Positions 1 to 64,000 of a DNA stretch of 64,000 nt are shown piece by piece. The notes under the pieces were generated by a model. It searched no databases, was not told where the DNA came from, and saw only the letters and a list, made by a program, of their open reading frames with translations. How positions within the stretch are numbered: position 1 is the stretch's first letter; each line of letters begins with the position of its first letter. The stretch spans positions 3,520,001-3,584,000 of the forward strand of contig OX638340.1 of the NCBI GenBank assembly GCA_951812955.1, in the 5' to 3' direction. The position numbers and the translations under genes were made by a program. Source of the stretch: an uncultured Gemmatimonadota bacterium (GTDB lineage Bacteria > JAAXHH01).

Positions 1-2
1 TT

Positions 3-524
3 ATGATGTGGTCGGTTGTTGGCTGCGCGGAGACTGCGCAGGACGCATCGTCGGATCCGCAGGAGGCTCCTCAGCCGCCCGCGATGTCCGCGGTGCCGGA
101 TGTGCCTGAGGCGGCATCGCCACCGGCCATGCCTTCGCACGAGCCGGTCTACCTCACCTCGGAGGCCACGGAGAGCATGAACCTGCCCTTTTCGGATGCC
201 GTGCGCACGGGGCACCTGCTGTTCCTCTCCGGCCAGATCGGAATGGTACCCGAAACGAAGGAACTGGCGCCGGGGGGCATACAGGCAGAGGCCCGTCAGA
301 CCATGGAAAACATAAAGACGGTGCTCGAGGCCAACGGATCCTCCATGGACCGGGTGATCAAGGCGACGGTCATGCTCGCGGACATCTCCGAGTGGCCGGC
401 ATTCAACGAGGTGTACGTCACGTACTTTCCCGGCCACAAGCCGGCCCGCAGCGCCTTCGCCGGCAGCGGACTGGCCTTCGGCGCGCGGTGCGAAGTCGAG
501 GTGATCGCCACGGTGGGAGAGTAG
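3..524 (+). CDS. RidA/YjgF-family protein (reactive intermediate deaminase fold); N-terminal Pro/Ala-rich extension, ORF open to the window edge
   Basis: C-terminal ~125 aa (NLPFSDAVRTGHLLFLSGQIG...ARSAFAGSGLAFGARCEVEVIA) matches the YjgF/RidA family. No stop codon lies upstream inside the window. Confidence 0.7.
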   Translation: MMWSVVGCAETAQDASSDPQEAPQPPAMSAVPDVPEAASPPAMPSHEPVYLTSEATESMNLPFSDAVRTGHLLFLSGQIGMVPETKELAPGGIQAEARQTMENIKTVLEANGSSMDRVIKATVMLADISEWPAFNEVYVTYFPGHKPARSAFAGSGLAFGARCEVEVIATVGE

Positions 525-525
525 G

Positions 526-555
526 AAAGATCAATAGCCATGGCCAAAGGAAAGT
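526..555. repeat. 30-bp perfect direct repeat, copy 1 (aaagatcaatagccatggccaaaggaaagt)
   Basis: Identical to 941..970. Contains an RBS-like AAGG and an ATG that starts only a 15-codon stub (MAKGKCGCLPPLCDY*). Confidence 0.9.
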
Positions 556-715
556 GTGGATGTTTGCCACCTCTCTGTGATTATTGATTCAGTTAAATGA
601 TCGTTGAGTGATTCGAGAAAACCACCAATGCGCCGACTAATCATAAACACACATCACTCGTTTCCGGATGGCAATTGGCTAAGCCATATCCAATCTCATC
701 ACCGGGCTCGGCGAA

Positions 716-952
716 TTGGAACTGATCGAATTCCTATCATCGTTTTTAAATATCGTGAAAGATGCCGTTCAGGCTGGAAAGGCGGTGTATGATATGTCAA
801 AATCAGGAAAGAAATCCGCACCCAACGAATCGGAACTCGACCGGGAATACAAGTCACTGATGGACGACCATAGGCGGGTACTGCGCAAGATCGAACGCAT
901 CGTCGACGCGAAGGCGAAAGAGCAAGGTATCTCTTTCAATAAAGATCAATAG
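716..952 (+). CDS. hypothetical small alpha-helical protein encoded inside the low-GC insertion (TTG start in the ORF track; an in-frame ATG lies at 794)
   Basis: Only ORF in the 415-bp AT-rich insert. Its stop TAG lies inside repeat copy 2. No recognisable family. Confidence 0.3.
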   Translation: MELIEFLSSFLNIVKDAVQAGKAVYDMSKSGKKSAPNESELDREYKSLMDDHRRVLRKIERIVDAKAKEQGISFNKDQ

Positions 953-970
953 CCATGGCCAAAGGAAAGT
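941..970. repeat. 30-bp perfect direct repeat, copy 2
   Basis: Identical to 526..555. Here its ATG (955) begins the intact YkgJ-like CDS. Confidence 0.9.
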
Positions 971-1419
971 ACTGGCACGACGGATTGCAGTTCTCCTGTC
1001 AGGGATGCGGCCACTGCTGCACCTTCCCGGGTGGATTCGTATACGGCAGCGAGAAGGAGTTCCGGCGCATTGCCGAGTACCTGGACCTGCCGTTCGAGAC
1101 CTTCCTGGAACGGTACACGGAAGAAATCGACGGCCATGTCTCCCTGGTGTCCCCGGATAACGGTCCCTGCGTCTTCTATGACGGGGAATGTACCATCTAT
1201 CCGGTGCGTCCGTCCCAGTGCAGCAGCTATCCCTTCTGGCAGGATATCCTGAAGTCGAAACGCCGGTGGGAACGGGAAGCGGAGACGTGCAGGGGCATGG
1301 AAAAGGGGAAGCGCTGGACGCGCAAGGAGATCGAGGTGGAAGCGGCAAGCCGGACGGAGAACCTGATGGCGGCGAAGAAGCGGCCGCAGTCCGAACCGAG
1401 GGAGGACGTACATGGATGA
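955..1419 (+). CDS. YkgJ/UPF0153-family Fe-S (CxxCxxCC) cluster protein
   Basis: CQGCGHCC motif followed by conserved C..C pairs (GPCVFYDGECTIYPVRPSQCSSYP), typical of the 'putative zinc/iron-chelating' YkgJ family. Confidence 0.7.
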   Translation: MAKGKYWHDGLQFSCQGCGHCCTFPGGFVYGSEKEFRRIAEYLDLPFETFLERYTEEIDGHVSLVSPDNGPCVFYDGECTIYPVRPSQCSSYPFWQDILKSKRRWEREAETCRGMEKGKRWTRKEIEVEAASRTENLMAAKKRPQSEPREDVHG

Positions 1420-2791
1420 GCGCATCACGGTTGGAAATGATCGCATCGACACGGTCGAAAATGATCGATTCGACGAAGAAACCGGTTCACGGCGGTTTAA
1501 TCGGCGTGGCTTTCTGAAGATCGGCGCCCTGGCCGGGGTCGCGGGCGTGGCTGCTGCGAATTGTAGCGGCCTGGACGGGTCAGGGAGTGATGCGGGAGGT
1601 GATGAAAGCGCCGCGACCGGCGTTTCTTCGGACCCGGAAGCCGTGGCGGCCGATTTGCAGCAAAATGTCTATACACGAATGCTCGGCGTACGGCCCCACA
1701 TCGGCGCGCACTCGCACCTGTCCAGCATGGGAGGTTCCCGCATGCCGCCGGAAGTCATGGAGGCGATGACCGAGGCCAACCGTTTCTTTGTGGATATGGA
1801 AGACCTGCACGTAGCCGCCGGGCGCCGTCTCGCGGAAATCGCGGGCGCCGAGGATGCCCTCGTATCATCCGGCGCCTTCGCCGCGTTGCTTGTAGGCGCG
1901 GCCGGGGTCCTTACCGGGACCGACGAGGAACGCATGGCGGTCCTGCCCCGTCCGACCTGGCCGAAGGTCGAATGCCTTTTTCAAACGCCGCACCGGTTTT
2001 TCTACGACAAGGTCTTTCAATACGCGGGCATGACCCTGGTGGAAGCAGATACCAGGCAGGCGTACGAAGAGGCCATCACGGACCGAACGGCCCTGCTCGT
2101 GGGACTGTCCTTCATCGAGCATCAGAACACGGGGCGGCCGCCGTTTCCCGCGAAGTACCGCCAGCCCACGCCGCCGGAAACGCTCATGCCGGAGGAGATC
2201 ATCGAAATCGGAAAGCGGAAGGGCGTGCCGGTCATGATCGACATGGCTTCCGACGTGCGTCCCATCAGAAACCTGAAGCGCTATATCGAGATGGGGGCCG
2301 ACCTGGTCATCGTCAGCGGCGGCAAGGCGTTGCGGGGCCCCAATTCGTCGGGCATACTGGCAGGCCGCGGAGATCTGATCGAAGCCGCGCGGATGCAGAA
2401 TGCGCCGAACAACGGCATCGGGCGGGGACTCAAGGTCGGCAAGGAGGAGATCATCGGTCTCATCGCCGCGGTGGAGCGGTTCGTCGAGATCGACGAAGAC
2501 GCAATGATCGCAGGTTGGAACCAGAAGGCCCAGTGGCTGGCGGACCAGCTCCAGGATATCTCCGGACTCGAAGCCAGTTACGAGATCAATACGGCCGGGT
2601 ATGCCGACGTGGAACTGATCTGGGACCAGGAGGTCATTCCCCTTTCCCGGGAAGACGTCGACAGCGCGCTTAAGGATGGGACTCCGAGCATCATCTACTA
2701 CGGGGAAGGTATCTGCACCAAGCAGTTCGAAGACGGCGAGGAGGTCCTCGTCGCCAATCGCCTACGGGAACTCTTTACGCAGGGTAGCTGA
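1412..2791 (+). CDS. SelA-like / DgaE-like PLP-dependent enzyme with an N-terminal twin-arginine (Tat) signal
   Basis: RRGFLKIGALAG Tat motif. SGGKALRGP PLP-lysine motif as in L-seryl-tRNA(Sec) selenium transferase-like proteins. ATG preceded by GGAGGA. Overlaps the previous stop by 8 nt. Confidence 0.6.
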   Translation: MDERITVGNDRIDTVENDRFDEETGSRRFNRRGFLKIGALAGVAGVAAANCSGLDGSGSDAGGDESAATGVSSDPEAVAADLQQNVYTRMLGVRPHIGAHSHLSSMGGSRMPPEVMEAMTEANRFFVDMEDLHVAAGRRLAEIAGAEDALVSSGAFAALLVGAAGVLTGTDEERMAVLPRPTWPKVECLFQTPHRFFYDKVFQYAGMTLVEADTRQAYEEAITDRTALLVGLSFIEHQNTGRPPFPAKYRQPTPPETLMPEEIIEIGKRKGVPVMIDMASDVRPIRNLKRYIEMGADLVIVSGGKALRGPNSSGILAGRGDLIEAARMQNAPNNGIGRGLKVGKEEIIGLIAAVERFVEIDEDAMIAGWNQKAQWLADQLQDISGLEASYEINTAGYADVELIWDQEVIPLSREDVDSALKDGTPSIIYYGEGICTKQFEDGEEVLVANRLRELFTQGS

Positions 2792-2805
2792 CGGAAAGGG
2801 CGTAA

Positions 2806-4014
2806 ATGGCTGATGATCGACCTGACAGTGCAGGATCCGACTTCGACGGCTCCGGCGGCGAACGCCTGACTTATGAAAGTTCCGGTGTGGATTACGACCG
2901 GATAGATCCGCTGAAGGTCCTCGCCCAGCGCGCGGCGCGGGACACGGGGGCCAACCTCGACGGCGCGGGCGCCCGCGAGGTGGCGGCCAGCCGTGGGGAG
3001 TCGGCGTACGTGGTGGACATCGGCGACGCCTATCTCGCCTCCATCACCGAATGCCTGGGTACCAAGGCCCTGGTGGCGGACGCGATGTGTGAGGCGTCGA
3101 GTGTATTGAGGGCGTCAGAGGAGTCGGAGGAGTCAAAGGCGTCGGAGGCGTCGCGAAGGACCTGGTACGACCACATCGCACAGGACACCATCGCCACGGC
3201 CGTCAACGACATTGTCACCGTGGGCGCCCGGCCCCTGAGCATCCACGCCTACTGGGCGGCCGGTTCGTCGGACTGGTTCGACGACGTGGAACGCATGAAC
3301 GACCTGGTCGAGGGATGGAAGGCGGCCTGCGACGTCCTGGGCGTGGCCTGGGGCGGCGGCGAGACGCCGTGCCTGACGGGCGTGGTGGAGGAAGGCGCCA
3401 TCGACCTGGCCGCGTCCTGCGTGGGCATCATCCGGCCTAAATCACGCCTCACCCTGGGCGAAGACCTCAGCGCCGGGGACGCGATCATTCTCCTGGAAAG
3501 CAGTGGCATTCACGCCAACGGCCTCACCCTCGCGCGCAAGCTGTCCGAACGGCTGCCGGAGGGCTATGCCACCCTCCTGCCCGGCGGCCGGACGTACGGC
3601 GTGGCGCTGCTCGACCCGACCGTGCTCTACCCTCCCGTTACCGAAGCGGCCTTCGCGGCCGGTATCGACCTGCGCTACATCGCCAACATCACCGGCCACG
3701 GATGGCGCAAGATCATGCGACACCCCGGCAGGTTTACCTACCGCATTACCGAAGTGCCCCCCGTTCCCGAGGTGCTGAAGTTCATGGTGGATGAGACCCA
3801 ACAGACCGCGGAAGAAGCCTATGGCAGCCTCAACATGGGCGCCGGCTTCGCCCTCTTCGTCCGCCCGGAAGACGGGGACGCGGCCGTGGCGTGCGCCGAG
3901 ACCGAAGGCATCCGCGCTTGGGTCGCCGGCGTGGTGGAAGATGGCCCCCGCCAGGTGGTCATCGAGCCGCTGGGCGTTACGCTCGCCGGGGAAAGCCTCG
4001 CCCTGCGGGACTGA
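2806..4014 (+). CDS. PurM-superfamily (AIR-synthase-related) ATP-binding protein
   Basis: ITECLGTKALVAD and AVNDIVTVGARPL...WGGGETPCLTGV match the PurM N/C-domain signatures. Internal acidic low-complexity insert SEESEESKASEAS. The last 15 nt are repeated at 18245. Confidence 0.6.
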   Translation: MADDRPDSAGSDFDGSGGERLTYESSGVDYDRIDPLKVLAQRAARDTGANLDGAGAREVAASRGESAYVVDIGDAYLASITECLGTKALVADAMCEASSVLRASEESEESKASEASRRTWYDHIAQDTIATAVNDIVTVGARPLSIHAYWAAGSSDWFDDVERMNDLVEGWKAACDVLGVAWGGGETPCLTGVVEEGAIDLAASCVGIIRPKSRLTLGEDLSAGDAIILLESSGIHANGLTLARKLSERLPEGYATLLPGGRTYGVALLDPTVLYPPVTEAAFAAGIDLRYIANITGHGWRKIMRHPGRFTYRITEVPPVPEVLKFMVDETQQTAEEAYGSLNMGAGFALFVRPEDGDAAVACAETEGIRAWVAGVVEDGPRQVVIEPLGVTLAGESLALRD

Positions 4015-4089
4015 GCCGCGGGCTGACTTCTCTGGTCGAATCCTCTATTCTCTACGATTCTATAATCCAGCGTAACTCAGTGCTTTTAA

Positions 4090-4400
4090 CCATACGGAAC
4101 CGCTGATCGACTCGGTTGTTCGGTCGAGAGGTATCGTTTGAGTCCGTTGAACGTACGATCACGTTGAAAATGGTGTCGCTCTGGATGCTTACGAGACTGT
4201 TTTCGACCTTGAACGAGTCTGGAACGAGCCGCTTTGCCCTTCGTCCGCATAGGCCTTGTCACCGTAGATCGCCTTCCCTGGACGGTCAGTTTTATTGACG
4301 CGGACTTCGCGGGGCATTGACACCTGCCTGGGTTGACCTTGTCGAAAGCCCGGATCTGCCACGAATCCCGCTTTACTACCGTCAGTAAGACTTAGTACCC
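4090..4400 (+). pseudogene. decayed IS3-family transposase (integrase-core) remnant, copy A
   Basis: About 75% nucleotide identity over about 100 bp to 8590..8690. Residual translation ...MVSLWMLTRLFSTLNESG resembles the RGNCWDNAVAESFFSTLK region of IS3 OrfB. Lower GC than the flanks. Confidence 0.45.
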
Positions 4401-4643
4401 CCTCCCCTAATATACTGTACGCGCCCTATCCGTTTGTTTACAATATAATCATATTTAATTCTTATAATTTCACATTTAAGCCACGAGTTATTGATCTTAG
4501 ATTTGATAAGTTAAGACTCCAGCGTTAGTATTATGTTGAAAAATCCAGTTTGATTCACATATTGAATTTATCAATCTCTGAAACAACTGACCCGTTCGTT
4601 TGTGAATACAGGGGCAGCATTTTCTTCCAAAGAATGTACCTCG
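4400..4643 (+). promoter_or_regulatory. AT-rich putative promoter/leader region upstream of LRR lipoprotein 1
   Basis: GC drops sharply (tttacaatataatcatatttaattcttataatttcacattt...). No ORF. Lies immediately 5' of a large gene. Confidence 0.3.
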
Positions 4644-6980
4644 ATGACTTTCGAGTTCCGACTTACGTCACGGCGTTTGGGACGCTTCCTCGTCCTGCTG
4701 CTCGCCTGCCTTGCCCTTCCTTTGCTCGTCACGTGCGGCAGGGACACTCCCACGCAGTCACGGACCGCGGTCCCGGCGCGGGTAGTGGTCACGCCTGTGG
4801 CCACGGATCTGGCATCGGCAGGACAGACTGTGCGACTCAACGCCCGGGCGCTTGACGACGCCGGCCAAGAAGTCTCGGAGGCTCCTGTTGCCTGGCGCAG
4901 CACCGACGCGTCGGTGGCGCGCGTGAGCGCGGACGGCGTGGTCACCGCCGTGGGGGAAGGCAGCGCCCTCATAACGGCCATGGCCGGCCAGAAGACGGCT
5001 CAAGCGAAGGTGACGGTGGCGGACCCGGTGCGCGCGGCGCTGCGGGCGCTGTACGAGGCGACGGGCGGGGCGAACTGGAAGAACAGCGACAACTGGCTGA
5101 GCGCCCGGCCCGTTGGCGATTGGTACGGGGTAATCGGCGAGCCATCCGGACCGAGCGGGATTTCGCAACGGAGAACCAGCGCCGGCGGACTGACGCGCCT
5201 GGACCTGTCCGGCAACGGATTGACGGGCGAGATCCCTCCCGTGCTGGGCAGCCTGGCCGGTCTTCGTTATCTGGACCTTTCCGACAACGCGCTGTCCGGC
5301 GCGATCCCTCCTGCGCTGGGCAACCTGTCGTCCCTCGAGACGCTGAAGCTGCACGATAACCGGTTGTCGGGCGAGATCCCTTCGGAACTGGGCAACCTGG
5401 AAAGTCTCCGGGAGCTGTCTCTGCACGGCAACGGGCAACTGACCGGTGCGTTGCCCCTTTCGCTCGCCAACCTGGACCGTCTGGAAACGTTATCCCTTTC
5501 GGGTACGCAGTTGTGCGCGCCGACCGATGCCGCGTTTCAGAACTGGCTGCAAGGAATCGCGAACAGGACCGGCATCTTCAATTGCGGCAACGATACGGAC
5601 GGCGACCGGAACGTGCTGCTCGCCCTGTACAACGCGACGGACGGTCCCAACTGGACGACCCGTACGAACTGGCTGAGCACCCGTCCCCTGTCGTCCTGGC
5701 ACGGGGTGGGCGTGAACGCCGCAGGGCGCGTCGACAGCCTGATCCTCGAAGACAACGCGCTGGCCGGACCGATCCCCGCCAGCCTGGGCAGTCTCGCCGG
5801 CCTCGTGGCGCTGGACGCGAGTGGCAACCAGTTGTCCGGCAGCATCCCGGAGGAGCTGGGCGATCTCTCCGGTCTGGTTACGCTTGATCTCAGCAACAAC
5901 GCGTTGACCGGACCGATCCCGCCGGCGTTGTTCAGCCTGCCCAATCTCGTTACGCTGGAGCTCTCCGGCAATCGGTTTACGGATATCCCGGATACAGACA
6001 TCCCGGATACAGGCACCCCGGTCCTGACGGATCGGGATGTGCTGGTTGCGCTCTACAACGCCACGGACGGCGAGAACTGGACGAACAACACCAACTGGCT
6101 GAGCGACAGGCCGCTAGGGGAATGGCACGGGGTTCGCGTCAATGCGGAGGGGCGCGTCGAAGGACTGGACCTTAGCGCTAACCAGCTATCGGGCCCGATC
6201 CCGACCGAACTCGCAAGCCTCACCAAGTTGACACATCTGTATCTTTACGATAACCAGCTATCGGGCCCGATCCCGGCAGAAATCGCAAGCCTCACCAATT
6301 TGACAGAGCTGGACCTTAGCGAGAACCAGCTATCTGGCCCGATCCCGTCCGAACTCGGCAGCCTCACCAAGTTGGAAGATCTGTGGCTTTTCGGTAATCA
6401 GCTATCGGGTCCCCTGCCCGGAACGTTCACCGGTCTGACAAACTTGGAAAGACTGTCCATCGAAGGAACCGGGTTGTGCGCGCCGACGGACGCGGCCTTC
6501 CAGGCGTGGTTGAGGGGAGTCGATGACAAATCTGGAGTGGTCAACTGTGCCGGCTCAAGCCCAGACCTGATCGTCGCATCGCCATCGGTAAGCGACGACA
6601 CCCTGACGACGGGGCAGTCTTTCACGCTGAGCGCGTCGGTGCGCAACCAGGGCACGGGGCGGTCAGCCTCGACGATCCTGCGCTATTACCGGTCTTCGAA
6701 TTCGACCATCTCATCGTCCGATACGCAGGTCGGCACGGACGCCGTGAGCGCACTGGCCGCATCGGGAACGAGCGCTGAATCGATCAGCCTGTCCGCGCCT
6801 TCGAGCGTCGGGACGTACTACTACGGCGCGTGCGTGGACGAGGTAAGCGGCGAGAGCGATACGGGCAACAACTGCTCTACGGGCGTGCGCGTCACGGTGA
6901 TGGTCGAGGATGACCACGGCGATACTCGGTCTGGAGCGACATCCCCTCGCGCTGAGCGGTTCGGTCTCGGGACGGATTGA
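4644..6980 (+). CDS. LRR lipoprotein 1: lipobox signal, Big_2 domain, three plant-type LRR supermodules, CARDB domain; reading frame broken near 6943
   Basis: Signal and lipobox LLVTCG. Big_2 (VVVTPVATDL...AKVTV). N-caps LYxATxGxNWxxxxNWLSxRPxxxWxGV. 24-aa LRRs LxxLxxLxLxxNxLSGxIPxxLG. C-caps GTQLCAPTDAAFQNWL. CARDB (PDLIVASPSV...GTYYYGACVDE...NNCS). Confidence 0.75.
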   Translation: MTFEFRLTSRRLGRFLVLLLACLALPLLVTCGRDTPTQSRTAVPARVVVTPVATDLASAGQTVRLNARALDDAGQEVSEAPVAWRSTDASVARVSADGVVTAVGEGSALITAMAGQKTAQAKVTVADPVRAALRALYEATGGANWKNSDNWLSARPVGDWYGVIGEPSGPSGISQRRTSAGGLTRLDLSGNGLTGEIPPVLGSLAGLRYLDLSDNALSGAIPPALGNLSSLETLKLHDNRLSGEIPSELGNLESLRELSLHGNGQLTGALPLSLANLDRLETLSLSGTQLCAPTDAAFQNWLQGIANRTGIFNCGNDTDGDRNVLLALYNATDGPNWTTRTNWLSTRPLSSWHGVGVNAAGRVDSLILEDNALAGPIPASLGSLAGLVALDASGNQLSGSIPEELGDLSGLVTLDLSNNALTGPIPPALFSLPNLVTLELSGNRFTDIPDTDIPDTGTPVLTDRDVLVALYNATDGENWTNNTNWLSDRPLGEWHGVRVNAEGRVEGLDLSANQLSGPIPTELASLTKLTHLYLYDNQLSGPIPAEIASLTNLTELDLSENQLSGPIPSELGSLTKLEDLWLFGNQLSGPLPGTFTGLTNLERLSIEGTGLCAPTDAAFQAWLRGVDDKSGVVNCAGSSPDLIVASPSVSDDTLTTGQSFTLSASVRNQGTGRSASTILRYYRSSNSTISSSDTQVGTDAVSALAASGTSAESISLSAPSSVGTYYYGACVDEVSGESDTGNNCSTGVRVTVMVEDDHGDTRSGATSPRAERFGLGTD

Positions 6981-7482
6981 TCCCGGCACTGACGTCGATT
7001 ACTTCGAGATGGAAGTCACCGAATCGGGAACATTGACGGTCAATACGACCGGCAGCCTCGACACAACGGGCGAACTCGAGGACAATTCAGGCTCCCGCTT
7101 GGCGCGTAATGACGATGGCGGCAGCGGATCTAACTTCAGAATCAGCCATTCGGTGAGTGCGGGAACGTATTACGTCAAAGTGGAAAGCTTTAGCTCGAAC
7201 ACCGGGAGCTACACGATCCACGCGAGTCTGGCGAGCGGCGGCGGTGGCGGCGGTGGTGGCGACGGTGCCTGCGTAGCCGGATTGGTCGTGAATCCCGGTG
7301 AGAGTTGTACGTACAAGGGCTATGACTTTTCCGTTAGTTCCACAGGCAGAGGGAGCATTGCCTTTTTCTCCGCGGGAACCGGTATAGATGCAAGGGGTAG
7401 CACGATCAACGGCGTGCGTTGGAACTTCCATGCCACCCGAAACAGTGGTAGTAACAGTTGGACCATCCATACTGCTGATTGA
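6946..7482 (+). CDS. out-of-frame (+1) continuation of LRR lipoprotein 1: pre-peptidase C-terminal (PPC) domain plus Gly8 linker and a small C-terminal domain
   Basis: DDHGDTRSGATS in frame 0 is followed in frame +1 by LALSGSVSGRIDPGTDVDYFEMEV...GTYYVKVESFSS, the canonical PPC motif. The shift occurs at the cccc run 6943..6946. Confidence 0.6.
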   Translation, partial: LALSGSVSGRIDPGTDVDYFEMEVTESGTLTVNTTGSLDTTGELEDNSGSRLARNDDGGSGSNFRISHSVSAGTYYVKVESFSSNTGSYTIHASLASGGGGGGGGDGACVAGLVVNPGESCTYKGYDFSVSSTGRGSIAFFSAGTGIDARGSTINGVRWNFHATRNSGSNSWTIHTAD

Positions 7483-7784
7483 ACGGTTTCACCAGGTACG
7501 CTTCATCTCAATGGTCTTCATCTTCAGATAGTGTCAACCAGATCTGCGTACGAAACACGGCTATCGAAAACCTGGCTGGCATGGAGGAATTGTCATGTTC
7601 GGTAACTGGATTTCGAGAAGCGTCAGACTTTCGGGAACGTGACCATTGTAAGTCCGGCTGAGAAGAGCTTCAGATGCAGTGGGTCTTCTTGAGGCGGTGA
7701 CCTCATTGACACGCGTTCCGTTCAGGATTGACGGTCCATCCTTCCGGACACGTGTAACCGAGCCTGCTCGGCAGGAGGTATGAA

Positions 7785-8336
7785 ATGCGTATTTTACTTA
7801 TGATGATCGTCCTGGTCGCATTGGCCTGTGGCGATGACGATATGCCGACGGCCCCAACTCCCACACCGGAACCGGATCCTGCCGAGAAGCTGATCGGCAC
7901 GTGGAAATACACGGGGAACGATTTCGATACCAAACTGGCCGCCAACGTGCGGAATTACCTGATCGGCGAGGGCCATACTGCGAGCGAGGTCGACAAGGCG
8001 GTATCTGGCGCCCTTGGTGAACTCGACTTGGCGTTAGCCCGTACCTTTAACTTTAGGTCAGACGGAACGGTGATTGTCGACAGCGAACCTCCTTACCGGT
8101 ACCAGGTGTCCGGCAATCGAATAATCATCACGACTTCGGATGGTGAGACTCTTTTCTTGGGGGGTGGTGAGACTCTTTCCGGGGAATACGCCGTTACGGA
8201 CACCGCGCTTACCCTGCATTTTCCAGTAGCCCCGCTGCTGGCGACTGTTGTACCGGAGGACGAAGAGGAAGCGGAACTGATGAGGACCATATATATGGGG
8301 ATAGAGGTCTTGACTATGTATTTCTCGAGGCAGTGA
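7785..8336 (+). CDS. hypothetical lipoprotein (lipobox LVALACG)
   Basis: Signal peptide plus Cys lipobox, Pro-rich linker, beta-rich body. No family recognised. Confidence 0.5.
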   Translation: MRILLMMIVLVALACGDDDMPTAPTPTPEPDPAEKLIGTWKYTGNDFDTKLAANVRNYLIGEGHTASEVDKAVSGALGELDLALARTFNFRSDGTVIVDSEPPYRYQVSGNRIIITTSDGETLFLGGGETLSGEYAVTDTALTLHFPVAPLLATVVPEDEEEAELMRTIYMGIEVLTMYFSRQ

Positions 8337-8531
8337 TTTCTTGTTGAACTGATCACCGTAAATCAGGCGCTTTACTTGATTTCCATGTGGACTGCGCCGC
8401 TCACCAGCATTTAGTATTTTCGCCGACCGCCCTCTGTCGGACTGCGCCTCCCGCCCGTTTTGAAACTGCGCCGCCTGACCGGGACGCATCTGTATTGAGT
8501 ATCTTCTGAGCAAGGAACGTATACGAATCTC

Positions 8532-8922
8532 TTGAGTGAAGCCAGAGTCCGCACCGGCTGCCTTATTGAAGAGTTCTGCAATCTTAAGGCACCTCTGATC
8601 AACCTGGTTGTTCGATCAAGTGGTATGATCCGAGTCCGTTCAGAGATCGATCACGGTGATAATGATGTCGTTATGGGTAATTGCCTTTGGATTCTTGCCA
8701 AGGTGTTTTCATCCTCGGTCGGGTCCGGGAACAGCTTGGCCTGCCCGGGGTTTCGCCTGATCTAGGCGCACATTCAAATAGGAGGCCATCTACCTCAACT
8801 CCTATGACACCGTGTTGGAACTGATCGGTAGGCTAAATCCCTGTTTCTCGTTCTACAGCCATGAAAGGCAGAATCCGTCGCTGGGTTATCTCGCTCCGGC
8901 CGAGGTACACTTTGAACCGTAG
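8532..8922 (+). pseudogene. decayed IS3-family transposase (OrfB integrase core, C-terminal end) remnant, copy B, with a frameshift
   Basis: Frame 1 gives ...IDHGDNDVVMGNCLWILAKVFSSS. Frame 2 gives ...YLNSYDTVLELIGRLNPCFSFYSHERQNPSLGYLAPAEVHFEP*, matching the IS3 OrfB C-terminus (...FYNxxRxHSSLGYLSPxEFE). Homologous to copy A. Confidence 0.55.
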
Positions 8923-9082
8923 TTTTACGTAGAGGATCCACCTTAAGTCTTACAACCTGTGGTCCATACTTGGTGATAAGTTTGCCATTTTAACATTCTT
9001 TAAACACAAACGTGCTACACGCGAGGAAAACAGTTCGACCTGCGGTGTAAAAACACCGAGCCGTTTGTCGTAACTGCCGATC

Positions 9083-28411: not shown

Positions 28412-29716
28412 TCAGGAAGTTGACGATCGCTGCCTGATCCGGTGCAGCATAGCGATGAGGTGATCACGAAAGACGCTGCCGGCATCGTGTTCGAAGGGAA
28501 GGTGGCGGCAGATGCGCGGCGCGAACACCGCCGCATACCAACCGAAACCTTTCTGGTCGAAGTCCTGTGGCCGCGCGAGGTAACCGACGGTCTCGTTGGC
28601 GTATCCGATTACCAAGGTGTGCGCGAAAGGTGACGCCGCCTGGACCTGTTTGCCGTAGGTCAGGAACAGCTCGAGCGGATGGGCGAGCAGCACGGCGTCG
28701 TTGATACGCATCCACGAAACGTGGAACTCCAGCCTCAGGGGATGGGGGCCGTCGAGCAGTTCAAGACGTTGCACGCGCCAGTCCACTTCGAACCGGAGTT
28801 TTCGAAGTTCCTCGGGTTTCTCGTCGCGCTTGGCGGTCTTGAGGCGATTCCGGTAATCGTCAAGCTCGGTTTCCAGCACGGCGCGGTCAGGCACAGCCGT
28901 GGGCAGGGCGATTTCGTAGGTGTCGCCGTCCAGATCCACGTCGTCGTGGGTCTCGATGCCATCCAGGGCCGGGAGGACGTGATCGCAAAGGAGTGAACCG
29001 TTCGCCTTCATCATCTCCATGCCTTCGCCGAATCCCCGGCAATTTAGATCGCCGCAGCTGCCCTGGAAGAAGAGTGCCCGCAGGTCCTCGCGTTCACTCT
29101 CCATCTTCCCGATGGCGTCGGCCGGATAGTCGCCGCAGATTACGGTGTCGGCGCCGAGCGTGACGGGGTGGGCGCCGAAGTTGATCACGGCCGCGCGCAT
29201 CCGTCCCCGGAGGTCGTCGATGCGCATCAGCAGCGCTTTATCGTCAGCCTCGCCTCCCTCGTCGACCCGGTTGACGGAAAGACCTGGAACGTGCGTCCCG
29301 CCGAACCCCACGCGTCCGGGTTCCAGGTTCGACACGGCCTGCCCGATGGCGTCGGCGAACCGCCCGGGTAACGCCGCCGTGTATTCCTCGTCCCATTTCC
29401 CCCAGGCCACGGTCTTCATGGTGGCTGGACCGGAGTGGGTATGGGTATTGGTGATTATCACGCGGGACGGTTCGAGTCCGAATCGGCTTCGGACGATGCG
29501 GTGGGTTTCGTCGACGAGGGAACGGTCGGTCCAGACCAGGTCGTTCGATACCCATACGTAGATACGATTGCCGTCCGACAGCGCCAGGGCCGTGGCGTGG
29601 AGGTCCTGGTGGACCGCGGTGGACCGCCGCTCGATATAGGGTCCGTAACCGCAGAGCTCAACGCCCGTGGGCGGAGTAATGACGGTTCGGCCCGTGCCGA
29701 ATTGCAACTGGGGCAT
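28412..29716 (-). CDS. neutral/alkaline ceramidase-like hydrolase
   Basis: ITNTHTHSGP and FQGSCGDLN motifs align with the Ceramidase_alk N-terminal catalytic domain. Confidence 0.55.
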   Translation of the reverse strand: MPQLQFGTGRTVITPPTGVELCGYGPYIERRSTAVHQDLHATALALSDGNRIYVWVSNDLVWTDRSLVDETHRIVRSRFGLEPSRVIITNTHTHSGPATMKTVAWGKWDEEYTAALPGRFADAIGQAVSNLEPGRVGFGGTHVPGLSVNRVDEGGEADDKALLMRIDDLRGRMRAAVINFGAHPVTLGADTVICGDYPADAIGKMESEREDLRALFFQGSCGDLNCRGFGEGMEMMKANGSLLCDHVLPALDGIETHDDVDLDGDTYEIALPTAVPDRAVLETELDDYRNRLKTAKRDEKPEELRKLRFEVDWRVQRLELLDGPHPLRLEFHVSWMRINDAVLLAHPLELFLTYGKQVQAASPFAHTLVIGYANETVGYLARPQDFDQKGFGWYAAVFAPRICRHLPFEHDAGSVFRDHLIAMLHRIRQRSSTS

Positions 29717-29757
29717 GGTGGGTTCTGATTTGAGGTGGCGCGGAATTGGACGGACGC

Positions 29758-30780
29758 TCAGTCCGTGAACCGGATCGTCTCGCCCGTCTTTACCGATTCG
29801 GCCTCCGCGTGGCAGATCCGTAGCGCGTCGCGGGCCGCGGCGGCAGACACCAGTTCGGGTTCCGTTCCGTTTTCAAGAGCATTGATGGCGTAGCCCAACT
29901 GGGCCTCGAAGGCCTCGGGGAAATCGATCTCGGGTTCGGTTCTCGCGCCGTCCGGCGTATAGAGCGTGACCGGCCGGTCCGAGAGCACGTTGTACCAGAG
30001 CGTGCCTTCCTCGAAATAGGCGTCGTAGCCGTGTTCGAAGGCGGCCGAACTGATTGCCCCGCACTGGGAGGAGACGGTGAGGTCCCGGCTTTCGTACCCA
30101 TACTGCGTGTTCAGGTAGAGCACGTATCCGTTCGGACTCGTCATGCCATCGGCGTGGACGCTGTCCGGCATGCCGAAGAGGTAGCGCAGATAGTCGGTGT
30201 CGTGTATGTGCAGGTCGATCCCCGCCGCCCCCGTGCGCTCGTAGTCTCCGAACCAGTTGTCCTCGCCCCACAGGGGTTTGGAGATGACCCGCTTGAGGTG
30301 CAACCCGAGGAGGCGTCCGTAGCGTCCATCGTCGATGGCTGCCTTGAGGAACGCGAATTCGGGGAAGAACTTCAGCACGTGGGCGACCATCAGGGTCCTT
30401 CCGGCTTCTCCGGCCCGGGCGATCATGCGGTCCGCCTCGTTCAGTCCGAGGGCGATGGGTTTCTCGACGAGAACGTGTTTGCCGGCATCCAGCGCGCGCA
30501 GGACCACATCGTGGTGCAGGGCCGTGGGCAGGCAAACGTCGACCAGGTCGATATCCGGATCGCCCAGTACCTCTTCGATATCTGTGCAGGTACGGATCCC
30601 GGTCAGGTCCTGTACGCCGCCTCCGCCGCCGAAGTTGCCTTGGATGTGCCGCCAGTCGCCGCTCAGCTTCCGCTCGTCCCGGGTGCAGATGGCCCCCACC
30701 TCCGCGTTGGCCAGGTTCCTGATCGCCATGAAGTGGGTCGTGCCCATGAATCCGATGCCCAGAATGCCGATGCGTATCAA
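29758..30780 (-). CDS. Gfo/Idh/MocA-family oxidoreductase (TTG start after AAGGAGG)
   Basis: LIRIGILGIGFMGTTHF Rossmann N-terminus, EKP motif (HVLVEKPIA), C-terminal alpha/beta domain. Strong SD 6 nt before the TTG; the track's GTG start 13 codons upstream is less likely. Confidence 0.75.
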   Translation of the reverse strand: MIRIGILGIGFMGTTHFMAIRNLANAEVGAICTRDERKLSGDWRHIQGNFGGGGGVQDLTGIRTCTDIEEVLGDPDIDLVDVCLPTALHHDVVLRALDAGKHVLVEKPIALGLNEADRMIARAGEAGRTLMVAHVLKFFPEFAFLKAAIDDGRYGRLLGLHLKRVISKPLWGEDNWFGDYERTGAAGIDLHIHDTDYLRYLFGMPDSVHADGMTSPNGYVLYLNTQYGYESRDLTVSSQCGAISSAAFEHGYDAYFEEGTLWYNVLSDRPVTLYTPDGARTEPEIDFPEAFEAQLGYAINALENGTEPELVSAAAARDALRICHAEAESVKTGETIRFTD

Positions 30781-30883
30781 GTATGTTCCTCCTTTGAACG
30801 GGATGCGCACATCTTTCACGCGCCTTCTTCATCGGGGATGTTTCTTACTTTCTTCGAGGTCCCGGTCTCTCTCTCAGACTACT

Positions 30884-31711
30884 TTAATCCGTCGCGGACG
30901 GCGTGAACAGCAGTTGACCGTGTTTCCGGTAACCGCCGATGAGGGCCTGTGCCTCCGGTGAGGTGACATAGTCAATGAGCGCGCGCGCGTGCCCGTACTT
31001 GACGTGCGGCCAGCGCTCAGGGTTGACGGCGATCATGCTATAGGGGTTGTGCAGCGGGGGATCGTACTCCACCAGGACCCGTAAGTCCACTGTTTCCCGC
31101 AGGGCCAGGTAGGTGCCCCGGTCGATCAGCACGTAACCGCGTTTCTCGTCCGCCATGCGCAAAGTGGCTGCCATGCCCTGGCCCACCTCCACGTACCAGT
31201 CTCCGGCAGGCTCGGTCCCGGCAATGGTCCAGATCGCCCGCTCTTTCTGGTGGGTACCGGATAGATCGCCCCGCGAGAAAAACAACGCTTCCTTGCGCGC
31301 AATGGTGACGAAGGCGTCGGCGACTTTTTCCGTCCCTGCGATCCCGGCCTGATCGGCGGAAGGCCCTACGACGACGAAATCGTTGTACATCACGCTCCGG
31401 CGATTCACGCCGAAGCCGGCGTCGACAAAGGCTTCCTCCAGCTTTGGAGCGTGTACGAGGACCGCGTCCACGTCGCCATTTTCGGCCAGCTTCAGCGCCT
31501 TTCCCGTGCCGACGGCGATGACGTCCACCCGAATCCCACCGTCAGGCTTTCGTTCAAACGGCGGCAGGAGGATGTCGAGCAGGCCCGAATCGTGGGTGCT
31601 GGTGGTCGTTGCCAATTTCAGGCGTGGCTGCGCTTCCGCATCGGGCGCGGTTACTGTGACGGAGGCGACTGCCACAACAAAGAGCAGGGGAAATAGACGA
31701 CGAAGACGCAT
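30884..31711 (-). CDS. TupA/WtpA-like tungstate/molybdate-type periplasmic substrate-binding protein (orphan)
   Basis: Signal peptide. ATTTSTHDSGLLDILLPPFE...VIAVGTGKALKLAENGDVDAVLVHAP...MYNDFVVVGP closely matches TupA. No ABC permease or ATPase genes are adjacent. Confidence 0.7.
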   Translation of the reverse strand: MRLRRLFPLLFVVAVASVTVTAPDAEAQPRLKLATTTSTHDSGLLDILLPPFERKPDGGIRVDVIAVGTGKALKLAENGDVDAVLVHAPKLEEAFVDAGFGVNRRSVMYNDFVVVGPSADQAGIAGTEKVADAFVTIARKEALFFSRGDLSGTHQKERAIWTIAGTEPAGDWYVEVGQGMAATLRMADEKRGYVLIDRGTYLALRETVDLRVLVEYDPPLHNPYSMIAVNPERWPHVKYGHARALIDYVTSPEAQALIGGYRKHGQLLFTPSATD

Positions 31712-31752
31712 GCTGTGGACCGATTCGTGGGCGGCGTTACTCGGGCGGACCG

Positions 31753-32901
31753 TCAGTTCAACCTGAGCATGAACATGACGCGAAGGCGCGTTCGCCACGC
31801 GTTGTTAGCCACGGGCGAGACGTGTGTCTCGGGGGAATCGTACTTGCGGGTGTACAGGTGGATATCGACCGTCAGCTTTTCTATGAGATGATGGCCGAAG
31901 AAGAGGGCGGCGCCTTTCGTATTGGTCTGGGTGTAGTCGATGTTGCTGAAGGGTGCAAGCGTGGCGTCCTGCTGCATGAGATAGGCCTGGAACCCGGTTC
32001 GGGTATCGCCGACCTTCCCCGTGCTGCCGTACATCACCGAACCCGTGATTCCGTGCCGCATGTCGTCGGCCCCGGTGTTGAGTACGTAGTCGGCGTTCAG
32101 CGCCAGCGGCCGTCCGTTCACGGTCTGGGTATACTGGCCGCTGAAGTTGATCATCCTGAATTCGGACAGGTATCCGGTGCGGTCCGCGTTGGGTCGGTTC
32201 GAATTCGCCGCAACGATCAGAGCGGGAGACTTCAGGTTCTGCGCGGCATAGAGGGAATCCGCGCCCCCCACGGTATAGTAGGCGACGGCCAGCGTCTGGG
32301 ACCTGCCGGGCTGGTTAAATCGGGCCATGGCCTGTCCGCCCAGGAAATAGGTACGGTCGAGGTCCTTCACCGGAGAGGCCACCTGGTTGATCATGAACTG
32401 GCCGAAATTCAGGCCGAAGGTCGCGGAGCCGTCAGCGCTCTTCGTGGTGATCTGCTGGGCGAGTCCCTCCGGCGAGAGATCGCTGTCCAGGACGACCTGG
32501 GTAGGCCGGAAGAAGGGCAGGGGAAACTTGCCCGCGGTCAGGGTGAGCGAGGGATTGGGCCTGATGCGCGCGTACATCCAGGAAATATAGGGGTACTCGC
32601 GTTCAAACAGGTCGCCGTAACTCATCCAGTCGGCAACGGTGATCGCCTTGGGATTGCCCGTCATGACCTTGCCGGTCACGTCGATGCGGTCCGTCACGCG
32701 CAGCGTAGCATTCAGGAAGGCCCCGTACATGAAGCGGTTGACCGCCCGGCTGCCGTCCTGATAGTCGCCCTGCAGCCGCGATCTGATCATCCCGTTCCAG
32801 GTGAAACGGTCGTCTTCCTGGGCGGCGACGGGAGCGACGGGAACGACGTTCGTCAACGCGGTGAGAAAAAGGACGCACAACAGGAAGTATCGGATCGGCA
32901 T
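31753..32901 (-). CDS. outer-membrane beta-barrel porin (possibly anion/phosphate-selective OprO/P-like)
   Basis: Signal peptide. Alternating hydrophobic beta-strand pattern. C-terminal ...RLRVMFMLRLN with terminal aromatic-type OMP ending. Adjacent to the binding-protein gene. Confidence 0.45.
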   Translation of the reverse strand: MPIRYFLLCVLFLTALTNVVPVAPVAAQEDDRFTWNGMIRSRLQGDYQDGSRAVNRFMYGAFLNATLRVTDRIDVTGKVMTGNPKAITVADWMSYGDLFEREYPYISWMYARIRPNPSLTLTAGKFPLPFFRPTQVVLDSDLSPEGLAQQITTKSADGSATFGLNFGQFMINQVASPVKDLDRTYFLGGQAMARFNQPGRSQTLAVAYYTVGGADSLYAAQNLKSPALIVAANSNRPNADRTGYLSEFRMINFSGQYTQTVNGRPLALNADYVLNTGADDMRHGITGSVMYGSTGKVGDTRTGFQAYLMQQDATLAPFSNIDYTQTNTKGAALFFGHHLIEKLTVDIHLYTRKYDSPETHVSPVANNAWRTRLRVMFMLRLN

Positions 32902-33406
32902 GGGTTCATCCCCTCCAGTGTACCCGTTCTTTTTTGCTACGTACAGTGGGCCGGAATCGCCGAAACACGCTGGAAATCGATTCATTTAACAGAGGTGAGT
33001 CTTGAACAAGGGATAGTATGGACGCGGTGATTTCGTGTCAAGAAATATCGAAAGGTCTTCTGCCCACGTCGCATGGAATTGAAAAGGCGTCATCGACCCG
33101 GTCCGGCCATCCGATGACCGGTGGGCGACAGACGGCGTCCGAGGGACGACAGGCAGCGTCCGGGGAACTGCGTCAGGTATAATGTTAGAATGAAGCAGGC
33201 GGTTCGGGTGTATCCAGATTGTATACACATATCCGGACGGCACGGCAACTCGTGTTCAGTTACTTTAGGGTTGTCAGGACACCTTCGGCCGGGTATATTC
33301 GACTTCGTTATCGAATCGGACCATCCAGGCGGAATCGGGTGGGTCGATTTCGACCGCGACCGGCGATTATGCGCGGTCGTGTCCATTCATTCCAGGGAGA
33401 ACATTC

Positions 33407-34669
33407 ATGTTGAACAGTATCATGGAGAAAGTCGACTCCGGCCTTTCCCGCCGCCGTTTTCTCACGGGCGCGCTGGCGGCCGGCGCCGCGCTCACTCTGG
33501 CCGATCGCCTTGCCCTAGCCCAGACCATGGCCTCGAGCGGCCTTACCGCCAAGGACATCCACGGGATCGGCGTCGAGCCGGGTCTCGTCCGCATGGCGCT
33601 GAACGAAAACCCGATCGGGCCGTCCCCGATGGCGCTTAAAGCCATCGCCGAGAACATGTTCAAGATCAACCGGTATTCCTTCGGCGGCGGGGACATAACT
33701 GGCGCGCTGGCCGAATTCGACGGGATCGAACTCCCGCCCCCTCGTGAATTGCCGGCCGGTATGCGTGGCATGGGCGGTGGCGGGGGATTCCGTTTCAGGC
33801 GGCAGACGCCCTTCTTCATCACGGCGGGTTCCGGCGCGCTCCTTACCCAGATTGCCCTGGCCTACCTTAGCAAGGGTGGAACCGAGGTGATCGAGGCGGA
33901 CATGGGGTATGGCGATGTGTCGGGTGAGGCCGAAGACTACCAGGAAGCGGGCATCGACGTGAACATCATCCGCGTACCCGTGAAGAACTACGAGCACGAC
34001 CTGGACGCCATGCTCGCGGCGATCACGCCGAAGACCTCCGTGGTGGTCATCACCAACCCGAACAACCCGACCGGGACGCTGCTGTCCTTCGAAGAAACCG
34101 AGAAGTTCGTGAACTCCGTGCCTGAGAACGTGCTCGTGGTCATCGACGAGGCCTACATTCACTTCGTCAAGGACCCGGCGTACCAGACCGCGGCGTCGCT
34201 TGCCACCACACACGACAACGTGATCGTCACGCGGACCTTTTCCAAGGTTTTCGGCATGCCGGGCATGCGCCTCGGGTACGGGATCTGTAGCCAGGCCATC
34301 CAGGAGAAGCTCGGGTTCTACAGCACGGGGCGCGCCAACGCCCTGGCCTACGCCGCGGGCGAGGCTTCGCTCAAGGACAGGAGCCACTACGACCGTTCCC
34401 GGGCGGTGGTCCTGCATTTCAGGGAAAGACTTGAAGAGGAGTTTACGAAGATGGGGCTGGAATTCATCCCGTCGGAAAGCAACTTCATGATGGTCAACCT
34501 GGGCAAGCCCTCCATGAATATCATGCGGGAGATGTTCCGCAAGGGCGTCATGGTGACGAACCGGCGCAGGCAGCAGATGCCCACGTGGATTCGCGTATCC
34601 TCCGGCGACGAGCGGGAAACGGAAGTCTTCCTCAACGTGCTGAAAGAAGTCCTGGGTAAAACCAGCTAG
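33407..34669 (+). CDS. class I/II (HisC-like) PLP aminotransferase with a Tat signal peptide
   Basis: SRRRFLTGALAAGAALTLA Tat signal. LNENPIGPSP, NPNNPTG, RTFSKVFGMPGMRLGY motifs. GGGAGA RBS. Confidence 0.7.
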   Translation: MLNSIMEKVDSGLSRRRFLTGALAAGAALTLADRLALAQTMASSGLTAKDIHGIGVEPGLVRMALNENPIGPSPMALKAIAENMFKINRYSFGGGDITGALAEFDGIELPPPRELPAGMRGMGGGGGFRFRRQTPFFITAGSGALLTQIALAYLSKGGTEVIEADMGYGDVSGEAEDYQEAGIDVNIIRVPVKNYEHDLDAMLAAITPKTSVVVITNPNNPTGTLLSFEETEKFVNSVPENVLVVIDEAYIHFVKDPAYQTAASLATTHDNVIVTRTFSKVFGMPGMRLGYGICSQAIQEKLGFYSTGRANALAYAAGEASLKDRSHYDRSRAVVLHFRERLEEEFTKMGLEFIPSESNFMMVNLGKPSMNIMREMFRKGVMVTNRRRQQMPTWIRVSSGDERETEVFLNVLKEVLGKTS

Positions 34670-34685
34670 CAGCACGGGGCCGCCA

Positions 34686-36020
34686 ATGTCGCAAATCCGC
34701 CTGCCCCTGGTCGTTACGTGGGGCCTGGTCGTCCTGTGGTTCGTGCTGGACGTCACGGCCCTTATGGCGGGCGGCCCATTTAATGTCAACTGGACCATAC
34801 CGGTCGCCGCGGCCTGGCTCTCGGTCGTATGTCTCCGCGCGGGCAGAGGTTACGGCGGGTTCCTGTCCGCGGTTCTGCTCTATACGGCAGGCGTCCGCCT
34901 GCTGATCATACTGCTGGCGATCCTGGGCAAGACGACCGGGCTCGATGGCGCGTACTTCACCTGGGGACGCAGCGCGCTATTCGGCCTGGTCATTCCCCAT
35001 GTCGTGCTGTGGCCGGTCGTCACCTTTATCGCGGGTACGCTGATCTGGCCGGTGACGGCCCTGGTTATGCGCCGGAGACAGGTATCCTATCGAGGCGCGG
35101 CCATGGGCGTTTTGATCATCCTTCTGCTCGTCTTCATCGGCCTGCCCTACCTGATTTCGACCCTGTACACCGGCAGCGTGGGACCTCGCCGCAAGGCGCA
35201 GGACACCCCCGCGGACCACGGGATGGTCTACGAGGACGTCACGCTGACGACTTCCGACGGCCTGAACCTGGCCGCATGGTACGTCCCGAACGAGACCGGC
35301 CGCGGCACGGTCATTTACTGTCACGGCCATCTCAACCACAGGGGTCAGATGCTCGACCAGGCAGCCTTTATTCATGAAAACGGCTTCAATGGGCTCCTGT
35401 TCGATTTCCGGCGGCATGGGGACAGCGAAGGCAATCTGACGACATTCGGCTATTTCGAGTGGCGCGATGCACAGGCGGCCCTGAGATACGCGGTCGACGT
35501 GCGGGGAGAGCAAGGTCCGGTCATTTTGTGGGGTGTTTCCATGGGCGCGGCCACCGCGTTGCTCACGGCAGCTGAAGAGCCCGAGATCGACGCCGTCATC
35601 GCCGAAAGCAGTTTCTACGCGGCCTCCGAAACGCTGCGCGGCGACCTGAACCGGATGTTCGGCCTGCCCACGGTGCCCTTCGGGTTTCTGACGGGTACCA
35701 TAACGGAACTTCGGGTGGGCATCAAGCTTGATGCCCTGGACATCGGCCGCGCGGTGTCCGGCCTGAAGGAAGCTTCCGTGCTTCTGGTGGGCGGCACGGC
35801 GGATCGCCGCATGCCGGTATCGAACAACGAACGGCTATACGACCAGATACCCGGAACGCGCAAGGAGATCTACGTGGTGGAGGGCGCGACCCACGGCGAC
35901 ATTTGGGAAATGGACCGGGAAGCGTACGCGGAGACGGTCCGGCAGTTCCTGGAAAGATATGGTTTGCTCGATGGCCCTGAACCGCCGGCCGGCGAGGAAA
36001 CCGCGGAAGAAACGCTGTAG
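34686..36020 (+). CDS. membrane-anchored alpha/beta-hydrolase (4-5 N-terminal TM helices plus a catalytic domain)
   Basis: Hydrophobic N-terminal 150 aa. HGHLNHRG...GVSMGAA (GxSxG)...ATHGD serine-hydrolase triad pattern. Confidence 0.6.
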
Positions 36021-36039
36021 ATTACGTTGCAGGTTGGCT

Positions 36040-36125
36040 GCTGATAGCGCGGAAGATAACGCCGCAAGTAGCGCTGCGGATAACATTGTAGATAACGCTG
36101 CAAGTAGCACTGCAGATAACTCAGA
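36040..36125. repeat. intergenic tandem repeats rich in GATAAC (gataacgcYgcaagtagcRctgcRgataac...)
   Basis: Direct reading. Lies just upstream of the nitroreductase-family gene start (36145). Confidence 0.7.
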
Positions 36126-36144
36126 AGAAATAAGGGGAACAGGC

Positions 36145-36813
36145 GTGAGCGAACCCGTGTTTCAACCCCTGTCGTCCTACCAGGAATATCCACCCGACGA
36201 GATGGAGCGGCGGGCCGAAGCATTCTACCAGGCGCTTCGCCGCCGGCGCACGGTCCGTGAATTCTCCGACCGGCCCGTGCCGAAATCGATCATCGATCAC
36301 TGCATACTGGCGGCCGGCACGGCGCCCAGCGGCGCGAACATGCAGCCGTGGCATTTTGCCGCGGTGTCCGACCCTGAAATCAAGGCGACGATCCGCGTCG
36401 CCGCAGAGCGGGAGGAACAACAGTTCTACCAGGAGAAGGCGCCGCAGGAGTGGCTCGACGCACTGGCCCCACTGGGTACCGACCAAAACAAACCATTTCT
36501 GGAAACGGCGCCTTGGCTGATCGCGATCTTCGTACAGCGCCACGGCATGCTGCCCGACGGGCGGAGCGTAAAGCACTATTACGCCCTGGAATCGGTGGGC
36601 ATCGCCACGGGGATGCTGATCGCGGCGGTGCACCACGCCGGCCTGGCGTCGCTCACCCACACCCCGAGTCCCATGAACTTCCTGAACCGGCTGCTGGGCA
36701 GGCCGGCCAACGAGCGGCCCTTCCTGCTCCTGGTCGTCGGCTACCCGGCGGAAGGCGCGGAAGTGCCGGTAATCACGAAAAAGCCCCTTGACGACATTGC
36801 CACGTTCGCTTGA
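36145..36813 (+). CDS. nitroreductase-family flavoprotein (iodotyrosine-deiodinase-like subgroup)
   Basis: GTG after [19 protein letters not shown]...[12 protein letters not shown]...[20 protein letters not shown] typical of the NADH-oxidase/nitroreductase fold. Confidence 0.7.
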
Positions 36814-36886
36814 AGCACGGTGCAGGTGCCTGAAGCGCGGCGCGGCGGCCTGAAGTGCGGCGAAGCAAGGGAAATAAGGAGGTATC

Positions 36887-37762
36887 ATGCGCGGGTCGAT
36901 CGTACCGGTGGTTACACCCTTCAGGAACGGGTCGCTGGACCTGGACGGACTGGCCGGACTGGTCGATTGGCAGATCCGGAGCGGTTCCCACGGCGTTTCG
37001 GTTCAGGGGACGACGGGCGAGCCGGGTTCGCTATCCCTCGAAGAGCGCAAGGAGGTGATCCGCGCCGCGTCCGCGGCGGTGGACGGCAGGGTGCCCTTCG
37101 TTCCGGGCAGCGCATCCGCCAACCACGAGGAGTCCATCGAACTCTCTCGCTTCGCGCAGGCCCATGGCGCCGACGCGCTGCTGTTCATCGCGCCGTACTA
37201 CAGCCGGCCCGGCCAGGAAGGGATATATCGTCATTTCGACGCGTTGGCCAAATGCGTGGACCTTCCCGTAATCCTGTACAATATCCCGGGCCGCACGGCC
37301 GTCAACATCGAGATCGATACCGTGGCGCGGCTGAAGGAGGCCAACGACAATCTCATCGGCGTCAAGGAGTCGAACAAGGATTTCGAGCACATCAACCGCC
37401 TGCTGCACCGCATGGGCAGGGACTTCCTGGTGTACTCGGGGATCGAACTGCTTTGCTATCCCATTCTCGCAATCGGCGGGGCGGGATTCGTGAGCGCAAC
37501 GGGCAATCTGATGCCAGTGGAAGTCGCGCGACTGTACGACCTGGTCCAGGAAGGGAAATGGCTGGAGGCGCGCGAACTCCACTACCACATGATGACGCTC
37601 AACGACGCCGTGTTCATGGAGATCAACCCGGTTCCTGTCAAGACGGCCCTGGGCATGATGGGCAAGATCAGCCCGGAGGTCAGGCTGCCCCTTGCGCCGT
37701 TGTCGGACCGCAACCGCGAAAAACTGCGCGGGATCCTGGCGGACTACGGACTGATCCGGTAA
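36887..37762 (+). CDS. DapA-family (4-hydroxy-tetrahydrodipicolinate synthase / dihydrodipicolinate-synthase-like) lyase
   Basis: AAGGAGG RBS. VPVVTPF...GTTGE...YNIPGRT...active-site Lys region (GVKES). Confidence 0.85.
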   Translation: MRGSIVPVVTPFRNGSLDLDGLAGLVDWQIRSGSHGVSVQGTTGEPGSLSLEERKEVIRAASAAVDGRVPFVPGSASANHEESIELSRFAQAHGADALLFIAPYYSRPGQEGIYRHFDALAKCVDLPVILYNIPGRTAVNIEIDTVARLKEANDNLIGVKESNKDFEHINRLLHRMGRDFLVYSGIELLCYPILAIGGAGFVSATGNLMPVEVARLYDLVQEGKWLEARELHYHMMTLNDAVFMEINPVPVKTALGMMGKISPEVRLPLAPLSDRNREKLRGILADYGLIR

Positions 37763-37812
37763 CCGGCCGCGGCGCGGAGCCATTGGCTGTCGGCCCGTTT
37801 TCCGGTACGCAC

Positions 37813-38838
37813 ATGTCGAAAACAACCTACCGTCTGCATTACAACGAGAACCCCCTCGGTCCCTCTCCGGTGGTGATGGACCGGATCCGGGATCACCTGG
37901 CGGGACTCAGCCTCTACCCGCACCGGGACGACGAAGCGTTGCGAGACTGCCTGGCGGCGTTCTATGGCAGGGGAGTGACGCCTGCGCACCTGTTCTCGAC
38001 ATATAGCGGCTCCGAAGCCCTGGATCTCATCGCGCGGGTTTACCTGGAACCGGGCGACGAGGTCATCGTCTGCGGACCGACCTTCCACGTTTACGCACGG
38101 ACGGCCGAGTGGCAGGGCGCGAAGATCGTCGACGTACCGCTGGACAACCAGGATTTCAGCGTCCGGGTCGACGCGGTCATGCGGGCGGTTACGCCCCGGA
38201 CGCGCCTGGTCTACGTGGGCAATCCTAACAATCCGACGGGGTCGATCGTCACCCGGGACGACATGGACCTGCTCCATATGGGGCTGCCCGACCAGGTGAC
38301 CCTGATATCCGACGAAGTATACCACCACTTCGTGACGCGTCCGGACTACCCGGATTCGCTGGCAAGTGTCGCGGCGGGACGGAACTTGATCGTCCTCCAT
38401 TCTTTCTCGAAGGTCTACGGTTTGGCCGGTCTTCGCGTGGGCGTGGCGATCTCCCGTCCCGACATCATCGACCGGCTGGCGAGATACCGCAGGACCTTCC
38501 ACCTGGGTACGCTGGAGATGGAGGCGGCCATCGCGGCCGTTGGCGACCCGGACCACGTGGCGCGATCCGTGGCGATGGCGGAGCGGGGCAAGAAAAGATG
38601 CTATGCCGCCTTCGATCGTTTGAGGATTACATACTGGCCCAGTGAAGGCAACTTTATCCTGTTCCGAACGCCCATGTTCGCGGACGATCTCGCCGCGCGC
38701 ATGGCCGACCGGGGCATTCTCGTGGGTTCGGGCAGCCGTTTCGGCCTGACGCATGCCATCCGGGTCAGCATCGGGCTCCCGGAAGCCAACCAGGCTTTCA
38801 TTTCGGCCCTTGAGCATATTCTGGCCGACGAAAGTTAG
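37813..38838 (+). CDS. hisC: histidinol-phosphate aminotransferase-like class II aminotransferase
   Basis: LHYNENPLGPSP, GNPNNPTG, HSFSKVYGLAGLRVG. The ORF track's 36820 start is an artefactual upstream extension across the DapA-like gene. Confidence 0.8.
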   Translation: MSKTTYRLHYNENPLGPSPVVMDRIRDHLAGLSLYPHRDDEALRDCLAAFYGRGVTPAHLFSTYSGSEALDLIARVYLEPGDEVIVCGPTFHVYARTAEWQGAKIVDVPLDNQDFSVRVDAVMRAVTPRTRLVYVGNPNNPTGSIVTRDDMDLLHMGLPDQVTLISDEVYHHFVTRPDYPDSLASVAAGRNLIVLHSFSKVYGLAGLRVGVAISRPDIIDRLARYRRTFHLGTLEMEAAIAAVGDPDHVARSVAMAERGKKRCYAAFDRLRITYWPSEGNFILFRTPMFADDLAARMADRGILVGSGSRFGLTHAIRVSIGLPEANQAFISALEHILADES

Positions 38839-38865
38839 CATGCGCGTACCGTCGGGCGACGCCAT

Positions 38866-39005
38866 TCGGTCGCCCTTGCGCCGCCGGTCACCCAGGCGCC
38901 GCCTTTCGGTCGATCTGGCACCGCGTTCTGGTCGATCTGGCGCCGCGTTCCGGTCGTCCTTGCGCTGCCTTTCGGTCGATCTGGCGCCGCGTTCCGGTCG
39001 TCGAC
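38866..39005. repeat. intergenic tandem repeats (unit ~ggtcgatctggcRccgcgttcYggtcg, 3-4 copies)
   Basis: Direct reading. Between hisC-like and the class-III aminotransferase. Confidence 0.75.
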
Positions 39006-39077
39006 AATCAGCGGTATGCCTGCCGCCGACGTCAGGTATATCCGAGCGAAAACTGACAATAGCACGAAGGGAAACGC

Positions 39078-40373
39078 ATGTCACAGACCGCATTGATCGA
39101 ACGGGCGGAAAAAGTCTTCGTCGGCGGGTCGAACGGGGAATTCCGTCTCCCGCCGGAAGCCAACCTTGTGGTGACCCACGGCGATGGCGCGATGATCTAT
39201 GACGCCTCCGGGCGTGAATACGTCGACTTCCTCCTGGGTTCCGGCCCCATGATCCTCGGTCACGGCCATCCGGAAGTCGTGACGGCGGTGACGCGCCAGG
39301 TAGCCCGGGGCACCACCTTCATGGCCCTCAACGAGCCGGCCATCCGGCTGGCCGAACGGGTGGTGGACGCCTCGCCATGTGGGGAGAAGGTACGCCTGGT
39401 AATCACCGGATCCGAATCGATTCAGTTCGCCCTGCGGGCCGCCCGGGCCTTCACGGGCCGCGACCGCTGCCTGCGTTTCGAAGGGGGTTGGCACGGCGTG
39501 AGCGATTCGGCACTGCACGGGGCGAGGACGCTGGATCCCGGCGACTATCCTGACACCCTGCCGGACGGCGGCGGCATTCCGCGGAACTGGTCGGCGGACA
39601 TGCTCGCCGCGCCCTTCAACGACGTGGGCCGGGCCACCGAAATCGTGGAACGCCACCACGGCGAACTCGCCGCAATCGTCATCGAGCCCCTCCAGCGATG
39701 TATCCTGCCCCGTCCGGGTTTCTTCGAGGCCATGCGGGCATTGTGCGACCGGCACGGCATCGTCCTCATCTTCGACGAGATTGTCACGGGTTTCCGCATG
39801 GCCTGGGGCGGGGCCCAGGAACGTTACGGCGTGACCGCGGACCTGGCGGCATACGGCAAGACGATCAGCGGCGGATATCCCCTGGCCGCCATGTGCGGCC
39901 GGTCGGACGTGATGGACGTCATGAACGGCTGGCGTCCGGCCGACGATCCGAAACGGGTCATCGCATCGGGCACTTTCAACGGCTATCCCGTGGGCGCCGT
40001 CGCCGGACTGGCCACCCTCGACGTGTTGGAACGGCCCGGGACCTACAAGCGGCTTTTCGCCATGGGCGACCGCGTTACCCGGGAGATCACGGCCATGGGC
40101 GAGCGGCTTTCGGTCCCCCTCCTCGTCGGCGGCGAAGGGCCCGTGCTCCAGGTATTGTTCACCAGCGAAAAGGAAATCGTCGACTACGGATCCATGTTTC
40201 GCGCCGACAAGCAGAAGGCCTATGTCTTCGGCGTCGAGATGATCAAGCGTGGGCTCTTCGTCAGTCCCTACGAGAAGATCTATCTGTCCCTGGTCCATAC
40301 GGACGGTCACGTCGACCGTCTCCTGGAGACGGCGGAGGAAGTGTTGCGGGACGTGATCGCGAAAATGGATTGA
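39078..40373 (+). CDS. class III PLP aminotransferase (glutamate-1-semialdehyde 2,1-aminomutase-like)
   Basis: DFLLGSGPMILGHGHPEV, FDEIVTGFR, AAYGKTISGGYPLAA (PLP Lys) motifs. Confidence 0.8.
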   Translation: MSQTALIERAEKVFVGGSNGEFRLPPEANLVVTHGDGAMIYDASGREYVDFLLGSGPMILGHGHPEVVTAVTRQVARGTTFMALNEPAIRLAERVVDASPCGEKVRLVITGSESIQFALRAARAFTGRDRCLRFEGGWHGVSDSALHGARTLDPGDYPDTLPDGGGIPRNWSADMLAAPFNDVGRATEIVERHHGELAAIVIEPLQRCILPRPGFFEAMRALCDRHGIVLIFDEIVTGFRMAWGGAQERYGVTADLAAYGKTISGGYPLAAMCGRSDVMDVMNGWRPADDPKRVIASGTFNGYPVGAVAGLATLDVLERPGTYKRLFAMGDRVTREITAMGERLSVPLLVGGEGPVLQVLFTSEKEIVDYGSMFRADKQKAYVFGVEMIKRGLFVSPYEKIYLSLVHTDGHVDRLLETAEEVLRDVIAKMD

Positions 40374-40444
40374 ACGGGTGCGGAGACGGCCGCCCGATAC
40401 CTGGTATGGCGGCCCGAACAAACGATTAGAGAGGGAGCAAACCC

Positions 40445-41167
40445 ATGAAAAACGTCCTCCTCCTGGGCGCCTCGGGCAACATCGCGCCGTACATCATCCC
40501 AGGCCTGGAGCAACACTACAATCTGCGCCTGGCCGATATCCGTCCCCATCCGGGCGGCAAGCCCACGAAGCAGGTAGACATGGGCGACTACGGGCAGGTG
40601 CTGGAAGCCGCCCGCGACATGGACGCCATCATGAACTGGACCGTGGTCCGGCAGGATCCTGTGGCCAGTTTCGCCGTGTCCGTCCGGGGCGCATGGCACG
40701 TGATGAAGGCGGCGGCCGAACTCGGTATTACGAAGATCCTGCACACGGGCCCTGAGATCATCATTCCCGGCTATCTCCACGACCACGACATCGGCGACGT
40801 GCCCCAGGCGCCGGGCACGGGCTACTATATGCTGACCAAGCACCTGGCCATGGAGATTTGCAGAATCTACGCCCGCCAGTACAGGATACACACCGTGTGC
40901 TACCAGTTCAACGGACTGGGACCCATGCCCGAAGAGCCGGTAAAGAACGCCGACCACCCGCCCTTCACCATCGTCTACGACGACCTGGTGGAGGCCTGCC
41001 GGCTGGCCCTGGAAATCGATGAAGTGCCGGACTATTTCCAGGCTTTCAACATGGGCAGCTATTTGCAGCAGGGCAAATACACCATCGACAAGGCCCGGCG
41101 CATCCTCGGCTACGAGCCACGGACCAACCCCCAGCGATTCTACAGGCGGCCGGTGGCGGACGCATGA
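40445..41167 (+). CDS. NAD(P)-dependent epimerase/dehydratase (SDR-type Rossmann) family protein
   Basis: LLLGASGNIAPYII glycine-rich N-terminus and YxxxK-type region (YYMLTKHLAME). Confidence 0.6.
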   Translation: MKNVLLLGASGNIAPYIIPGLEQHYNLRLADIRPHPGGKPTKQVDMGDYGQVLEAARDMDAIMNWTVVRQDPVASFAVSVRGAWHVMKAAAELGITKILHTGPEIIIPGYLHDHDIGDVPQAPGTGYYMLTKHLAMEICRIYARQYRIHTVCYQFNGLGPMPEEPVKNADHPPFTIVYDDLVEACRLALEIDEVPDYFQAFNMGSYLQQGKYTIDKARRILGYEPRTNPQRFYRRPVADA

Positions 41168-42288
41168 AGATCACGCGGTTCGAGGTCATTCCCCTGAAGC
41201 AGCGCGGCCTGCTGCTCAAGGTGCATACCGATTCGGAACTCGTGGGTTACGGATCGCCCATGAATTACGAACACGGCCGCACGGTCGCCCGGGCCATCCA
41301 TGACATGGAAGACTACCTCGTGGGCCGTGATCCCCGGCAGATCGAGGATCACTGGCAGACGCTGTTCCGGTCGAGCTACAGCCGCCAGATGCCCATCATG
41401 CTGTCCGCGCTGAGCGGAATTGAACACGCATGTCTCGATATTCTTGGAAAATCGCTGGACGAGCCGGTGTGGCGCCTGCTGGGCGGCTCATGCCGGGAAC
41501 GCGTTCGGGTATACGCGTCCGTCGGCGGTCCGTCGCCGGAAGCATACGCGAAGCACGCCAGGGAACGGGTGGCGGAAGGGTATACCGCACTGAAGTGCAC
41601 GCCCTTTCCCGACCCAGTCCGATACGTGGATACCCCTGCGGCCATGGAGCGGATCGTCGCCCGCGTCGCCGCGATCCGCGAAGCCGTGGGACCGGAGATC
41701 GACGTCGCCGTGGACTTCCACCGGGCCGTCAGTCCGGCCATGGCGAAACGCCTCCTGAGGGAACTGGAACCCCTGAAACCTTTTTTCGTCGAGGAACCCG
41801 CCCACCCGGAAAACGTCGACGCCCTGCTCGAGATCACCCGGTCCACCACCATCCCCATCGCCACCGGCGAGCGGAACACGACCCGATGGGGCTTCCGGGA
41901 ACTGGTGGAGAAGAAGGCCGCGGCGATCCTGCAGCCGGACGTGCGCCACTGCGGGGGGATCCTGGAGATGAAGAAGATCGCGTCCCTTGCCGAGGTCCAT
42001 TACGCGGCCTTGGCACCCCACTCCGCGGCCGATCCGGTCGGCGTGGCCGCGTCCCTGCAGGCCGTGGCCGGTACGCCAAATTTCCTTATCCAGGAGTATG
42101 GCGGCGGCGCGGGAGAAACGCTGTTTACCAAACCCCTGGTCTTCAAGGATGGTTACGTGGAATTGCCGACCGGCCCCGGCCTCGGCATCGAGATATCTGA
42201 AACGGGCCTCGCGGCCAACACGGCAACCGAATGGCGCCTGCGAAACATGCGCCGCGACCCGGACGACCATTCCTATTCCGATATCTGA
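41164..42288 (+). CDS. D-galactonate dehydratase-like enolase-superfamily protein (MR/MLE family)
   Basis: ATGA overlap with the previous gene. MKITRFEVIP...GYGSP...LSGIEHACLDILGK...VDFHRAVSPAMAK...TGERNTT... aligns along DgoD. Confidence 0.8.
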   Translation: MKITRFEVIPLKQRGLLLKVHTDSELVGYGSPMNYEHGRTVARAIHDMEDYLVGRDPRQIEDHWQTLFRSSYSRQMPIMLSALSGIEHACLDILGKSLDEPVWRLLGGSCRERVRVYASVGGPSPEAYAKHARERVAEGYTALKCTPFPDPVRYVDTPAAMERIVARVAAIREAVGPEIDVAVDFHRAVSPAMAKRLLRELEPLKPFFVEEPAHPENVDALLEITRSTTIPIATGERNTTRWGFRELVEKKAAAILQPDVRHCGGILEMKKIASLAEVHYAALAPHSAADPVGVAASLQAVAGTPNFLIQEYGGGAGETLFTKPLVFKDGYVELPTGPGLGIEISETGLAANTATEWRLRNMRRDPDDHSYSDI

Positions 42289-42305
42289 AAAGGGAAGGGC
42301 GCATC

Positions 42306-43202
42306 ATGACTGAACAACACACGCGCTCGACATCTCCACTCACCCGGGAACCCGTACGCCTGGCGAGCGTCCTGTGCCTGGGTATTTTCGCGTTTGTGTG
42401 CGTCGCGGCACCCGGCTGCGCTTCGGAGCCGGATCCATCGGCGTCAACCCCGGATCCCGAAGACCGCAGCAGGGAAGTTCTCGCCACGGCGGCGGGACAT
42501 GCTTCCGCCGCGACCGCCGCCGAAACGATCTGGACGCCGCCACGGCCCCGGTCCGTCCATGAGCGTCGCGATGAGCGGGAACGCATGGTTGGGGAGATCC
42601 TGGACAAGTCTCCCATGGTGACGGACGCAGCCGTGCTCCGGGCCATGACGGACGCGCCTCGCCACGTGTTCGTCCACGAACAGACGCGGCGTCTCGCCTA
42701 CGACGATACGCCCCTGCCCATCGGGCTTGGACAGACCATTTCCCAACCCTATATCGTGGCCTACATGACCGAACTGCTCGAATTGGACTCCGATTCGAGG
42801 GTCCTGGAGATTGGCACCGGATCGGGTTACCAGGCCGCCGTGCTCGCCCACCTGACCCCCCACGTATACACCATGGAAATCATCGAACCCCTGTTGGAAC
42901 GGGCCCGCGGCCTGCTTTCTGAGGAAGGGTATGACTCGGTCCGGACCCGCCATGGCGACGGCTATTTCGGGTGGCCGGAGGCGGGCCCCTTCGACGCCAT
43001 CATCGTCACCTGCGCCGCCGGCCATCTCCCGCCCCTCCTGTGGTCCCAGCTCAGGCCCGGCGGCCGCATCGTTATTCCCATCGGCGAGATGACGGGGGTG
43101 CAGCGGCTGGTCGTCGTACAGAAGACCGCGGACGGAGCGCGGACCTCCCGCACCGTCTTGCCCGTACGATTCGTGCCCATGACAGGCCGGGTCGAACAGT
43201 GA
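42306..43202 (+). CDS. pcm: protein-L-isoaspartate O-methyltransferase with an N-terminal lipoprotein-type signal
   Basis: VLEIGTGSGYQAAVLA SAM motif. GRIVIPIGE post-II motif. N-terminal hydrophobic stretch ending ...AAPGCASEP. Confidence 0.8.
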   Translation: MTEQHTRSTSPLTREPVRLASVLCLGIFAFVCVAAPGCASEPDPSASTPDPEDRSREVLATAAGHASAATAAETIWTPPRPRSVHERRDERERMVGEILDKSPMVTDAAVLRAMTDAPRHVFVHEQTRRLAYDDTPLPIGLGQTISQPYIVAYMTELLELDSDSRVLEIGTGSGYQAAVLAHLTPHVYTMEIIEPLLERARGLLSEEGYDSVRTRHGDGYFGWPEAGPFDAIIVTCAAGHLPPLLWSQLRPGGRIVIPIGEMTGVQRLVVVQKTADGARTSRTVLPVRFVPMTGRVEQ

Positions 43203-45682
43203 CCTCGCGCACCGGAATCGCGAATGCGCCCAAGCGTCTGCCGGCGAGATACCTCGTGCGGGCCGCCGGCCTGGTGGCCTGCGGCGTCATCGCCTTCGAA
43301 ATCGGGCTGATTCGGGTGCTGCAGTACGCGAGCTGGTACCATTTCGCCTTCCTCGTCATTACCATAGCCCTCCTCGGCTTCGGCATGAGCGGCGCCATCC
43401 TGTCGCTGTGGCGCGGCTACCTCATCCGTCGCCTGCAGACCGCCCTTCCAGTCCTCGCCCTGCTTACGGCGGTCTCCATTCCCCTCGTGCTCCATGCAGC
43501 TCAGCTCCTGCCCGTGTCCGGCCGTTTCCTGCCCGGTCTGGTCGTCGGGCAACTGGCCTGGTGGGTGGTATACTGGGCCCTGCTAACCGTCCCCTTTGCC
43601 CTGGGCGCCACCGCCATCGGACTGGCACTCATGTCCGCCGGAGAACGGCTGCCTGCGGTATACGCGTCGAACCTCATCGGCAGCGCATCCGGCGCGGTCG
43701 GCGTGACCGTCGTCATGTACTTCGTAGAACCCGCCTGGCTGGGTTACGCGACCGGGGTCGTGGTACTGGCCGCGGCATGGCGCACCGATCGCCGGACGCT
43801 GAGCGTCGGACTGGTTGCCGCGGGTGTGCTTGCCGGTGCGCTTGCGGTGCTGCTCAACCCACCTTCCATCCGTGTCGACGACGACAAATACCTCGCCTAC
43901 GTCAACCGGCTCGAAGCGGGCGGGCAGGCCGTGCAACTAGCCCGCGCCTTCGGTCCGTCCGGGGTCGTGGAGGTGTTCGGCAGCGATACCTTTCACGATA
44001 TGGCCTTCATGACCGACGATCGGATGCCGCCTTCCATGGCGTCGATCGTCGTAGACGGACACCGCGCCGGTTCCCTGTTGCGGATCGACGGTACGGACCA
44101 GGCGGAGGCCCTGGACGGCACGCTCATGGCCCTGCCCTATGGCCTGGCGCCCACCAGACCCAGGGTACTGCTGCTGGACGAGGTCGGCGGCGGCAACATC
44201 TGGCTGGCCCGTCGCAACGGTGCGGCCGCCGTGGACGTCGTGCAATCGAACCGGGTGCTTACAGAACTTTTCTCCGGTCCCCTGGCGGCCGAAGGAGGGG
44301 CCGTATTCAACCTGCCGGATGTCGTGCTTCATTCGGTGGAACCGCGGGCTTTCCTCGAAGGAACGGACGAAGCCTTCGATCTCATTCAACTGTCGGGCAT
44401 GGAATCCTGGTCGGCGGCCGCGGGCGGCCTGGAAGGGCTGAACCAGGACCATCTCATGACGGTGGAGGGCATGAATGCCGCCCTGCGGCGGCTGTCCCCG
44501 GACGGCATACTCCACGTCTCCCGCGGCATTCAGCTGCCGCCCCGGGACAACGCGAAGATCGCTGCAACGGTCATCACGGCGCTGGAGCAGTCGGGAATCG
44601 CCCGCCCGGCCCGATCGGGCGCGCATATGGCCATGGTCCGGGATTTTCTGGGCGTCATCACCATGGTGCGGCCGCGGCCCTGGCGAGCAGACGAGATCCG
44701 CCGCCTGCGGGACCTGTGCGCGGCGAAAAACCTGACCCCGGTGTACTTCGAAGGGATTTCGGCCGAAGAACTGAACCGCCCCGACGAACTGCCCGGTCCG
44801 CCGGGCGAAGAAGGCGATTACCTGTACCACGTGGTGCGTTCGTTGTTGTCGCTGGGCCCAGGCGCTTCGACGGACTTCCTGGACGAATGGCCCTTCCACG
44901 TCCGACCAGCCACCGATGACCGCCCCTTTTTCGGTAATTTCGGAAAGATCGGCACCCTGCCCGATTTCAGGCGAGTTTACGGGGCTGGCTGGCTGTTGCG
45001 TTCCGAACTGGCCTTTCTCTTCGTCCTGTCCACCGCGTTCATCGTGTCTCTCGCGGGCATCGTCCTGATTCTCCTGCCCTTCGCATTTCGTTCGGATATC
45101 CGGCGCGCGCCGGACCGTTCGACCGCCGCGTTGTACTTCCTGGCCATCGGGCTGGCCTACCTGGTGCTGGAGATCGCCTTTCTCTCCGGCATCCAGCGTC
45201 TGCTGGGCGATCCGGTCATCGGCGGCGCGGCCACGGTGGGGGGCTTTCTTTTCTGTTCGGGCCTGGGCAGCCTGGTGGCCAACCGCATTGCAGCACTTCC
45301 AGGGGTTTCCCTGACGAGACTGGCGATGGTGCCCGCGGTCATGGCCATCCCGGTGTTCACGGGCCTGATCCTCCTCAACCTGTACGGCGGCGCCTGGTCC
45401 CTGGGAATCCGCCTCGCCGCGGCAGTGGCCCTCATCGCGCCCCTGGCCTTCGCCATGGGTCTGCCCTTCCCCCTGGGACTGCAACAGTTCCAGGCACGGT
45501 CCGCCGCCCTCGTACCGTGGGCCTGGGGCGTCAACGGATGTGCTTCCGTTCTCGCTTCTCCGATCGCCATGATCATCGCCATGCAGTGGGGATTCATCCT
45601 GACGGTGACGGTGGCGGCGGTTTGCTATGTTGTTGCGGCCTGTGCGGCGGCAAGGGGAGGGTCGTCACCTTCTTCGGCATAG
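43199..45682 (+). CDS. polytopic membrane protein fused to a spermidine-synthase-like (aminopropyltransferase-fold) domain
   Basis: GTG overlapping the pcm stop (GTGA). At least 7 N-terminal TM helices, central LLLDEVGGGNIW...IQLSGMESWSAA SpeE-like region, C-terminal TM bundle. Confidence 0.6.
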   Translation: MTSRTGIANAPKRLPARYLVRAAGLVACGVIAFEIGLIRVLQYASWYHFAFLVITIALLGFGMSGAILSLWRGYLIRRLQTALPVLALLTAVSIPLVLHAAQLLPVSGRFLPGLVVGQLAWWVVYWALLTVPFALGATAIGLALMSAGERLPAVYASNLIGSASGAVGVTVVMYFVEPAWLGYATGVVVLAAAWRTDRRTLSVGLVAAGVLAGALAVLLNPPSIRVDDDKYLAYVNRLEAGGQAVQLARAFGPSGVVEVFGSDTFHDMAFMTDDRMPPSMASIVVDGHRAGSLLRIDGTDQAEALDGTLMALPYGLAPTRPRVLLLDEVGGGNIWLARRNGAAAVDVVQSNRVLTELFSGPLAAEGGAVFNLPDVVLHSVEPRAFLEGTDEAFDLIQLSGMESWSAAAGGLEGLNQDHLMTVEGMNAALRRLSPDGILHVSRGIQLPPRDNAKIAATVITALEQSGIARPARSGAHMAMVRDFLGVITMVRPRPWRADEIRRLRDLCAAKNLTPVYFEGISAEELNRPDELPGPPGEEGDYLYHVVRSLLSLGPGASTDFLDEWPFHVRPATDDRPFFGNFGKIGTLPDFRRVYGAGWLLRSELAFLFVLSTAFIVSLAGIVLILLPFAFRSDIRRAPDRSTAALYFLAIGLAYLVLEIAFLSGIQRLLGDPVIGGAATVGGFLFCSGLGSLVANRIAALPGVSLTRLAMVPAVMAIPVFTGLILLNLYGGAWSLGIRLAAAVALIAPLAFAMGLPFPLGLQQFQARSAALVPWAWGVNGCASVLASPIAMIIAMQWGFILTVTVAAVCYVVAACAAARGGSSPSSA

Positions 45683-45753
45683 CACACGGACCGTGCGGCA
45701 CAGAGCGCGGCGGCTCCCTGTGGGAGCCCGCCTGAACCGGATCGACGACGCGA

Positions 45754-47784
45754 TCAGCGCACACGGCCGATCACGGCGGTCTGATCGTCGAATTGTTCCG
45801 CGCCCAGGGAGAAGTCGCGTACGGAGGCGAGGATCAGTTCCAGGATATTCTCGCTGGGCCTGTTGCGGTTTTGCGACAGGACCTGGCGGAGTCGCGCCTC
45901 TCCGAAATCTTCATCCTTCGTGTTGAGCGCATCCGTAATGCCGTCGGTATAGACCGCGAAGAGATCCCCCGGATCGACACGGACGGCAGATTCTTCGAAT
46001 TCCGCTTCCGGAAACAGCCCGATCGGGTAACCGCCGCTTTCGAGCAACGCGATATCGTCGCTGTCATTGCGAAGGAGCAGGGGCGGATTATGTCCGGCGC
46101 AGCAGTAATTCAACCGGGATGTTTCCATGTGGAAAGTGCAGATGAAAAGCGTGGCGAATCGTTCTGGCGCCGTGCTGTGGCACAAATAGACGTTGAGACG
46201 GGACATCAGCCTGGACAGCCGGTCCGGGCTTCCTTCCAGCGCCGGGTCCAGTGCCTGGGACCGCAGCGACGCCTGCAGGCCGGCCATCGTGAGCGCCGCC
46301 GAGATGCCCTTTCCCGATATATCGCCGACTACGATATCCAGCGTTCGATTTCGGTGTTGAATGAAATCATAGTAGTCGCCGCTGACTGTACGGGCGGGTA
46401 TCCAGGCACCGGCCAGTTCGAGAGGACCCTGTCGCGGCGGTTCGTTGGGTATGAAACGGGCCTGCACGTCCCGGGCCATGGAAAGTTCCGTTTCGATACG
46501 CTCTTTTTCTCTCTCTTCATTCATCAGCGTCTCAATGCTCTGCGCCATGGTGTTGAAAGAGTGGCTGAGTTCACCAAGTTGATCCCGCGTTCTTTCTTCC
46601 ACGCGAAAGTCCGTCCTACCGGAGCGAATGGCCTCCGTACCCTCGTACAGTCCGTGTACGGCCGTGGTAATCCGACGTGAAACGAGCAGCCCGATCATAA
46701 AGGATACCAGTTCGAAGCAAACGAGTATCGTGCATAGGGTAAAAAAAACGTACAGCAGAGGAAAACCGGAGAGCAGCATGTCAGCACTGACGGTGGCTTC
46801 GAATATGTGTATCGGATCCAGATCCAGGCCCAGTATCGCCACGTTGCTCGCACCGTGATTCCAGGACCTGGCTGCAAAGGAAAAAGCCCAGGGCACGTGA
46901 ATTGCACCTAAAAGCGGCAATTGGCGCCACTCGACTTCCGAAGCAGGAGGTTCATAGAAGGAGAACTCCTCGTTACGGGGTTCCGCCCGGTACGAGACCT
47001 GCGCGCCGAGTTCCTCCCATATTTTCGTCCGGTAGGCCTCCCCCAGCGGCATGGAGGCGAGGACATACAGGTCCCTTCCGCGGAATTCGATCGCGTCGCC
47101 GGCGCGAAAGGACAGCGTGGAACGGACGCCGGACAGGCTGTCGAATACCACATCGGCGAAATGGCCTTCCCGGAATAACCAGTCCGGAAGCGGTTCCAGC
47201 GTATCGAAAGACGGAGTCACATTCACTGGTCTGCCATCTTCAAATACGCTGATCGACAGGCCGGAAAGGTCTGGATTGTCCTGTACGATTTCGTCCACGA
47301 TCCTGGCGAACGGCAGATTGTCGTCCGTGGCCGTCCGCACAAGGGCCAGTTGTATTTCGAGTGACAGATGATCGAGCTGGTTGGTCGTCTCTTCGATATG
47401 ACGGGAGACCAGATTGGTTCCCAGGGTTCCGATCCAGAGCCATCCGACGAGCAGACTGACCGAAGAAGCGATGCAAAGGGGCGCGAGGCCTGCGAAAATA
47501 AACGAAACGAGCAGGCGGTTCCTGACTTTCCACAGCAGACGATTCCGCAGCCACGAGAGCGTCTTCCAGGCGTAGTAGAAGATGCTCGCGGCCAGCAGGA
47601 CGGCCGCCGGCACGACGAGCCAGCCGACTACGCCCTGCCAGGTGCCCAGGAGCAGGAAGGACACCGCCGCCATGATCAGGAAGGCATAGGTACAGCGCTT
47701 GATCCAGGTATCCGGGGTCAGCCATTTCAACGTCCGGCGGATGATGCGACTGGATCTCGCGCTACTGAATTTTGCAACGTTCAT
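45754..47784 (-). CDS. membrane sensor with HAMP domain and PP2C/SpoIIE-type serine phosphatase domain (RsbU-like)
   Basis: Two TM helices flanking a periplasmic region, then HAMP (RRITTAVHGLYEGTEAIRSG). GDYYDF...VGDISGKGISAA...YTDGITD PP2C motifs. Confidence 0.75.
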   Translation of the reverse strand: MNVAKFSSARSSRIIRRTLKWLTPDTWIKRCTYAFLIMAAVSFLLLGTWQGVVGWLVVPAAVLLAASIFYYAWKTLSWLRNRLLWKVRNRLLVSFIFAGLAPLCIASSVSLLVGWLWIGTLGTNLVSRHIEETTNQLDHLSLEIQLALVRTATDDNLPFARIVDEIVQDNPDLSGLSISVFEDGRPVNVTPSFDTLEPLPDWLFREGHFADVVFDSLSGVRSTLSFRAGDAIEFRGRDLYVLASMPLGEAYRTKIWEELGAQVSYRAEPRNEEFSFYEPPASEVEWRQLPLLGAIHVPWAFSFAARSWNHGASNVAILGLDLDPIHIFEATVSADMLLSGFPLLYVFFTLCTILVCFELVSFMIGLLVSRRITTAVHGLYEGTEAIRSGRTDFRVEERTRDQLGELSHSFNTMAQSIETLMNEEREKERIETELSMARDVQARFIPNEPPRQGPLELAGAWIPARTVSGDYYDFIQHRNRTLDIVVGDISGKGISAALTMAGLQASLRSQALDPALEGSPDRLSRLMSRLNVYLCHSTAPERFATLFICTFHMETSRLNYCCAGHNPPLLLRNDSDDIALLESGGYPIGLFPEAEFEESAVRVDPGDLFAVYTDGITDALNTKDEDFGEARLRQVLSQNRNRPSENILELILASVRDFSLGAEQFDDQTAVIGRVR

Positions 47785-47878
47785 GAGCAGGAATTCCGAA
47801 GAGATGGGCGGACGGGTGCCCGCCCTGGCTACTGTCCAGTGACGCCGTCCCTTTCGTGGCGAATACGACGGCTACGCG

Positions 47879-48685
47879 CTAGTGCCGGTCGACCCGGGGT
47901 TCGATGGGCAATTCGCGGAACTCCTGGATCAATCCCGCCAGTTCCTCCGAAGCAGCGCGGTAGAGCGCTTCGCCCTTCTCCACCGTGGCGACGGTGGCGT
48001 CGCCGATGACGCCCGATTCGGAGATCCTGGACCACTCGTCCATCATGCGCAAAGGCGATGCGCCCTTGCCCCGGACCCAGCCGCGCCAGTAGTACTTGGA
48101 CACGGGGACCTTCACTTCCCGCACGGCCTTGTCCATCTGGACCGCGTCGTCATTGAGGTAGCGGTAGACCGAGGTCTCGATCTCGTCCGCGTGGGACTGC
48201 AGCTCGGAGTCGCCGATCTCCCACAGCTTGGACTGCGCCACGCTCCACCAGTTGAGCGTACCGCAGTGGGCGTCCGTCTCGATGACCGTACGCCGGGAGG
48301 CCGTCTCCAGGATGGTGGCGTTGGACCCGTGGCCGTTGACGATGAGGATCTTCCGGAAACCGTGATGGGCCACGCTCTTCGTGATATCCACCACGAAATC
48401 CTGCAGGTGGTCGTCCCGTACGGTGATCGTCCCGGGGAAGTCCATGTGGTGGTCCTCGAACCCGTAAGGCAGGGCCGGCAGGATCAGCACCTCGTCGGGG
48501 ATGAGCTTCGCCGCGCCTTCGCACACGCTGCTCGCCAGGAAGGTGTCCACGTCCAGGGGCATATGGTAGCCGTGGTCCTCCGTGGAACCGACGGGCAGGA
48601 TGACGGCCGGTTGCTCCTTCACCTTCTCCTTCAGTTCGACCCAGGTGTAGTGGTCGTAGCGATAGGGCAGGCGTGGACCCTTCAT
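47879..48685 (-). CDS. creatininase-family amidohydrolase
   Basis: VILPVGSTEDHGYHMPLDVD...IVNGHGSN...HADEIETS metal-binding signature. Confidence 0.85.
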   Translation of the reverse strand: MKGPRLPYRYDHYTWVELKEKVKEQPAVILPVGSTEDHGYHMPLDVDTFLASSVCEGAAKLIPDEVLILPALPYGFEDHHMDFPGTITVRDDHLQDFVVDITKSVAHHGFRKILIVNGHGSNATILETASRRTVIETDAHCGTLNWWSVAQSKLWEIGDSELQSHADEIETSVYRYLNDDAVQMDKAVREVKVPVSKYYWRGWVRGKGASPLRMMDEWSRISESGVIGDATVATVEKGEALYRAASEELAGLIQEFRELPIEPRVDRH

Positions 48686-48767
48686 AATTGCTCCTTACGC
48701 TTGTCTACGGTTCGATCCAGTCGGTCAGATCGGCCATACATTACCTGTTCGTACCACACCAAACGCG

Positions 48768-49838
48768 TCAAGCGCTCATGCGCGGGATGACTTCATTCAC
48801 GAAGAGGTCCATGCTGTGGAGCCAGGCTTCCTTGTCGTCCCAGTCGTATCCCATGAGGATCAGCGTGCCGAAGTCCCCCGTCTCCTCCCGCATCGCGTCC
48901 AGCCGGCGGACCACCTCGTCCACGTCCCCGTGGATGATCTGTTCCGTCATCAGGTAGTCCAGGTTGCACTGCGAATCCGGCAAGTCCGGGTCCCGCTTGA
49001 GCATCTTCCGACCCAGTCCCTGGTCGAAGAGGCCGCCCAGGTATTCGAAGCCCCGGCCCAGAGAATTGGTGCGCACTTTCGTTGCCGCTTCCTCCTTGCT
49101 GTCGGCGAGGAAGATGCTGCGGCAGATGCGCCAGTCTTCGCGGTCGGGCGTGCGCCCGGCGTCCTGGGCCGCCTGTTCGTAAACCCGCCAGTTGTCGGCT
49201 ACGACGTTGCCCGGTGAAATGTTGGCGCTGATGGGAAACCAGCCCTTCTCACCCGCGATCCTCATGGTGGAGGAGTTCATGCTCATCCCGGGGGCGCCAA
49301 TGGGCGGATGCGGCTGTTGCAGGGGCTTGTGGATATAGCCGATCAGCGTGTCGCGGTCCACGTTCTCTTCCAGGTCGATCTCCCAGAAACGGCCCTTCAG
49401 GTGATAGGGCGGGTCCTGGCTCCAGATCTGCAGGATCATCTCCGCCGACTCGGCGGCCATGGCGCTGTTGAGCTTCGGATCGATCTTATAAAGTTCCAGG
49501 TCCGTTGTCACGCTGCCGGGGCCGAAGCACAGGTTGAGCCGTCCGTGGGAAAGCTGGTCCATGAAGGCCAGCCGGCTGGCCACGTGGGCCGGGTGGTGAT
49601 AGGGCAGGCAGGTGGGCGCCGTGCCAAGCCGGATGGTGTGGGTCATGGCAAGGGCCTTGCCTATGAAGGCCTCGGGCAGCACGATGTTCTCGTACTTCAT
49701 GGTATGGTGTTCGCCGATCCAGAACTCGGTGAAACCCAGCTCTTCGCAGCGCACGATCAGTTCCAGGTCCTCGTCGTGGCACTGTGCGGCCGGCTTGACC
49801 GGGTCGTGGAAGGGCATGATGAACATCCCGTATTTCAT
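48768..49838 (-). CDS. LLM-class flavin-dependent oxidoreductase (luciferase-like monooxygenase), paralog 1
   Basis: MKYGMFIMPFHDP...EELGFTEFWIGEHH...RLNLCFGPGS. ATG at 49838; the upstream ORF-track extension is rejected. Confidence 0.75.
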   Translation of the reverse strand: MKYGMFIMPFHDPVKPAAQCHDEDLELIVRCEELGFTEFWIGEHHTMKYENIVLPEAFIGKALAMTHTIRLGTAPTCLPYHHPAHVASRLAFMDQLSHGRLNLCFGPGSVTTDLELYKIDPKLNSAMAAESAEMILQIWSQDPPYHLKGRFWEIDLEENVDRDTLIGYIHKPLQQPHPPIGAPGMSMNSSTMRIAGEKGWFPISANISPGNVVADNWRVYEQAAQDAGRTPDREDWRICRSIFLADSKEEAATKVRTNSLGRGFEYLGGLFDQGLGRKMLKRDPDLPDSQCNLDYLMTEQIIHGDVDEVVRRLDAMREETGDFGTLILMGYDWDDKEAWLHSMDLFVNEVIPRMSA

Positions 49839-50012
49839 ATCTGATTCTCCGGTGTTGGTCCTGATTCGTGCCGGCGTTGTCTGAACCCGGCCGGCCTGGG
49901 GACGATGATTCGATGCCGGTTTCCCGCGTTTCCTCTCAGCCCCGTAGCCACGTCCTTCCCGCTCGGTAACGCGCACCTACCCGCTCGGTAACGCGTATGC
50001 GCACCTTCCCGC

Positions 50013-51101
50013 TCACTGCTGCATGCGCGGCATGACTTCGTTGGCGAAAAGCTCCGTACTACGCAGCCACGCGGCCTTGTCTTCCGCGTCGTTCCAGTCG
50101 AAAGCCATGAGGATGAGCGTTCCGAAATCCCCCGTCTCGTCCCGCAGTTCGTCGAGTCGGCGGACCACCTCGTCCACGTCGCCGTGGATGATCTGTTCGC
50201 CCAGGTAGTAGTCTCTGTCGCACGCTTCGTCGGCCATGTCAGGATCGCGCTTGAACATCTTCTTGCGTCCGGGCTCATTCCCCTTGTCCAGGACCCCTCC
50301 CAGAAACCGGAAGAACCCGCCGAGGTAACTCGACCACGCCCGCTTCCTGGCCACGTCCCGGTCGTCGGCCACGAAGATGCTTCGGCAGACGCGCCAGTCG
50401 GCCCGGTCTGGCGTACGGCCTGCTTCGAGCGCCGCCTTCTCGTACACCTTCCAGTTGTCTGCTACGATGTTGCCCGCGATCAGGTTGCTGCTGATGGGCG
50501 CCCACCCCTTCTGTCCGGCGGACTTCATGGTCGACGAGTTCATGCTCATGGCCGGCGCGCAGATGGGCGGATGGGGCCGTTGCAGGGGTTTCTGAATGAT
50601 GCCGAGATGGGACTCGCGGTCGACCCACTTCTCGAGCCCGATCTGCCAGAACCGTCCGTCGTACCGGTAGGGTGAGTCCTGTGTCCACAACTGAAGAATG
50701 ATCTCCGCGGCCTCTTCCATCATGGCGCTGTTCGCCGCCGGGTCGATTCCGAAAAGCTCCAGGTCCGGGAAGACGCTGCCCGTGCCGAAACACAGGTTGA
50801 GGCGTCCGTGGGACAGGTGGTCCAGGAAGGCCAGGCGCGTAGCCACGTGGGCGGGATGGTGGTAGGGCAGGCACGTGGGCGCGGTGCCCAGCCGGATCGT
50901 GTCGGTCATGGCCAGGGCCTTGCCGATGAAGGCCTCCGGCAGGGCGATATTCTCCCACTGGTGGGTGTGGTGCTCGCCGATCCAGAACTCGGAAAACCCC
51001 ATCTCCTCGGCCAGCACGACCAGTTCCAGGTCCTCGTCGTAGCACTGGGCGGGCGGCTTCGCCGGATCGTGAAAGGGCATGATGAACATACCGTGCTTCA
51101 T
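50013..51101 (-). CDS. LLM-class flavin-dependent oxidoreductase, paralog 2
   Basis: MKHGMFIMPFHDPAKPP...; high identity to paralog 1 throughout. Confidence 0.75.
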   Translation of the reverse strand: MKHGMFIMPFHDPAKPPAQCYDEDLELVVLAEEMGFSEFWIGEHHTHQWENIALPEAFIGKALAMTDTIRLGTAPTCLPYHHPAHVATRLAFLDHLSHGRLNLCFGTGSVFPDLELFGIDPAANSAMMEEAAEIILQLWTQDSPYRYDGRFWQIGLEKWVDRESHLGIIQKPLQRPHPPICAPAMSMNSSTMKSAGQKGWAPISSNLIAGNIVADNWKVYEKAALEAGRTPDRADWRVCRSIFVADDRDVARKRAWSSYLGGFFRFLGGVLDKGNEPGRKKMFKRDPDMADEACDRDYYLGEQIIHGDVDEVVRRLDELRDETGDFGTLILMAFDWNDAEDKAAWLRSTELFANEVMPRMQQ

Positions 51102-51134
51102 ATTGGACTCCGAAACGCTGTTAGATCGCCGTAC

Positions 51135-52223
51135 TCAGGCGTAACCAAGCGACTTGTTCAACCTCGGCATGACTTCCCTGGCAAAGAGCTCGATGCAGTC
51201 GATCCAGGCCGCCCTGTCGTCCCAGTCGTGGGCGGTGAAGATGAGCGTGCCGAATTCGCCGGTCTCCTCCATCATGCGGTGCAGCTGCCGCACGCACTCG
51301 TCGGGATCGCCCGCGATGACCTGTTCGTCCATCATGTAGTCCAGGTTGACATCGGAATCGGGCATATCGGGATCCCGTTTCCACAGCCCCCTTCCAGGTC
51401 CGAGGTCGGTCAGCTTCATGGTATATTCCAGGCATTTGCCGAGTGAACTGTTCCGGGCCCTTTCGCGGGCTTCCTTCGTCGTCTCCGCCACGAAAATGTT
51501 ACGGGAGATCTTCCATTTGCGCCGGTCCGGCTCCCTGTCCTCCGTCCTGGCCCCTTCGGCATAGGTCTCCCAGTGGTTTACGAGCACGTTGGACGCGACC
51601 ATGTGATGGCTGAAGGGAGAATAGCCCTTCCGGCCCGCGATGCGGGTCCCGGCCGAATCGCGCATGATCACGGGAACGGAAAGGGGAGGGTGGGGTTTTT
51701 GCAGGGGCTTCAGGTAGACCCCCATGCCCAGATCCTCGCGGACTTCCCGGCCCACGTGCATTTGCCAGAAGCGGCCGTTTATATCGTAGGGCGGATCGGT
51801 GGTCCACAGGGTCATGATCATCTGTATCGCCTCGCCGACCATGGCCCCGGAGTCCTCGGGACGGATCCCGTACATCTCCATGTCAGTCGGGATGGCGCCG
51901 GGACCGAAGCAGATGTTCAACCTGCCGTGGGAGAGATGATCGAGGAAGGCCAGGCGTCCGGCCACGTGGGCGGGATGGTGGTAGGGCAGGCACACGGGCG
52001 CGGCGCCGAGCCGCATGCGGTCGGTCAGGCCCAGGGCCTTGCCGAGGAAGATCTCGGGCATGACGATGTTCTCGTAACTCGAGGAGTGGTGCTCGCCCAC
52101 CCAGAATTCGCTGAATCCGAGTTCCTCCGAACGCACCAGCATTTCCATGTCCTCGTCATAGCACTGTCCCGGCGGCTTCGTCGGATCGTGCACGGGCATG
52201 AGGAACACGCCATAGTCGATCAT
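51135..52223 (-). CDS. LLM-class flavin-dependent oxidoreductase, paralog 3
   Basis: MIDYGVFLMPVHDPTKPP...; same family and length (362 aa). Confidence 0.75.
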   Translation of the reverse strand: MIDYGVFLMPVHDPTKPPGQCYDEDMEMLVRSEELGFSEFWVGEHHSSSYENIVMPEIFLGKALGLTDRMRLGAAPVCLPYHHPAHVAGRLAFLDHLSHGRLNICFGPGAIPTDMEMYGIRPEDSGAMVGEAIQMIMTLWTTDPPYDINGRFWQMHVGREVREDLGMGVYLKPLQKPHPPLSVPVIMRDSAGTRIAGRKGYSPFSHHMVASNVLVNHWETYAEGARTEDREPDRRKWKISRNIFVAETTKEARERARNSSLGKCLEYTMKLTDLGPGRGLWKRDPDMPDSDVNLDYMMDEQVIAGDPDECVRQLHRMMEETGEFGTLIFTAHDWDDRAAWIDCIELFAREVMPRLNKSLGYA

Positions 52224-52315
52224 GCATTACTCCTTTTTACTATACTGACGGCTGCGCCCAGATTCCACGGCTGTGCCCAGTTCCCTTTAAACAACAGGCC
52301 CTTGCGTTGTTACGT

Positions 52316-53020
52316 TCACAACAGCCCTTTGCGGCGCTTGTTCTCGATTGTTTTCTCTACGAATCCGGGTCCGCACACCGCGTCGAATCCACTCCCAGGA
52401 AACCGGGTAGCCCATTCGTAAACGGTCCTGACACGGGCTTCGTCATCACCGAAGGCGCAAGGTTCGGTCCGCACCGTGTCCAGCGCTTCGATCACGGCGT
52501 CCGCGATCCGGCCGTACAGCCGGTCCTTCCACGCGCCCTGCGGCCCGCCCGGCCCGTCCACATTCCGCGCCTCCCGCGGCCCGCCTGTTCCGTCCGTCTG
52601 CCGCGCCTCCTGGTACCACGCCAAGGCGTTGAACTGAACTTTTTTGGACCGGGGATAGAAGGAGCACATGAGGTTCCAGTCGTCGCCTTCCCGCTCCTGG
52701 TCGCCCGAAGCCCGGAAGTCCGACCGGAGGAGGACGGACGGGATGTCGAGCAACTTGGCCATCATGAACTCCACTACCGTGCCCGAGTCCAGGTCCGTCC
52801 CATCGAAGTTGAACAGGGCCAGGTCGCAGGCCATCACTTGCTTAAGATCCTGGTTGCGGATGTCGACCATCCGTTCCGACGCCAGTTCCAGGTCCTGGGG
52901 CACCACGCAGGCGTACCTGCCGGCGGACCGGCGGTCTATGGCTTCCGCGAGGATGGCGTTGCCGGCCAGGTGCTTGTGGTCGAAGAGGTCGCCGGCGAAA
53001 TACACGGTAAAAGTCGTCAT
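52316..53020 (-). CDS. nucleoside 2-deoxyribosyltransferase-like (NDT/LOG-like Rossmann) protein with a Gly/Pro-rich internal insert
   Basis: N-terminal VYFAGDLFD motif typical of PF05014. Insert TDGTGGPREARNVDGPGGPQGA encoded by a ~33-bp imperfect repeat. Confidence 0.5.
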   Translation of the reverse strand: MTTFTVYFAGDLFDHKHLAGNAILAEAIDRRSAGRYACVVPQDLELASERMVDIRNQDLKQVMACDLALFNFDGTDLDSGTVVEFMMAKLLDIPSVLLRSDFRASGDQEREGDDWNLMCSFYPRSKKVQFNALAWYQEARQTDGTGGPREARNVDGPGGPQGAWKDRLYGRIADAVIEALDTVRTEPCAFGDDEARVRTVYEWATRFPGSGFDAVCGPGFVEKTIENKRRKGLL

Positions 53021-53037
53021 GGGCTATGGCTGTCCGC

Positions 53038-53895
53038 TTACCGTCCTGAGTACCGTTTACCGATTTCGGCCGCATCGGGAGTCGCGTTTGCGACCATGAC
53101 GCCCTCGTCGATCATGTCGGTGACGTTGTCGGGGGTGACGCCGTTCAGGAAGGCGACGCCGTTGGCCTTGCAGGCCTTGAGCACCGCCGCCCGCGCGGCG
53201 ATCATCTCGGGCGGGTAGGGCGGATCGTGGCCGTCCGGGTATCCGAAGGACATCCCCATGTCGCCCGGACCCCACTCGGCGAAGGCGATGCCAGGTATCG
53301 TGAGGCTCTCGTCGACGTTGGCCAGGGCCCGGCGGTTCTCGATCTTGAGACCGAGCATCAGTTCCCCTTCCGGGTTCAGGGGCCATACGTCGGCCCGCTG
53401 GACGTATTCCTGCACGGTGAGTCCCCAGGCGCACGCCGCGAAACCCTGCCCCCCCGAACCGCGCTGGCCCACTTCGAGCCCGTCACCCACGCCCTGGGTC
53501 TGGAAGGGGTAACGCGCAGCCTCCACGAAGGCCCGCACGGCGCCCGGTGTCTCCGCGTGGCACAGCAGGATTCCGTGAACGCCCTGTGCCAGGACCTGCT
53601 TGACCATCCACGCGTTCGCCCGCATGACCGCTTCATTGGTACCGTTCGTCGGCAGCGTGACGATCACGCAGGGCGTCAGGTGACCCGTCGGCGTGGGCCC
53701 GGCGTCCATCAGCCCGGTCATGAAGGCCCTGAGGCCGGGCAGATCGAAGAGGCCGTGCTCCATTTCGACGCACAGGTAGTCCTCCCATCTCCCCGAGGCT
53801 TCGACGCCCTTTTCGTAACTCAGTTCGCCGGCCCCGCCGTAGTATATGGGCTGGCCCCGACTAAGCAGTTCCACTGCGCGGTTGACTCTGGGCAT
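53038..53895 (-). CDS. HpcH/HpaI-family aldolase
   Basis: ...YLCVEMEHG...GVHGILLCHAETP...MLGLKIENRRAL... consistent with a class II pyruvate-aldolase fold. Confidence 0.65.
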   Translation of the reverse strand: MPRVNRAVELLSRGQPIYYGGAGELSYEKGVEASGRWEDYLCVEMEHGLFDLPGLRAFMTGLMDAGPTPTGHLTPCVIVTLPTNGTNEAVMRANAWMVKQVLAQGVHGILLCHAETPGAVRAFVEAARYPFQTQGVGDGLEVGQRGSGGQGFAACAWGLTVQEYVQRADVWPLNPEGELMLGLKIENRRALANVDESLTIPGIAFAEWGPGDMGMSFGYPDGHDPPYPPEMIAARAAVLKACKANGVAFLNGVTPDNVTDMIDEGVMVANATPDAAEIGKRYSGR

Positions 53896-53987
53896 TTGTT
53901 ATTCTCCCAACTAGCTGTCCTGTTCCGAATCGAAGGCAGGCCGCGTCAGTCGCGAAACCGGCCGCTATGCCAAATCTGGTGGGTGGT

Positions 53988-55001
53988 TCACGGACGTTCA
54001 AAGGGCAGCCGGTCCGCCATTCCCGAGTCTTCCGCCAATCCAGCCAGGTTCTCCGCCGCCATGCGTGTCAAGGGAACTCCCTTGCGGCGGGATACCGCTT
54101 CGCTGTCGTATTCCATTTCACCCGGCACGTAGGTGCGTTCCACCCTGGCCGCCTTCGGCGCTTCCCGCATGCGCCGAACGAGTTCGTCCGCACGATCTAA
54201 AAACGCGTCCGGCGGCATCATGGCGCCCACGTCGATGGCCATGAAGCTGTGCCCCTCGTCGCAGGTCGCGTCGGTGACCTTGCCCCAGGACGTAATATCC
54301 GTAGTGACCCCCGCCCCGGCGAGCACACCGGCCAGGGATTCCACCAGCAGGGCCAGACCGTAGCCTTTGTGTGCGCTGAAGGGCGTAAGGGCCCCGGTAA
54401 AGGTGAAGACGCCGGGATCCGTCGTGGGCAGACCGTCCCCGTCGGTGAGCCATCCCTCGGGAAGCGGTTCGCCCCTGGCCTGGTACAAGGCCACCTTTCC
54501 GCCCGCCACGGTACTCATGGCGATGTCGAGGACGATCGGCGGCTGGGACCGGGTCGGAACGGCATATGACAGGGGGTTGTTTCCTAAGGCCGCACCCCGG
54601 CCGCCGGGGATGTTCATGACCACGTCGGTATTGCTCATGGCGATCCCGATCATGTTCCGTTCCAGGGCCATGAGCGTATAGGCCGAAGCCGCGCCGAAGT
54701 GGTTGCTCCGGCGGACGGTGGCCGTGCCAATCCCGCACTTCGCCGCCTTGTCCATGGCCACGGTCATGCCGTAGTGCGACGCAACCATCCCCACGGACTG
54801 GCAGGCGTCGATCCTTGCCCAGGCCGGACCTTCGTCCGTTATCCCGGGCGTGGCGCCTGCGTCGATGCCTCCGTCCCGCATCATCTGCACGTAGCGCCGC
54901 AGCGAGACCGTACCGTGCGTGAAGATACCCCGCATGTCGGTACGCACCAAAATGTCCGCAGTCAACCTGGCGTCGCGGGGCGAGAGTCCCGCCTCTACCA
55001 T
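53988..55001 (-). CDS. Ldh_2-family (malate/L-lactate/sulfolactate dehydrogenase type 2) oxidoreductase; N-terminus may be truncated or start non-canonically
   Basis: ADILVRTDMRGIFTHG...NHFGAASAYT...motifs. Family-like sequence (PEPLSDFCTAAMVEAG) continues in-frame upstream of the ATG without any ATG/GTG/TTG. Confidence 0.65.
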   Translation of the reverse strand: MVEAGLSPRDARLTADILVRTDMRGIFTHGTVSLRRYVQMMRDGGIDAGATPGITDEGPAWARIDACQSVGMVASHYGMTVAMDKAAKCGIGTATVRRSNHFGAASAYTLMALERNMIGIAMSNTDVVMNIPGGRGAALGNNPLSYAVPTRSQPPIVLDIAMSTVAGGKVALYQARGEPLPEGWLTDGDGLPTTDPGVFTFTGALTPFSAHKGYGLALLVESLAGVLAGAGVTTDITSWGKVTDATCDEGHSFMAIDVGAMMPPDAFLDRADELVRRMREAPKAARVERTYVPGEMEYDSEAVSRRKGVPLTRMAAENLAGLAEDSGMADRLPFERP

Positions 55002-55141
55002 GGCCGCCGTGCAGAAGTCCGACAGGGGTTCGGGTGGAGTCCGCAGAACGTAGAGTTGATCTGACGTGTGTGTCTGGTTGGCGTCGGTGCCCAGCGCTGG
55101 TGCCTTTCTAGCCGCCGCGGTGTCCTGCCTGCCGCAGTATG

Positions 55142-55987
55142 CTAACCGCCGCGAATACCGGCGGTAACGCGTTCGAAACCGCCGATCATATAACTGTAGT
55201 CGCAGTCGACCTGGATCCAGTCGACGCCCCGGCTCCTCCAGCGCCGCCCGAAGGCGTACTGCGATCCCATACCCATGCCGATGGAGAGTCCCGATTCGTG
55301 TCCCACGTCGATGATGCGCTCCATGGCGGCCACTACCTCGTCGTTGTCCAATTGCCCGAGAACGCCCATCGAACCGCTCAGGTCCACCGGACCGATGACC
55401 AGGCTGTCCAACCCCGGTATGGCCGCGATGGCGTCCAGTTCACGATAGGCCTCGACGTGCTCGATCTGGACCGAGACGAAGAGGTCCCGGTTCATGTCTT
55501 CCACGAATGAGTCAATATTCGAAAAAGCCCTTCCGTAGTTCGACGGACGATGGGGACCGAAGCCCCGGTCGCCCATGGGCGGATAACGGCAGGCGTCCAC
55601 CACGCGGCGCACCTCGTCGGCGGAGCGGACCTGCGGGACGATGATACCAGGCGCGCCCGCGTCGAGGACGGGCTTCACGTGCCCGATGTCGCTCGAGGGC
55701 ACCCGGACCAGCGCGGCGGTTCCACCCGCGCGGGCGGCCATGAGGTGGCCCGTGACCGACTCGAGGTTCATCGCCCGGTGCTCGGTGTCGATCCAGATGA
55801 AGTCTGCCGAATCGCACAGGGCCTCGGTCACGGCCGGGTCGGTGAAGGTCACGCTGGCGCCCAGGCAGCATTCACCCTCGGCGATCAGCTTCCTGAACGC
55901 CCTTATTTCATTAGAGAACAATGGTTGCTCCACGAGTATGGACTGGTTACTTGTCTTAAGGGTCGCGTCCGGTCGTTCCGAACGCAC
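55142..55987 (-). CDS. HpcH/HpaI-family aldolase, second copy
   Basis: ADFIWIDTEHRAMN...GIIVPQVRSADEVRRVV...PPMGDRG motifs. Confidence 0.65.
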   Translation of the reverse strand: MRSERPDATLKTSNQSILVEQPLFSNEIRAFRKLIAEGECCLGASVTFTDPAVTEALCDSADFIWIDTEHRAMNLESVTGHLMAARAGGTAALVRVPSSDIGHVKPVLDAGAPGIIVPQVRSADEVRRVVDACRYPPMGDRGFGPHRPSNYGRAFSNIDSFVEDMNRDLFVSVQIEHVEAYRELDAIAAIPGLDSLVIGPVDLSGSMGVLGQLDNDEVVAAMERIIDVGHESGLSIGMGMGSQYAFGRRWRSRGVDWIQVDCDYSYMIGGFERVTAGIRGG

Positions 55988-56026
55988 GTTAACTGTTGGC
56001 CGTTCCGGACGGACGGTTCCGCATTC

Positions 56027-57535
56027 CTAGACAGCGCCCTCCTGCCACGGTCCCCAGATGGCGTAGGTCAGCCCGGGCCGCTGCATGTTGACGAAGAGGG
56101 TCTCGCCGTCGGGACTGAAGGTCGCCCCGGCGAACTCGCCCCGGTAGGCGATGCCGGCCACGTCCCGGGCCACGTCGAACACGCGCCCGTCCTTCGTCAG
56201 GCCCCGGATGTGCTGTACGCCGTCCCGGTTGTCCTCGCACACGATCAGGCCGCCGCGGGGACTCACGCAGACGTTGTCCGGCGCTGCCATGAGCGAAGCG
56301 TCGGGCGATTCGAACAACAGGGTCAACACGCCTTTGTCTTCCCCGTCGGGTTGGAATTCCCACACCTGTCCGAGGCGCTCGTCGCCTCCTCGCGTCGACG
56401 TGAAGAAGATGCGGCCGTTTCCGTACCAACATCCTTCAAGGCGGTCGAAGGCGGCGCCGCCCTTGTCCGCCCCTTCCTTGTATACCAGGTTCCGGTCCAG
56501 GCCAGCGCCCGCCGGATCGGGATCTTCGATCTCCACCCAGGTCACGGGCAGGACCGTGCCCATGGTCTGTCCACTGCGCGTGTCGTATCCCGGTTGATCC
56601 TCGACCGCGAGCATACGCAGGCGGCCGCCCCGGGCGAGCTCGCCGGGATGATCGGGAAGGTACTGGAAGAATCCGCACGGATTCTGGTCTTCGGTTTCAT
56701 ACACGGCCCCGGTGGCGGGATCGACGGCGATGGCCTCGTGGACGAAACGTCCCATTCCGGTAAGGGGTTCGGCCGCCACACTCTCCTCGGCATCGGCGGG
56801 CACCTCGAAGCAGTATCCGTGGTTCCTGTCGTATCCGCCCAGGTACTGCAGCCAGCGAGCACTGAAGAACCGGTCCGTGCCCATGGTGGTCTCTTCACAG
56901 GTGATCCAGGAGCCCCACGGCGTGGGGCCGCCGGCGCAGTTGTGCAGCGTCCCGCCCACGCTCACGAAATCGCGGACCAGTTCGCGGGTCCGAGGATCGA
57001 CGATGAGCGTCGTAACCCCGCCGGGCGCGGTGGGATCGTAGGCTGCCGACTGGTTGCCGATGGCCTCGACCGGACTGCCCGTGTTTATTTCGTGATTGCG
57101 CAGTAGCCGGACCATGCCGTCCTCCGCGGAGAAGGCCGCCATGCCGTCGTGGGCGGCCGGCGTGGGATGGCCGTCCGACATGAGGCCGCCCTTCTTTCCG
57201 AACACGGTATAGGCGAATTTCGGCGGCAGTTCGAGCATGGTCTCGCCGGTGTTGTGAGACGTCACGGGAGAAAGCGGCCCATATCCGCCCTCCCCCCGGG
57301 AAGCCTGCAGGCTGGCGGATCCGTCGGACATGGCCCGCGCGCGGCGGGCGATAAGGCCCTGGAGCGCCGATGCGCCGAAAGTCATGGCGCCAAGGGCCAC
57401 GGCGGAATGTCGAATGAATGAGCGTCGGTTCAGTCGGGACACGTGAGCAATTCTCCTTTGGCGTTGACTCCGCCTGGTGTTGACTCCGCAATGTCGGCGA
57501 TGCGGAGGACGTGTCGGGTAAAATACAGAATCCAA
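56027..57535 (-). CDS. PhoX-type (DUF839) phosphatase with a Tat signal; exact start uncertain
   Basis: SRLNRRSFIRHSAVALGAMTFGASA Tat motif about 30 aa into the longest ORF. PhoX-like beta-propeller body. Confidence 0.65.
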   Translation of the reverse strand: MDSVFYPTRPPHRRHCGVNTRRSQRQRRIAHVSRLNRRSFIRHSAVALGAMTFGASALQGLIARRARAMSDGSASLQASRGEGGYGPLSPVTSHNTGETMLELPPKFAYTVFGKKGGLMSDGHPTPAAHDGMAAFSAEDGMVRLLRNHEINTGSPVEAIGNQSAAYDPTAPGGVTTLIVDPRTRELVRDFVSVGGTLHNCAGGPTPWGSWITCEETTMGTDRFFSARWLQYLGGYDRNHGYCFEVPADAEESVAAEPLTGMGRFVHEAIAVDPATGAVYETEDQNPCGFFQYLPDHPGELARGGRLRMLAVEDQPGYDTRSGQTMGTVLPVTWVEIEDPDPAGAGLDRNLVYKEGADKGGAAFDRLEGCWYGNGRIFFTSTRGGDERLGQVWEFQPDGEDKGVLTLLFESPDASLMAAPDNVCVSPRGGLIVCEDNRDGVQHIRGLTKDGRVFDVARDVAGIAYRGEFAGATFSPDGETLFVNMQRPGLTYAIWGPWQEGAV

Positions 57536-57600
57536 TATTCAATTTACGGTAGCGGATCGCTAAAATCAAGACGCCACTGCAGGTTATTCCGATCGGATAT

Positions 57601-58467
57601 TCAGCCGAACCTGATGAAGACCAGCCCGGCGACGATCATCCCGACGGAGCACAGTTTCAGCGGGGTGACGCGCTCTTTAAGGAAGATGAAGCCCAACAGG
57701 GCGCCCAGGACCACGGCGAACTCCCGCAGGGCGACGATGTAGCCGACCTGACCCACGGTCATGGCGAAGAGGATCATCAGGTAGGCGGCAGTCGAGCCGA
57801 CGGCGATCAACGTCACGGGCCGCCAGGTCTCCGCCAGCTTCCGCCAAAGCCGGTTCCGGTCGCGGACGGCGACGACCGGTGTGGCGAACGAGGCGCTCAG
57901 GAAGAACATGCCGAATATGTACACTACGGGATGCACGATACCCACCCCCACCTTGTCCACCAGCGAGTAACTCACGATGGTCGCGCCTACCCCGAGGGCC
58001 GATACGAACCCGTGCCGCGTGCCCCTCGCGCTGCCCAGGATCGAAGCGCCCATGGAAAGAATTCCCACGCAGATCAGCCCGATACCCGCTACGCCGATCG
58101 GCGTAAGCGACTCACCGAGCAGCAGCCATCCCAGGAATCCCGTGAGGCCGATCCCCGATCCTCGCGCGATGGGGTAGACCAGGGAGATTTCTCCATACTC
58201 GTAGGCCCGGCCCAGGAGCAGGAAGTAAAACGTGTGGATGATCCCCGTCGCCAGAATAAAGATCCAGCCGGCCTCCAGCATGGCCATGAATTCCGGGATG
58301 CCCTGCGATACGGCGACGCCGGCAACCAAGGGCAGGAGCAAGAGACAACTGACCCAGAGAGACCACCAGAACACGGTGAGGTTTCCGGCGTTGCGGCGGG
58401 CCACGAAATTCCAGGAGGCATGTAGTATGGCGGAGAGGAGGACGAAGAAGAAGAGTTCAGTGGACAT
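57601..58467 (-). CDS. EamA/DMT-family transporter (10 TM helices)
   Basis: Two EamA-type halves. Hydrophobic throughout. Confidence 0.7.
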   Translation of the reverse strand: MSTELFFFVLLSAILHASWNFVARRNAGNLTVFWWSLWVSCLLLLPLVAGVAVSQGIPEFMAMLEAGWIFILATGIIHTFYFLLLGRAYEYGEISLVYPIARGSGIGLTGFLGWLLLGESLTPIGVAGIGLICVGILSMGASILGSARGTRHGFVSALGVGATIVSYSLVDKVGVGIVHPVVYIFGMFFLSASFATPVVAVRDRNRLWRKLAETWRPVTLIAVGSTAAYLMILFAMTVGQVGYIVALREFAVVLGALLGFIFLKERVTPLKLCSVGMIVAGLVFIRFG

Positions 58468-58740
58468 GGATGGGACGCGAACTGATTCGGATGGTGGGGA
58501 GGTACTCGATAACGATTTACCAGGGAAAAAGAACCGGACGGACCGATCCTATATGGATGGAAATCAGGGGTGTGTCAACGATCAATTGTGCTTGGTCCAC
58601 ATCTATAGGAAGGTTACTTTCGGATATCAGCCTATCCTTCTATCCATCACACTTCCATCGCATCGCCATGTATTGGTGCGACCCGGTAACGCGGTCTTCT
58701 GCTAAAATACGGTTCGGGTGGGTTCGTGCGGGCGCCTATT

Positions 58741-64000: not shown

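What the first reader, a model, noticed from the sequence alone, without database searches (positions are those of the whole stretch)
526..970. 415-bp low-GC insertion bounded by perfect 30-bp direct repeats that duplicate the RBS and start of the YkgJ-like gene
aaagatcaatagccatggccaaaggaaagt occurs at 526..555 and 941..970. The first copy yields only a 15-codon stub (MAKGKCGCLPPLCDY*). The second begins the intact gene. The intervening DNA is about 45% GC, against about 65% in the flanks. It encodes a 78-aa helical ORF whose stop codon sits inside the repeat. A 30-bp duplication is far too long for a standard transposon target-site duplication. The arrangement looks like site-specific or homology-mediated insertion of a small foreign cassette, possibly a miniature addiction or regulatory module, between ridA and the downstream operon.
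Basis: seen in the sequence. Interest (0 to 1): 0.55.

Follow-up and report, generated by a model that had tools for sequence, protein, structure and literature searches.

The report
Tandem-duplication junction around a small gene
The perfect 30-base repeat is real, but it marks the unit boundary of a small resident gene that is duplicated and deleted in tandem among related sponge- and coral-associated bacteria; it is not the footprint of a recently inserted foreign cassette, so the finding is an ordinary kind of genome dynamics.

Summary
Observation confirmed. A perfect 30-nt direct repeat (R) lies at 526-555 and 941-970. It brackets 385 nt of 46.5% GC DNA that encodes a 78-aa helical ORF (S).

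Interpretation mostly wrong. S is a real gene under purifying selection. In every genome or metagenome locus I could fetch (19 loci), an S copy or remnant lies in the ridA-ykgJ spacer. One of these loci, L020, keeps its intact copy just upstream of ridA. S has no hits in phage, plasmid or viral collections, and no recombinase gene lies nearby. Its low GC is the same in every species sampled, so it does not signal recent transfer.

More distant relatives have ridA directly abutting ykgJ. S was therefore gained once, long ago.

The upstream R copy exists only in the window's own clade. There the 415-436-nt unit (R + leader + S) is copy-number variable:
- R-D-R in the window and L001.
- R-D-R-D-R in L002.
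- Truncated and recombinationally collapsed forms elsewhere.
- Clean one-unit indels between near-identical relatives.

A separate lineage (L020) carries an independent duplication ending at a different point in ykgJ.

R is best read as the junction of a homologous-recombination-prone tandem duplication. How the leftmost R first arose is unresolved. Interest is low to moderate.

The parts
3..524 (+). ridA (Rid family deaminase gene; its 5' end is at the window edge)
   Evidence: PF01042 E 6.7e-30; TIGR00004 above its cut-off; stop TAG at 522-524.
526..555 (+). R-left: upstream copy of the 30-nt unit-junction repeat. It consists of the last 3 codons and stop of S, a CC spacer, and the first 16 nt of ykgJ.
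   Evidence: Demonstrable only in the window's clade.
540..587 (+). 15-codon stub ORF started by the duplicated ykgJ start codon; probably a by-product
   Evidence: No conserved ORF at this position in L013 or L005, and the stop is lost in L002 unit 2.
556..715 (+). Non-coding leader of the unit. It includes a conserved core at 599-641 (...CCAATGCGCCGACTAAT) and invariant complementary hexamers at 631-636 and 708-713.
   Evidence: No codon periodicity, 29/26/25. Homologous to the leaders of L004 and L013, and deleted in L005-L008, L003 unit 1, L010 and L021. No Rfam hit, no promoter or terminator match, fold z -0.10, covariation term +1.25.
716..952 (+). S: clade-specific small helical-hairpin protein gene. 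It is 78 aa from TTG 716. The invariant ATG at 794, with GGAAAGGCGG upstream, gives a 52-aa core.
   Evidence: 17 homologues. Only 4 clusters among 1.84e9 representative proteins. dN/dS 0.07-0.67 across all core pairs, mostly below 0.3. Third-position variability 40 against 17 and 16 in the core, and 16 against 9 and 8 in the extension. AF2 model. M27 invariant.
941..970 (+). R-right: the native junction, made of the S stop codon, 2 nt, and the ykgJ start
   Evidence: The same junction sequence is conserved in most of the S-bearing loci examined; L006 instead has a roughly 57-nt spacer between the S stop and the ykgJ start.
955..1419 (+). ykgJ-type CxxCxxCC cysteine-cluster protein gene, 2 nt downstream of the S stop codon
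   Evidence: PF03692 E 2.4e-12; homologues.
1412..2791 (+). DgaE/SelA-related PLP-dependent enzyme gene with a weak (sub-threshold) twin-arginine signal match; same operon
   Evidence: PF03841 and PF00266; TIGR01437 selA_rel 1.8e-45, below its cut-off.
2806..4014 (+). AIR-synthase-related (PurM-like) protein gene; the last syntenic gene of the block
   Evidence: PF00586 and PF02769; TIGR00878 1.5e-46, below its cut-off; synteny.

Best explanation
The segment is a resident, vertically inherited locus. It holds a small gene (S) specific to one clade of sponge- and coral-associated bacteria (records are titled Gemmatimonadetes or Ca. Latescibacterota). S lies between ridA and ykgJ, and its stop codon sits 2 nt before the ykgJ start.

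In the window's own sub-clade, the 415-436-nt unit (30-nt R + leader + S) behaves as a tandem repeat whose unit boundary is R. R is made of the last codons of S plus the first 16 nt of ykgJ. The window shows the one-unit state R-D-R, that is 1.07 copies of the repeat. Sister genomes show R-D-R-D-R, a 5'-truncated two-unit array, and single chimeric units.

Unequal homologous recombination between units or between R copies adds or removes exactly one unit. Illegitimate deletions next to the ridA stop codon trim the left side.

Shown: the repeat, the coding status of S, the fixed locus, the absence of S from outgroups, the array states, the one-unit indels, and the chimeric and mosaic units.

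Inferred: (1) RecA-type recombination is the agent. (2) R-left is the 30-nt stump of a former upstream unit; I put about 50% on this, and the step is unresolved. (3) S is translated from ATG 794 and/or TTG 716, and ykgJ translation is coupled to S termination. (4) The 15-codon stub is a by-product.
For: - Repeat and anatomy.
- S is a real gene. It has 17 homologues. Core dN/dS is 0.07-0.67 across all pairs, mostly below 0.3. Third-codon-position variability is 40 against 17 and 16. It is predicted as a helical hairpin.
- Fixed locus. All 19 S-bearing loci (L001-L014 and L020-L022, plus the window) have S or a remnant of it in the ridA-ykgJ spacer. L020 keeps its intact copy upstream of ridA. 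These loci are followed by the DgaE/SelA-like and AIRS genes wherever the contig extends far enough. Each genome in the scan gave one locus, including the two records titled as chromosomes.
- Outgroups L015, L016 and L018 have ridA directly adjacent to ykgJ, with spacers of 63 nt and 122 nt and a TGATG overlap respectively.
- Array states. L001 has the same perfect R pair at 415 nt. L002 has two units of 415 and 436 nt that are 88-92% identical. L003, L009 and L012 have a truncated unit, a 36-nt perfect R, and a full unit.
- Clean one-unit indels. L003 against L010 differs by a 435-nt gap, with flanks 292/297 and 659/669 identical. L002 against the window differs by a 436-nt gap.
- L010 carries the left junction of L003 unit 1 fused to the body of unit 2. 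L021 is an A/B mosaic.
- The L002 paralogues have dS 0.42 and dN/dS 0.25, so both copies are maintained.
- Independent event in L020. A 46-nt copy of the S end plus ykgJ codons 1-11 lies upstream of ridA, 1576 nt from the native copy and 93% identical to it. Its endpoint differs from the window's.
- Low GC (0.48-0.50; GC3 about 0.6 against 0.7-0.9 in flanking genes) is constant in all five species measured.
Against: - A simple tandem duplication of leader+S+R does not by itself create the leftmost R. An extra step is needed (deletion, conversion or template switch), and I could not reconstruct it.
- R is 30 nt. That is below the 35 bp at 92% identity or better that the Tandem tool requires for an HR call. 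R x R exchange is therefore plausible but unproven. The documented collapses (L010, and the window against L002) could equally have occurred inside the roughly 400-nt unit bodies.
- No 'empty' R-only allele (ridA-R-ykgJ), which would be the reciprocal product of R x R exchange, was seen in this small sample.
- Unit order differs between L002 (A-B) and L003 (truncated B, then A), which requires several events.
- The function of S is unknown, and no expression data were available.
Confidence: 0.78

Rival explanations
1. Ancient insertion with a long target duplication. When S was first acquired between ridA and ykgJ, about 20-30 nt of the ykgJ start region were duplicated. R-left would be that footprint, decayed or deleted in other lineages and kept identical in the window's clade by gene conversion.
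For: Outgroups lack S and have ridA tightly joined to ykgJ. The first bases after the ridA stop in the single-unit lineages show weak similarity to the ykgJ start: L004 AATGGAATGTA against AAAGGAAAGTA, p 0.065; L013 GGAAAGT, p 0.079; L005, p 0.045.
Against: None of those similarities is significant on its own, and they are not independent of each other. R-left is 100% identical to R-right although the lineages differ by dS 0.6-0.9, so recent homogenisation would have to be assumed as well. L020 shows that repeats of this kind arise by later segmental duplication with a different endpoint. No element-like ends and no second locus were found.
Confidence: 0.1
2. Retained regulatory duplication. 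R-left is kept by selection because it places the ykgJ translation-initiation region after the ridA stop, so that ribosomes translate the Cys-rich 15-codon leader peptide and thereby tune expression of S and ykgJ.
For: R-left is perfect in the window and in L001. The few changes in the L002 R copies are synonymous or conservative in the stub or S frame: GCC>GCT, AAA>AGA, AAG>AAA, GAT>GAC, CAA>CAG. L004 has a different Cys-rich mini-ORF at the homologous place.
Against: L013 and L005 have no start codon at that place. The stop is lost in L002 unit 2. The region shows no codon periodicity. The whole leader, stub included, is deleted in L003 unit 1, L005-L008, L010 and L021 without loss of S or ykgJ. 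The stub ends 128 nt before the first possible S start codon.
Confidence: 0.07
3. Mobile or site-specific cassette (integron-like cassette, MITE, or a small integrative element with a 30-nt att core), recently inserted and possibly a toxin-antitoxin or addiction module.
For: Direct repeats flank a compositionally distinct segment that carries one small ORF. Arrays of 2 units occur in relatives.
Against: The unit is confined to the ridA-ykgJ region in 19 loci (L020's intact copy lies just upstream of ridA) and does not recur elsewhere in the 64-kb window. One search lists no inverted repeat between or within the unit ends (526-970). No integrase or transposase gene lies within the fetched flanks or in the next 14 kb of the window. 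S has no homologue in phages, plasmids or viral contigs and no TA or defence family hit. Arrays hold paralogues of one gene, not different cassettes. The unit ends differ between lineages (+16 against +32 in ykgJ). Low GC is shared by all species.
Confidence: 0.03
4. Assembly artefact: a k-mer-length (30/31) overlap that mis-joins or loops a contig.
For: 30 nt equals k-1 for k=31. Several short-read contigs break inside the unit (L011, L012, L014).
Against: The same structure occurs in independently assembled contigs with long-read-style assembler names (L001 ptg000768l; L002 ctg49580l, with two units) and in short-read MAGs from other samples (L003, L009).
Confidence: 0.02

Closest known systems
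Homologous-recombination-mediated tandem duplication and collapse between flanking direct repeats (R-D-R <-> R-D-R-D-R model; unequal sister-chromatid exchange)
   Same: There are direct repeats in the same orientation at each unit boundary. Relatives carry head-to-tail units, exact one-unit indels, and chimeric or mosaic units. The geometry is as described in bioRxiv 10.64898/2026.05.22.727201. Reversible copy-number change of this general kind has been described as bet-hedging in Burkholderia (PMC9946442, title and abstract only).
   Different: R is only 30-36 nt and was itself created by an earlier duplication or deletion, rather than being an IS, rrn or REP element. The unit is tiny (415-436 nt, one small gene). 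The variation is seen between strains and species, and has not been shown within a population.
Integron gene cassette arrays
   Same: Short, promoter-less-looking units with a single small ORF, arranged head to tail at one fixed site.
   Different: No attC-like imperfect palindrome, no intI, no attI. The units are paralogues of one gene, and the unit boundary is the start of the downstream resident gene.
Transposable elements or MITEs with target-site duplications; integrative elements with att repeats
   Same: A compositionally distinct segment is flanked by perfect direct repeats.
   Different: The repeat is 30 nt. From my own knowledge, typical TSDs are 2-14 nt. There are no terminal inverted repeats, no second copy anywhere, and no transposase or integrase. 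The repeat includes coding sequence of the 'inserted' gene itself.
Lineage-restricted (orphan) small protein genes wedged into translationally coupled operons
   Same: S is confined to one clade (4 clusters in 1.84e9 representatives). It sits between two genes that are directly coupled in outgroups, such as the TGATG overlap in L018. Its stop lies 2 nt from the next start.
   Different: This is a descriptive category, not a defined family. The origin of S (de novo or transferred) is unknown.

Membership tests
HR-mediated tandem duplication (R-D-R-D-R) | Direct repeats of the same orientation at both ends of the duplicated segment | tested here: met
   30-nt perfect repeat at 526-555 and 941-970; 36-nt perfect repeat in L003.
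HR-mediated tandem duplication (R-D-R-D-R) | Related genomes carry two or more head-to-tail units with R at every junction | tested here: met
   L002 is R-A-R-B-R, with periods of 415 and 436 nt. L003, L009 and L012 have a truncated B unit, R, an A unit, and R.
HR-mediated tandem duplication (R-D-R-D-R) | Differences between close relatives are exact multiples of the unit, with recombinant units | tested here: met
   435-nt and 436-nt single gaps within otherwise 94-98% identical alignments. L010 is chimeric and L021 is a mosaic.
HR-mediated tandem duplication (R-D-R-D-R) | Repeat long enough for RecA-type exchange, and dependence on recA | not testable with these tools
   R is 30-36 nt. The Tandem tool's HR criterion is at least 35 bp at 92% identity or better. 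recA dependence needs an experiment.
Transposon or MITE with target-site duplication | Terminal inverted repeats, multiple genomic copies, a transposase in cis or trans | tested here: not met
   No inverted repeat at the unit ends. No other copy in the window. One locus per genome. No transposase in the flanks.
Integron gene cassette | attC recombination site at the cassette end, plus a nearby intI integrase and attI | tested here: not met
   One search lists no inverted repeat within the unit or at its 3' end. The neighbouring genes are Omp85, Metallophos, ridA, ykgJ, DgaE/SelA-like, AIRS and LRR proteins.
Integrative element (att core repeats) | Site-specific recombinase, and an element of constant ends found with and without occupancy in close relatives | tested here: not met
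   No recombinase was found. The ends differ between lineages (ykgJ +16 against +32). No empty site was seen within the clade.
Toxin-antitoxin or addiction module | Two adjacent small genes with recognisable toxin or antitoxin folds or families | tested here: not met
   There is one conserved ORF only. Pfam gave only sub-threshold coiled-coil matches. NCBIfam and PADLOC gave none, and PHROGs gave one weak match at E 0.008. Foldseek against the PDB found nothing with E <= 0.001.
Cis-regulatory RNA or sRNA in the leader | A conserved secondary structure with covariation, or an Rfam match | tested here: inconclusive
   No Rfam hit in the insert. Fold z -0.10. The alifold covariation term is +1.25, with only 3 compensatory pairs in 6 closely related sequences. 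The leader is dispensable in six lineages.

The most novel reading that the evidence does not exclude
S is a young, clade-specific gene that wedged itself into the translationally coupled ridA-ykgJ junction of a symbiont lineage. The R-flanked unit then acts as a recombination-driven copy-number switch, with 0, 1 or 2 or more units within populations. That switch would tune the dosage of S and, through translational coupling, the expression of the ykgJ / DgaE-like operon. It would be a miniature, IS-free analogue of duplication-based bet-hedging.
Probability: 0.1. Interest if true: 0.5.

Novelty: new member of a known kind. Interest (0 to 1): 0.3.

Why it matters
The practical lesson is for genome scanning. 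A perfect long direct repeat around a low-GC small ORF looks like a mobile insertion, but here comparative data show the junction signature of a small tandem duplication at a resident locus.

Biologically, the locus documents an uncharacterised small helical protein confined to one clade of sponge- and coral-associated bacteria. The gene is under purifying selection. It is preserved through duplications, deletions and even a relocation (L020), which suggests it matters to the ridA-ykgJ-PLP enzyme operon.

If copy number also varies within populations, this would be a compact natural example of recombination-based dosage variation. That is not shown here.

Tried and rejected
1. The insert as a decayed duplicate of ykgJ 5' sequence. 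This was prompted by a 27-nt in-frame match in L002 (D3) and by the similarity of GGATGTTTGCCAC to GGATGCGGCCAC. Local alignment against shuffles gave p 0.03 only for the L002 B unit and p 0.3-0.96 in the window, L002 A, L004, L013 and L006. Rejected as chance.
2. A degenerate R-left in single-unit lineages. p 0.045-0.98, inconclusive.
3. An antisense ORF at 531-650(-) covering the conserved leader core. Its start codon is absent in L003, L004 and L013 (read directly), and the region has no codon periodicity. Rejected.
4. Promoter and terminator scan of 300-1500: nothing.
5. Rfam scan of 1-3000: nothing in the insert.
6. Leader RNA fold z -0.10 and weak alifold result.
7. Exact-sequence look-ups of the window's S and YkgJ proteins: not on record.
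8. Phage, plasmid and viral-contig searches for S: no match.
9. Foldseek of the S model against the PDB: no significant match.
10. Relatedness of S to the TM/coiled-coil small ORFs of other low-GC islets: none (E 2.5).
11. The NJ tree of RidA+YkgJ is too weakly resolved, and L018 is error-prone, so I could not date R-left or decide whether L018 lost S.

Full report
**Observation.** The 30-mer AAAGATCAATAGCCATGGCCAAAGGAAAGT occurs at 526-555 and 941-970. The two copies are 100% identical and lie 415 nt apart. No other copy exists in the 64-kb window even with three mismatches, and shuffles give an expectation of 0.00. The first copy opens a 15-codon stub, MAKGKCGCLPPLCDY*. The second opens an intact PF03692 (CxxCxxCC, YkgJ-type) gene at 955-1419. 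The 385 nt between the copies are 46.5% GC, against 65.5% and 62.4% in the flanks. They hold a 78-aa ORF (716-952) whose TAG stop lies inside the second repeat. The only correction is that 415 nt is the repeat period, not the size of the unique insert.

**Gene content.** The upstream gene is a Rid-family deaminase (3-524). Downstream of ykgJ are a DgaE/SelA-related PLP enzyme (1412-2791) and an AIR-synthase-related protein (2806-4014). The next genes encode LRR/Big_2 surface proteins. There is no integrase or transposase.

**The small ORF (S) is a real gene.**
- It has 17 homologues among 5.8 billion proteins. One is named by its source as from a Gemmatimonadetes MAG.
- A profile search of 1.84 billion representative proteins finds only four true clusters.
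- In the 52-aa core, variable sites by codon position are 17, 16 and 40. dN/dS is 0.07-0.67 across all pairs, mostly below 0.3.
- In the 26-codon N-terminal extension the counts are 9, 8 and 16. The leader at 556-715 shows no periodicity, at 29, 26 and 25.
- The internal Met at ATG 794 is invariant. It is preceded by the invariant sequence GCTGGAAAGGCGGTGTATGAT, which is retained even where everything further upstream is deleted (L007, L008).
- AlphaFold2 predicts a two-helix hairpin with pLDDT 78.5. It has no significant PDB neighbour.
- Pfam, PHROGs, NCBIfam and PADLOC give nothing above threshold.

**Comparative context.**
- I fetched 19 loci that carry S: L001-L014 and L020-L022, plus the window. 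They include two contigs with long-read-style assembler names, L001 and L002. Two others, L004 and L006, are records titled as chromosomes.
- In all of them S or a remnant of it lies in the ridA-ykgJ spacer, and the DgaE/SelA-like and AIRS genes follow wherever the contig extends that far. In L020 the intact copy lies just upstream of ridA.
- Record titles place these loci in Gemmatimonadetes or Ca. Latescibacterota MAGs. The isolate names suggest sponge and coral sources; that reading of the names is my own.
- Each genome yielded one locus.
- S has no match in phage, plasmid or viral collections.
- Three more distant YkgJ relatives lack S. In L015 ridA and ykgJ are 63 nt apart, in L016 122 nt apart, and in L018 the ridA TGA overlaps the ykgJ ATG.
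- The leader plus S was therefore gained at this junction in the ancestor of the clade.
- S has GC 0.48-0.50 and GC3 of about 0.6, against 0.7-0.9 in its neighbours, in all five species measured. Low GC is a stable property of the gene, not a sign of recent arrival.

**What the 30-nt repeat is.** R-right is simply the native junction: the last three codons and stop of S, then CC, then the first 16 nt of ykgJ. It is conserved in most S-bearing loci; L006 has a roughly 57-nt spacer instead. R-left is found only in the window's own sub-clade.
- The single-unit genomes L004 and L013 have a homologous full-length leader starting right after the ridA stop codon. They have no demonstrable R-left, with similarity p of 0.065-0.73.
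- L001 is 97.6% identical to the window and has the same perfect pair.
- L002 has R-A-R-B-R, with units of 415 and 436 nt that are 88-92% identical. A is the 52-aa-core type found in the window. B has a 7-aa internal duplication.
- L003, L009 and L012 have a 5'-truncated B unit, a 36-nt perfect R, a full A unit, and R.
- L010 is 98% identical to L003 in the flanks. It differs by one clean 435-nt gap and carries the left junction of L003 unit 1 fused to the body of unit 2. This is a textbook collapse by unequal homologous exchange.
- L002 differs from the window by one clean 436-nt gap.
- L021 and L022 are A/B mosaics, which indicates gene conversion.
- The A and B units in L002 differ by dS 0.42 with dN/dS 0.25. 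The duplication is therefore old and both copies are maintained.
- Short-read contigs tend to break inside the unit (L011, L012, L014).
- This is the R-D-R <-> R-D-R-D-R geometry described for HR-mediated tandem duplications (bioRxiv 10.64898/2026.05.22.727201). The window shows the one-unit state.

**An independent event.** In L020 (3.85-Mb contig ctg17301_75x_c; the 'c' suffix suggests a circular assembly), an intact S lies upstream of ridA. It is followed by a 46-nt copy of the S end plus ykgJ codons 1-11, with the ATG mutated to TTG. That copy is 93% identical to the native junction 1576 nt downstream. The native ridA-ykgJ spacer there holds only a remnant of S and two unrelated small TM/coiled-coil ORFs. 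The duplicated block ends at ykgJ +32 rather than +16. The repeat ends are therefore not fixed. That argues against a site-specific element and for repeated segmental duplication at a rearrangement-prone junction. An intact S copy survives the disruption, which suggests S is needed.

**What remains unresolved.** A plain tandem duplication of leader+S+R gives x-L-S-R-L-S-R, not R-L-S-R. I favour, at about 50%, the idea that R-left is the 30-nt stump of a former upstream unit. Several independent deletions abut the ridA stop codon (the L003 type, L005, L006, L007/L008). The alternatives are an ancient target duplication kept identical by conversion, or a template switch. I tested whether the insert is a decayed copy of ykgJ itself and rejected that idea.

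**Rivals.**
- Mobile cassette or att site, and addiction module: tested features not met (see the membership table).
- Assembly artefact: excluded by independent assemblies, including contigs with long-read-style names.
- Regulatory leader peptide or RNA. The stub ORF is not conserved outside the sub-clade. The leader folds no better than shuffles (z -0.10). There is no Rfam hit and covariation is weak. The leader is dispensable in six lineages. This rival is not excluded but is unsupported.

**Verdict.** The interpretation as a recently inserted foreign cassette bounded by a 30-bp target duplication is not supported. The feature is a new example of a well-known process: tandem duplication and collapse by homologous recombination. 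It acts on an uncharacterised, clade-restricted small gene. Interest 0.3. The most novel reading not excluded is a recombination-driven dosage switch for a young gene wedged into a coupled operon, at probability about 0.1.

Noticed in passing
window 18577-19502: A low-GC islet (GC 0.43-0.47) holds three small ORFs of 83, 79 and 97 aa, each with an N-terminal TM helix and a coiled coil. It also holds 17-nt (18865-18921) and 33-nt (19335-19457) tandem repeats. The ORFs are weakly similar (BLASTP E 1e-6 to 1e-3) to small ORFs in L001 (8459-8755), L002 (9110-9457) and L020 (3576-3812), with sub-threshold XhlA/DUF7310 hits. They are not related to S.
   Followed up: partly
L020 3428-4237: In this genome the ridA-ykgJ spacer holds two unrelated small TM/coiled-coil ORFs (78 aa with 5 x 21-nt repeats, and 87 aa) plus a 41-nt remnant of S. 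The intact S has moved upstream of ridA. The junction seems to be a hotspot for small-ORF turnover.
   Followed up: partly
window 853-874; L006 4132-4174; L002 5597-5632: Most S homologues carry an internal 21-nt (7-aa, SLMADHR/SLVSDHR) tandem duplication, which is an exact 22-nt repeat in L006. The window's copy (type A) has only one of the two repeats.
   Followed up: partly
window 631-636 and 708-713: The two most conserved leader motifs contain invariant complementary hexamers, CGCCGA and TCGGCG, 72 nt apart. The second lies just upstream of the TTG 716 start. They are identical in all six full-length leaders, so no covariation test is possible.
   Followed up: partly
window 1426-1474: A 24-nt tandem repeat (2 copies, 84% matches) sits in the 5' end of the DgaE/SelA-like gene. 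It encodes a repeated ...GNDRID/ENDRFD... motif ahead of the weak twin-arginine signal match, and it is also present in L001 and L002.
   Followed up: no
window 4602-6980, 9083-14005, 14064-18176: Three very large ORFs. Pfam assigns leucine-rich-repeat and Big_2 domains to the first two, which also contain 72-nt (24-aa) tandem repeats. The third (14064-18176) was not scanned but shows LRR-type repeats on reading its translation. From my own knowledge, proteins like these are typical of sponge symbionts.
   Followed up: no
window 4015-4600; L001 8186-8870; L002 8784-9560: Synteny with the close relatives L001 and L002 ends right after the AIRS-like gene. They carry a 98-aa or 115-aa repeat-rich small ORF there. 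The window has an AT-rich stretch (GC down to 0.41) with no such ORF, followed by an LRR gene.
   Followed up: partly
L006 4797-7607; L018 3357-6360: The DgaE/SelA-like gene is tandemly duplicated in L006 and L018. L018 lacks S but grouped with S-bearing L006 in a rough NJ tree, so either L018 lost S or the tree is unreliable.
   Followed up: no
window 38855-39002: A 22-nt unit (GGCGCCGCCTTTCGGTCGACCT) is repeated 6.8 times, overlapping a 44-nt periodicity. Not examined.
   Followed up: no

Follow-up and report, generated by a model that had tools for sequence, protein, structure and literature searches.

Two stretches of DNA located upstream of LRR lipoprotein genes in an uncultured Gemmatimonadota bacterium are copies of one and the same element of ~150 nt. 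They lie at positions 4088-4238 and 8580-8741 of the window, by which we mean the whole stretch of 64,000 nt that was analysed. The element has fixed boundaries in the three copies known, it occurs in either orientation, it encodes nothing and it is separate from the IS3 fragment found close to one of the copies. We tentatively propose that it is a discrete, MITE-like relic that is now decaying neutrally. It is rare and in decay, and the three known copies show no sign of a function. In this reading, it would be a mark of the mobile-DNA history of the strain-specific island that carries the LRR genes, and not of a joint duplication of these genes.

These results correct the annotation of the region. 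The repeat cannot be taken as a sign that an IS-bounded cassette was duplicated to give the LRR paralogues, and the label of IS remnant should not be applied to the stretch at locus 1. The LRR and metalloprotease lipoprotein genes appear as a strain-specific island at a recurrent insertion point, with scattered small repeats and IS debris. This bears on how marine and sponge-associated Gemmatimonadota vary their eukaryote-like surface proteins.

A repeat upstream of two LRR genes

The sequence-only reading had noted that 4096..4200 resembles 8590..8690 at about 75% identity, and this similarity withstood formal alignment. A repeat search of the window aligned 4088-4184 with 8580-8676 over 97 nt without gaps at 74% identity, and blastn gave 75% identity over 92 nt (E = 5e-12). 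The Smith-Waterman score of copy 1 versus copy 2 is 69, whereas 200 shuffles gave 21.8 +/- 2.1 with a maximum of 28, and the identity thus does not fall to background. In view of these values and of a third copy found elsewhere at E = 3.6e-15, the probability of a chance or low-complexity match is negligible.

When one 14-nt indel is allowed (copy 2 has 14 extra nt at 8677-8690), the similarity reaches 4238 in copy 1 and 8741 in copy 2. Over the whole element, which is 151-162 nt long in the window, the two copies are 71% identical in 143 ungapped columns; the match of the right 55 nt is marginal when scored alone (z = 2.1). The sequences to the left of the two copies do not align (z = 0.5), nor do the AT-rich leaders that separate the repeat from the LRR1 and LRR2 genes. 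Both copies are on the plus strand, copy 1 at 558 nt upstream of the start codon of LRR1 (4646) and copy 2 at 503 nt upstream of that of LRR2 (9083), which bears out the proposed placement in the same orientation ahead of two LRR gene units. Searches of the 64-kb window with blastn and nhmmer returned these two copies only.

A third copy defines the boundaries of the element

Another genome harbours a third copy, at an unrelated locus (L127). It is located on the minus strand, with an aligned core at 9927-9786 and a full extent of about 9932-9775, and its similarity to the window copies is highly significant (nhmmer E = 3.6e-15; alignment z = 22 with copy 1 and 13.8 with copy 2). This copy is inverted and precedes by 68-78 nt the start codon (10001) of the gene for P0178, a homologue of LRR1. 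All three known copies are therefore found 5' of LRR lipoprotein genes.

The positions at which the similarity starts and stops coincide within a few nt in the three copies (~4088-4238, 8580-8741 and L127 9932-9775), and the flanks cannot be aligned with each other. Because the third copy has the same two boundaries in unrelated flanks, the repeat is best described as a discrete element of ~150 nt and not as a randomly truncated remnant. Pairwise identities are 71% between copies 1 and 2, 62% between copies 1 and 3 and 61% between copies 2 and 3. Sites common to two copies only number 30 for copies 1 and 2, as opposed to 17 for copies 1 and 3 and 15 for copies 2 and 3. By both counts of sequence similarity, copies 1 and 2 are more closely related to each other than either is to copy 3. 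Across the three copies, 72 of 143 columns are invariant, and the identity of the repeat between genomes (62%) is lower than that of the adjacent leader (~80%) and of the coding sequence (~82%) in the comparison of the window LRR1 locus with L127.

Searches of related DNA (972 kb, in which the surroundings of two more LRR1 homologues were covered) and of plasmid and viral collections detected no further copies. At the AIR-synthase-like locus where the island is inserted, nhmmer found no match at E < 1 in about 35 related genomes, among them the one represented by locus L097. Exact-pattern scans of genome, metagenome and viral collections yielded nothing or matches limited to the pattern itself.

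Two additional features of L127 deserve mention. An IS110 transposase is encoded 3.7 kb from copy 3. In addition, positions 7511-7693 of the window, which look non-coding and lie between ORFs of 190 and 183 aa, are 81-91% identical to L127 9214-9308, 9562-9649 and 15050-15112. Their L127 counterpart is the start and the end of a gene for a small lipoprotein of ~117 aa (9299-9650), of which the window segment appears to be an internally deleted remnant.

The IS3 fragment at locus 2 is distinct from the repeat

Both stretches had initially been read as remnants of the same IS, with the one at locus 1 as the more degraded. A genuine IS piece is present at locus 2, but it lies outside the repeat. 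It is a 5'-truncated IS3-family remnant (8765-8964, plus strand) composed of the last ~50 codons of OrfB followed by a tail of ~45 nt to the right end of the IS. Its extent was deduced from the sharp onset at 8765 of DNA homology to 12 IS3 loci and from position 8965, at which the homology of the LRR2 leader to the related locus L097 resumes (z = 7.9). The translation of 8767-8916, RTFK*EAIYLNSYDTV...FYSHERQNPSLGYLAPAEVHFEP*, matches annotated IS3-family transposases on plasmids (tblastn); it is interrupted by one in-frame stop at 8779, and the natural stop is at 8920-8922. It corresponds to positions 322-369 of the 369 of NCBIfam NF033516, and to positions 231-280 of the 286 of an OrfB HMM (E = 6e-13) made from 57 metagenomic sequences of that IS3 subgroup.

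This fragment begins 24 nt to the right of the end of copy 2 (8741), on the same strand. It has no counterpart at locus 1, and there is no IS3 piece alongside copies 1 and 3. The best OrfB HMM score in either window copy of the repeat is below 0 bits, 8767-8916 being the sole match, and an OrfA HMM made from 57 sequences of the same subgroup gave no match near 4000-4650 or 8300-9000. The right-end terminal inverted repeat of the IS3 was not found at the repeat either, the best match to the reverse complement of 8935-8966 having at least 7 mismatches in 22, which is chance level. The repeat did not match any of 80 IS3 loci by nhmmer, its six frames had no match in Pfam and NCBIfam, transposase models included, and its open frames had none in 7.3 Gb of plasmid sequences by tblastn. 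The reading as the 'same IS remnant' is thus not supported, and locus 1, which has no part of this IS, is not a more degraded copy of it.

By eye, the plus strand of the repeat can be read as an IS3 OrfB (DNxxxE..W.T.K.E) and the minus strand as an IS5-type transposase (DKAYD ... NRVDQRF). Both readings look persuasive, and both failed every formal test.

The protein closest to the IS3 fragment, P0002 (73% identity), is encoded by a chimeric ORF of 142 aa that joins an unrelated N-terminus to the last ~80 residues of an IS3 OrfB. Therefore, this IS3 lineage also exists elsewhere as a 5'-truncated relic.

Coding capacity, RNA structure and termini of the element

The 25 mismatches between copies 1 and 2 are spread over the three codon positions (10/8/7), the indels are not multiples of three, and the two window copies have no stop-free reading frame in common. 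With no codon periodicity, no common open frame and no protein-family match, the repeat encodes nothing. An origin as a gene fragment was also discarded, since a tblastx comparison with ~1 Mb of related DNA brought up nothing but low-complexity noise.

Rfam contains no relevant match to the repeat at E <= 1, and the folding energies of single copies are ordinary on both strands (MFE z = -0.2 to -1.0). When the three copies are aligned, RNAalifold predicts a long imperfect hairpin in which the two ends pair with each other and 84.5% of cells are paired. Nine of the 43 pairs of this consensus hairpin show compensatory changes, compared with 4.9 +/- 1.5 after shuffling (6 of 500 shuffles reach the observed value), for a structure that was derived from the same three sequences. 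Comparison of the left half with the reverse-complemented right half of each copy gave z = 0.5-1.3, such that dyad symmetry is not significant. Neither terminal inverted repeats nor direct repeats indicative of target-site duplication are evident at the boundaries of the three copies, which are known to within a few nt, and no promoter-like sites were found inside the element.

Several other candidates were set aside. There is no tRNA nearby to account for the repeat as a tRNA or att-type fragment, and an intrinsic terminator is present in copy 2 only. An invertible promoter switch was rejected, as the flanks in L127 differ from those in the window and there are no significant flanking inverted repeats.

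The LRR genes and the proposed cassette duplication

The island encodes three LRR proteins on the plus strand, all with lipoprotein signal peptides (L-V-T-C-G / L-V-R-C-G). LRR1 (4646-6980, with the start as called in P0177) has Big_2 and LRR domains. LRR2 (9083-14005) has the same two kinds of domain and, at its C-terminus, an HExxH metalloprotease domain. LRR3 (14064-18176) is a paralogue of LRR2 with 47.5% amino-acid identity, and its gene is probably co-transcribed with that of LRR2.

LRR1 and LRR2 share 36-40% amino-acid identity and differ in domain architecture. The closest homologue of LRR1 is P0178, from another genome, with 71% amino-acid and about 82% nucleotide identity. The contrast between 71% and 33-40% amino-acid identity indicates that LRR1 and LRR2 group with genes of other genomes before they group with each other. 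These values, together with the unalignable leaders and with collinear similarity confined to ~150 nt, contradict the proposal that the LRR paralogues arose or arrived as a 'duplicated IS-associated cassette': neutral DNA duplicated jointly with genes that are now 36-40% identical could not have stayed 71-75% identical. The mobile component of that proposal is plausible, whereas the joint duplication of LRR genes is not supported. What is left of the cassette idea is that the same small element stands ahead of the LRR1 and LRR2 units, inside an island built from mobile DNA.

The conserved C-terminal domain of LRR2 and LRR3 (12500-14005 and 16700-18176) contains the HExxH zinc-metalloprotease motif, as HEIGHN or HELGHN, and a homologue carries the name M66 family metalloprotease. 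The LRR2 gene also contains an internal repeat of 219 nt (9270-9488 and 9525-9743, 87% identical) that covers two Big_2-type Ig domains, indicating a probable recent intragenic duplication.

Origin of the element

Fixed boundaries, unrelated flanks, both orientations, the lack of coding capacity and a neutral-looking decay are the reasons why we favour, with reservations, a MITE-like mobile origin. Like MITEs, the element is short and non-coding and has the same ends in unrelated flanks (n = 3 copies, two in the window and one in L127). In its size range (100-160 nt), its intergenic location near gene starts, its occurrence in either orientation, its discrete boundaries in unrelated flanks and its divergence by point changes and small indels, it also resembles MITE-like or palindromic repeats such as the Correia/NEMIS repeats of Neisseria and the ERIC sequences of enterobacteria. 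This likeness does not rest on a sequence match. The element departs from them in lacking clear terminal inverted repeats and a target-site duplication, in that the dyad symmetry of single copies is not significant, and in that only three copies are known. The same features speak against the MITE-like reading: terminal inverted repeats and target-site duplications are not evident, the dyad symmetry has z = 0.5-1.3, and the three copies are all 5' of LRR genes, a placement that could equally well fit a cis-acting role or shared spacer descent.

If the element is MITE-like, it would have entered the AT-rich intergenic DNA 5' of LRR-lipoprotein genes, or been copied there. Since copies 1 and 2 are closest relatives, copy 2 may be a secondary copy of the copy-1 lineage that was placed in the LRR2 leader. 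The IS3 would have landed later, 24 nt to the right of copy 2, and subsequently lost its 5' 1.1 kb.

Descent from an IS could take two forms, the repeat being either the non-coding left end of the IS3 whose right end is at 8765-8964, i.e. an internally deleted mini-IS3, or a fragment of an IS of another, unidentified family. It would fit the genuine IS3 fragment 24 nt from copy 2 in the same orientation, as well as the nature of the region, an IS-visited, strain-variable island, and the IS110 transposase 3.7 kb from copy 3. In IS3 elements, however, orfA is reached within about 100 nt of the left end, and the 150-160 nt common to the copies contain no orfA start. None of the frames resembles OrfA or OrfB, the repeat matches the reverse-complemented right end of the IS3 no better than chance, and no IS3 piece adjoins copies 1 and 3. 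Furthermore, all three copies have one and the same right boundary, which independent truncations would not yield. The mini-IS3 version was rejected on the OrfA test, the inverted-repeat test and this shared right boundary, and the NCBIfam transposase models and the six-frame plasmid searches remained silent. We thus regard an IS remnant as unlikely. Somewhat less probable again is that whole [spacer - leader - LRR gene] units were duplicated in tandem long ago and that the repeat is what is left of this event, a patch kept similar by gene conversion. Such a duplication would account for two units in the same orientation, each following a segment (4001-4056 and 8389-8506) that looks like the 3' end of the AIR-synthase-like gene or the sequence downstream of it, and for the collinear order in L127 of an LRR1-like remnant, a small lipoprotein gene, the element and the LRR1 homologue. 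It is at odds with the 36-40% amino-acid identity and different domain architectures of LRR1 and LRR2 and with their unalignable leaders. The AIR-synthase-like motifs left of copy 2 are also less similar than the repeat and weak (z = 1.7), and a related LRR-metalloprotease unit with a homologous leader lacks the element in L097.

A functional cis element of the LRR-lipoprotein units kept by selection, be it a regulator-binding region, a structured leader or spacer RNA or a recombination site, would explain the location of every known copy 5' of an LRR lipoprotein gene, and also why the copy 1 and copy 2 loci resemble each other more in the repeat than in the leaders and coding sequences next to it. 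The consensus hairpin, with 84.5% of cells paired and nine of 43 pairs compensatory (4.9 +/- 1.5 and 6 of 500 upon shuffling), would agree with it, but the hairpin was derived from the same three sequences, and single-sequence folding is ordinary (z = -0.2 to -1.0). Neither distance nor orientation is conserved, with 558 and 503 nt for the direct copies versus 68-78 nt for the inverted one. Only 72 of 143 columns are invariant, and the repeat is less conserved between genomes (62% identity) than the adjacent leader (~80%) and coding sequence (~82%). The element has no Rfam match and no promoter-like sites, and neither the LRR genes of about 35 related genomes nor two additional LRR1 homologues have it upstream. 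Selection for a cis function is therefore doubtful, to about the same degree as an IS remnant. A more specific conjecture, which we consider quite improbable, is that of a cis-acting module of LRR-lipoprotein cassettes, which would serve either as a structured recombination or capture site at hot spots such as the 3' end of the AIR-synthase-like gene, or as an orientation-independent regulatory site. If it were correct, the element would owe its place ahead of each LRR unit to a function and not to accident.

A strain-specific LRR island at the AIR-synthase-like gene

The insertion point of the island is the 3' end of an AIR-synthase-related (PurM-like) gene (2806-4014, plus strand). A left direct repeat (3979-4056) comprises the 3' end of this gene and ~40 nt downstream, with an exact 15-nt core, CCCTGCGGGACTGAG, at 4001-4015. 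The core is found again at 18244-18258 in a right direct repeat (18219-18285), where the sequence common to island-free relatives resumes. On both sides, on the plus strand, it sits in an imperfect direct repeat of ~70 nt. A 19-nt pattern containing the core, with up to three mismatches, has two matches in the window, compared with 0.04 expected by chance.

About 35 related genomes are 81-95% identical to the window at the nucleotide level up to 4009-4055. Beyond this point, they jump to the window sequence that starts at 18244 or at the RDD gene (about 19525), and in most of them the spacer between the AIR-synthase-like and RDD genes is only ~1 kb. Because the relatives jump across it, the LRR region of ~14 kb (about 4056-18243) is a strain-specific island. 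The homologues of the AIR-synthase-like gene are from uncultured Gemmatimonadota MAGs, some of them labelled Latescibacterota, and many originate from sponges or corals. Among the LRR-metalloprotease homologues, one bears the name Candidatus Palauibacter; Palauibacterales is a marine order of Gemmatimonadota (PMC10469786).

The region is reminiscent of genomic islands integrated at the 3' end of a gene and bounded by att-like repeats, in that ~14 kb are absent from relatives, the 15-nt core is repeated and the target gene stays intact; copy 1 of the element lies 32 nt inside the left junction. It differs from att-type islands in that no integrase was seen in 4056-18243, and a role of the repeat element in the att-like site would be conjectural.

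Events of this kind were also observed in relatives. The LRR gene inserted in L085 has on either side a 130-nt stretch duplicated from the 3' end of the RDD gene (14075-14203 and 17575-17703). In L097, the 3' end of the AIR-synthase-like gene occurs a second time over 115 nt (14315-14429), and this copy is followed by a homologous leader and an LRR-metalloprotease gene. These arrangements suggest that LRR cassettes may have been captured recurrently with duplication of the end of the target gene. Target duplications of 115-130 nt would also fit single-crossover homologous integration.

Short motifs of the GGGACTGAG / GGGCTGAGCC type follow the stop codon of the AIR-synthase-like gene in L084-L123, in numbers that vary by genome. 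They form a small variable array in the stop-codon region, e.g. at 11304-11420 in L088, at 11172-11260 in L095 and at 8389-8475 in the window. The latter segment, to the left of copy 2 on the plus strand, contains the motifs GGACTGCGCCGC, GGACTGCGCCTC and AAACTGCGCCGC; a z value of 1.7 is suggestive of degenerate copies of the motif found after the AIR-synthase-like stop codon in this lineage. A second such copy inside 4291-4385 reached z = 1.1-1.8 only and is not claimed.

Finally, the native spacer before the RDD gene contains four units of a 33-nt tandem repeat inside a small ORF (19302-19466). The same type of repeat is present in L086 (11400-11560), and its copy number varies among the relatives.

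Follow-up and report, generated by a model that had tools for sequence, protein, structure and literature searches.

The sequence at approximately 8765-8984, possibly beginning at 8727, of the 64-kb stretch of DNA analysed here (the window) is in all likelihood a solo, 5′-truncated and pseudogenized IS3 right end lying upstream of leucine-rich-repeat (LRR) gene 2. The first-pass annotation of this region quoted two peptide strings, and six-frame translation of 8200-9100 recovered both as quoted. The first peptide, IDHGDNDVVMGNCLWILAKVFSSS (IDHGDNDVV...), lies at 8640-8715 in the phase of 8202, within the mechanical ORF 8532-8765, and the second, (I)YLNSYDTVLELIGRLNPCFSFYSHERQNPSLGYLAPAEVHFEP, at 8785-8922 in the phase of 8200, where it closes as ...IYLNSYDTVLELIGRLNPCFSFYSHERQNPSLGYLAPAEVHFEP at the TAG at 8920-8922, in a frame other than that of the first peptide. 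Both had been assigned to the C-terminal end of the IS3 OrfB protein; this holds for the second peptide, on protein, profile and DNA homology, but not for the first, which lies within a non-coding repeat and matches no family, and the observation as a whole is partly confirmed.

Homology and decay of the IS3 tail

The remains of the last ~51 OrfB codons (RTFK*EAIYLNSYDTV...AEVHFEP*) occupy 8767-8922 on the forward strand, as delimited by an OrfB profile, tblastn and NCBIfam. The conceptual tail corresponds to positions 322-369 of the 369 in the NCBIfam model NF033516 (transpos_IS3), with an E-value of 1.3e-5 and a score under the full-length cut-off because it is only a fragment; Pfam gave no match to the short second-peptide fragment. 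An OrfB profile of 280 positions, derived from 46 distinct sequences of the tail's lineage and run with all filters off against all six frames of the whole window, gave one match, in which positions 231-280 of 280 align with 8767-8916 (E-value 1e-13 to 1e-11). Probing 7.3 Gb of plasmid sequence by tblastn with the second peptide returned 789 records, and wherever the matched feature was annotated it was an IS3 transposase, the top match being a Desulfosarcina BuS5 'IS3 family transposase' (46% identity, E-value 4e-5). When 1.84 billion proteins were searched exhaustively with phmmer, the best true match to the second peptide was P0002, which bears PF13683 (rve_3), with 73% identity and an E-value of 1.3e-11; a formally better match, P0001, is a low-complexity repeat protein and was rejected as spurious. 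P0002 was reached only by this exhaustive search, word-index protein searches having returned nothing for either the tail or the 77-aa ORF. A tblastn search with P0002 as the query matched the tail with 68% identity over 59 aa (E-value 8e-23), and the alignment reads through the premature stop to 8943. These data indicate, far beyond chance, that the second peptide is an IS3 OrfB C-terminus.

At the DNA level, blastn and nhmmer homology define a firm IS3-family remnant at 8765-8984 (forward strand), comprising the 3′ end of orfB and the non-coding right end of the element. By blastn, the remnant is 80% identical with locus L003 over 220 nt (window 8765-8982) and 78-79% identical with L004 and with both inverted copies in L008, and the nhmmer E-values are 4e-42 for L003, 6e-38 for L004 and 5e-40 for L008a. 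A DNA search against plasmids gave no match, and Rfam has no family within 7300-9300. Homology to the IS3 family, as a derived remnant, was found with NF033516, with the subfamily profile and in the DNA identity to L008a.

The DNA homology continues for ~60 nt beyond the stop codon, reaching the non-coding end of the element, and alignment to the relatives assigns 8923-8984 (forward strand) to the former last seven codons (FYVEDPP) and the right inverted-repeat region. The original TAA of OrfB corresponds to 8944-8946, and the TGGTCCA of the right inverted repeat lies at 8960-8966. The right terminus, at 8984 (±3), was set by alignment to L008, whose two inverted copies agree fully as far as ...ACAAGCTCA and differ beyond it, which places the right terminus with CA. 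The terminal sequence of L003 and L004 is ...ACAAGTTCA, and that of the window at the same position is ...ATAAGTTTG, so that at the aligned end the window terminates in TG and the relatives in CA. Because TG replaces CA, the terminus is inferred from the relatives and is not visible in the window's own sequence. CA is the canonical IS3-family terminus (PMC6211511), and at the window terminus it has mutated. An internal sequence, AGCATGGACGG, is similar to the inner part of the inverted repeat (AGTATGGACCA).

The tail carries clear marks of decay. An in-frame TAG stands at 8779-8781, where the relatives have TAC (Tyr), and the premature TAG at 8920-8922 replaces a CAG (Gln) that in the relatives is followed by seven more codons; 26 of the 220 positions of the tail carry window-specific substitutions. 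Weak nhmmer alignments point to a possible further OrfB-derived stretch at 8727-8764 (forward strand), equivalent to the 'ISMDGRGRVF' codons of the relatives, within which the alignment to L008a implies a net 20-nt deletion (5 + 15 nt). The L008a alignment spans 8727-8979, with posterior probabilities of just 0.3-0.7 at its 8727 start and low values upstream of 8765; the L004 alignment begins at 8743, where GCCCGGGGTTTCGCC matches GCCCGGGTCTTCGCC. The left boundary is ambiguous between 8727, 8743 and 8765, because the start of IS homology and the end of the repeat described below overlap. The remnant is ~220-260 bases long and keeps ~50-70 of ~290 OrfB codons.

An intact IS3 element consists of two overlapping genes, orfA (HTH/leucine zipper) and orfB, with a programmed −1 frameshift at a motif of the A6G type, between terminal inverted repeats (5′-TG...CA-3′) that are flanked by a direct target-site duplication of 3-4 bp. 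Neither the DDE core nor the orfA/orfB overlap nor the pair of terminal inverted repeats of such an element was found here. The DDE core (rve, PF00665) had no match in six frames of 8337-8766, and OrfB profile positions 1-230 were unmatched across the whole 64-kb window. A tblastn search of the window with three OrfA sequences gave nothing significant, and no left inverted repeat was detected in the 64 kb at ≤3 mismatches or by an inverted-repeat search. There was likewise no second IS3 copy, piece or end in the window. Upstream of 8727 neither nhmmer nor DNA comparison gave any alignment to L008a; L005, BuS5, Aureibacter, P0067 and P0069, used as protein queries, had no match upstream of the tail, and the upstream DNA showed no signal above shuffled controls when compared with the orfA and orfB genes of the relatives. 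As the tail is 78% identical with L008a, a core equally old would be readily seen upstream of it, and the sharp edge of homology therefore argues for truncation rather than gradual decay. The remnant, to judge from its sequence, is dead, being unable to transpose and encoding nothing functional.

These boundaries alter the picture of an OrfB broken by a frameshift. A decayed OrfB C-terminal fragment is indeed present, but it is a 5′-truncated tail and not a whole OrfB, with at most ~70 of ~290 codons and two stops. The IS-derived span, which had been given as 8340-9000, contracts to between 8727 or 8765 and 8984, and no pair of terminal inverted repeats exists near 8340 and 9000, the right end alone surviving at 8984.

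A non-coding repeat adjoining the tail

The first peptide lies in a non-coding repeat, R2 (8580-8741), which adjoins the IS3 tail ahead of LRR gene 2 and is a diverged copy of a second repeat, R1 (4088-4238), located 364 nt ahead of the LRR gene 1 ORF. R1 and R2 form a direct repeat of ~150-160 nt with 73% identity and indels of 14 and 3 nt (blastn E-value 8e-12, nhmmer E-value 1e-16); their local alignment scores 69, where the highest score in 500 shuffles was 26, and their flanks are unrelated. The first peptide had no match in Pfam or NCBIfam, none to the 46-sequence OrfB profile with all filters off, none among plasmids at E≤10 by tblastn and, among 5.8 billion proteins, no candidate sharing enough 5-residue words. 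In any frame, R1 and R2 had no Pfam or NCBIfam match, and the best tblastn E-values (2-9, for R1) were to unrelated genes. By these comparisons the first peptide is not IS3-derived but part of a ~160-nt non-coding repeat. We rejected a minus-strand IS5-like transposase relic ('IYGDKAY', 'RDRTFNGLKRY') as the identity of this repeat, having found no support in Pfam, NCBIfam or tblastn, and likewise a MITE or a structured RNA, as terminal inverted repeats are lacking and the folding signal is weak (z-score −2.1), two sequences offering too little covariation for a judgement.

These results bear on the reading that takes 8340-9000 in its entirety for a single decayed orfB, 'IDHGDN...' representing the DDE-core region (cf. 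'NTDQG.QF') and the tail being joined to it by a single frameshift. The resemblance of 'IDHG' to the 'TDQG' motif speaks for it, as does the motif spacing, which equals that of the relatives if 'SSSVGSG' is equated with 'ISMDGRG'; the net 20-nt deletion, at 8751-8764, would also shift the frame, but only if the weak match at 8727-8751 is accepted. However, the 'IDHG' likeness extends over just four codons, in DNA that has chance-level identity with L008a where the tail has 78%, and the OrfB profile (filters off), Pfam, NCBIfam and tblastn are all without a match there. Moreover, the first-peptide stretch is a copy of 4088-4238, in which the equivalent frame has stop codons, and the mismatches between the two copies fall evenly over the codon positions (11/14/15), without codon bias. 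We consider a single decayed orfB very improbable and essentially refuted.

The LRR neighbourhood and a proposed history of the insertion

LRR gene 2 (9083-14005, forward strand; ORF list and Pfam), which encodes Big_2 domains, many LRRs and an M66-like C-terminus, is one of the lipoprotein-type LRR genes LRR1 (4602-6980), LRR2 (9083-14005) and LRR3 (14064-18176). By Pfam, Big_2 domains occur in LRR1 and LRR2, and M66-like ends in LRR2 and LRR3. LRR gene 1 probably starts at an internal ATG near 4644 ('MTFEFRL...', followed by the lipobox LVTCG) and not at 4602, and at its 3′ end it shares 71 nt with a PPC-domain ORF (6910-7482), an overlap that may point to a split or frameshifted gene. The right end of the IS at 8984 is separated by 98 nt from the ATG of LRR gene 2 at 9083, on the same strand, which bears out the earlier claim that a mobile element once adjoined the LRR genes.

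Between the LRR genes lies a small lipoprotein gene (7785-8336), which with its flanks (7744-8405, forward strand) has 80% DNA identity with positions 1990-2628 of the metagenome contig L087. The sequence common to the window and L087 stops near 8405, ~320 nt before the IS tail; in L087 the lipoprotein gene is followed by a different gene, with no IS and no LRR gene. L087 and the window differ on the upstream side of the lipoprotein gene too, and it is therefore the whole neighbourhood that is variable, not the IS side alone. The lipocalin-like lipoprotein gene and its promoter/terminator region appear as a conserved cassette with 80-85% DNA identity in L087 and L088 (5960-6201), of which L088 shares just the first 242 nt; the flanking genes of both contigs differ from those of the window on both sides. 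In the otherwise unassignable 8406-8579, the motif ACTGCGCC(N)CC recurs three times in 85 nt (8391-8475); window-wide it is not over-represented, with 13 matches where 8.7 are expected. A short ORF (18265-18501, forward strand) immediately beyond LRR gene 3 reads '...AIHYVNEFAGRFNDRDKE', and 'YVNEFAGRFNDRD' at 18436-18474 resembles the C-terminal motif of IS1595-family transposases. An IS1595 tail at this position found no support in Pfam, NCBIfam or tblastn against plasmids and was rejected; were the motif real, relics of two different ISs would lie on either side of the LRR2-LRR3 block.

In the history that we favour, an IS3 element inserted, as the homology shows, into the intergenic DNA ahead of LRR gene 2 and with the orientation of that gene, the site probably being beside, or within, a copy of the repeat. 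A later deletion or rearrangement would have taken the left ~1 kb, including the left inverted repeat, orfA and ~75-80% of orfB with the whole DDE core, and the surviving tail would then have drifted neutrally, gathering its two stops, the net 20-nt deletion and the 26 substitutions specific to the window in 220 nt. We infer the loss of the left part because homology is lost sharply, and the sequence of insertion and then truncation is a reconstruction, because among related genomes we found none in which this locus is an empty site or carries a full IS. Two proteins of the window, looked up by exact sequence, are not on record. On this account, the interval between the lipoprotein gene and LRR gene 2 would be a place of past rearrangement, which fits the loss of the L087-common sequence at ~8405.

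The first-pass annotation had gone further and suggested that the element could have promoted the duplication or acquisition of the LRR genes, which we regard as speculation; its interpretation as a whole is partly supported. One form of that idea is that the tail is the vestige of an element that brought in the LRR2-LRR3 block, either by 3′-adjacent mobilization, as suggested for ISPpy1, or as part of a former composite transposon. The IS right end faces the LRR genes from a distance of 98 nt, the sequence common with L087 ends at ~8405, just ahead of this region, the OrfB of L008a is 52% identical with ISPpy1-family transposases, and a review lists ISPpy1 as a possible mobilizer of adjacent DNA (PMC9330008). 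Yet the window contains no second IS3 copy or end, the IS1595-like motif beyond LRR gene 3 is without database support, and the divergence of L087 also upstream of the lipoprotein gene makes the whole neighbourhood variable. In addition, LRR2 and LRR3 share 47.5% identity and LRR1 is ~36% identical with each; paralogues just 36-48% identical suggest that the duplications are old. An import of this kind is in our judgement improbable. Still more so is its specific version, in which the tail would be no random scar but the 5′ limit of an LRR2-LRR3 module relocated by an ISPpy1-like IS3 element through 3′-adjacent (one-ended) mobilization, with the recurrent truncation at 'ISMDG' in unrelated genomes (window, L003 and L004) reflecting a specific, repeatable process; if this were true, AGCATGGACGG, through its likeness to AGTATGGACCA, might act as a surrogate end or a deletion hotspot. 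A remaining proposal is that the remnant has been co-opted, an outward −35 in its right inverted repeat contributing to a hybrid promoter for LRR gene 2. Hybrid promoters of this type are described for IS911 and other IS3 members, outward −35 hexamers are documented in IS3-family right inverted repeats (PMC9330008), and both orientation and distance fit. However, a consensus scan of 8950-9082 found no sigma-70-like promoter, a result to be read with the caveat that the organism's own promoter type may differ, and manual inspection gave poor −10 candidates only, which leaves co-option extremely unlikely.

The simple insertion and truncation of an IS3 element, which we prefer, has modest consequences. 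The 77-aa ORF at 8532-8765 and the 36-aa ORF at 8812-8922 are not genes, and the annotation can be corrected to that effect. That a mobile element visited the LRR neighbourhood lends weak circumstantial support, no more, to the view that genes for repeat proteins of this sort occupy variable parts of the genome. Few features of bacterial intergenic DNA are commoner than dead IS fragments, and alone the finding is of little importance, an ordinary genomic scar.

Relationship to other IS3-family elements

The closest full-length relative of the remnant is L008a, in which the end of orfA overlaps an intact 289-codon orfB whose product carries the domains HTH_21, rve and rve_3. This OrfB scores 271.8 bits on NF033516 transpos_IS3 (cut-off 160) and 96.8 on transpos_IS481 (cut-off 224). 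The A-run, a frameshift-site feature that is absent from the remnant, is present in L005.

Truncated copies resembling that of the window occur elsewhere. L003/P0002 and L004/P0057 in MAG OZ241838.1 have the same tail and right inverted repeat, are 5′-truncated near 'ISMDG' and are preceded by unrelated upstream DNA, but their tails keep an open reading frame, whereas the window copy has stops and a deletion. The copies in the window (~8727-8984), L003 (~6190-6470) and L004 (~4055-4330) start within ~10 nt of the same 'ISMDG' codons. A truncated ancestor common to the window and L003/L004 is unsupported, as the window copy is about equidistant (78-79%) from L003, L004 and the intact L008a; it does not group with L003/L004, and the near-identical breakpoints may therefore be coincidence. 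The idea that the window shares the orfA-orfB internal-deletion junction of L004 ('HPK...W...ARVFA' compared with 'HPR...W..ARGFA') was also rejected, with z = 0.1 against shuffles. In this IS lineage 5′-truncated tails are common; among the loci retrieved their breakpoints range from OrfB residue 74 to 211, and truncated copies other than those of the window, L003 and L004 break elsewhere, at residues 74-187. Database chimeras in which the IS3 tail is joined to unrelated N-termini include P0057 (L004 4001-4291), P0104 and P0036, the N-termini being, for example, an orfA piece, an OrfB N-terminal piece or an IS4/IS5-like transposase piece; such chimeras show that this lineage frequently undergoes internal deletion and nested insertion.

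Among named elements, those nearest to L008a are ISGlo6 from Trichlorobacter lovleyi and ISPpy1 from Psychrobacter maritimus, with 57 and 52% amino acid identity respectively in OrfB at ~97% coverage. ISPpy1 was proposed by Petrova et al. (2013), as cited in PMC6211511, as the type of a separate IS3 subgroup. At 52-57% identity, L008a is a different and unnamed IS compared with ISGlo6 and ISPpy1, a placement made by pairwise identity only. Compared with the IS3 family at large, the remnant is without the DDE core, orfA, the frameshift site and the left inverted repeat, and carries two stops and a deletion; what it retains matches the last 48 model positions and has 78-80% DNA identity, through the right inverted repeat, with elements of full architecture. 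It is accordingly classed as the relic of an unnamed IS3-family element, one that is secure in its homology as a remnant and biologically ordinary.

Follow-up and report, generated by a model that had tools for sequence, protein, structure and literature searches.

Eight adjacent enzyme genes in a marine Gemmatimonadota-like bacterium make up a lineage-specific mosaic of familiar enzyme types

The eight genes (g1 to g8) at positions 33407-42288 of the 64-kb stretch of DNA analyzed here (the window) combine enzymes of known types into a mosaic specific to their lineage and do not make up a single new pathway. With moderate confidence, we divide them in this marine Gemmatimonadota-like bacterium into at least three loosely connected modules, namely, g1 with g2 (module A), g3-g4-g5 for (halo)tyrosine catabolism (module B), and g6-g7 with or without g8 (module C). 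A preliminary description of the sequence had placed eight same-strand genes in this interval, and eight plus-strand open reading frames with coding-type GC3 do occupy it. All eight of its family calls were correct by Pfam and NCBIfam (Table 1). The catalytic lysines of all three aminotransferases were found in the translations (SKVFG, SKVYG, and YGKTISGG).

Table 1. Features of the g1-g8 run and its upstream region
Feature	Position	Strand	Assignment	Basis or remark
Promoter-like site, divergent	33041-33013	−	Porin gene	Consensus match only; consensus may not be this phylum's
Promoter-like site	33271-33299	+	TTGTCA-17-TATATT, upstream of g1	Consensus match only; consensus may not be this phylum's
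g1	33407-34669	+	HisC-fold PLP enzyme, class I/II aminotransferase, 420 aa	Pfam/NCBIfam, conservation, AlphaFold model
g1 signal peptide	33407-33520	+	aa 1-38	S-R-R-R-F-L-T, Ala/Gly-rich h-region, c-region Arg, cleavage site between A-L-A and Q
g2	34686-36020	+	Membrane-anchored serine alpha/beta hydrolase, 444 aa	Hydrolase_4; GVSMG nucleophile elbow (GxSxG)
g3	36145-36813	+	Nitroreductase fold, putative IYD (halotyrosine dehalogenase) ortholog, 222 aa	IYD alignment; GTG start
g4	36887-37762	+	DapA-like, putative HpaI-type class I aldolase, DHDPS family, 291 aa	TIGR02313 score, ortholog neighborhoods
g5	37813-38838	+	Cytoplasmic HisC-family aminotransferase, 341 aa	hisC model, PDB matches
Tandem repeat	38855-39000		22 bp, 6.8 copies	Occupies most of the 239-nt g5-g6 spacer
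g6	39078-40373	+	Class III aminotransferase, glutamate-1-semialdehyde-aminomutase-like subgroup, 431 aa	Pfam/NCBIfam
g7	40445-41167	+	Short atypical SDR/epimerase, YxxxK, 240 aa	Distantly uronate-dehydrogenase-like
g8	41164-42288	+	Enolase-superfamily acid-sugar dehydratase (DgoD model), 374 aa	PRK14017; ATGA overlap with g7

The Tat signal reported for g1 is real and evolutionarily conserved. The N-terminus of the protein is SRRRFLTGALAAGAALTLADRLALA, followed by Q, and 111 of 120 homologs, at identities from 97% down to 42%, share the twin-arginine signal (SRRRFLT). Several of the other nine bear a Sec-type signal peptide in its place; therefore, export itself is conserved. With such retention, the Tat motif is no coincidence. 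The PLP residues N219/N220, D247, Y250, K280, and R396 are invariant among 38 homologs, and an AlphaFold model (pLDDT 85.8) gave a confident HisC fold, matched best by HisC 3FFH and the uncharacterized 3LY1 (TM 0.87). The invariant residues and the modeled fold argue for catalytic competence. A disordered Gly-rich insertion at amino acids 122-130 is family specific.

The preliminary description took a Tat-exported, cofactor-loaded PLP enzyme to imply periplasmic transamination. This is no new implication, as it was already established for PtaA (periplasmic transaminase A of fluorescent Pseudomonas) and PvdN of Pseudomonas (PMC6206403). PtaA is a HisC-fold PLP enzyme with a twin-arginine signal that leaves the cytoplasm folded and with its cofactor and acts outside it (PMC6206403). 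g1 shares this fold and signal and matches NCBIfam NF051461 and the related PRK09105 over its catalytic domain. However, its scores of 186 and 229 bits are far under the respective curated cutoffs of 500 and 444, and g1 lies in a different phylum without pyoverdine context. Its Gly-rich insertion and conserved membrane-hydrolase partner are also not known for PtaA. PhoX, encoded in the same window, likewise has a Tat signal.

That partner, g2, has about five transmembrane helices in its N-terminal part and an esterase/S33-like domain in its C-terminal part, with esterase 5G59 as the best PDB match (73 bits). By a crude positive-inside charge count, g2 has 7 K/R in its predicted cytoplasmic segments versus 2 outside, and such counts in four orthologs predict a catalytic domain on the periplasmic side; an RRK after the last helix counts against this orientation. 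Only 16 nt separate g1 from g2, and the two are adjacent in L001, L003-5, L178-180, and L006/7. In L006/7, where g1 is at 58% identity, three g1 copies and g2 occur without any of g3 to g8. g1 and g2 look like a separate extracytoplasmic pair.

The start of g3 is probably the GTG at 36145, which follows an AAGGGG site, rather than 35959. Its relatives are 218 to 224 amino acids long, and g3 falls in the length class of mesophilic bacterial iodotyrosine deiodinases (IYDs) (PMC8668982). It aligns end to end with HhIYD of Haliscomenobacter hydrossis (5KO7) at 257 bits; mammalian IYD gave 185 bits. The zwitterion-binding Glu/Tyr/Lys triad and the Thr near FMN N5, which set halotyrosine specificity in IYD (PMC8668982), are aligned and conserved. 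By this alignment, g3 and the validated HhIYD are close orthologs, and the earlier suggestion of a halo-amino acid was a good guess as regards this gene. Here and in four related lineages, g3 adjoins an hpa-type aldolase and a HisC-family aminotransferase, whereas IYD homologs from other phyla, where sampled, lie among unrelated genes. The IYD-aminotransferase-aldolase link was therefore observed in a single clade, in which its flanks are equally syntenic.

For g4, which carries DHDPS-type motifs (GTTGE, YNIPGRT, and VKES), the score against TIGR02313 ("HpaI-NOT-DapA"; 4-hydroxyphenylacetate/homoprotocatechuate pathway) was 380.4 bits, slightly under the cutoff of 396.7 and close to the 386 bits of an ortholog within a complete hpa cluster. 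Against dapA it scored 287 bits (cutoff, 206), so g4 could act, or double, as DapA. The KDG/NanA models gave just 112 to 137 bits. Orthologs at 61 to 83% identity adjoin HpaG, HpaE, HpaB, HpaC, and HpaD/extradiol dioxygenase, and downstream of those at 61 to 77% lie FAA-hydrolase, aldehyde dehydrogenase, HpaB, HpaC, and extradiol dioxygenase genes. These comparisons place g4 in the group of 4-hydroxy-2-oxoheptanedioate/2,4-dihydroxyhept-2-ene-1,7-dioate aldolases. There is no hpaB, -C, -D, -E, or -G homolog or other hpa gene anywhere in the 64-kb window; g4 is thus without pathway partners inside it.

Both g1 and g5 share with HisC (TIGR01141) and the aromatic aminotransferases (Mycobacterium tuberculosis Rv3772, 4R2N) the fold, NENP, TNPNNPTG, the SxSK Schiff-base lysine, and a C-terminal Arg. 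However, both are under the hisC equivalog cutoff and neither lies among his genes; g1 is exported, and g5 has a short N-terminal arm, about 10 residues ahead of NENP. With 253 bits against a cutoff of 276.55, g5 is HisC-like nearly to the degree of a true HisC, and its matches to Phe aminotransferase 4R2N (145 bits) and HisC 3FFH (147 bits) are equally good. g5 is a putative aromatic amino acid (Tyr) aminotransferase. The earlier view that the run is not histidine or lysine biosynthesis holds, as g5 is below the hisC cutoff, g6 is below the hemL cutoff, and g4 orthologs lie in 4-hydroxyphenylacetate clusters and not beside dapB.

The g3-g4-g5 trio is the best-supported functional core and suggests (halo)tyrosine catabolism. 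Its genes are adjacent in all five sampled lineages despite gene gain and loss on either side. In the 77% relative L003, the order is PhyH, IYD, g4, g5, a TPP decarboxylase-type enzyme, HpaG, and HpaE. There, the g5 ortholog overlaps the TPP-dependent decarboxylase gene by 4 nt, HpaG scores 306 bits (cutoff, 276), and HpaE scores 587 bits on an incomplete sequence. By its predicted enzymes, this arrangement is a coherent route from amino acid to 2-oxo acid to aldehyde and into the hpa pathway.

In module C, g6 scored 324 bits against hemL (cutoff, 527) and 306 bits against GntE (cutoff, 525); the curated cutoffs rule it out as HemL. Its presence was limited to relatives whose g1 is at least 82% identical, with g7 as its constant companion. 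For g7, uronate dehydrogenases were the top PDB hits, at a very weak 29 bits. The galactonate dehydratase model PRK14017 matched g8 over its full length (382 bits; cutoff, 311), but dgoK and dgoA context is missing. Among relatives, g8 occurs in L178/L179 only (95% identity). L001 retains a remnant of its 3′ end and L180 one of its 5′ end, which indicates two independent deletions; g8 is thus a dispensable and variable member of the cluster. The 22-bp repeat is missing in L178, where the g5-g6 spacer is 41 nt.

These neighborhoods bear on whether g1 to g8 make up a single, integrated pathway that breaks down or salvages an amino sugar or a hydroxy- or halo-amino acid, starting with hydrolysis and transamination in the periplasm and finishing with dehydratase and aldolase steps. 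All eight genes lie on one strand with spacers of −4 to 124 nt (bar the one of 239 nt), the reported ATGA overlap of g7 and g8 was confirmed at 41164-41167, L178/L179 hold the complete set, and g7, g8, and g4 could make a dehydrogenase, dehydratase, and aldolase series. However, co-conservation of the eight genes as the single cluster first proposed largely fails. Besides the two deletions of g8, g2 is absent from L091, the TPP decarboxylase, HpaG, and HpaE genes stand in place of g6-g7 in L003, and just g1 and g2 are left at 58% identity. Nor is the g7/g8 overlap conserved, as 105 nt separate the two genes in L178. Beyond this clade, the neighbors of g1, g3, and g4 homologs were unrelated to the run in each case, and g3 and g4 homologs were never found with other run genes. 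We found no evidence for an amino-sugar route for g1 to g8. Already weakened by these data, a single pathway is unlikely. Another alternative, in which g4, g7, and g8 make a nonphosphorylative sugar-acid route (sugar/uronate dehydrogenase, acid-sugar dehydratase, and 2-keto-3-deoxy-acid aldolase) with aminotransferases supplying amino-sugar acids, would account for the g8 score and the uronate dehydrogenase matches of g7. KDG-type aldolases do belong to the DHDPS family, and enolase-superfamily, SDR, and PhyH genes lie near distant g1 homologs, with a periplasmic GMC dehydrogenase adjoining these homologs. Yet g4 resembles the hpa-cluster aldolases far more than KDG/NanA, g8 is dispensable, and the g7 matches are very weak, leaving this route even less probable.

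Conversely, the genes may be no functional unit at all but paralogs without relation to each other, some of them possibly housekeeping genes (dapA, hisC), brought together by chance in a genome with many members of these enzyme families. The entire 25-kb region, including its flanks, is syntenic among near relatives, with PPK2, phosphodiesterase, ceramidase-like, GFO, PBP, and porin genes upstream and PCMT and a membrane protein gene downstream; these relatives also share the order of the flanking genes. Agreement among near relatives thus reflects shared ancestry, is no evidence for an operon, and says little about function. The window is also rich in similar genes (another enolase-superfamily gene, three luciferase-like monooxygenases, two HpcH/HpaI aldolases, and two GFO oxidoreductases), and g4 clears the dapA cutoff. 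Against plain synteny, g1-g2 adjacency outlasts change of the remaining neighborhood, g3-g4-g5 stay adjacent amid flanking gain and loss, and in L003 the trio is grouped with HpaG and HpaE, and its g5 is translationally coupled to a decarboxylase. We consider chance assembly doubtful, though the most plausible of these alternatives. The boundaries of the three modules match the way in which genes were lost or replaced.

The data show the family identities, the conserved signal peptide, the active-site residues, and the neighborhoods in relatives, whereas the substrates and step order of the modules, the topology of g2, and any link between modules are putative. In module A, g1 would fold and take up PLP in the cytoplasm before Tat export. 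The g2 hydrolase would cleave an ester or amide conjugate to release an amino compound, and g1 would then remove the amino group or pass it to a periplasmic 2-oxo acid; alternatively, g1 may be a cofactor-only lyase or decarboxylase. Module C would be accessory, combining an omega-transaminase-type enzyme, a small dehydrogenase, and an acid-sugar dehydratase. In module B, g3 would reductively dehalogenate iodo-, bromo-, or chlorotyrosine to tyrosine in the cytoplasm, and g5 would transaminate tyrosine to 4-hydroxyphenylpyruvate. Enzymes encoded outside this window would decarboxylate and oxidize this product to 4-hydroxyphenylacetate and carry out meta-cleavage of homoprotocatechuate, and g4 would split 4-hydroxy-2-oxoheptanedioate into pyruvate and succinic semialdehyde.

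Eight open reading frames fill positions 33407-42288 on the forward strand, and their composition follows the order GC3>GC1>GC2, as in real genes, in a window with a G+C content of 55-68%. Scans with Pfam and NCBIfam confirmed every enzyme family that the preliminary description had named for these genes, here termed g1 to g8, and the sequence shows that g7 and g8 do overlap by ATGA. For g3, the most likely start is the GTG at 36145 behind AAGGGG, instead of the annotated open reading frame start at 35959.

Genes of the forward-strand run, with family assignments from Pfam and NCBIfam
Gene	Position	Strand	Family
g1	33407-34669	+	class I/II aminotransferase
g2	34686-36020	+	membrane alpha/beta hydrolase
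g3	36145-36813	+	nitroreductase fold
g4	36887-37762	+	DHDPS family
g5	37813-38838	+	HisC-like aminotransferase
g6	39078-40373	+	class III aminotransferase
g7	40445-41167	+	short SDR
g8	41164-42288	+	enolase-superfamily dehydratase; above galactonate dehydratase cutoff

The spacers from g1 to g8 are, in order, 16, 124, 73, 50, 239, 71, and -4 nt. Most of the 239-nt spacer between g5 and g6 is a 22-bp tandem repeat (38855-39000; 6.8 copies; consensus GGCGCCGCCTTTCGGTCGACCT), which occurs at this single site within the window and is missing from the 95% relative L178, where the spacer is 41 nt. A second repeat, of 20 bp and 2.8 copies, lies between g3 and g4 at 36811-36866. An Rfam scan of the window for regulatory RNA matched a tRNA at 62283-62356 and nothing else. 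Terminator-like sites were no more frequent than in shuffled sequence, and our search for internal promoters gave no convincing candidate.

We sampled neighborhoods around g1 homologs, taken from long contigs, and around metagenomic g4 homologs, and searched each locus with all window proteins. Co-conservation had been set beforehand as the test that could refute a single gene set spanning g1 to g8. It was not found for the eight-gene unit, and it was found for two sub-blocks, g1+g2 and g3-g4-g5. The genes g6 and g7 always co-occurred, solely in the clade with a g1 identity of at least 82%. Among metagenomic g4 homologs (57-77% identity, loci with enough flank), no neighbors from g1-g8 were seen.

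Gene content at loci of g1 homologs, by identity to g1
g1 identity	Loci	Genes present
95%	L178, L179	g1-g8 all present; g7-g8 gap 105 nt
86% and 83%	L001, L180	g1-g7
82%	L091	g1 then g3-g7; g2 absent, no remnant
77%	L003-5	g1, g2, PhyH, g3, g4, g5, TPP enzyme, unknown gene, HpaG, HpaE
58%	L006, L007	three tandem g1 paralogs + g2; rest of set missing
49%	L008, L009	g1 alone
48%	L170	g1 adjoins Opp-type ABC transporter
42%	L172	Tat-signal Gluconate_2-dh3 subunit + GMC oxidoreductase, then g1
37%	L010	cytoplasmic class III aminotransferase, then g1

The g1 protein begins with MLNSIMEKVDSGLSRRRFLTGALAAGAALTLADRLALA, followed by cleavage and then QT. Within this signal, a twin-arginine motif (SRRRFLT) precedes GALAAGAALTLA and DRLALA, which ends in an A-x-A site before Q39. 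The h-region is Ala/Gly-rich and moderately hydrophobic, with a basic Arg in the c-region. The g1 protein has all elements of a Tat signal (motif of the S/T-R-R-x-F-L-K type, h-region, and A-x-A), as the preliminary description had proposed. A homolog search of 5.8 billion proteins returned relatives from 97% down to 42% identity, named in their records as Gemmatimonadetes, Latescibacteria, or candidate-division MAG proteins. The RR-x-F was kept at the same position in 111 of the 120 best homologs (42-97% identity); of the remaining nine, at least five start with a Sec-type signal peptide, and the others are truncated at the N-terminus. Because nearly all carry the motif and others carry Sec-type signals, predicted export is a conserved trait of the g1 family. 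In the Sec-type homologs that lack the twin arginine (P0086, P0087, P0103, P0106, and P0108), PLP would need to be loaded outside the cytoplasm. The PhoX encoded at 56027-57535 also has a Tat signal, so the host organism very likely possesses a Tat pathway.

The PLP-binding residues of g1 (Asn219/220, Asp247, Tyr250, Lys280, and Arg396) were invariant across 38 family members. An AlphaFold model (pLDDT 85.8) was confident except for the signal peptide and a Gly-rich insertion. Its best superpositions in Foldseek were with HisC structures and with 3LY1, an uncharacterized structural-genomics "putative HisC"; modeling and search confirmed a HisC fold and gave no clue to specificity. By curated cutoffs, g1 is neither HisC (TIGR01141, 204.8 bits against 276.55), PtaA (NF051461, 185.9 against 500), nor a member of the PRK09105 exported aminotransferase subfamily (NF006580, 229.2 against 444), which it matched in two stretches interrupted by a g1-specific insertion. 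PtaA and PvdN of Pseudomonas are PLP enzymes exported by Tat and active in the periplasm, and PtaA homologs occur in pyoverdine nonproducers, where their roles are unknown (PMC6206403). The host of PtaA is a pyoverdine producer, whereas the relatives of g1 come from Gemmatimonadota and Latescibacteria MAGs, and no pvd-like genes were found within the window.

Other searches with g1 added little. An exact-match lookup in a contig index gave no match, and tblastn against a plasmid collection matched annotated hisC genes alone. A scan with the g1-family alignment seized on the generic HisC motifs TNPNNPTG and RTFSK and returned 80 hisC loci (29-37% identity), most of them cytoplasmic, whose neighborhoods were uninformative. 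One candidate PtaA (L024) was ruled out as the Pseudomonas gene of pheA-hisC2-tyrA-aroA.

Four g2 orthologs have five hydrophobic segments in common. Lys and Arg number seven in the N-terminus plus loops 2-3 and 4-5, versus two in the remaining loops, which favors an N-in topology that would place the hydrolase domain outside. We regard this topology as tentative because an RRK follows the last helix. The domain contains GVSMG with an Asp and a His downstream and has a distant likeness to esterases and monoglyceride lipases. The g1+g2 pair survives the deepest divergence, and its predicted target is probably an extracytoplasmic amino compound. The tandem g1 paralogs of L006 (8904-14591) and L007 (4513-10200), at 53-58% identity to g1, each have a Tat signal and precede a g2-type membrane hydrolase. 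In L172 (5588-9272), the 42% g1 homolog follows the genes for a Gluconate_2-dh3 small subunit with a Tat signal (LSRRSFLS) and for a GMC flavoprotein that lacks a signal, a row that could be a periplasmic dehydrogenase and transaminase operon.

Upstream of g1, a divergent conserved block at 26368-32985 on the reverse strand encodes a Porin_5 porin, a PBP_like_2 binding protein, a GFO/IDH/MocA oxidoreductase, a protein whose N-terminal domain resembles neutral ceramidase, and a type I phosphodiesterase. We considered the porin and binding protein as periplasmic partners of g1. They look unrelated; the binding protein belongs to a full ABC transporter in L003, of the oxyanion type.

The g3 protein aligned with the iodotyrosine deiodinase (IYD) of Haliscomenobacter hydrossis (5KO7) over 212 residues at 257 bits and with mammalian IYD at 185 bits. 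In IYD, the active-site lid supplies the Glu, Tyr, and Lys that bind the halotyrosine zwitterion, and a Thr lies near FMN N5 (PMC8668982). All four subgroup residues are present in the g3 alignment: EQQFY (Glu and Tyr) aligns with EFESY in 5KO7 and EEINY in 4TTB, NKPFLE (Lys) with HKPFLE and IKEYLD, and LTHTP (Thr) with LTHTP and VTTTP. A very large number of g3 homologs share 72-77% identity with it, almost all of them about 222 amino acids long. Their neighborhoods in three other lineages held no aminotransferase, aldolase, or hydrolase partners and one weak SDR similarity, and we found nothing relevant in the literature on the gene context of bacterial IYD. According to the literature, the bacterial need for a halotyrosine-specific deiodinase "is not easily rationalized," and halotyrosine exposure is unstudied (PMC8668982). 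In L003, a PhyH-family gene (13105-13830) lies immediately upstream of the IYD gene and reached 121 of the 226 bits required by TIGR01762, the "chlorinating enzyme" model. Finding a halogenase-like fold beside a dehalogenase is suggestive, and the match may also be generic PhyH similarity.

The g4 protein scored 380.4 bits against TIGR02313, just below its cutoff of 396.7, and 287 bits against dapA, above that model's cutoff of 206. TIGR02313 describes a DapA-like aldolase that replaces HpaI. The L119 ortholog, within a complete 4-hydroxyphenylacetate/homoprotocatechuate (hpa) cluster, reached only 386.1 bits, also below cutoff. The cutoff thus looks strict in these lineages, and g4 is as good a member as proteins of unambiguous context. 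Orthologs with 61-83% identity to g4 were located in hpa clusters (L003, L093, L099, L100, L108, and L119), and g4 itself has no such cluster around it in the window. At 6/6 loci examined, the g4 homolog was followed by FAA-hydrolase/HpaG and aldehyde dehydrogenase/HpaE-type genes, joined in L119, L093, and L108 by HpaB, HpaC, and/or an extradiol dioxygenase. We rejected g4 as the dapA of a dapA-dapB operon; the genes of about 250 amino acids after its orthologs are FAA-hydrolase/HpaG, not DapB.

The g5 protein scored 253.4 bits against HisC (TIGR01141; cutoff, 276.55), a value obtained with a query that lacked four residues of the protein. It has about 10 residues ahead of the NENP motif, with most of the N-terminal arm missing, and is equally close to the Phe aminotransferase 4R2N and HisC 3FFH. 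In L003, the g5 ortholog is translationally coupled (4-nt overlap in L003-5) to a TPP-dependent enzyme of the 2-oxo-acid decarboxylase type (PRK08266, 752 bits; next best, 5-guanidino-2-oxopentanoate decarboxylase), followed by HpaG and HpaE. This predicted order reads as amino acid to 2-oxo acid to aldehyde to the hpa pathway.

As for the remaining genes, g6 fell far below the cutoff of HemL (TIGR00713, 323.8 bits against 527.3) and below that of PRK00062 (337.7 against 398). It is GSA-aminomutase-like, with likeness also to GntE, D-phenylglycine transaminases, and beta-transaminases. The g8 protein exceeded the galactonate dehydratase cutoff (PRK14017, 382.1 bits over positions 1-371; cutoff, 311). 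The last ~50 nt of g8 persist in L001 and the first ~40 nt in L180, which implies that g8 was ancestral to the clade and deleted twice. Judged by these remnants, g8 is demonstrably dispensable.

How the eight genes belong together can be read in more than one way. Their conservation might be pure synteny with no functional meaning. The flanks of the run keep the window order in L001, L178, and L180, both upstream (saccharopine-dehydrogenase-like, PPK2, phosphodiesterase, ceramidase-like, GFO, PBP_like_2, and porin genes) and downstream (PCMT and a large membrane protein), so the agreement among near relatives is ordinary synteny; g1+g2 and g3-g4-g5 recur as blocks in the 77% relatives, and g1 homologs with g2 recur at 58%. 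Alternatively, g7, g8, and g4 could form a sugar-acid route. The g7 protein has weak similarity to uronate dehydrogenases and g8 resembles galactonate dehydratase; g8 was lost from near relatives, and the orthologs of g4 sit in hpa clusters. The single route proposed at the outset is outdone by a patchwork, which fits the evidence better, as the set breaks up across relatives. In this patchwork, g1+g2 would act on an extracytoplasmic amino compound, g3-g4-g5 would channel (halo)tyrosine into the homoprotocatechuate route, and g6-g7-g8 would be accessory genes. From gene content, g3-g4-g5 is best read as predicted (halo)tyrosine catabolism. The L003 arrangement supports this reading, and it is weakened by the lack of hpaB/C/D/E/G homologs within the 64-kb window.

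Several other genes of the window deserve mention. At 1412-2791 (+), a 459-amino-acid SelA-like/class-V-fold PLP protein (Pfam SelA, 34 bits; Aminotran_5, 25 bits) carries the Tat-like N-terminal sequence FNRRGFLKIGALAGVAGVAAANC and is a candidate second exported PLP enzyme; the genes on either side are 955-1419, coding for a CxxCxxCC protein, and 2806-4014, coding for an AIR-synthase-related protein. An LRR/CARDB protein (4602-6980, +) and two giant proteins of 1640 and 1370 amino acids (9083-14005 and 14064-18176, +) have in common an N-terminal signal that closes with the lipobox-like motif L(V/L)(V/T)(T/R)CG(K/R)D(S/T)PT. Downstream of g8, a protein-L-isoaspartate O-methyltransferase (42306-43202, +) has a hydrophobic N-terminal segment with a lipobox-like APGC end, which is odd for an SAM-dependent enzyme, and is followed by a polytopic membrane protein of ~810-900 amino acids (start uncertain; end, 45682) with no Pfam match. 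A paralog-rich catabolic stretch on the reverse strand (48768-52223 and 53038-55987) holds, in order, three luciferase-like monooxygenase genes in tandem, one nucleoside deoxyribosyltransferase-like gene, two genes for HpcH/HpaI-family aldolases, and one for an Ldh_2 dehydrogenase.

All of the g1-g8 enzymes are of known kinds, and periplasmic Tat-dependent transamination is already established. Neither the IYD nor the exported-aminotransferase question alters the range of known system kinds. Two modest points would be new on this comparative evidence: a distinct and widespread subfamily of HisC-fold enzymes that are exported and have a hydrolase partner, and a clade-specific genomic link of bacterial IYD to tyrosine/hpa catabolism. 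Members of the g1 family occur paired with a membrane hydrolase predicted to face the periplasm, beside a GMC dehydrogenase that would be periplasmic and Tat-dependent, or as three tandem copies. A bolder reading, to which we give little credence, is that g1 and its ~100 sampled relatives from Gemmatimonadota, Latescibacteria, and other uncultured marine phyla form a distinct exported HisC-fold PLP family that processes nonimportable amino compounds extracytoplasmically, for example, to scavenge nitrogen by transferring amino groups to exported 2-oxo acids. In the lineage of the window, g1+g2 would then join a cytoplasmic IYD-aminotransferase-hpa route to consume halotyrosine derivatives, such as those of sponges and algae; if true, this would be the first physiological role for a bacterial IYD. 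The conserved membrane-hydrolase partner offers an experimental handle on Tat-exported aminotransferases outside pyoverdine producers. In one marine clade, the IYD gene has genes for a tyrosine-type aminotransferase and for an hpa-pathway aldolase as its company, joined in one relative by those for a 2-oxo-acid decarboxylase, HpaG, and HpaE. This arrangement suggests that dehalogenation may feed tyrosine catabolism, a testable explanation for the retention of IYD by bacteria.
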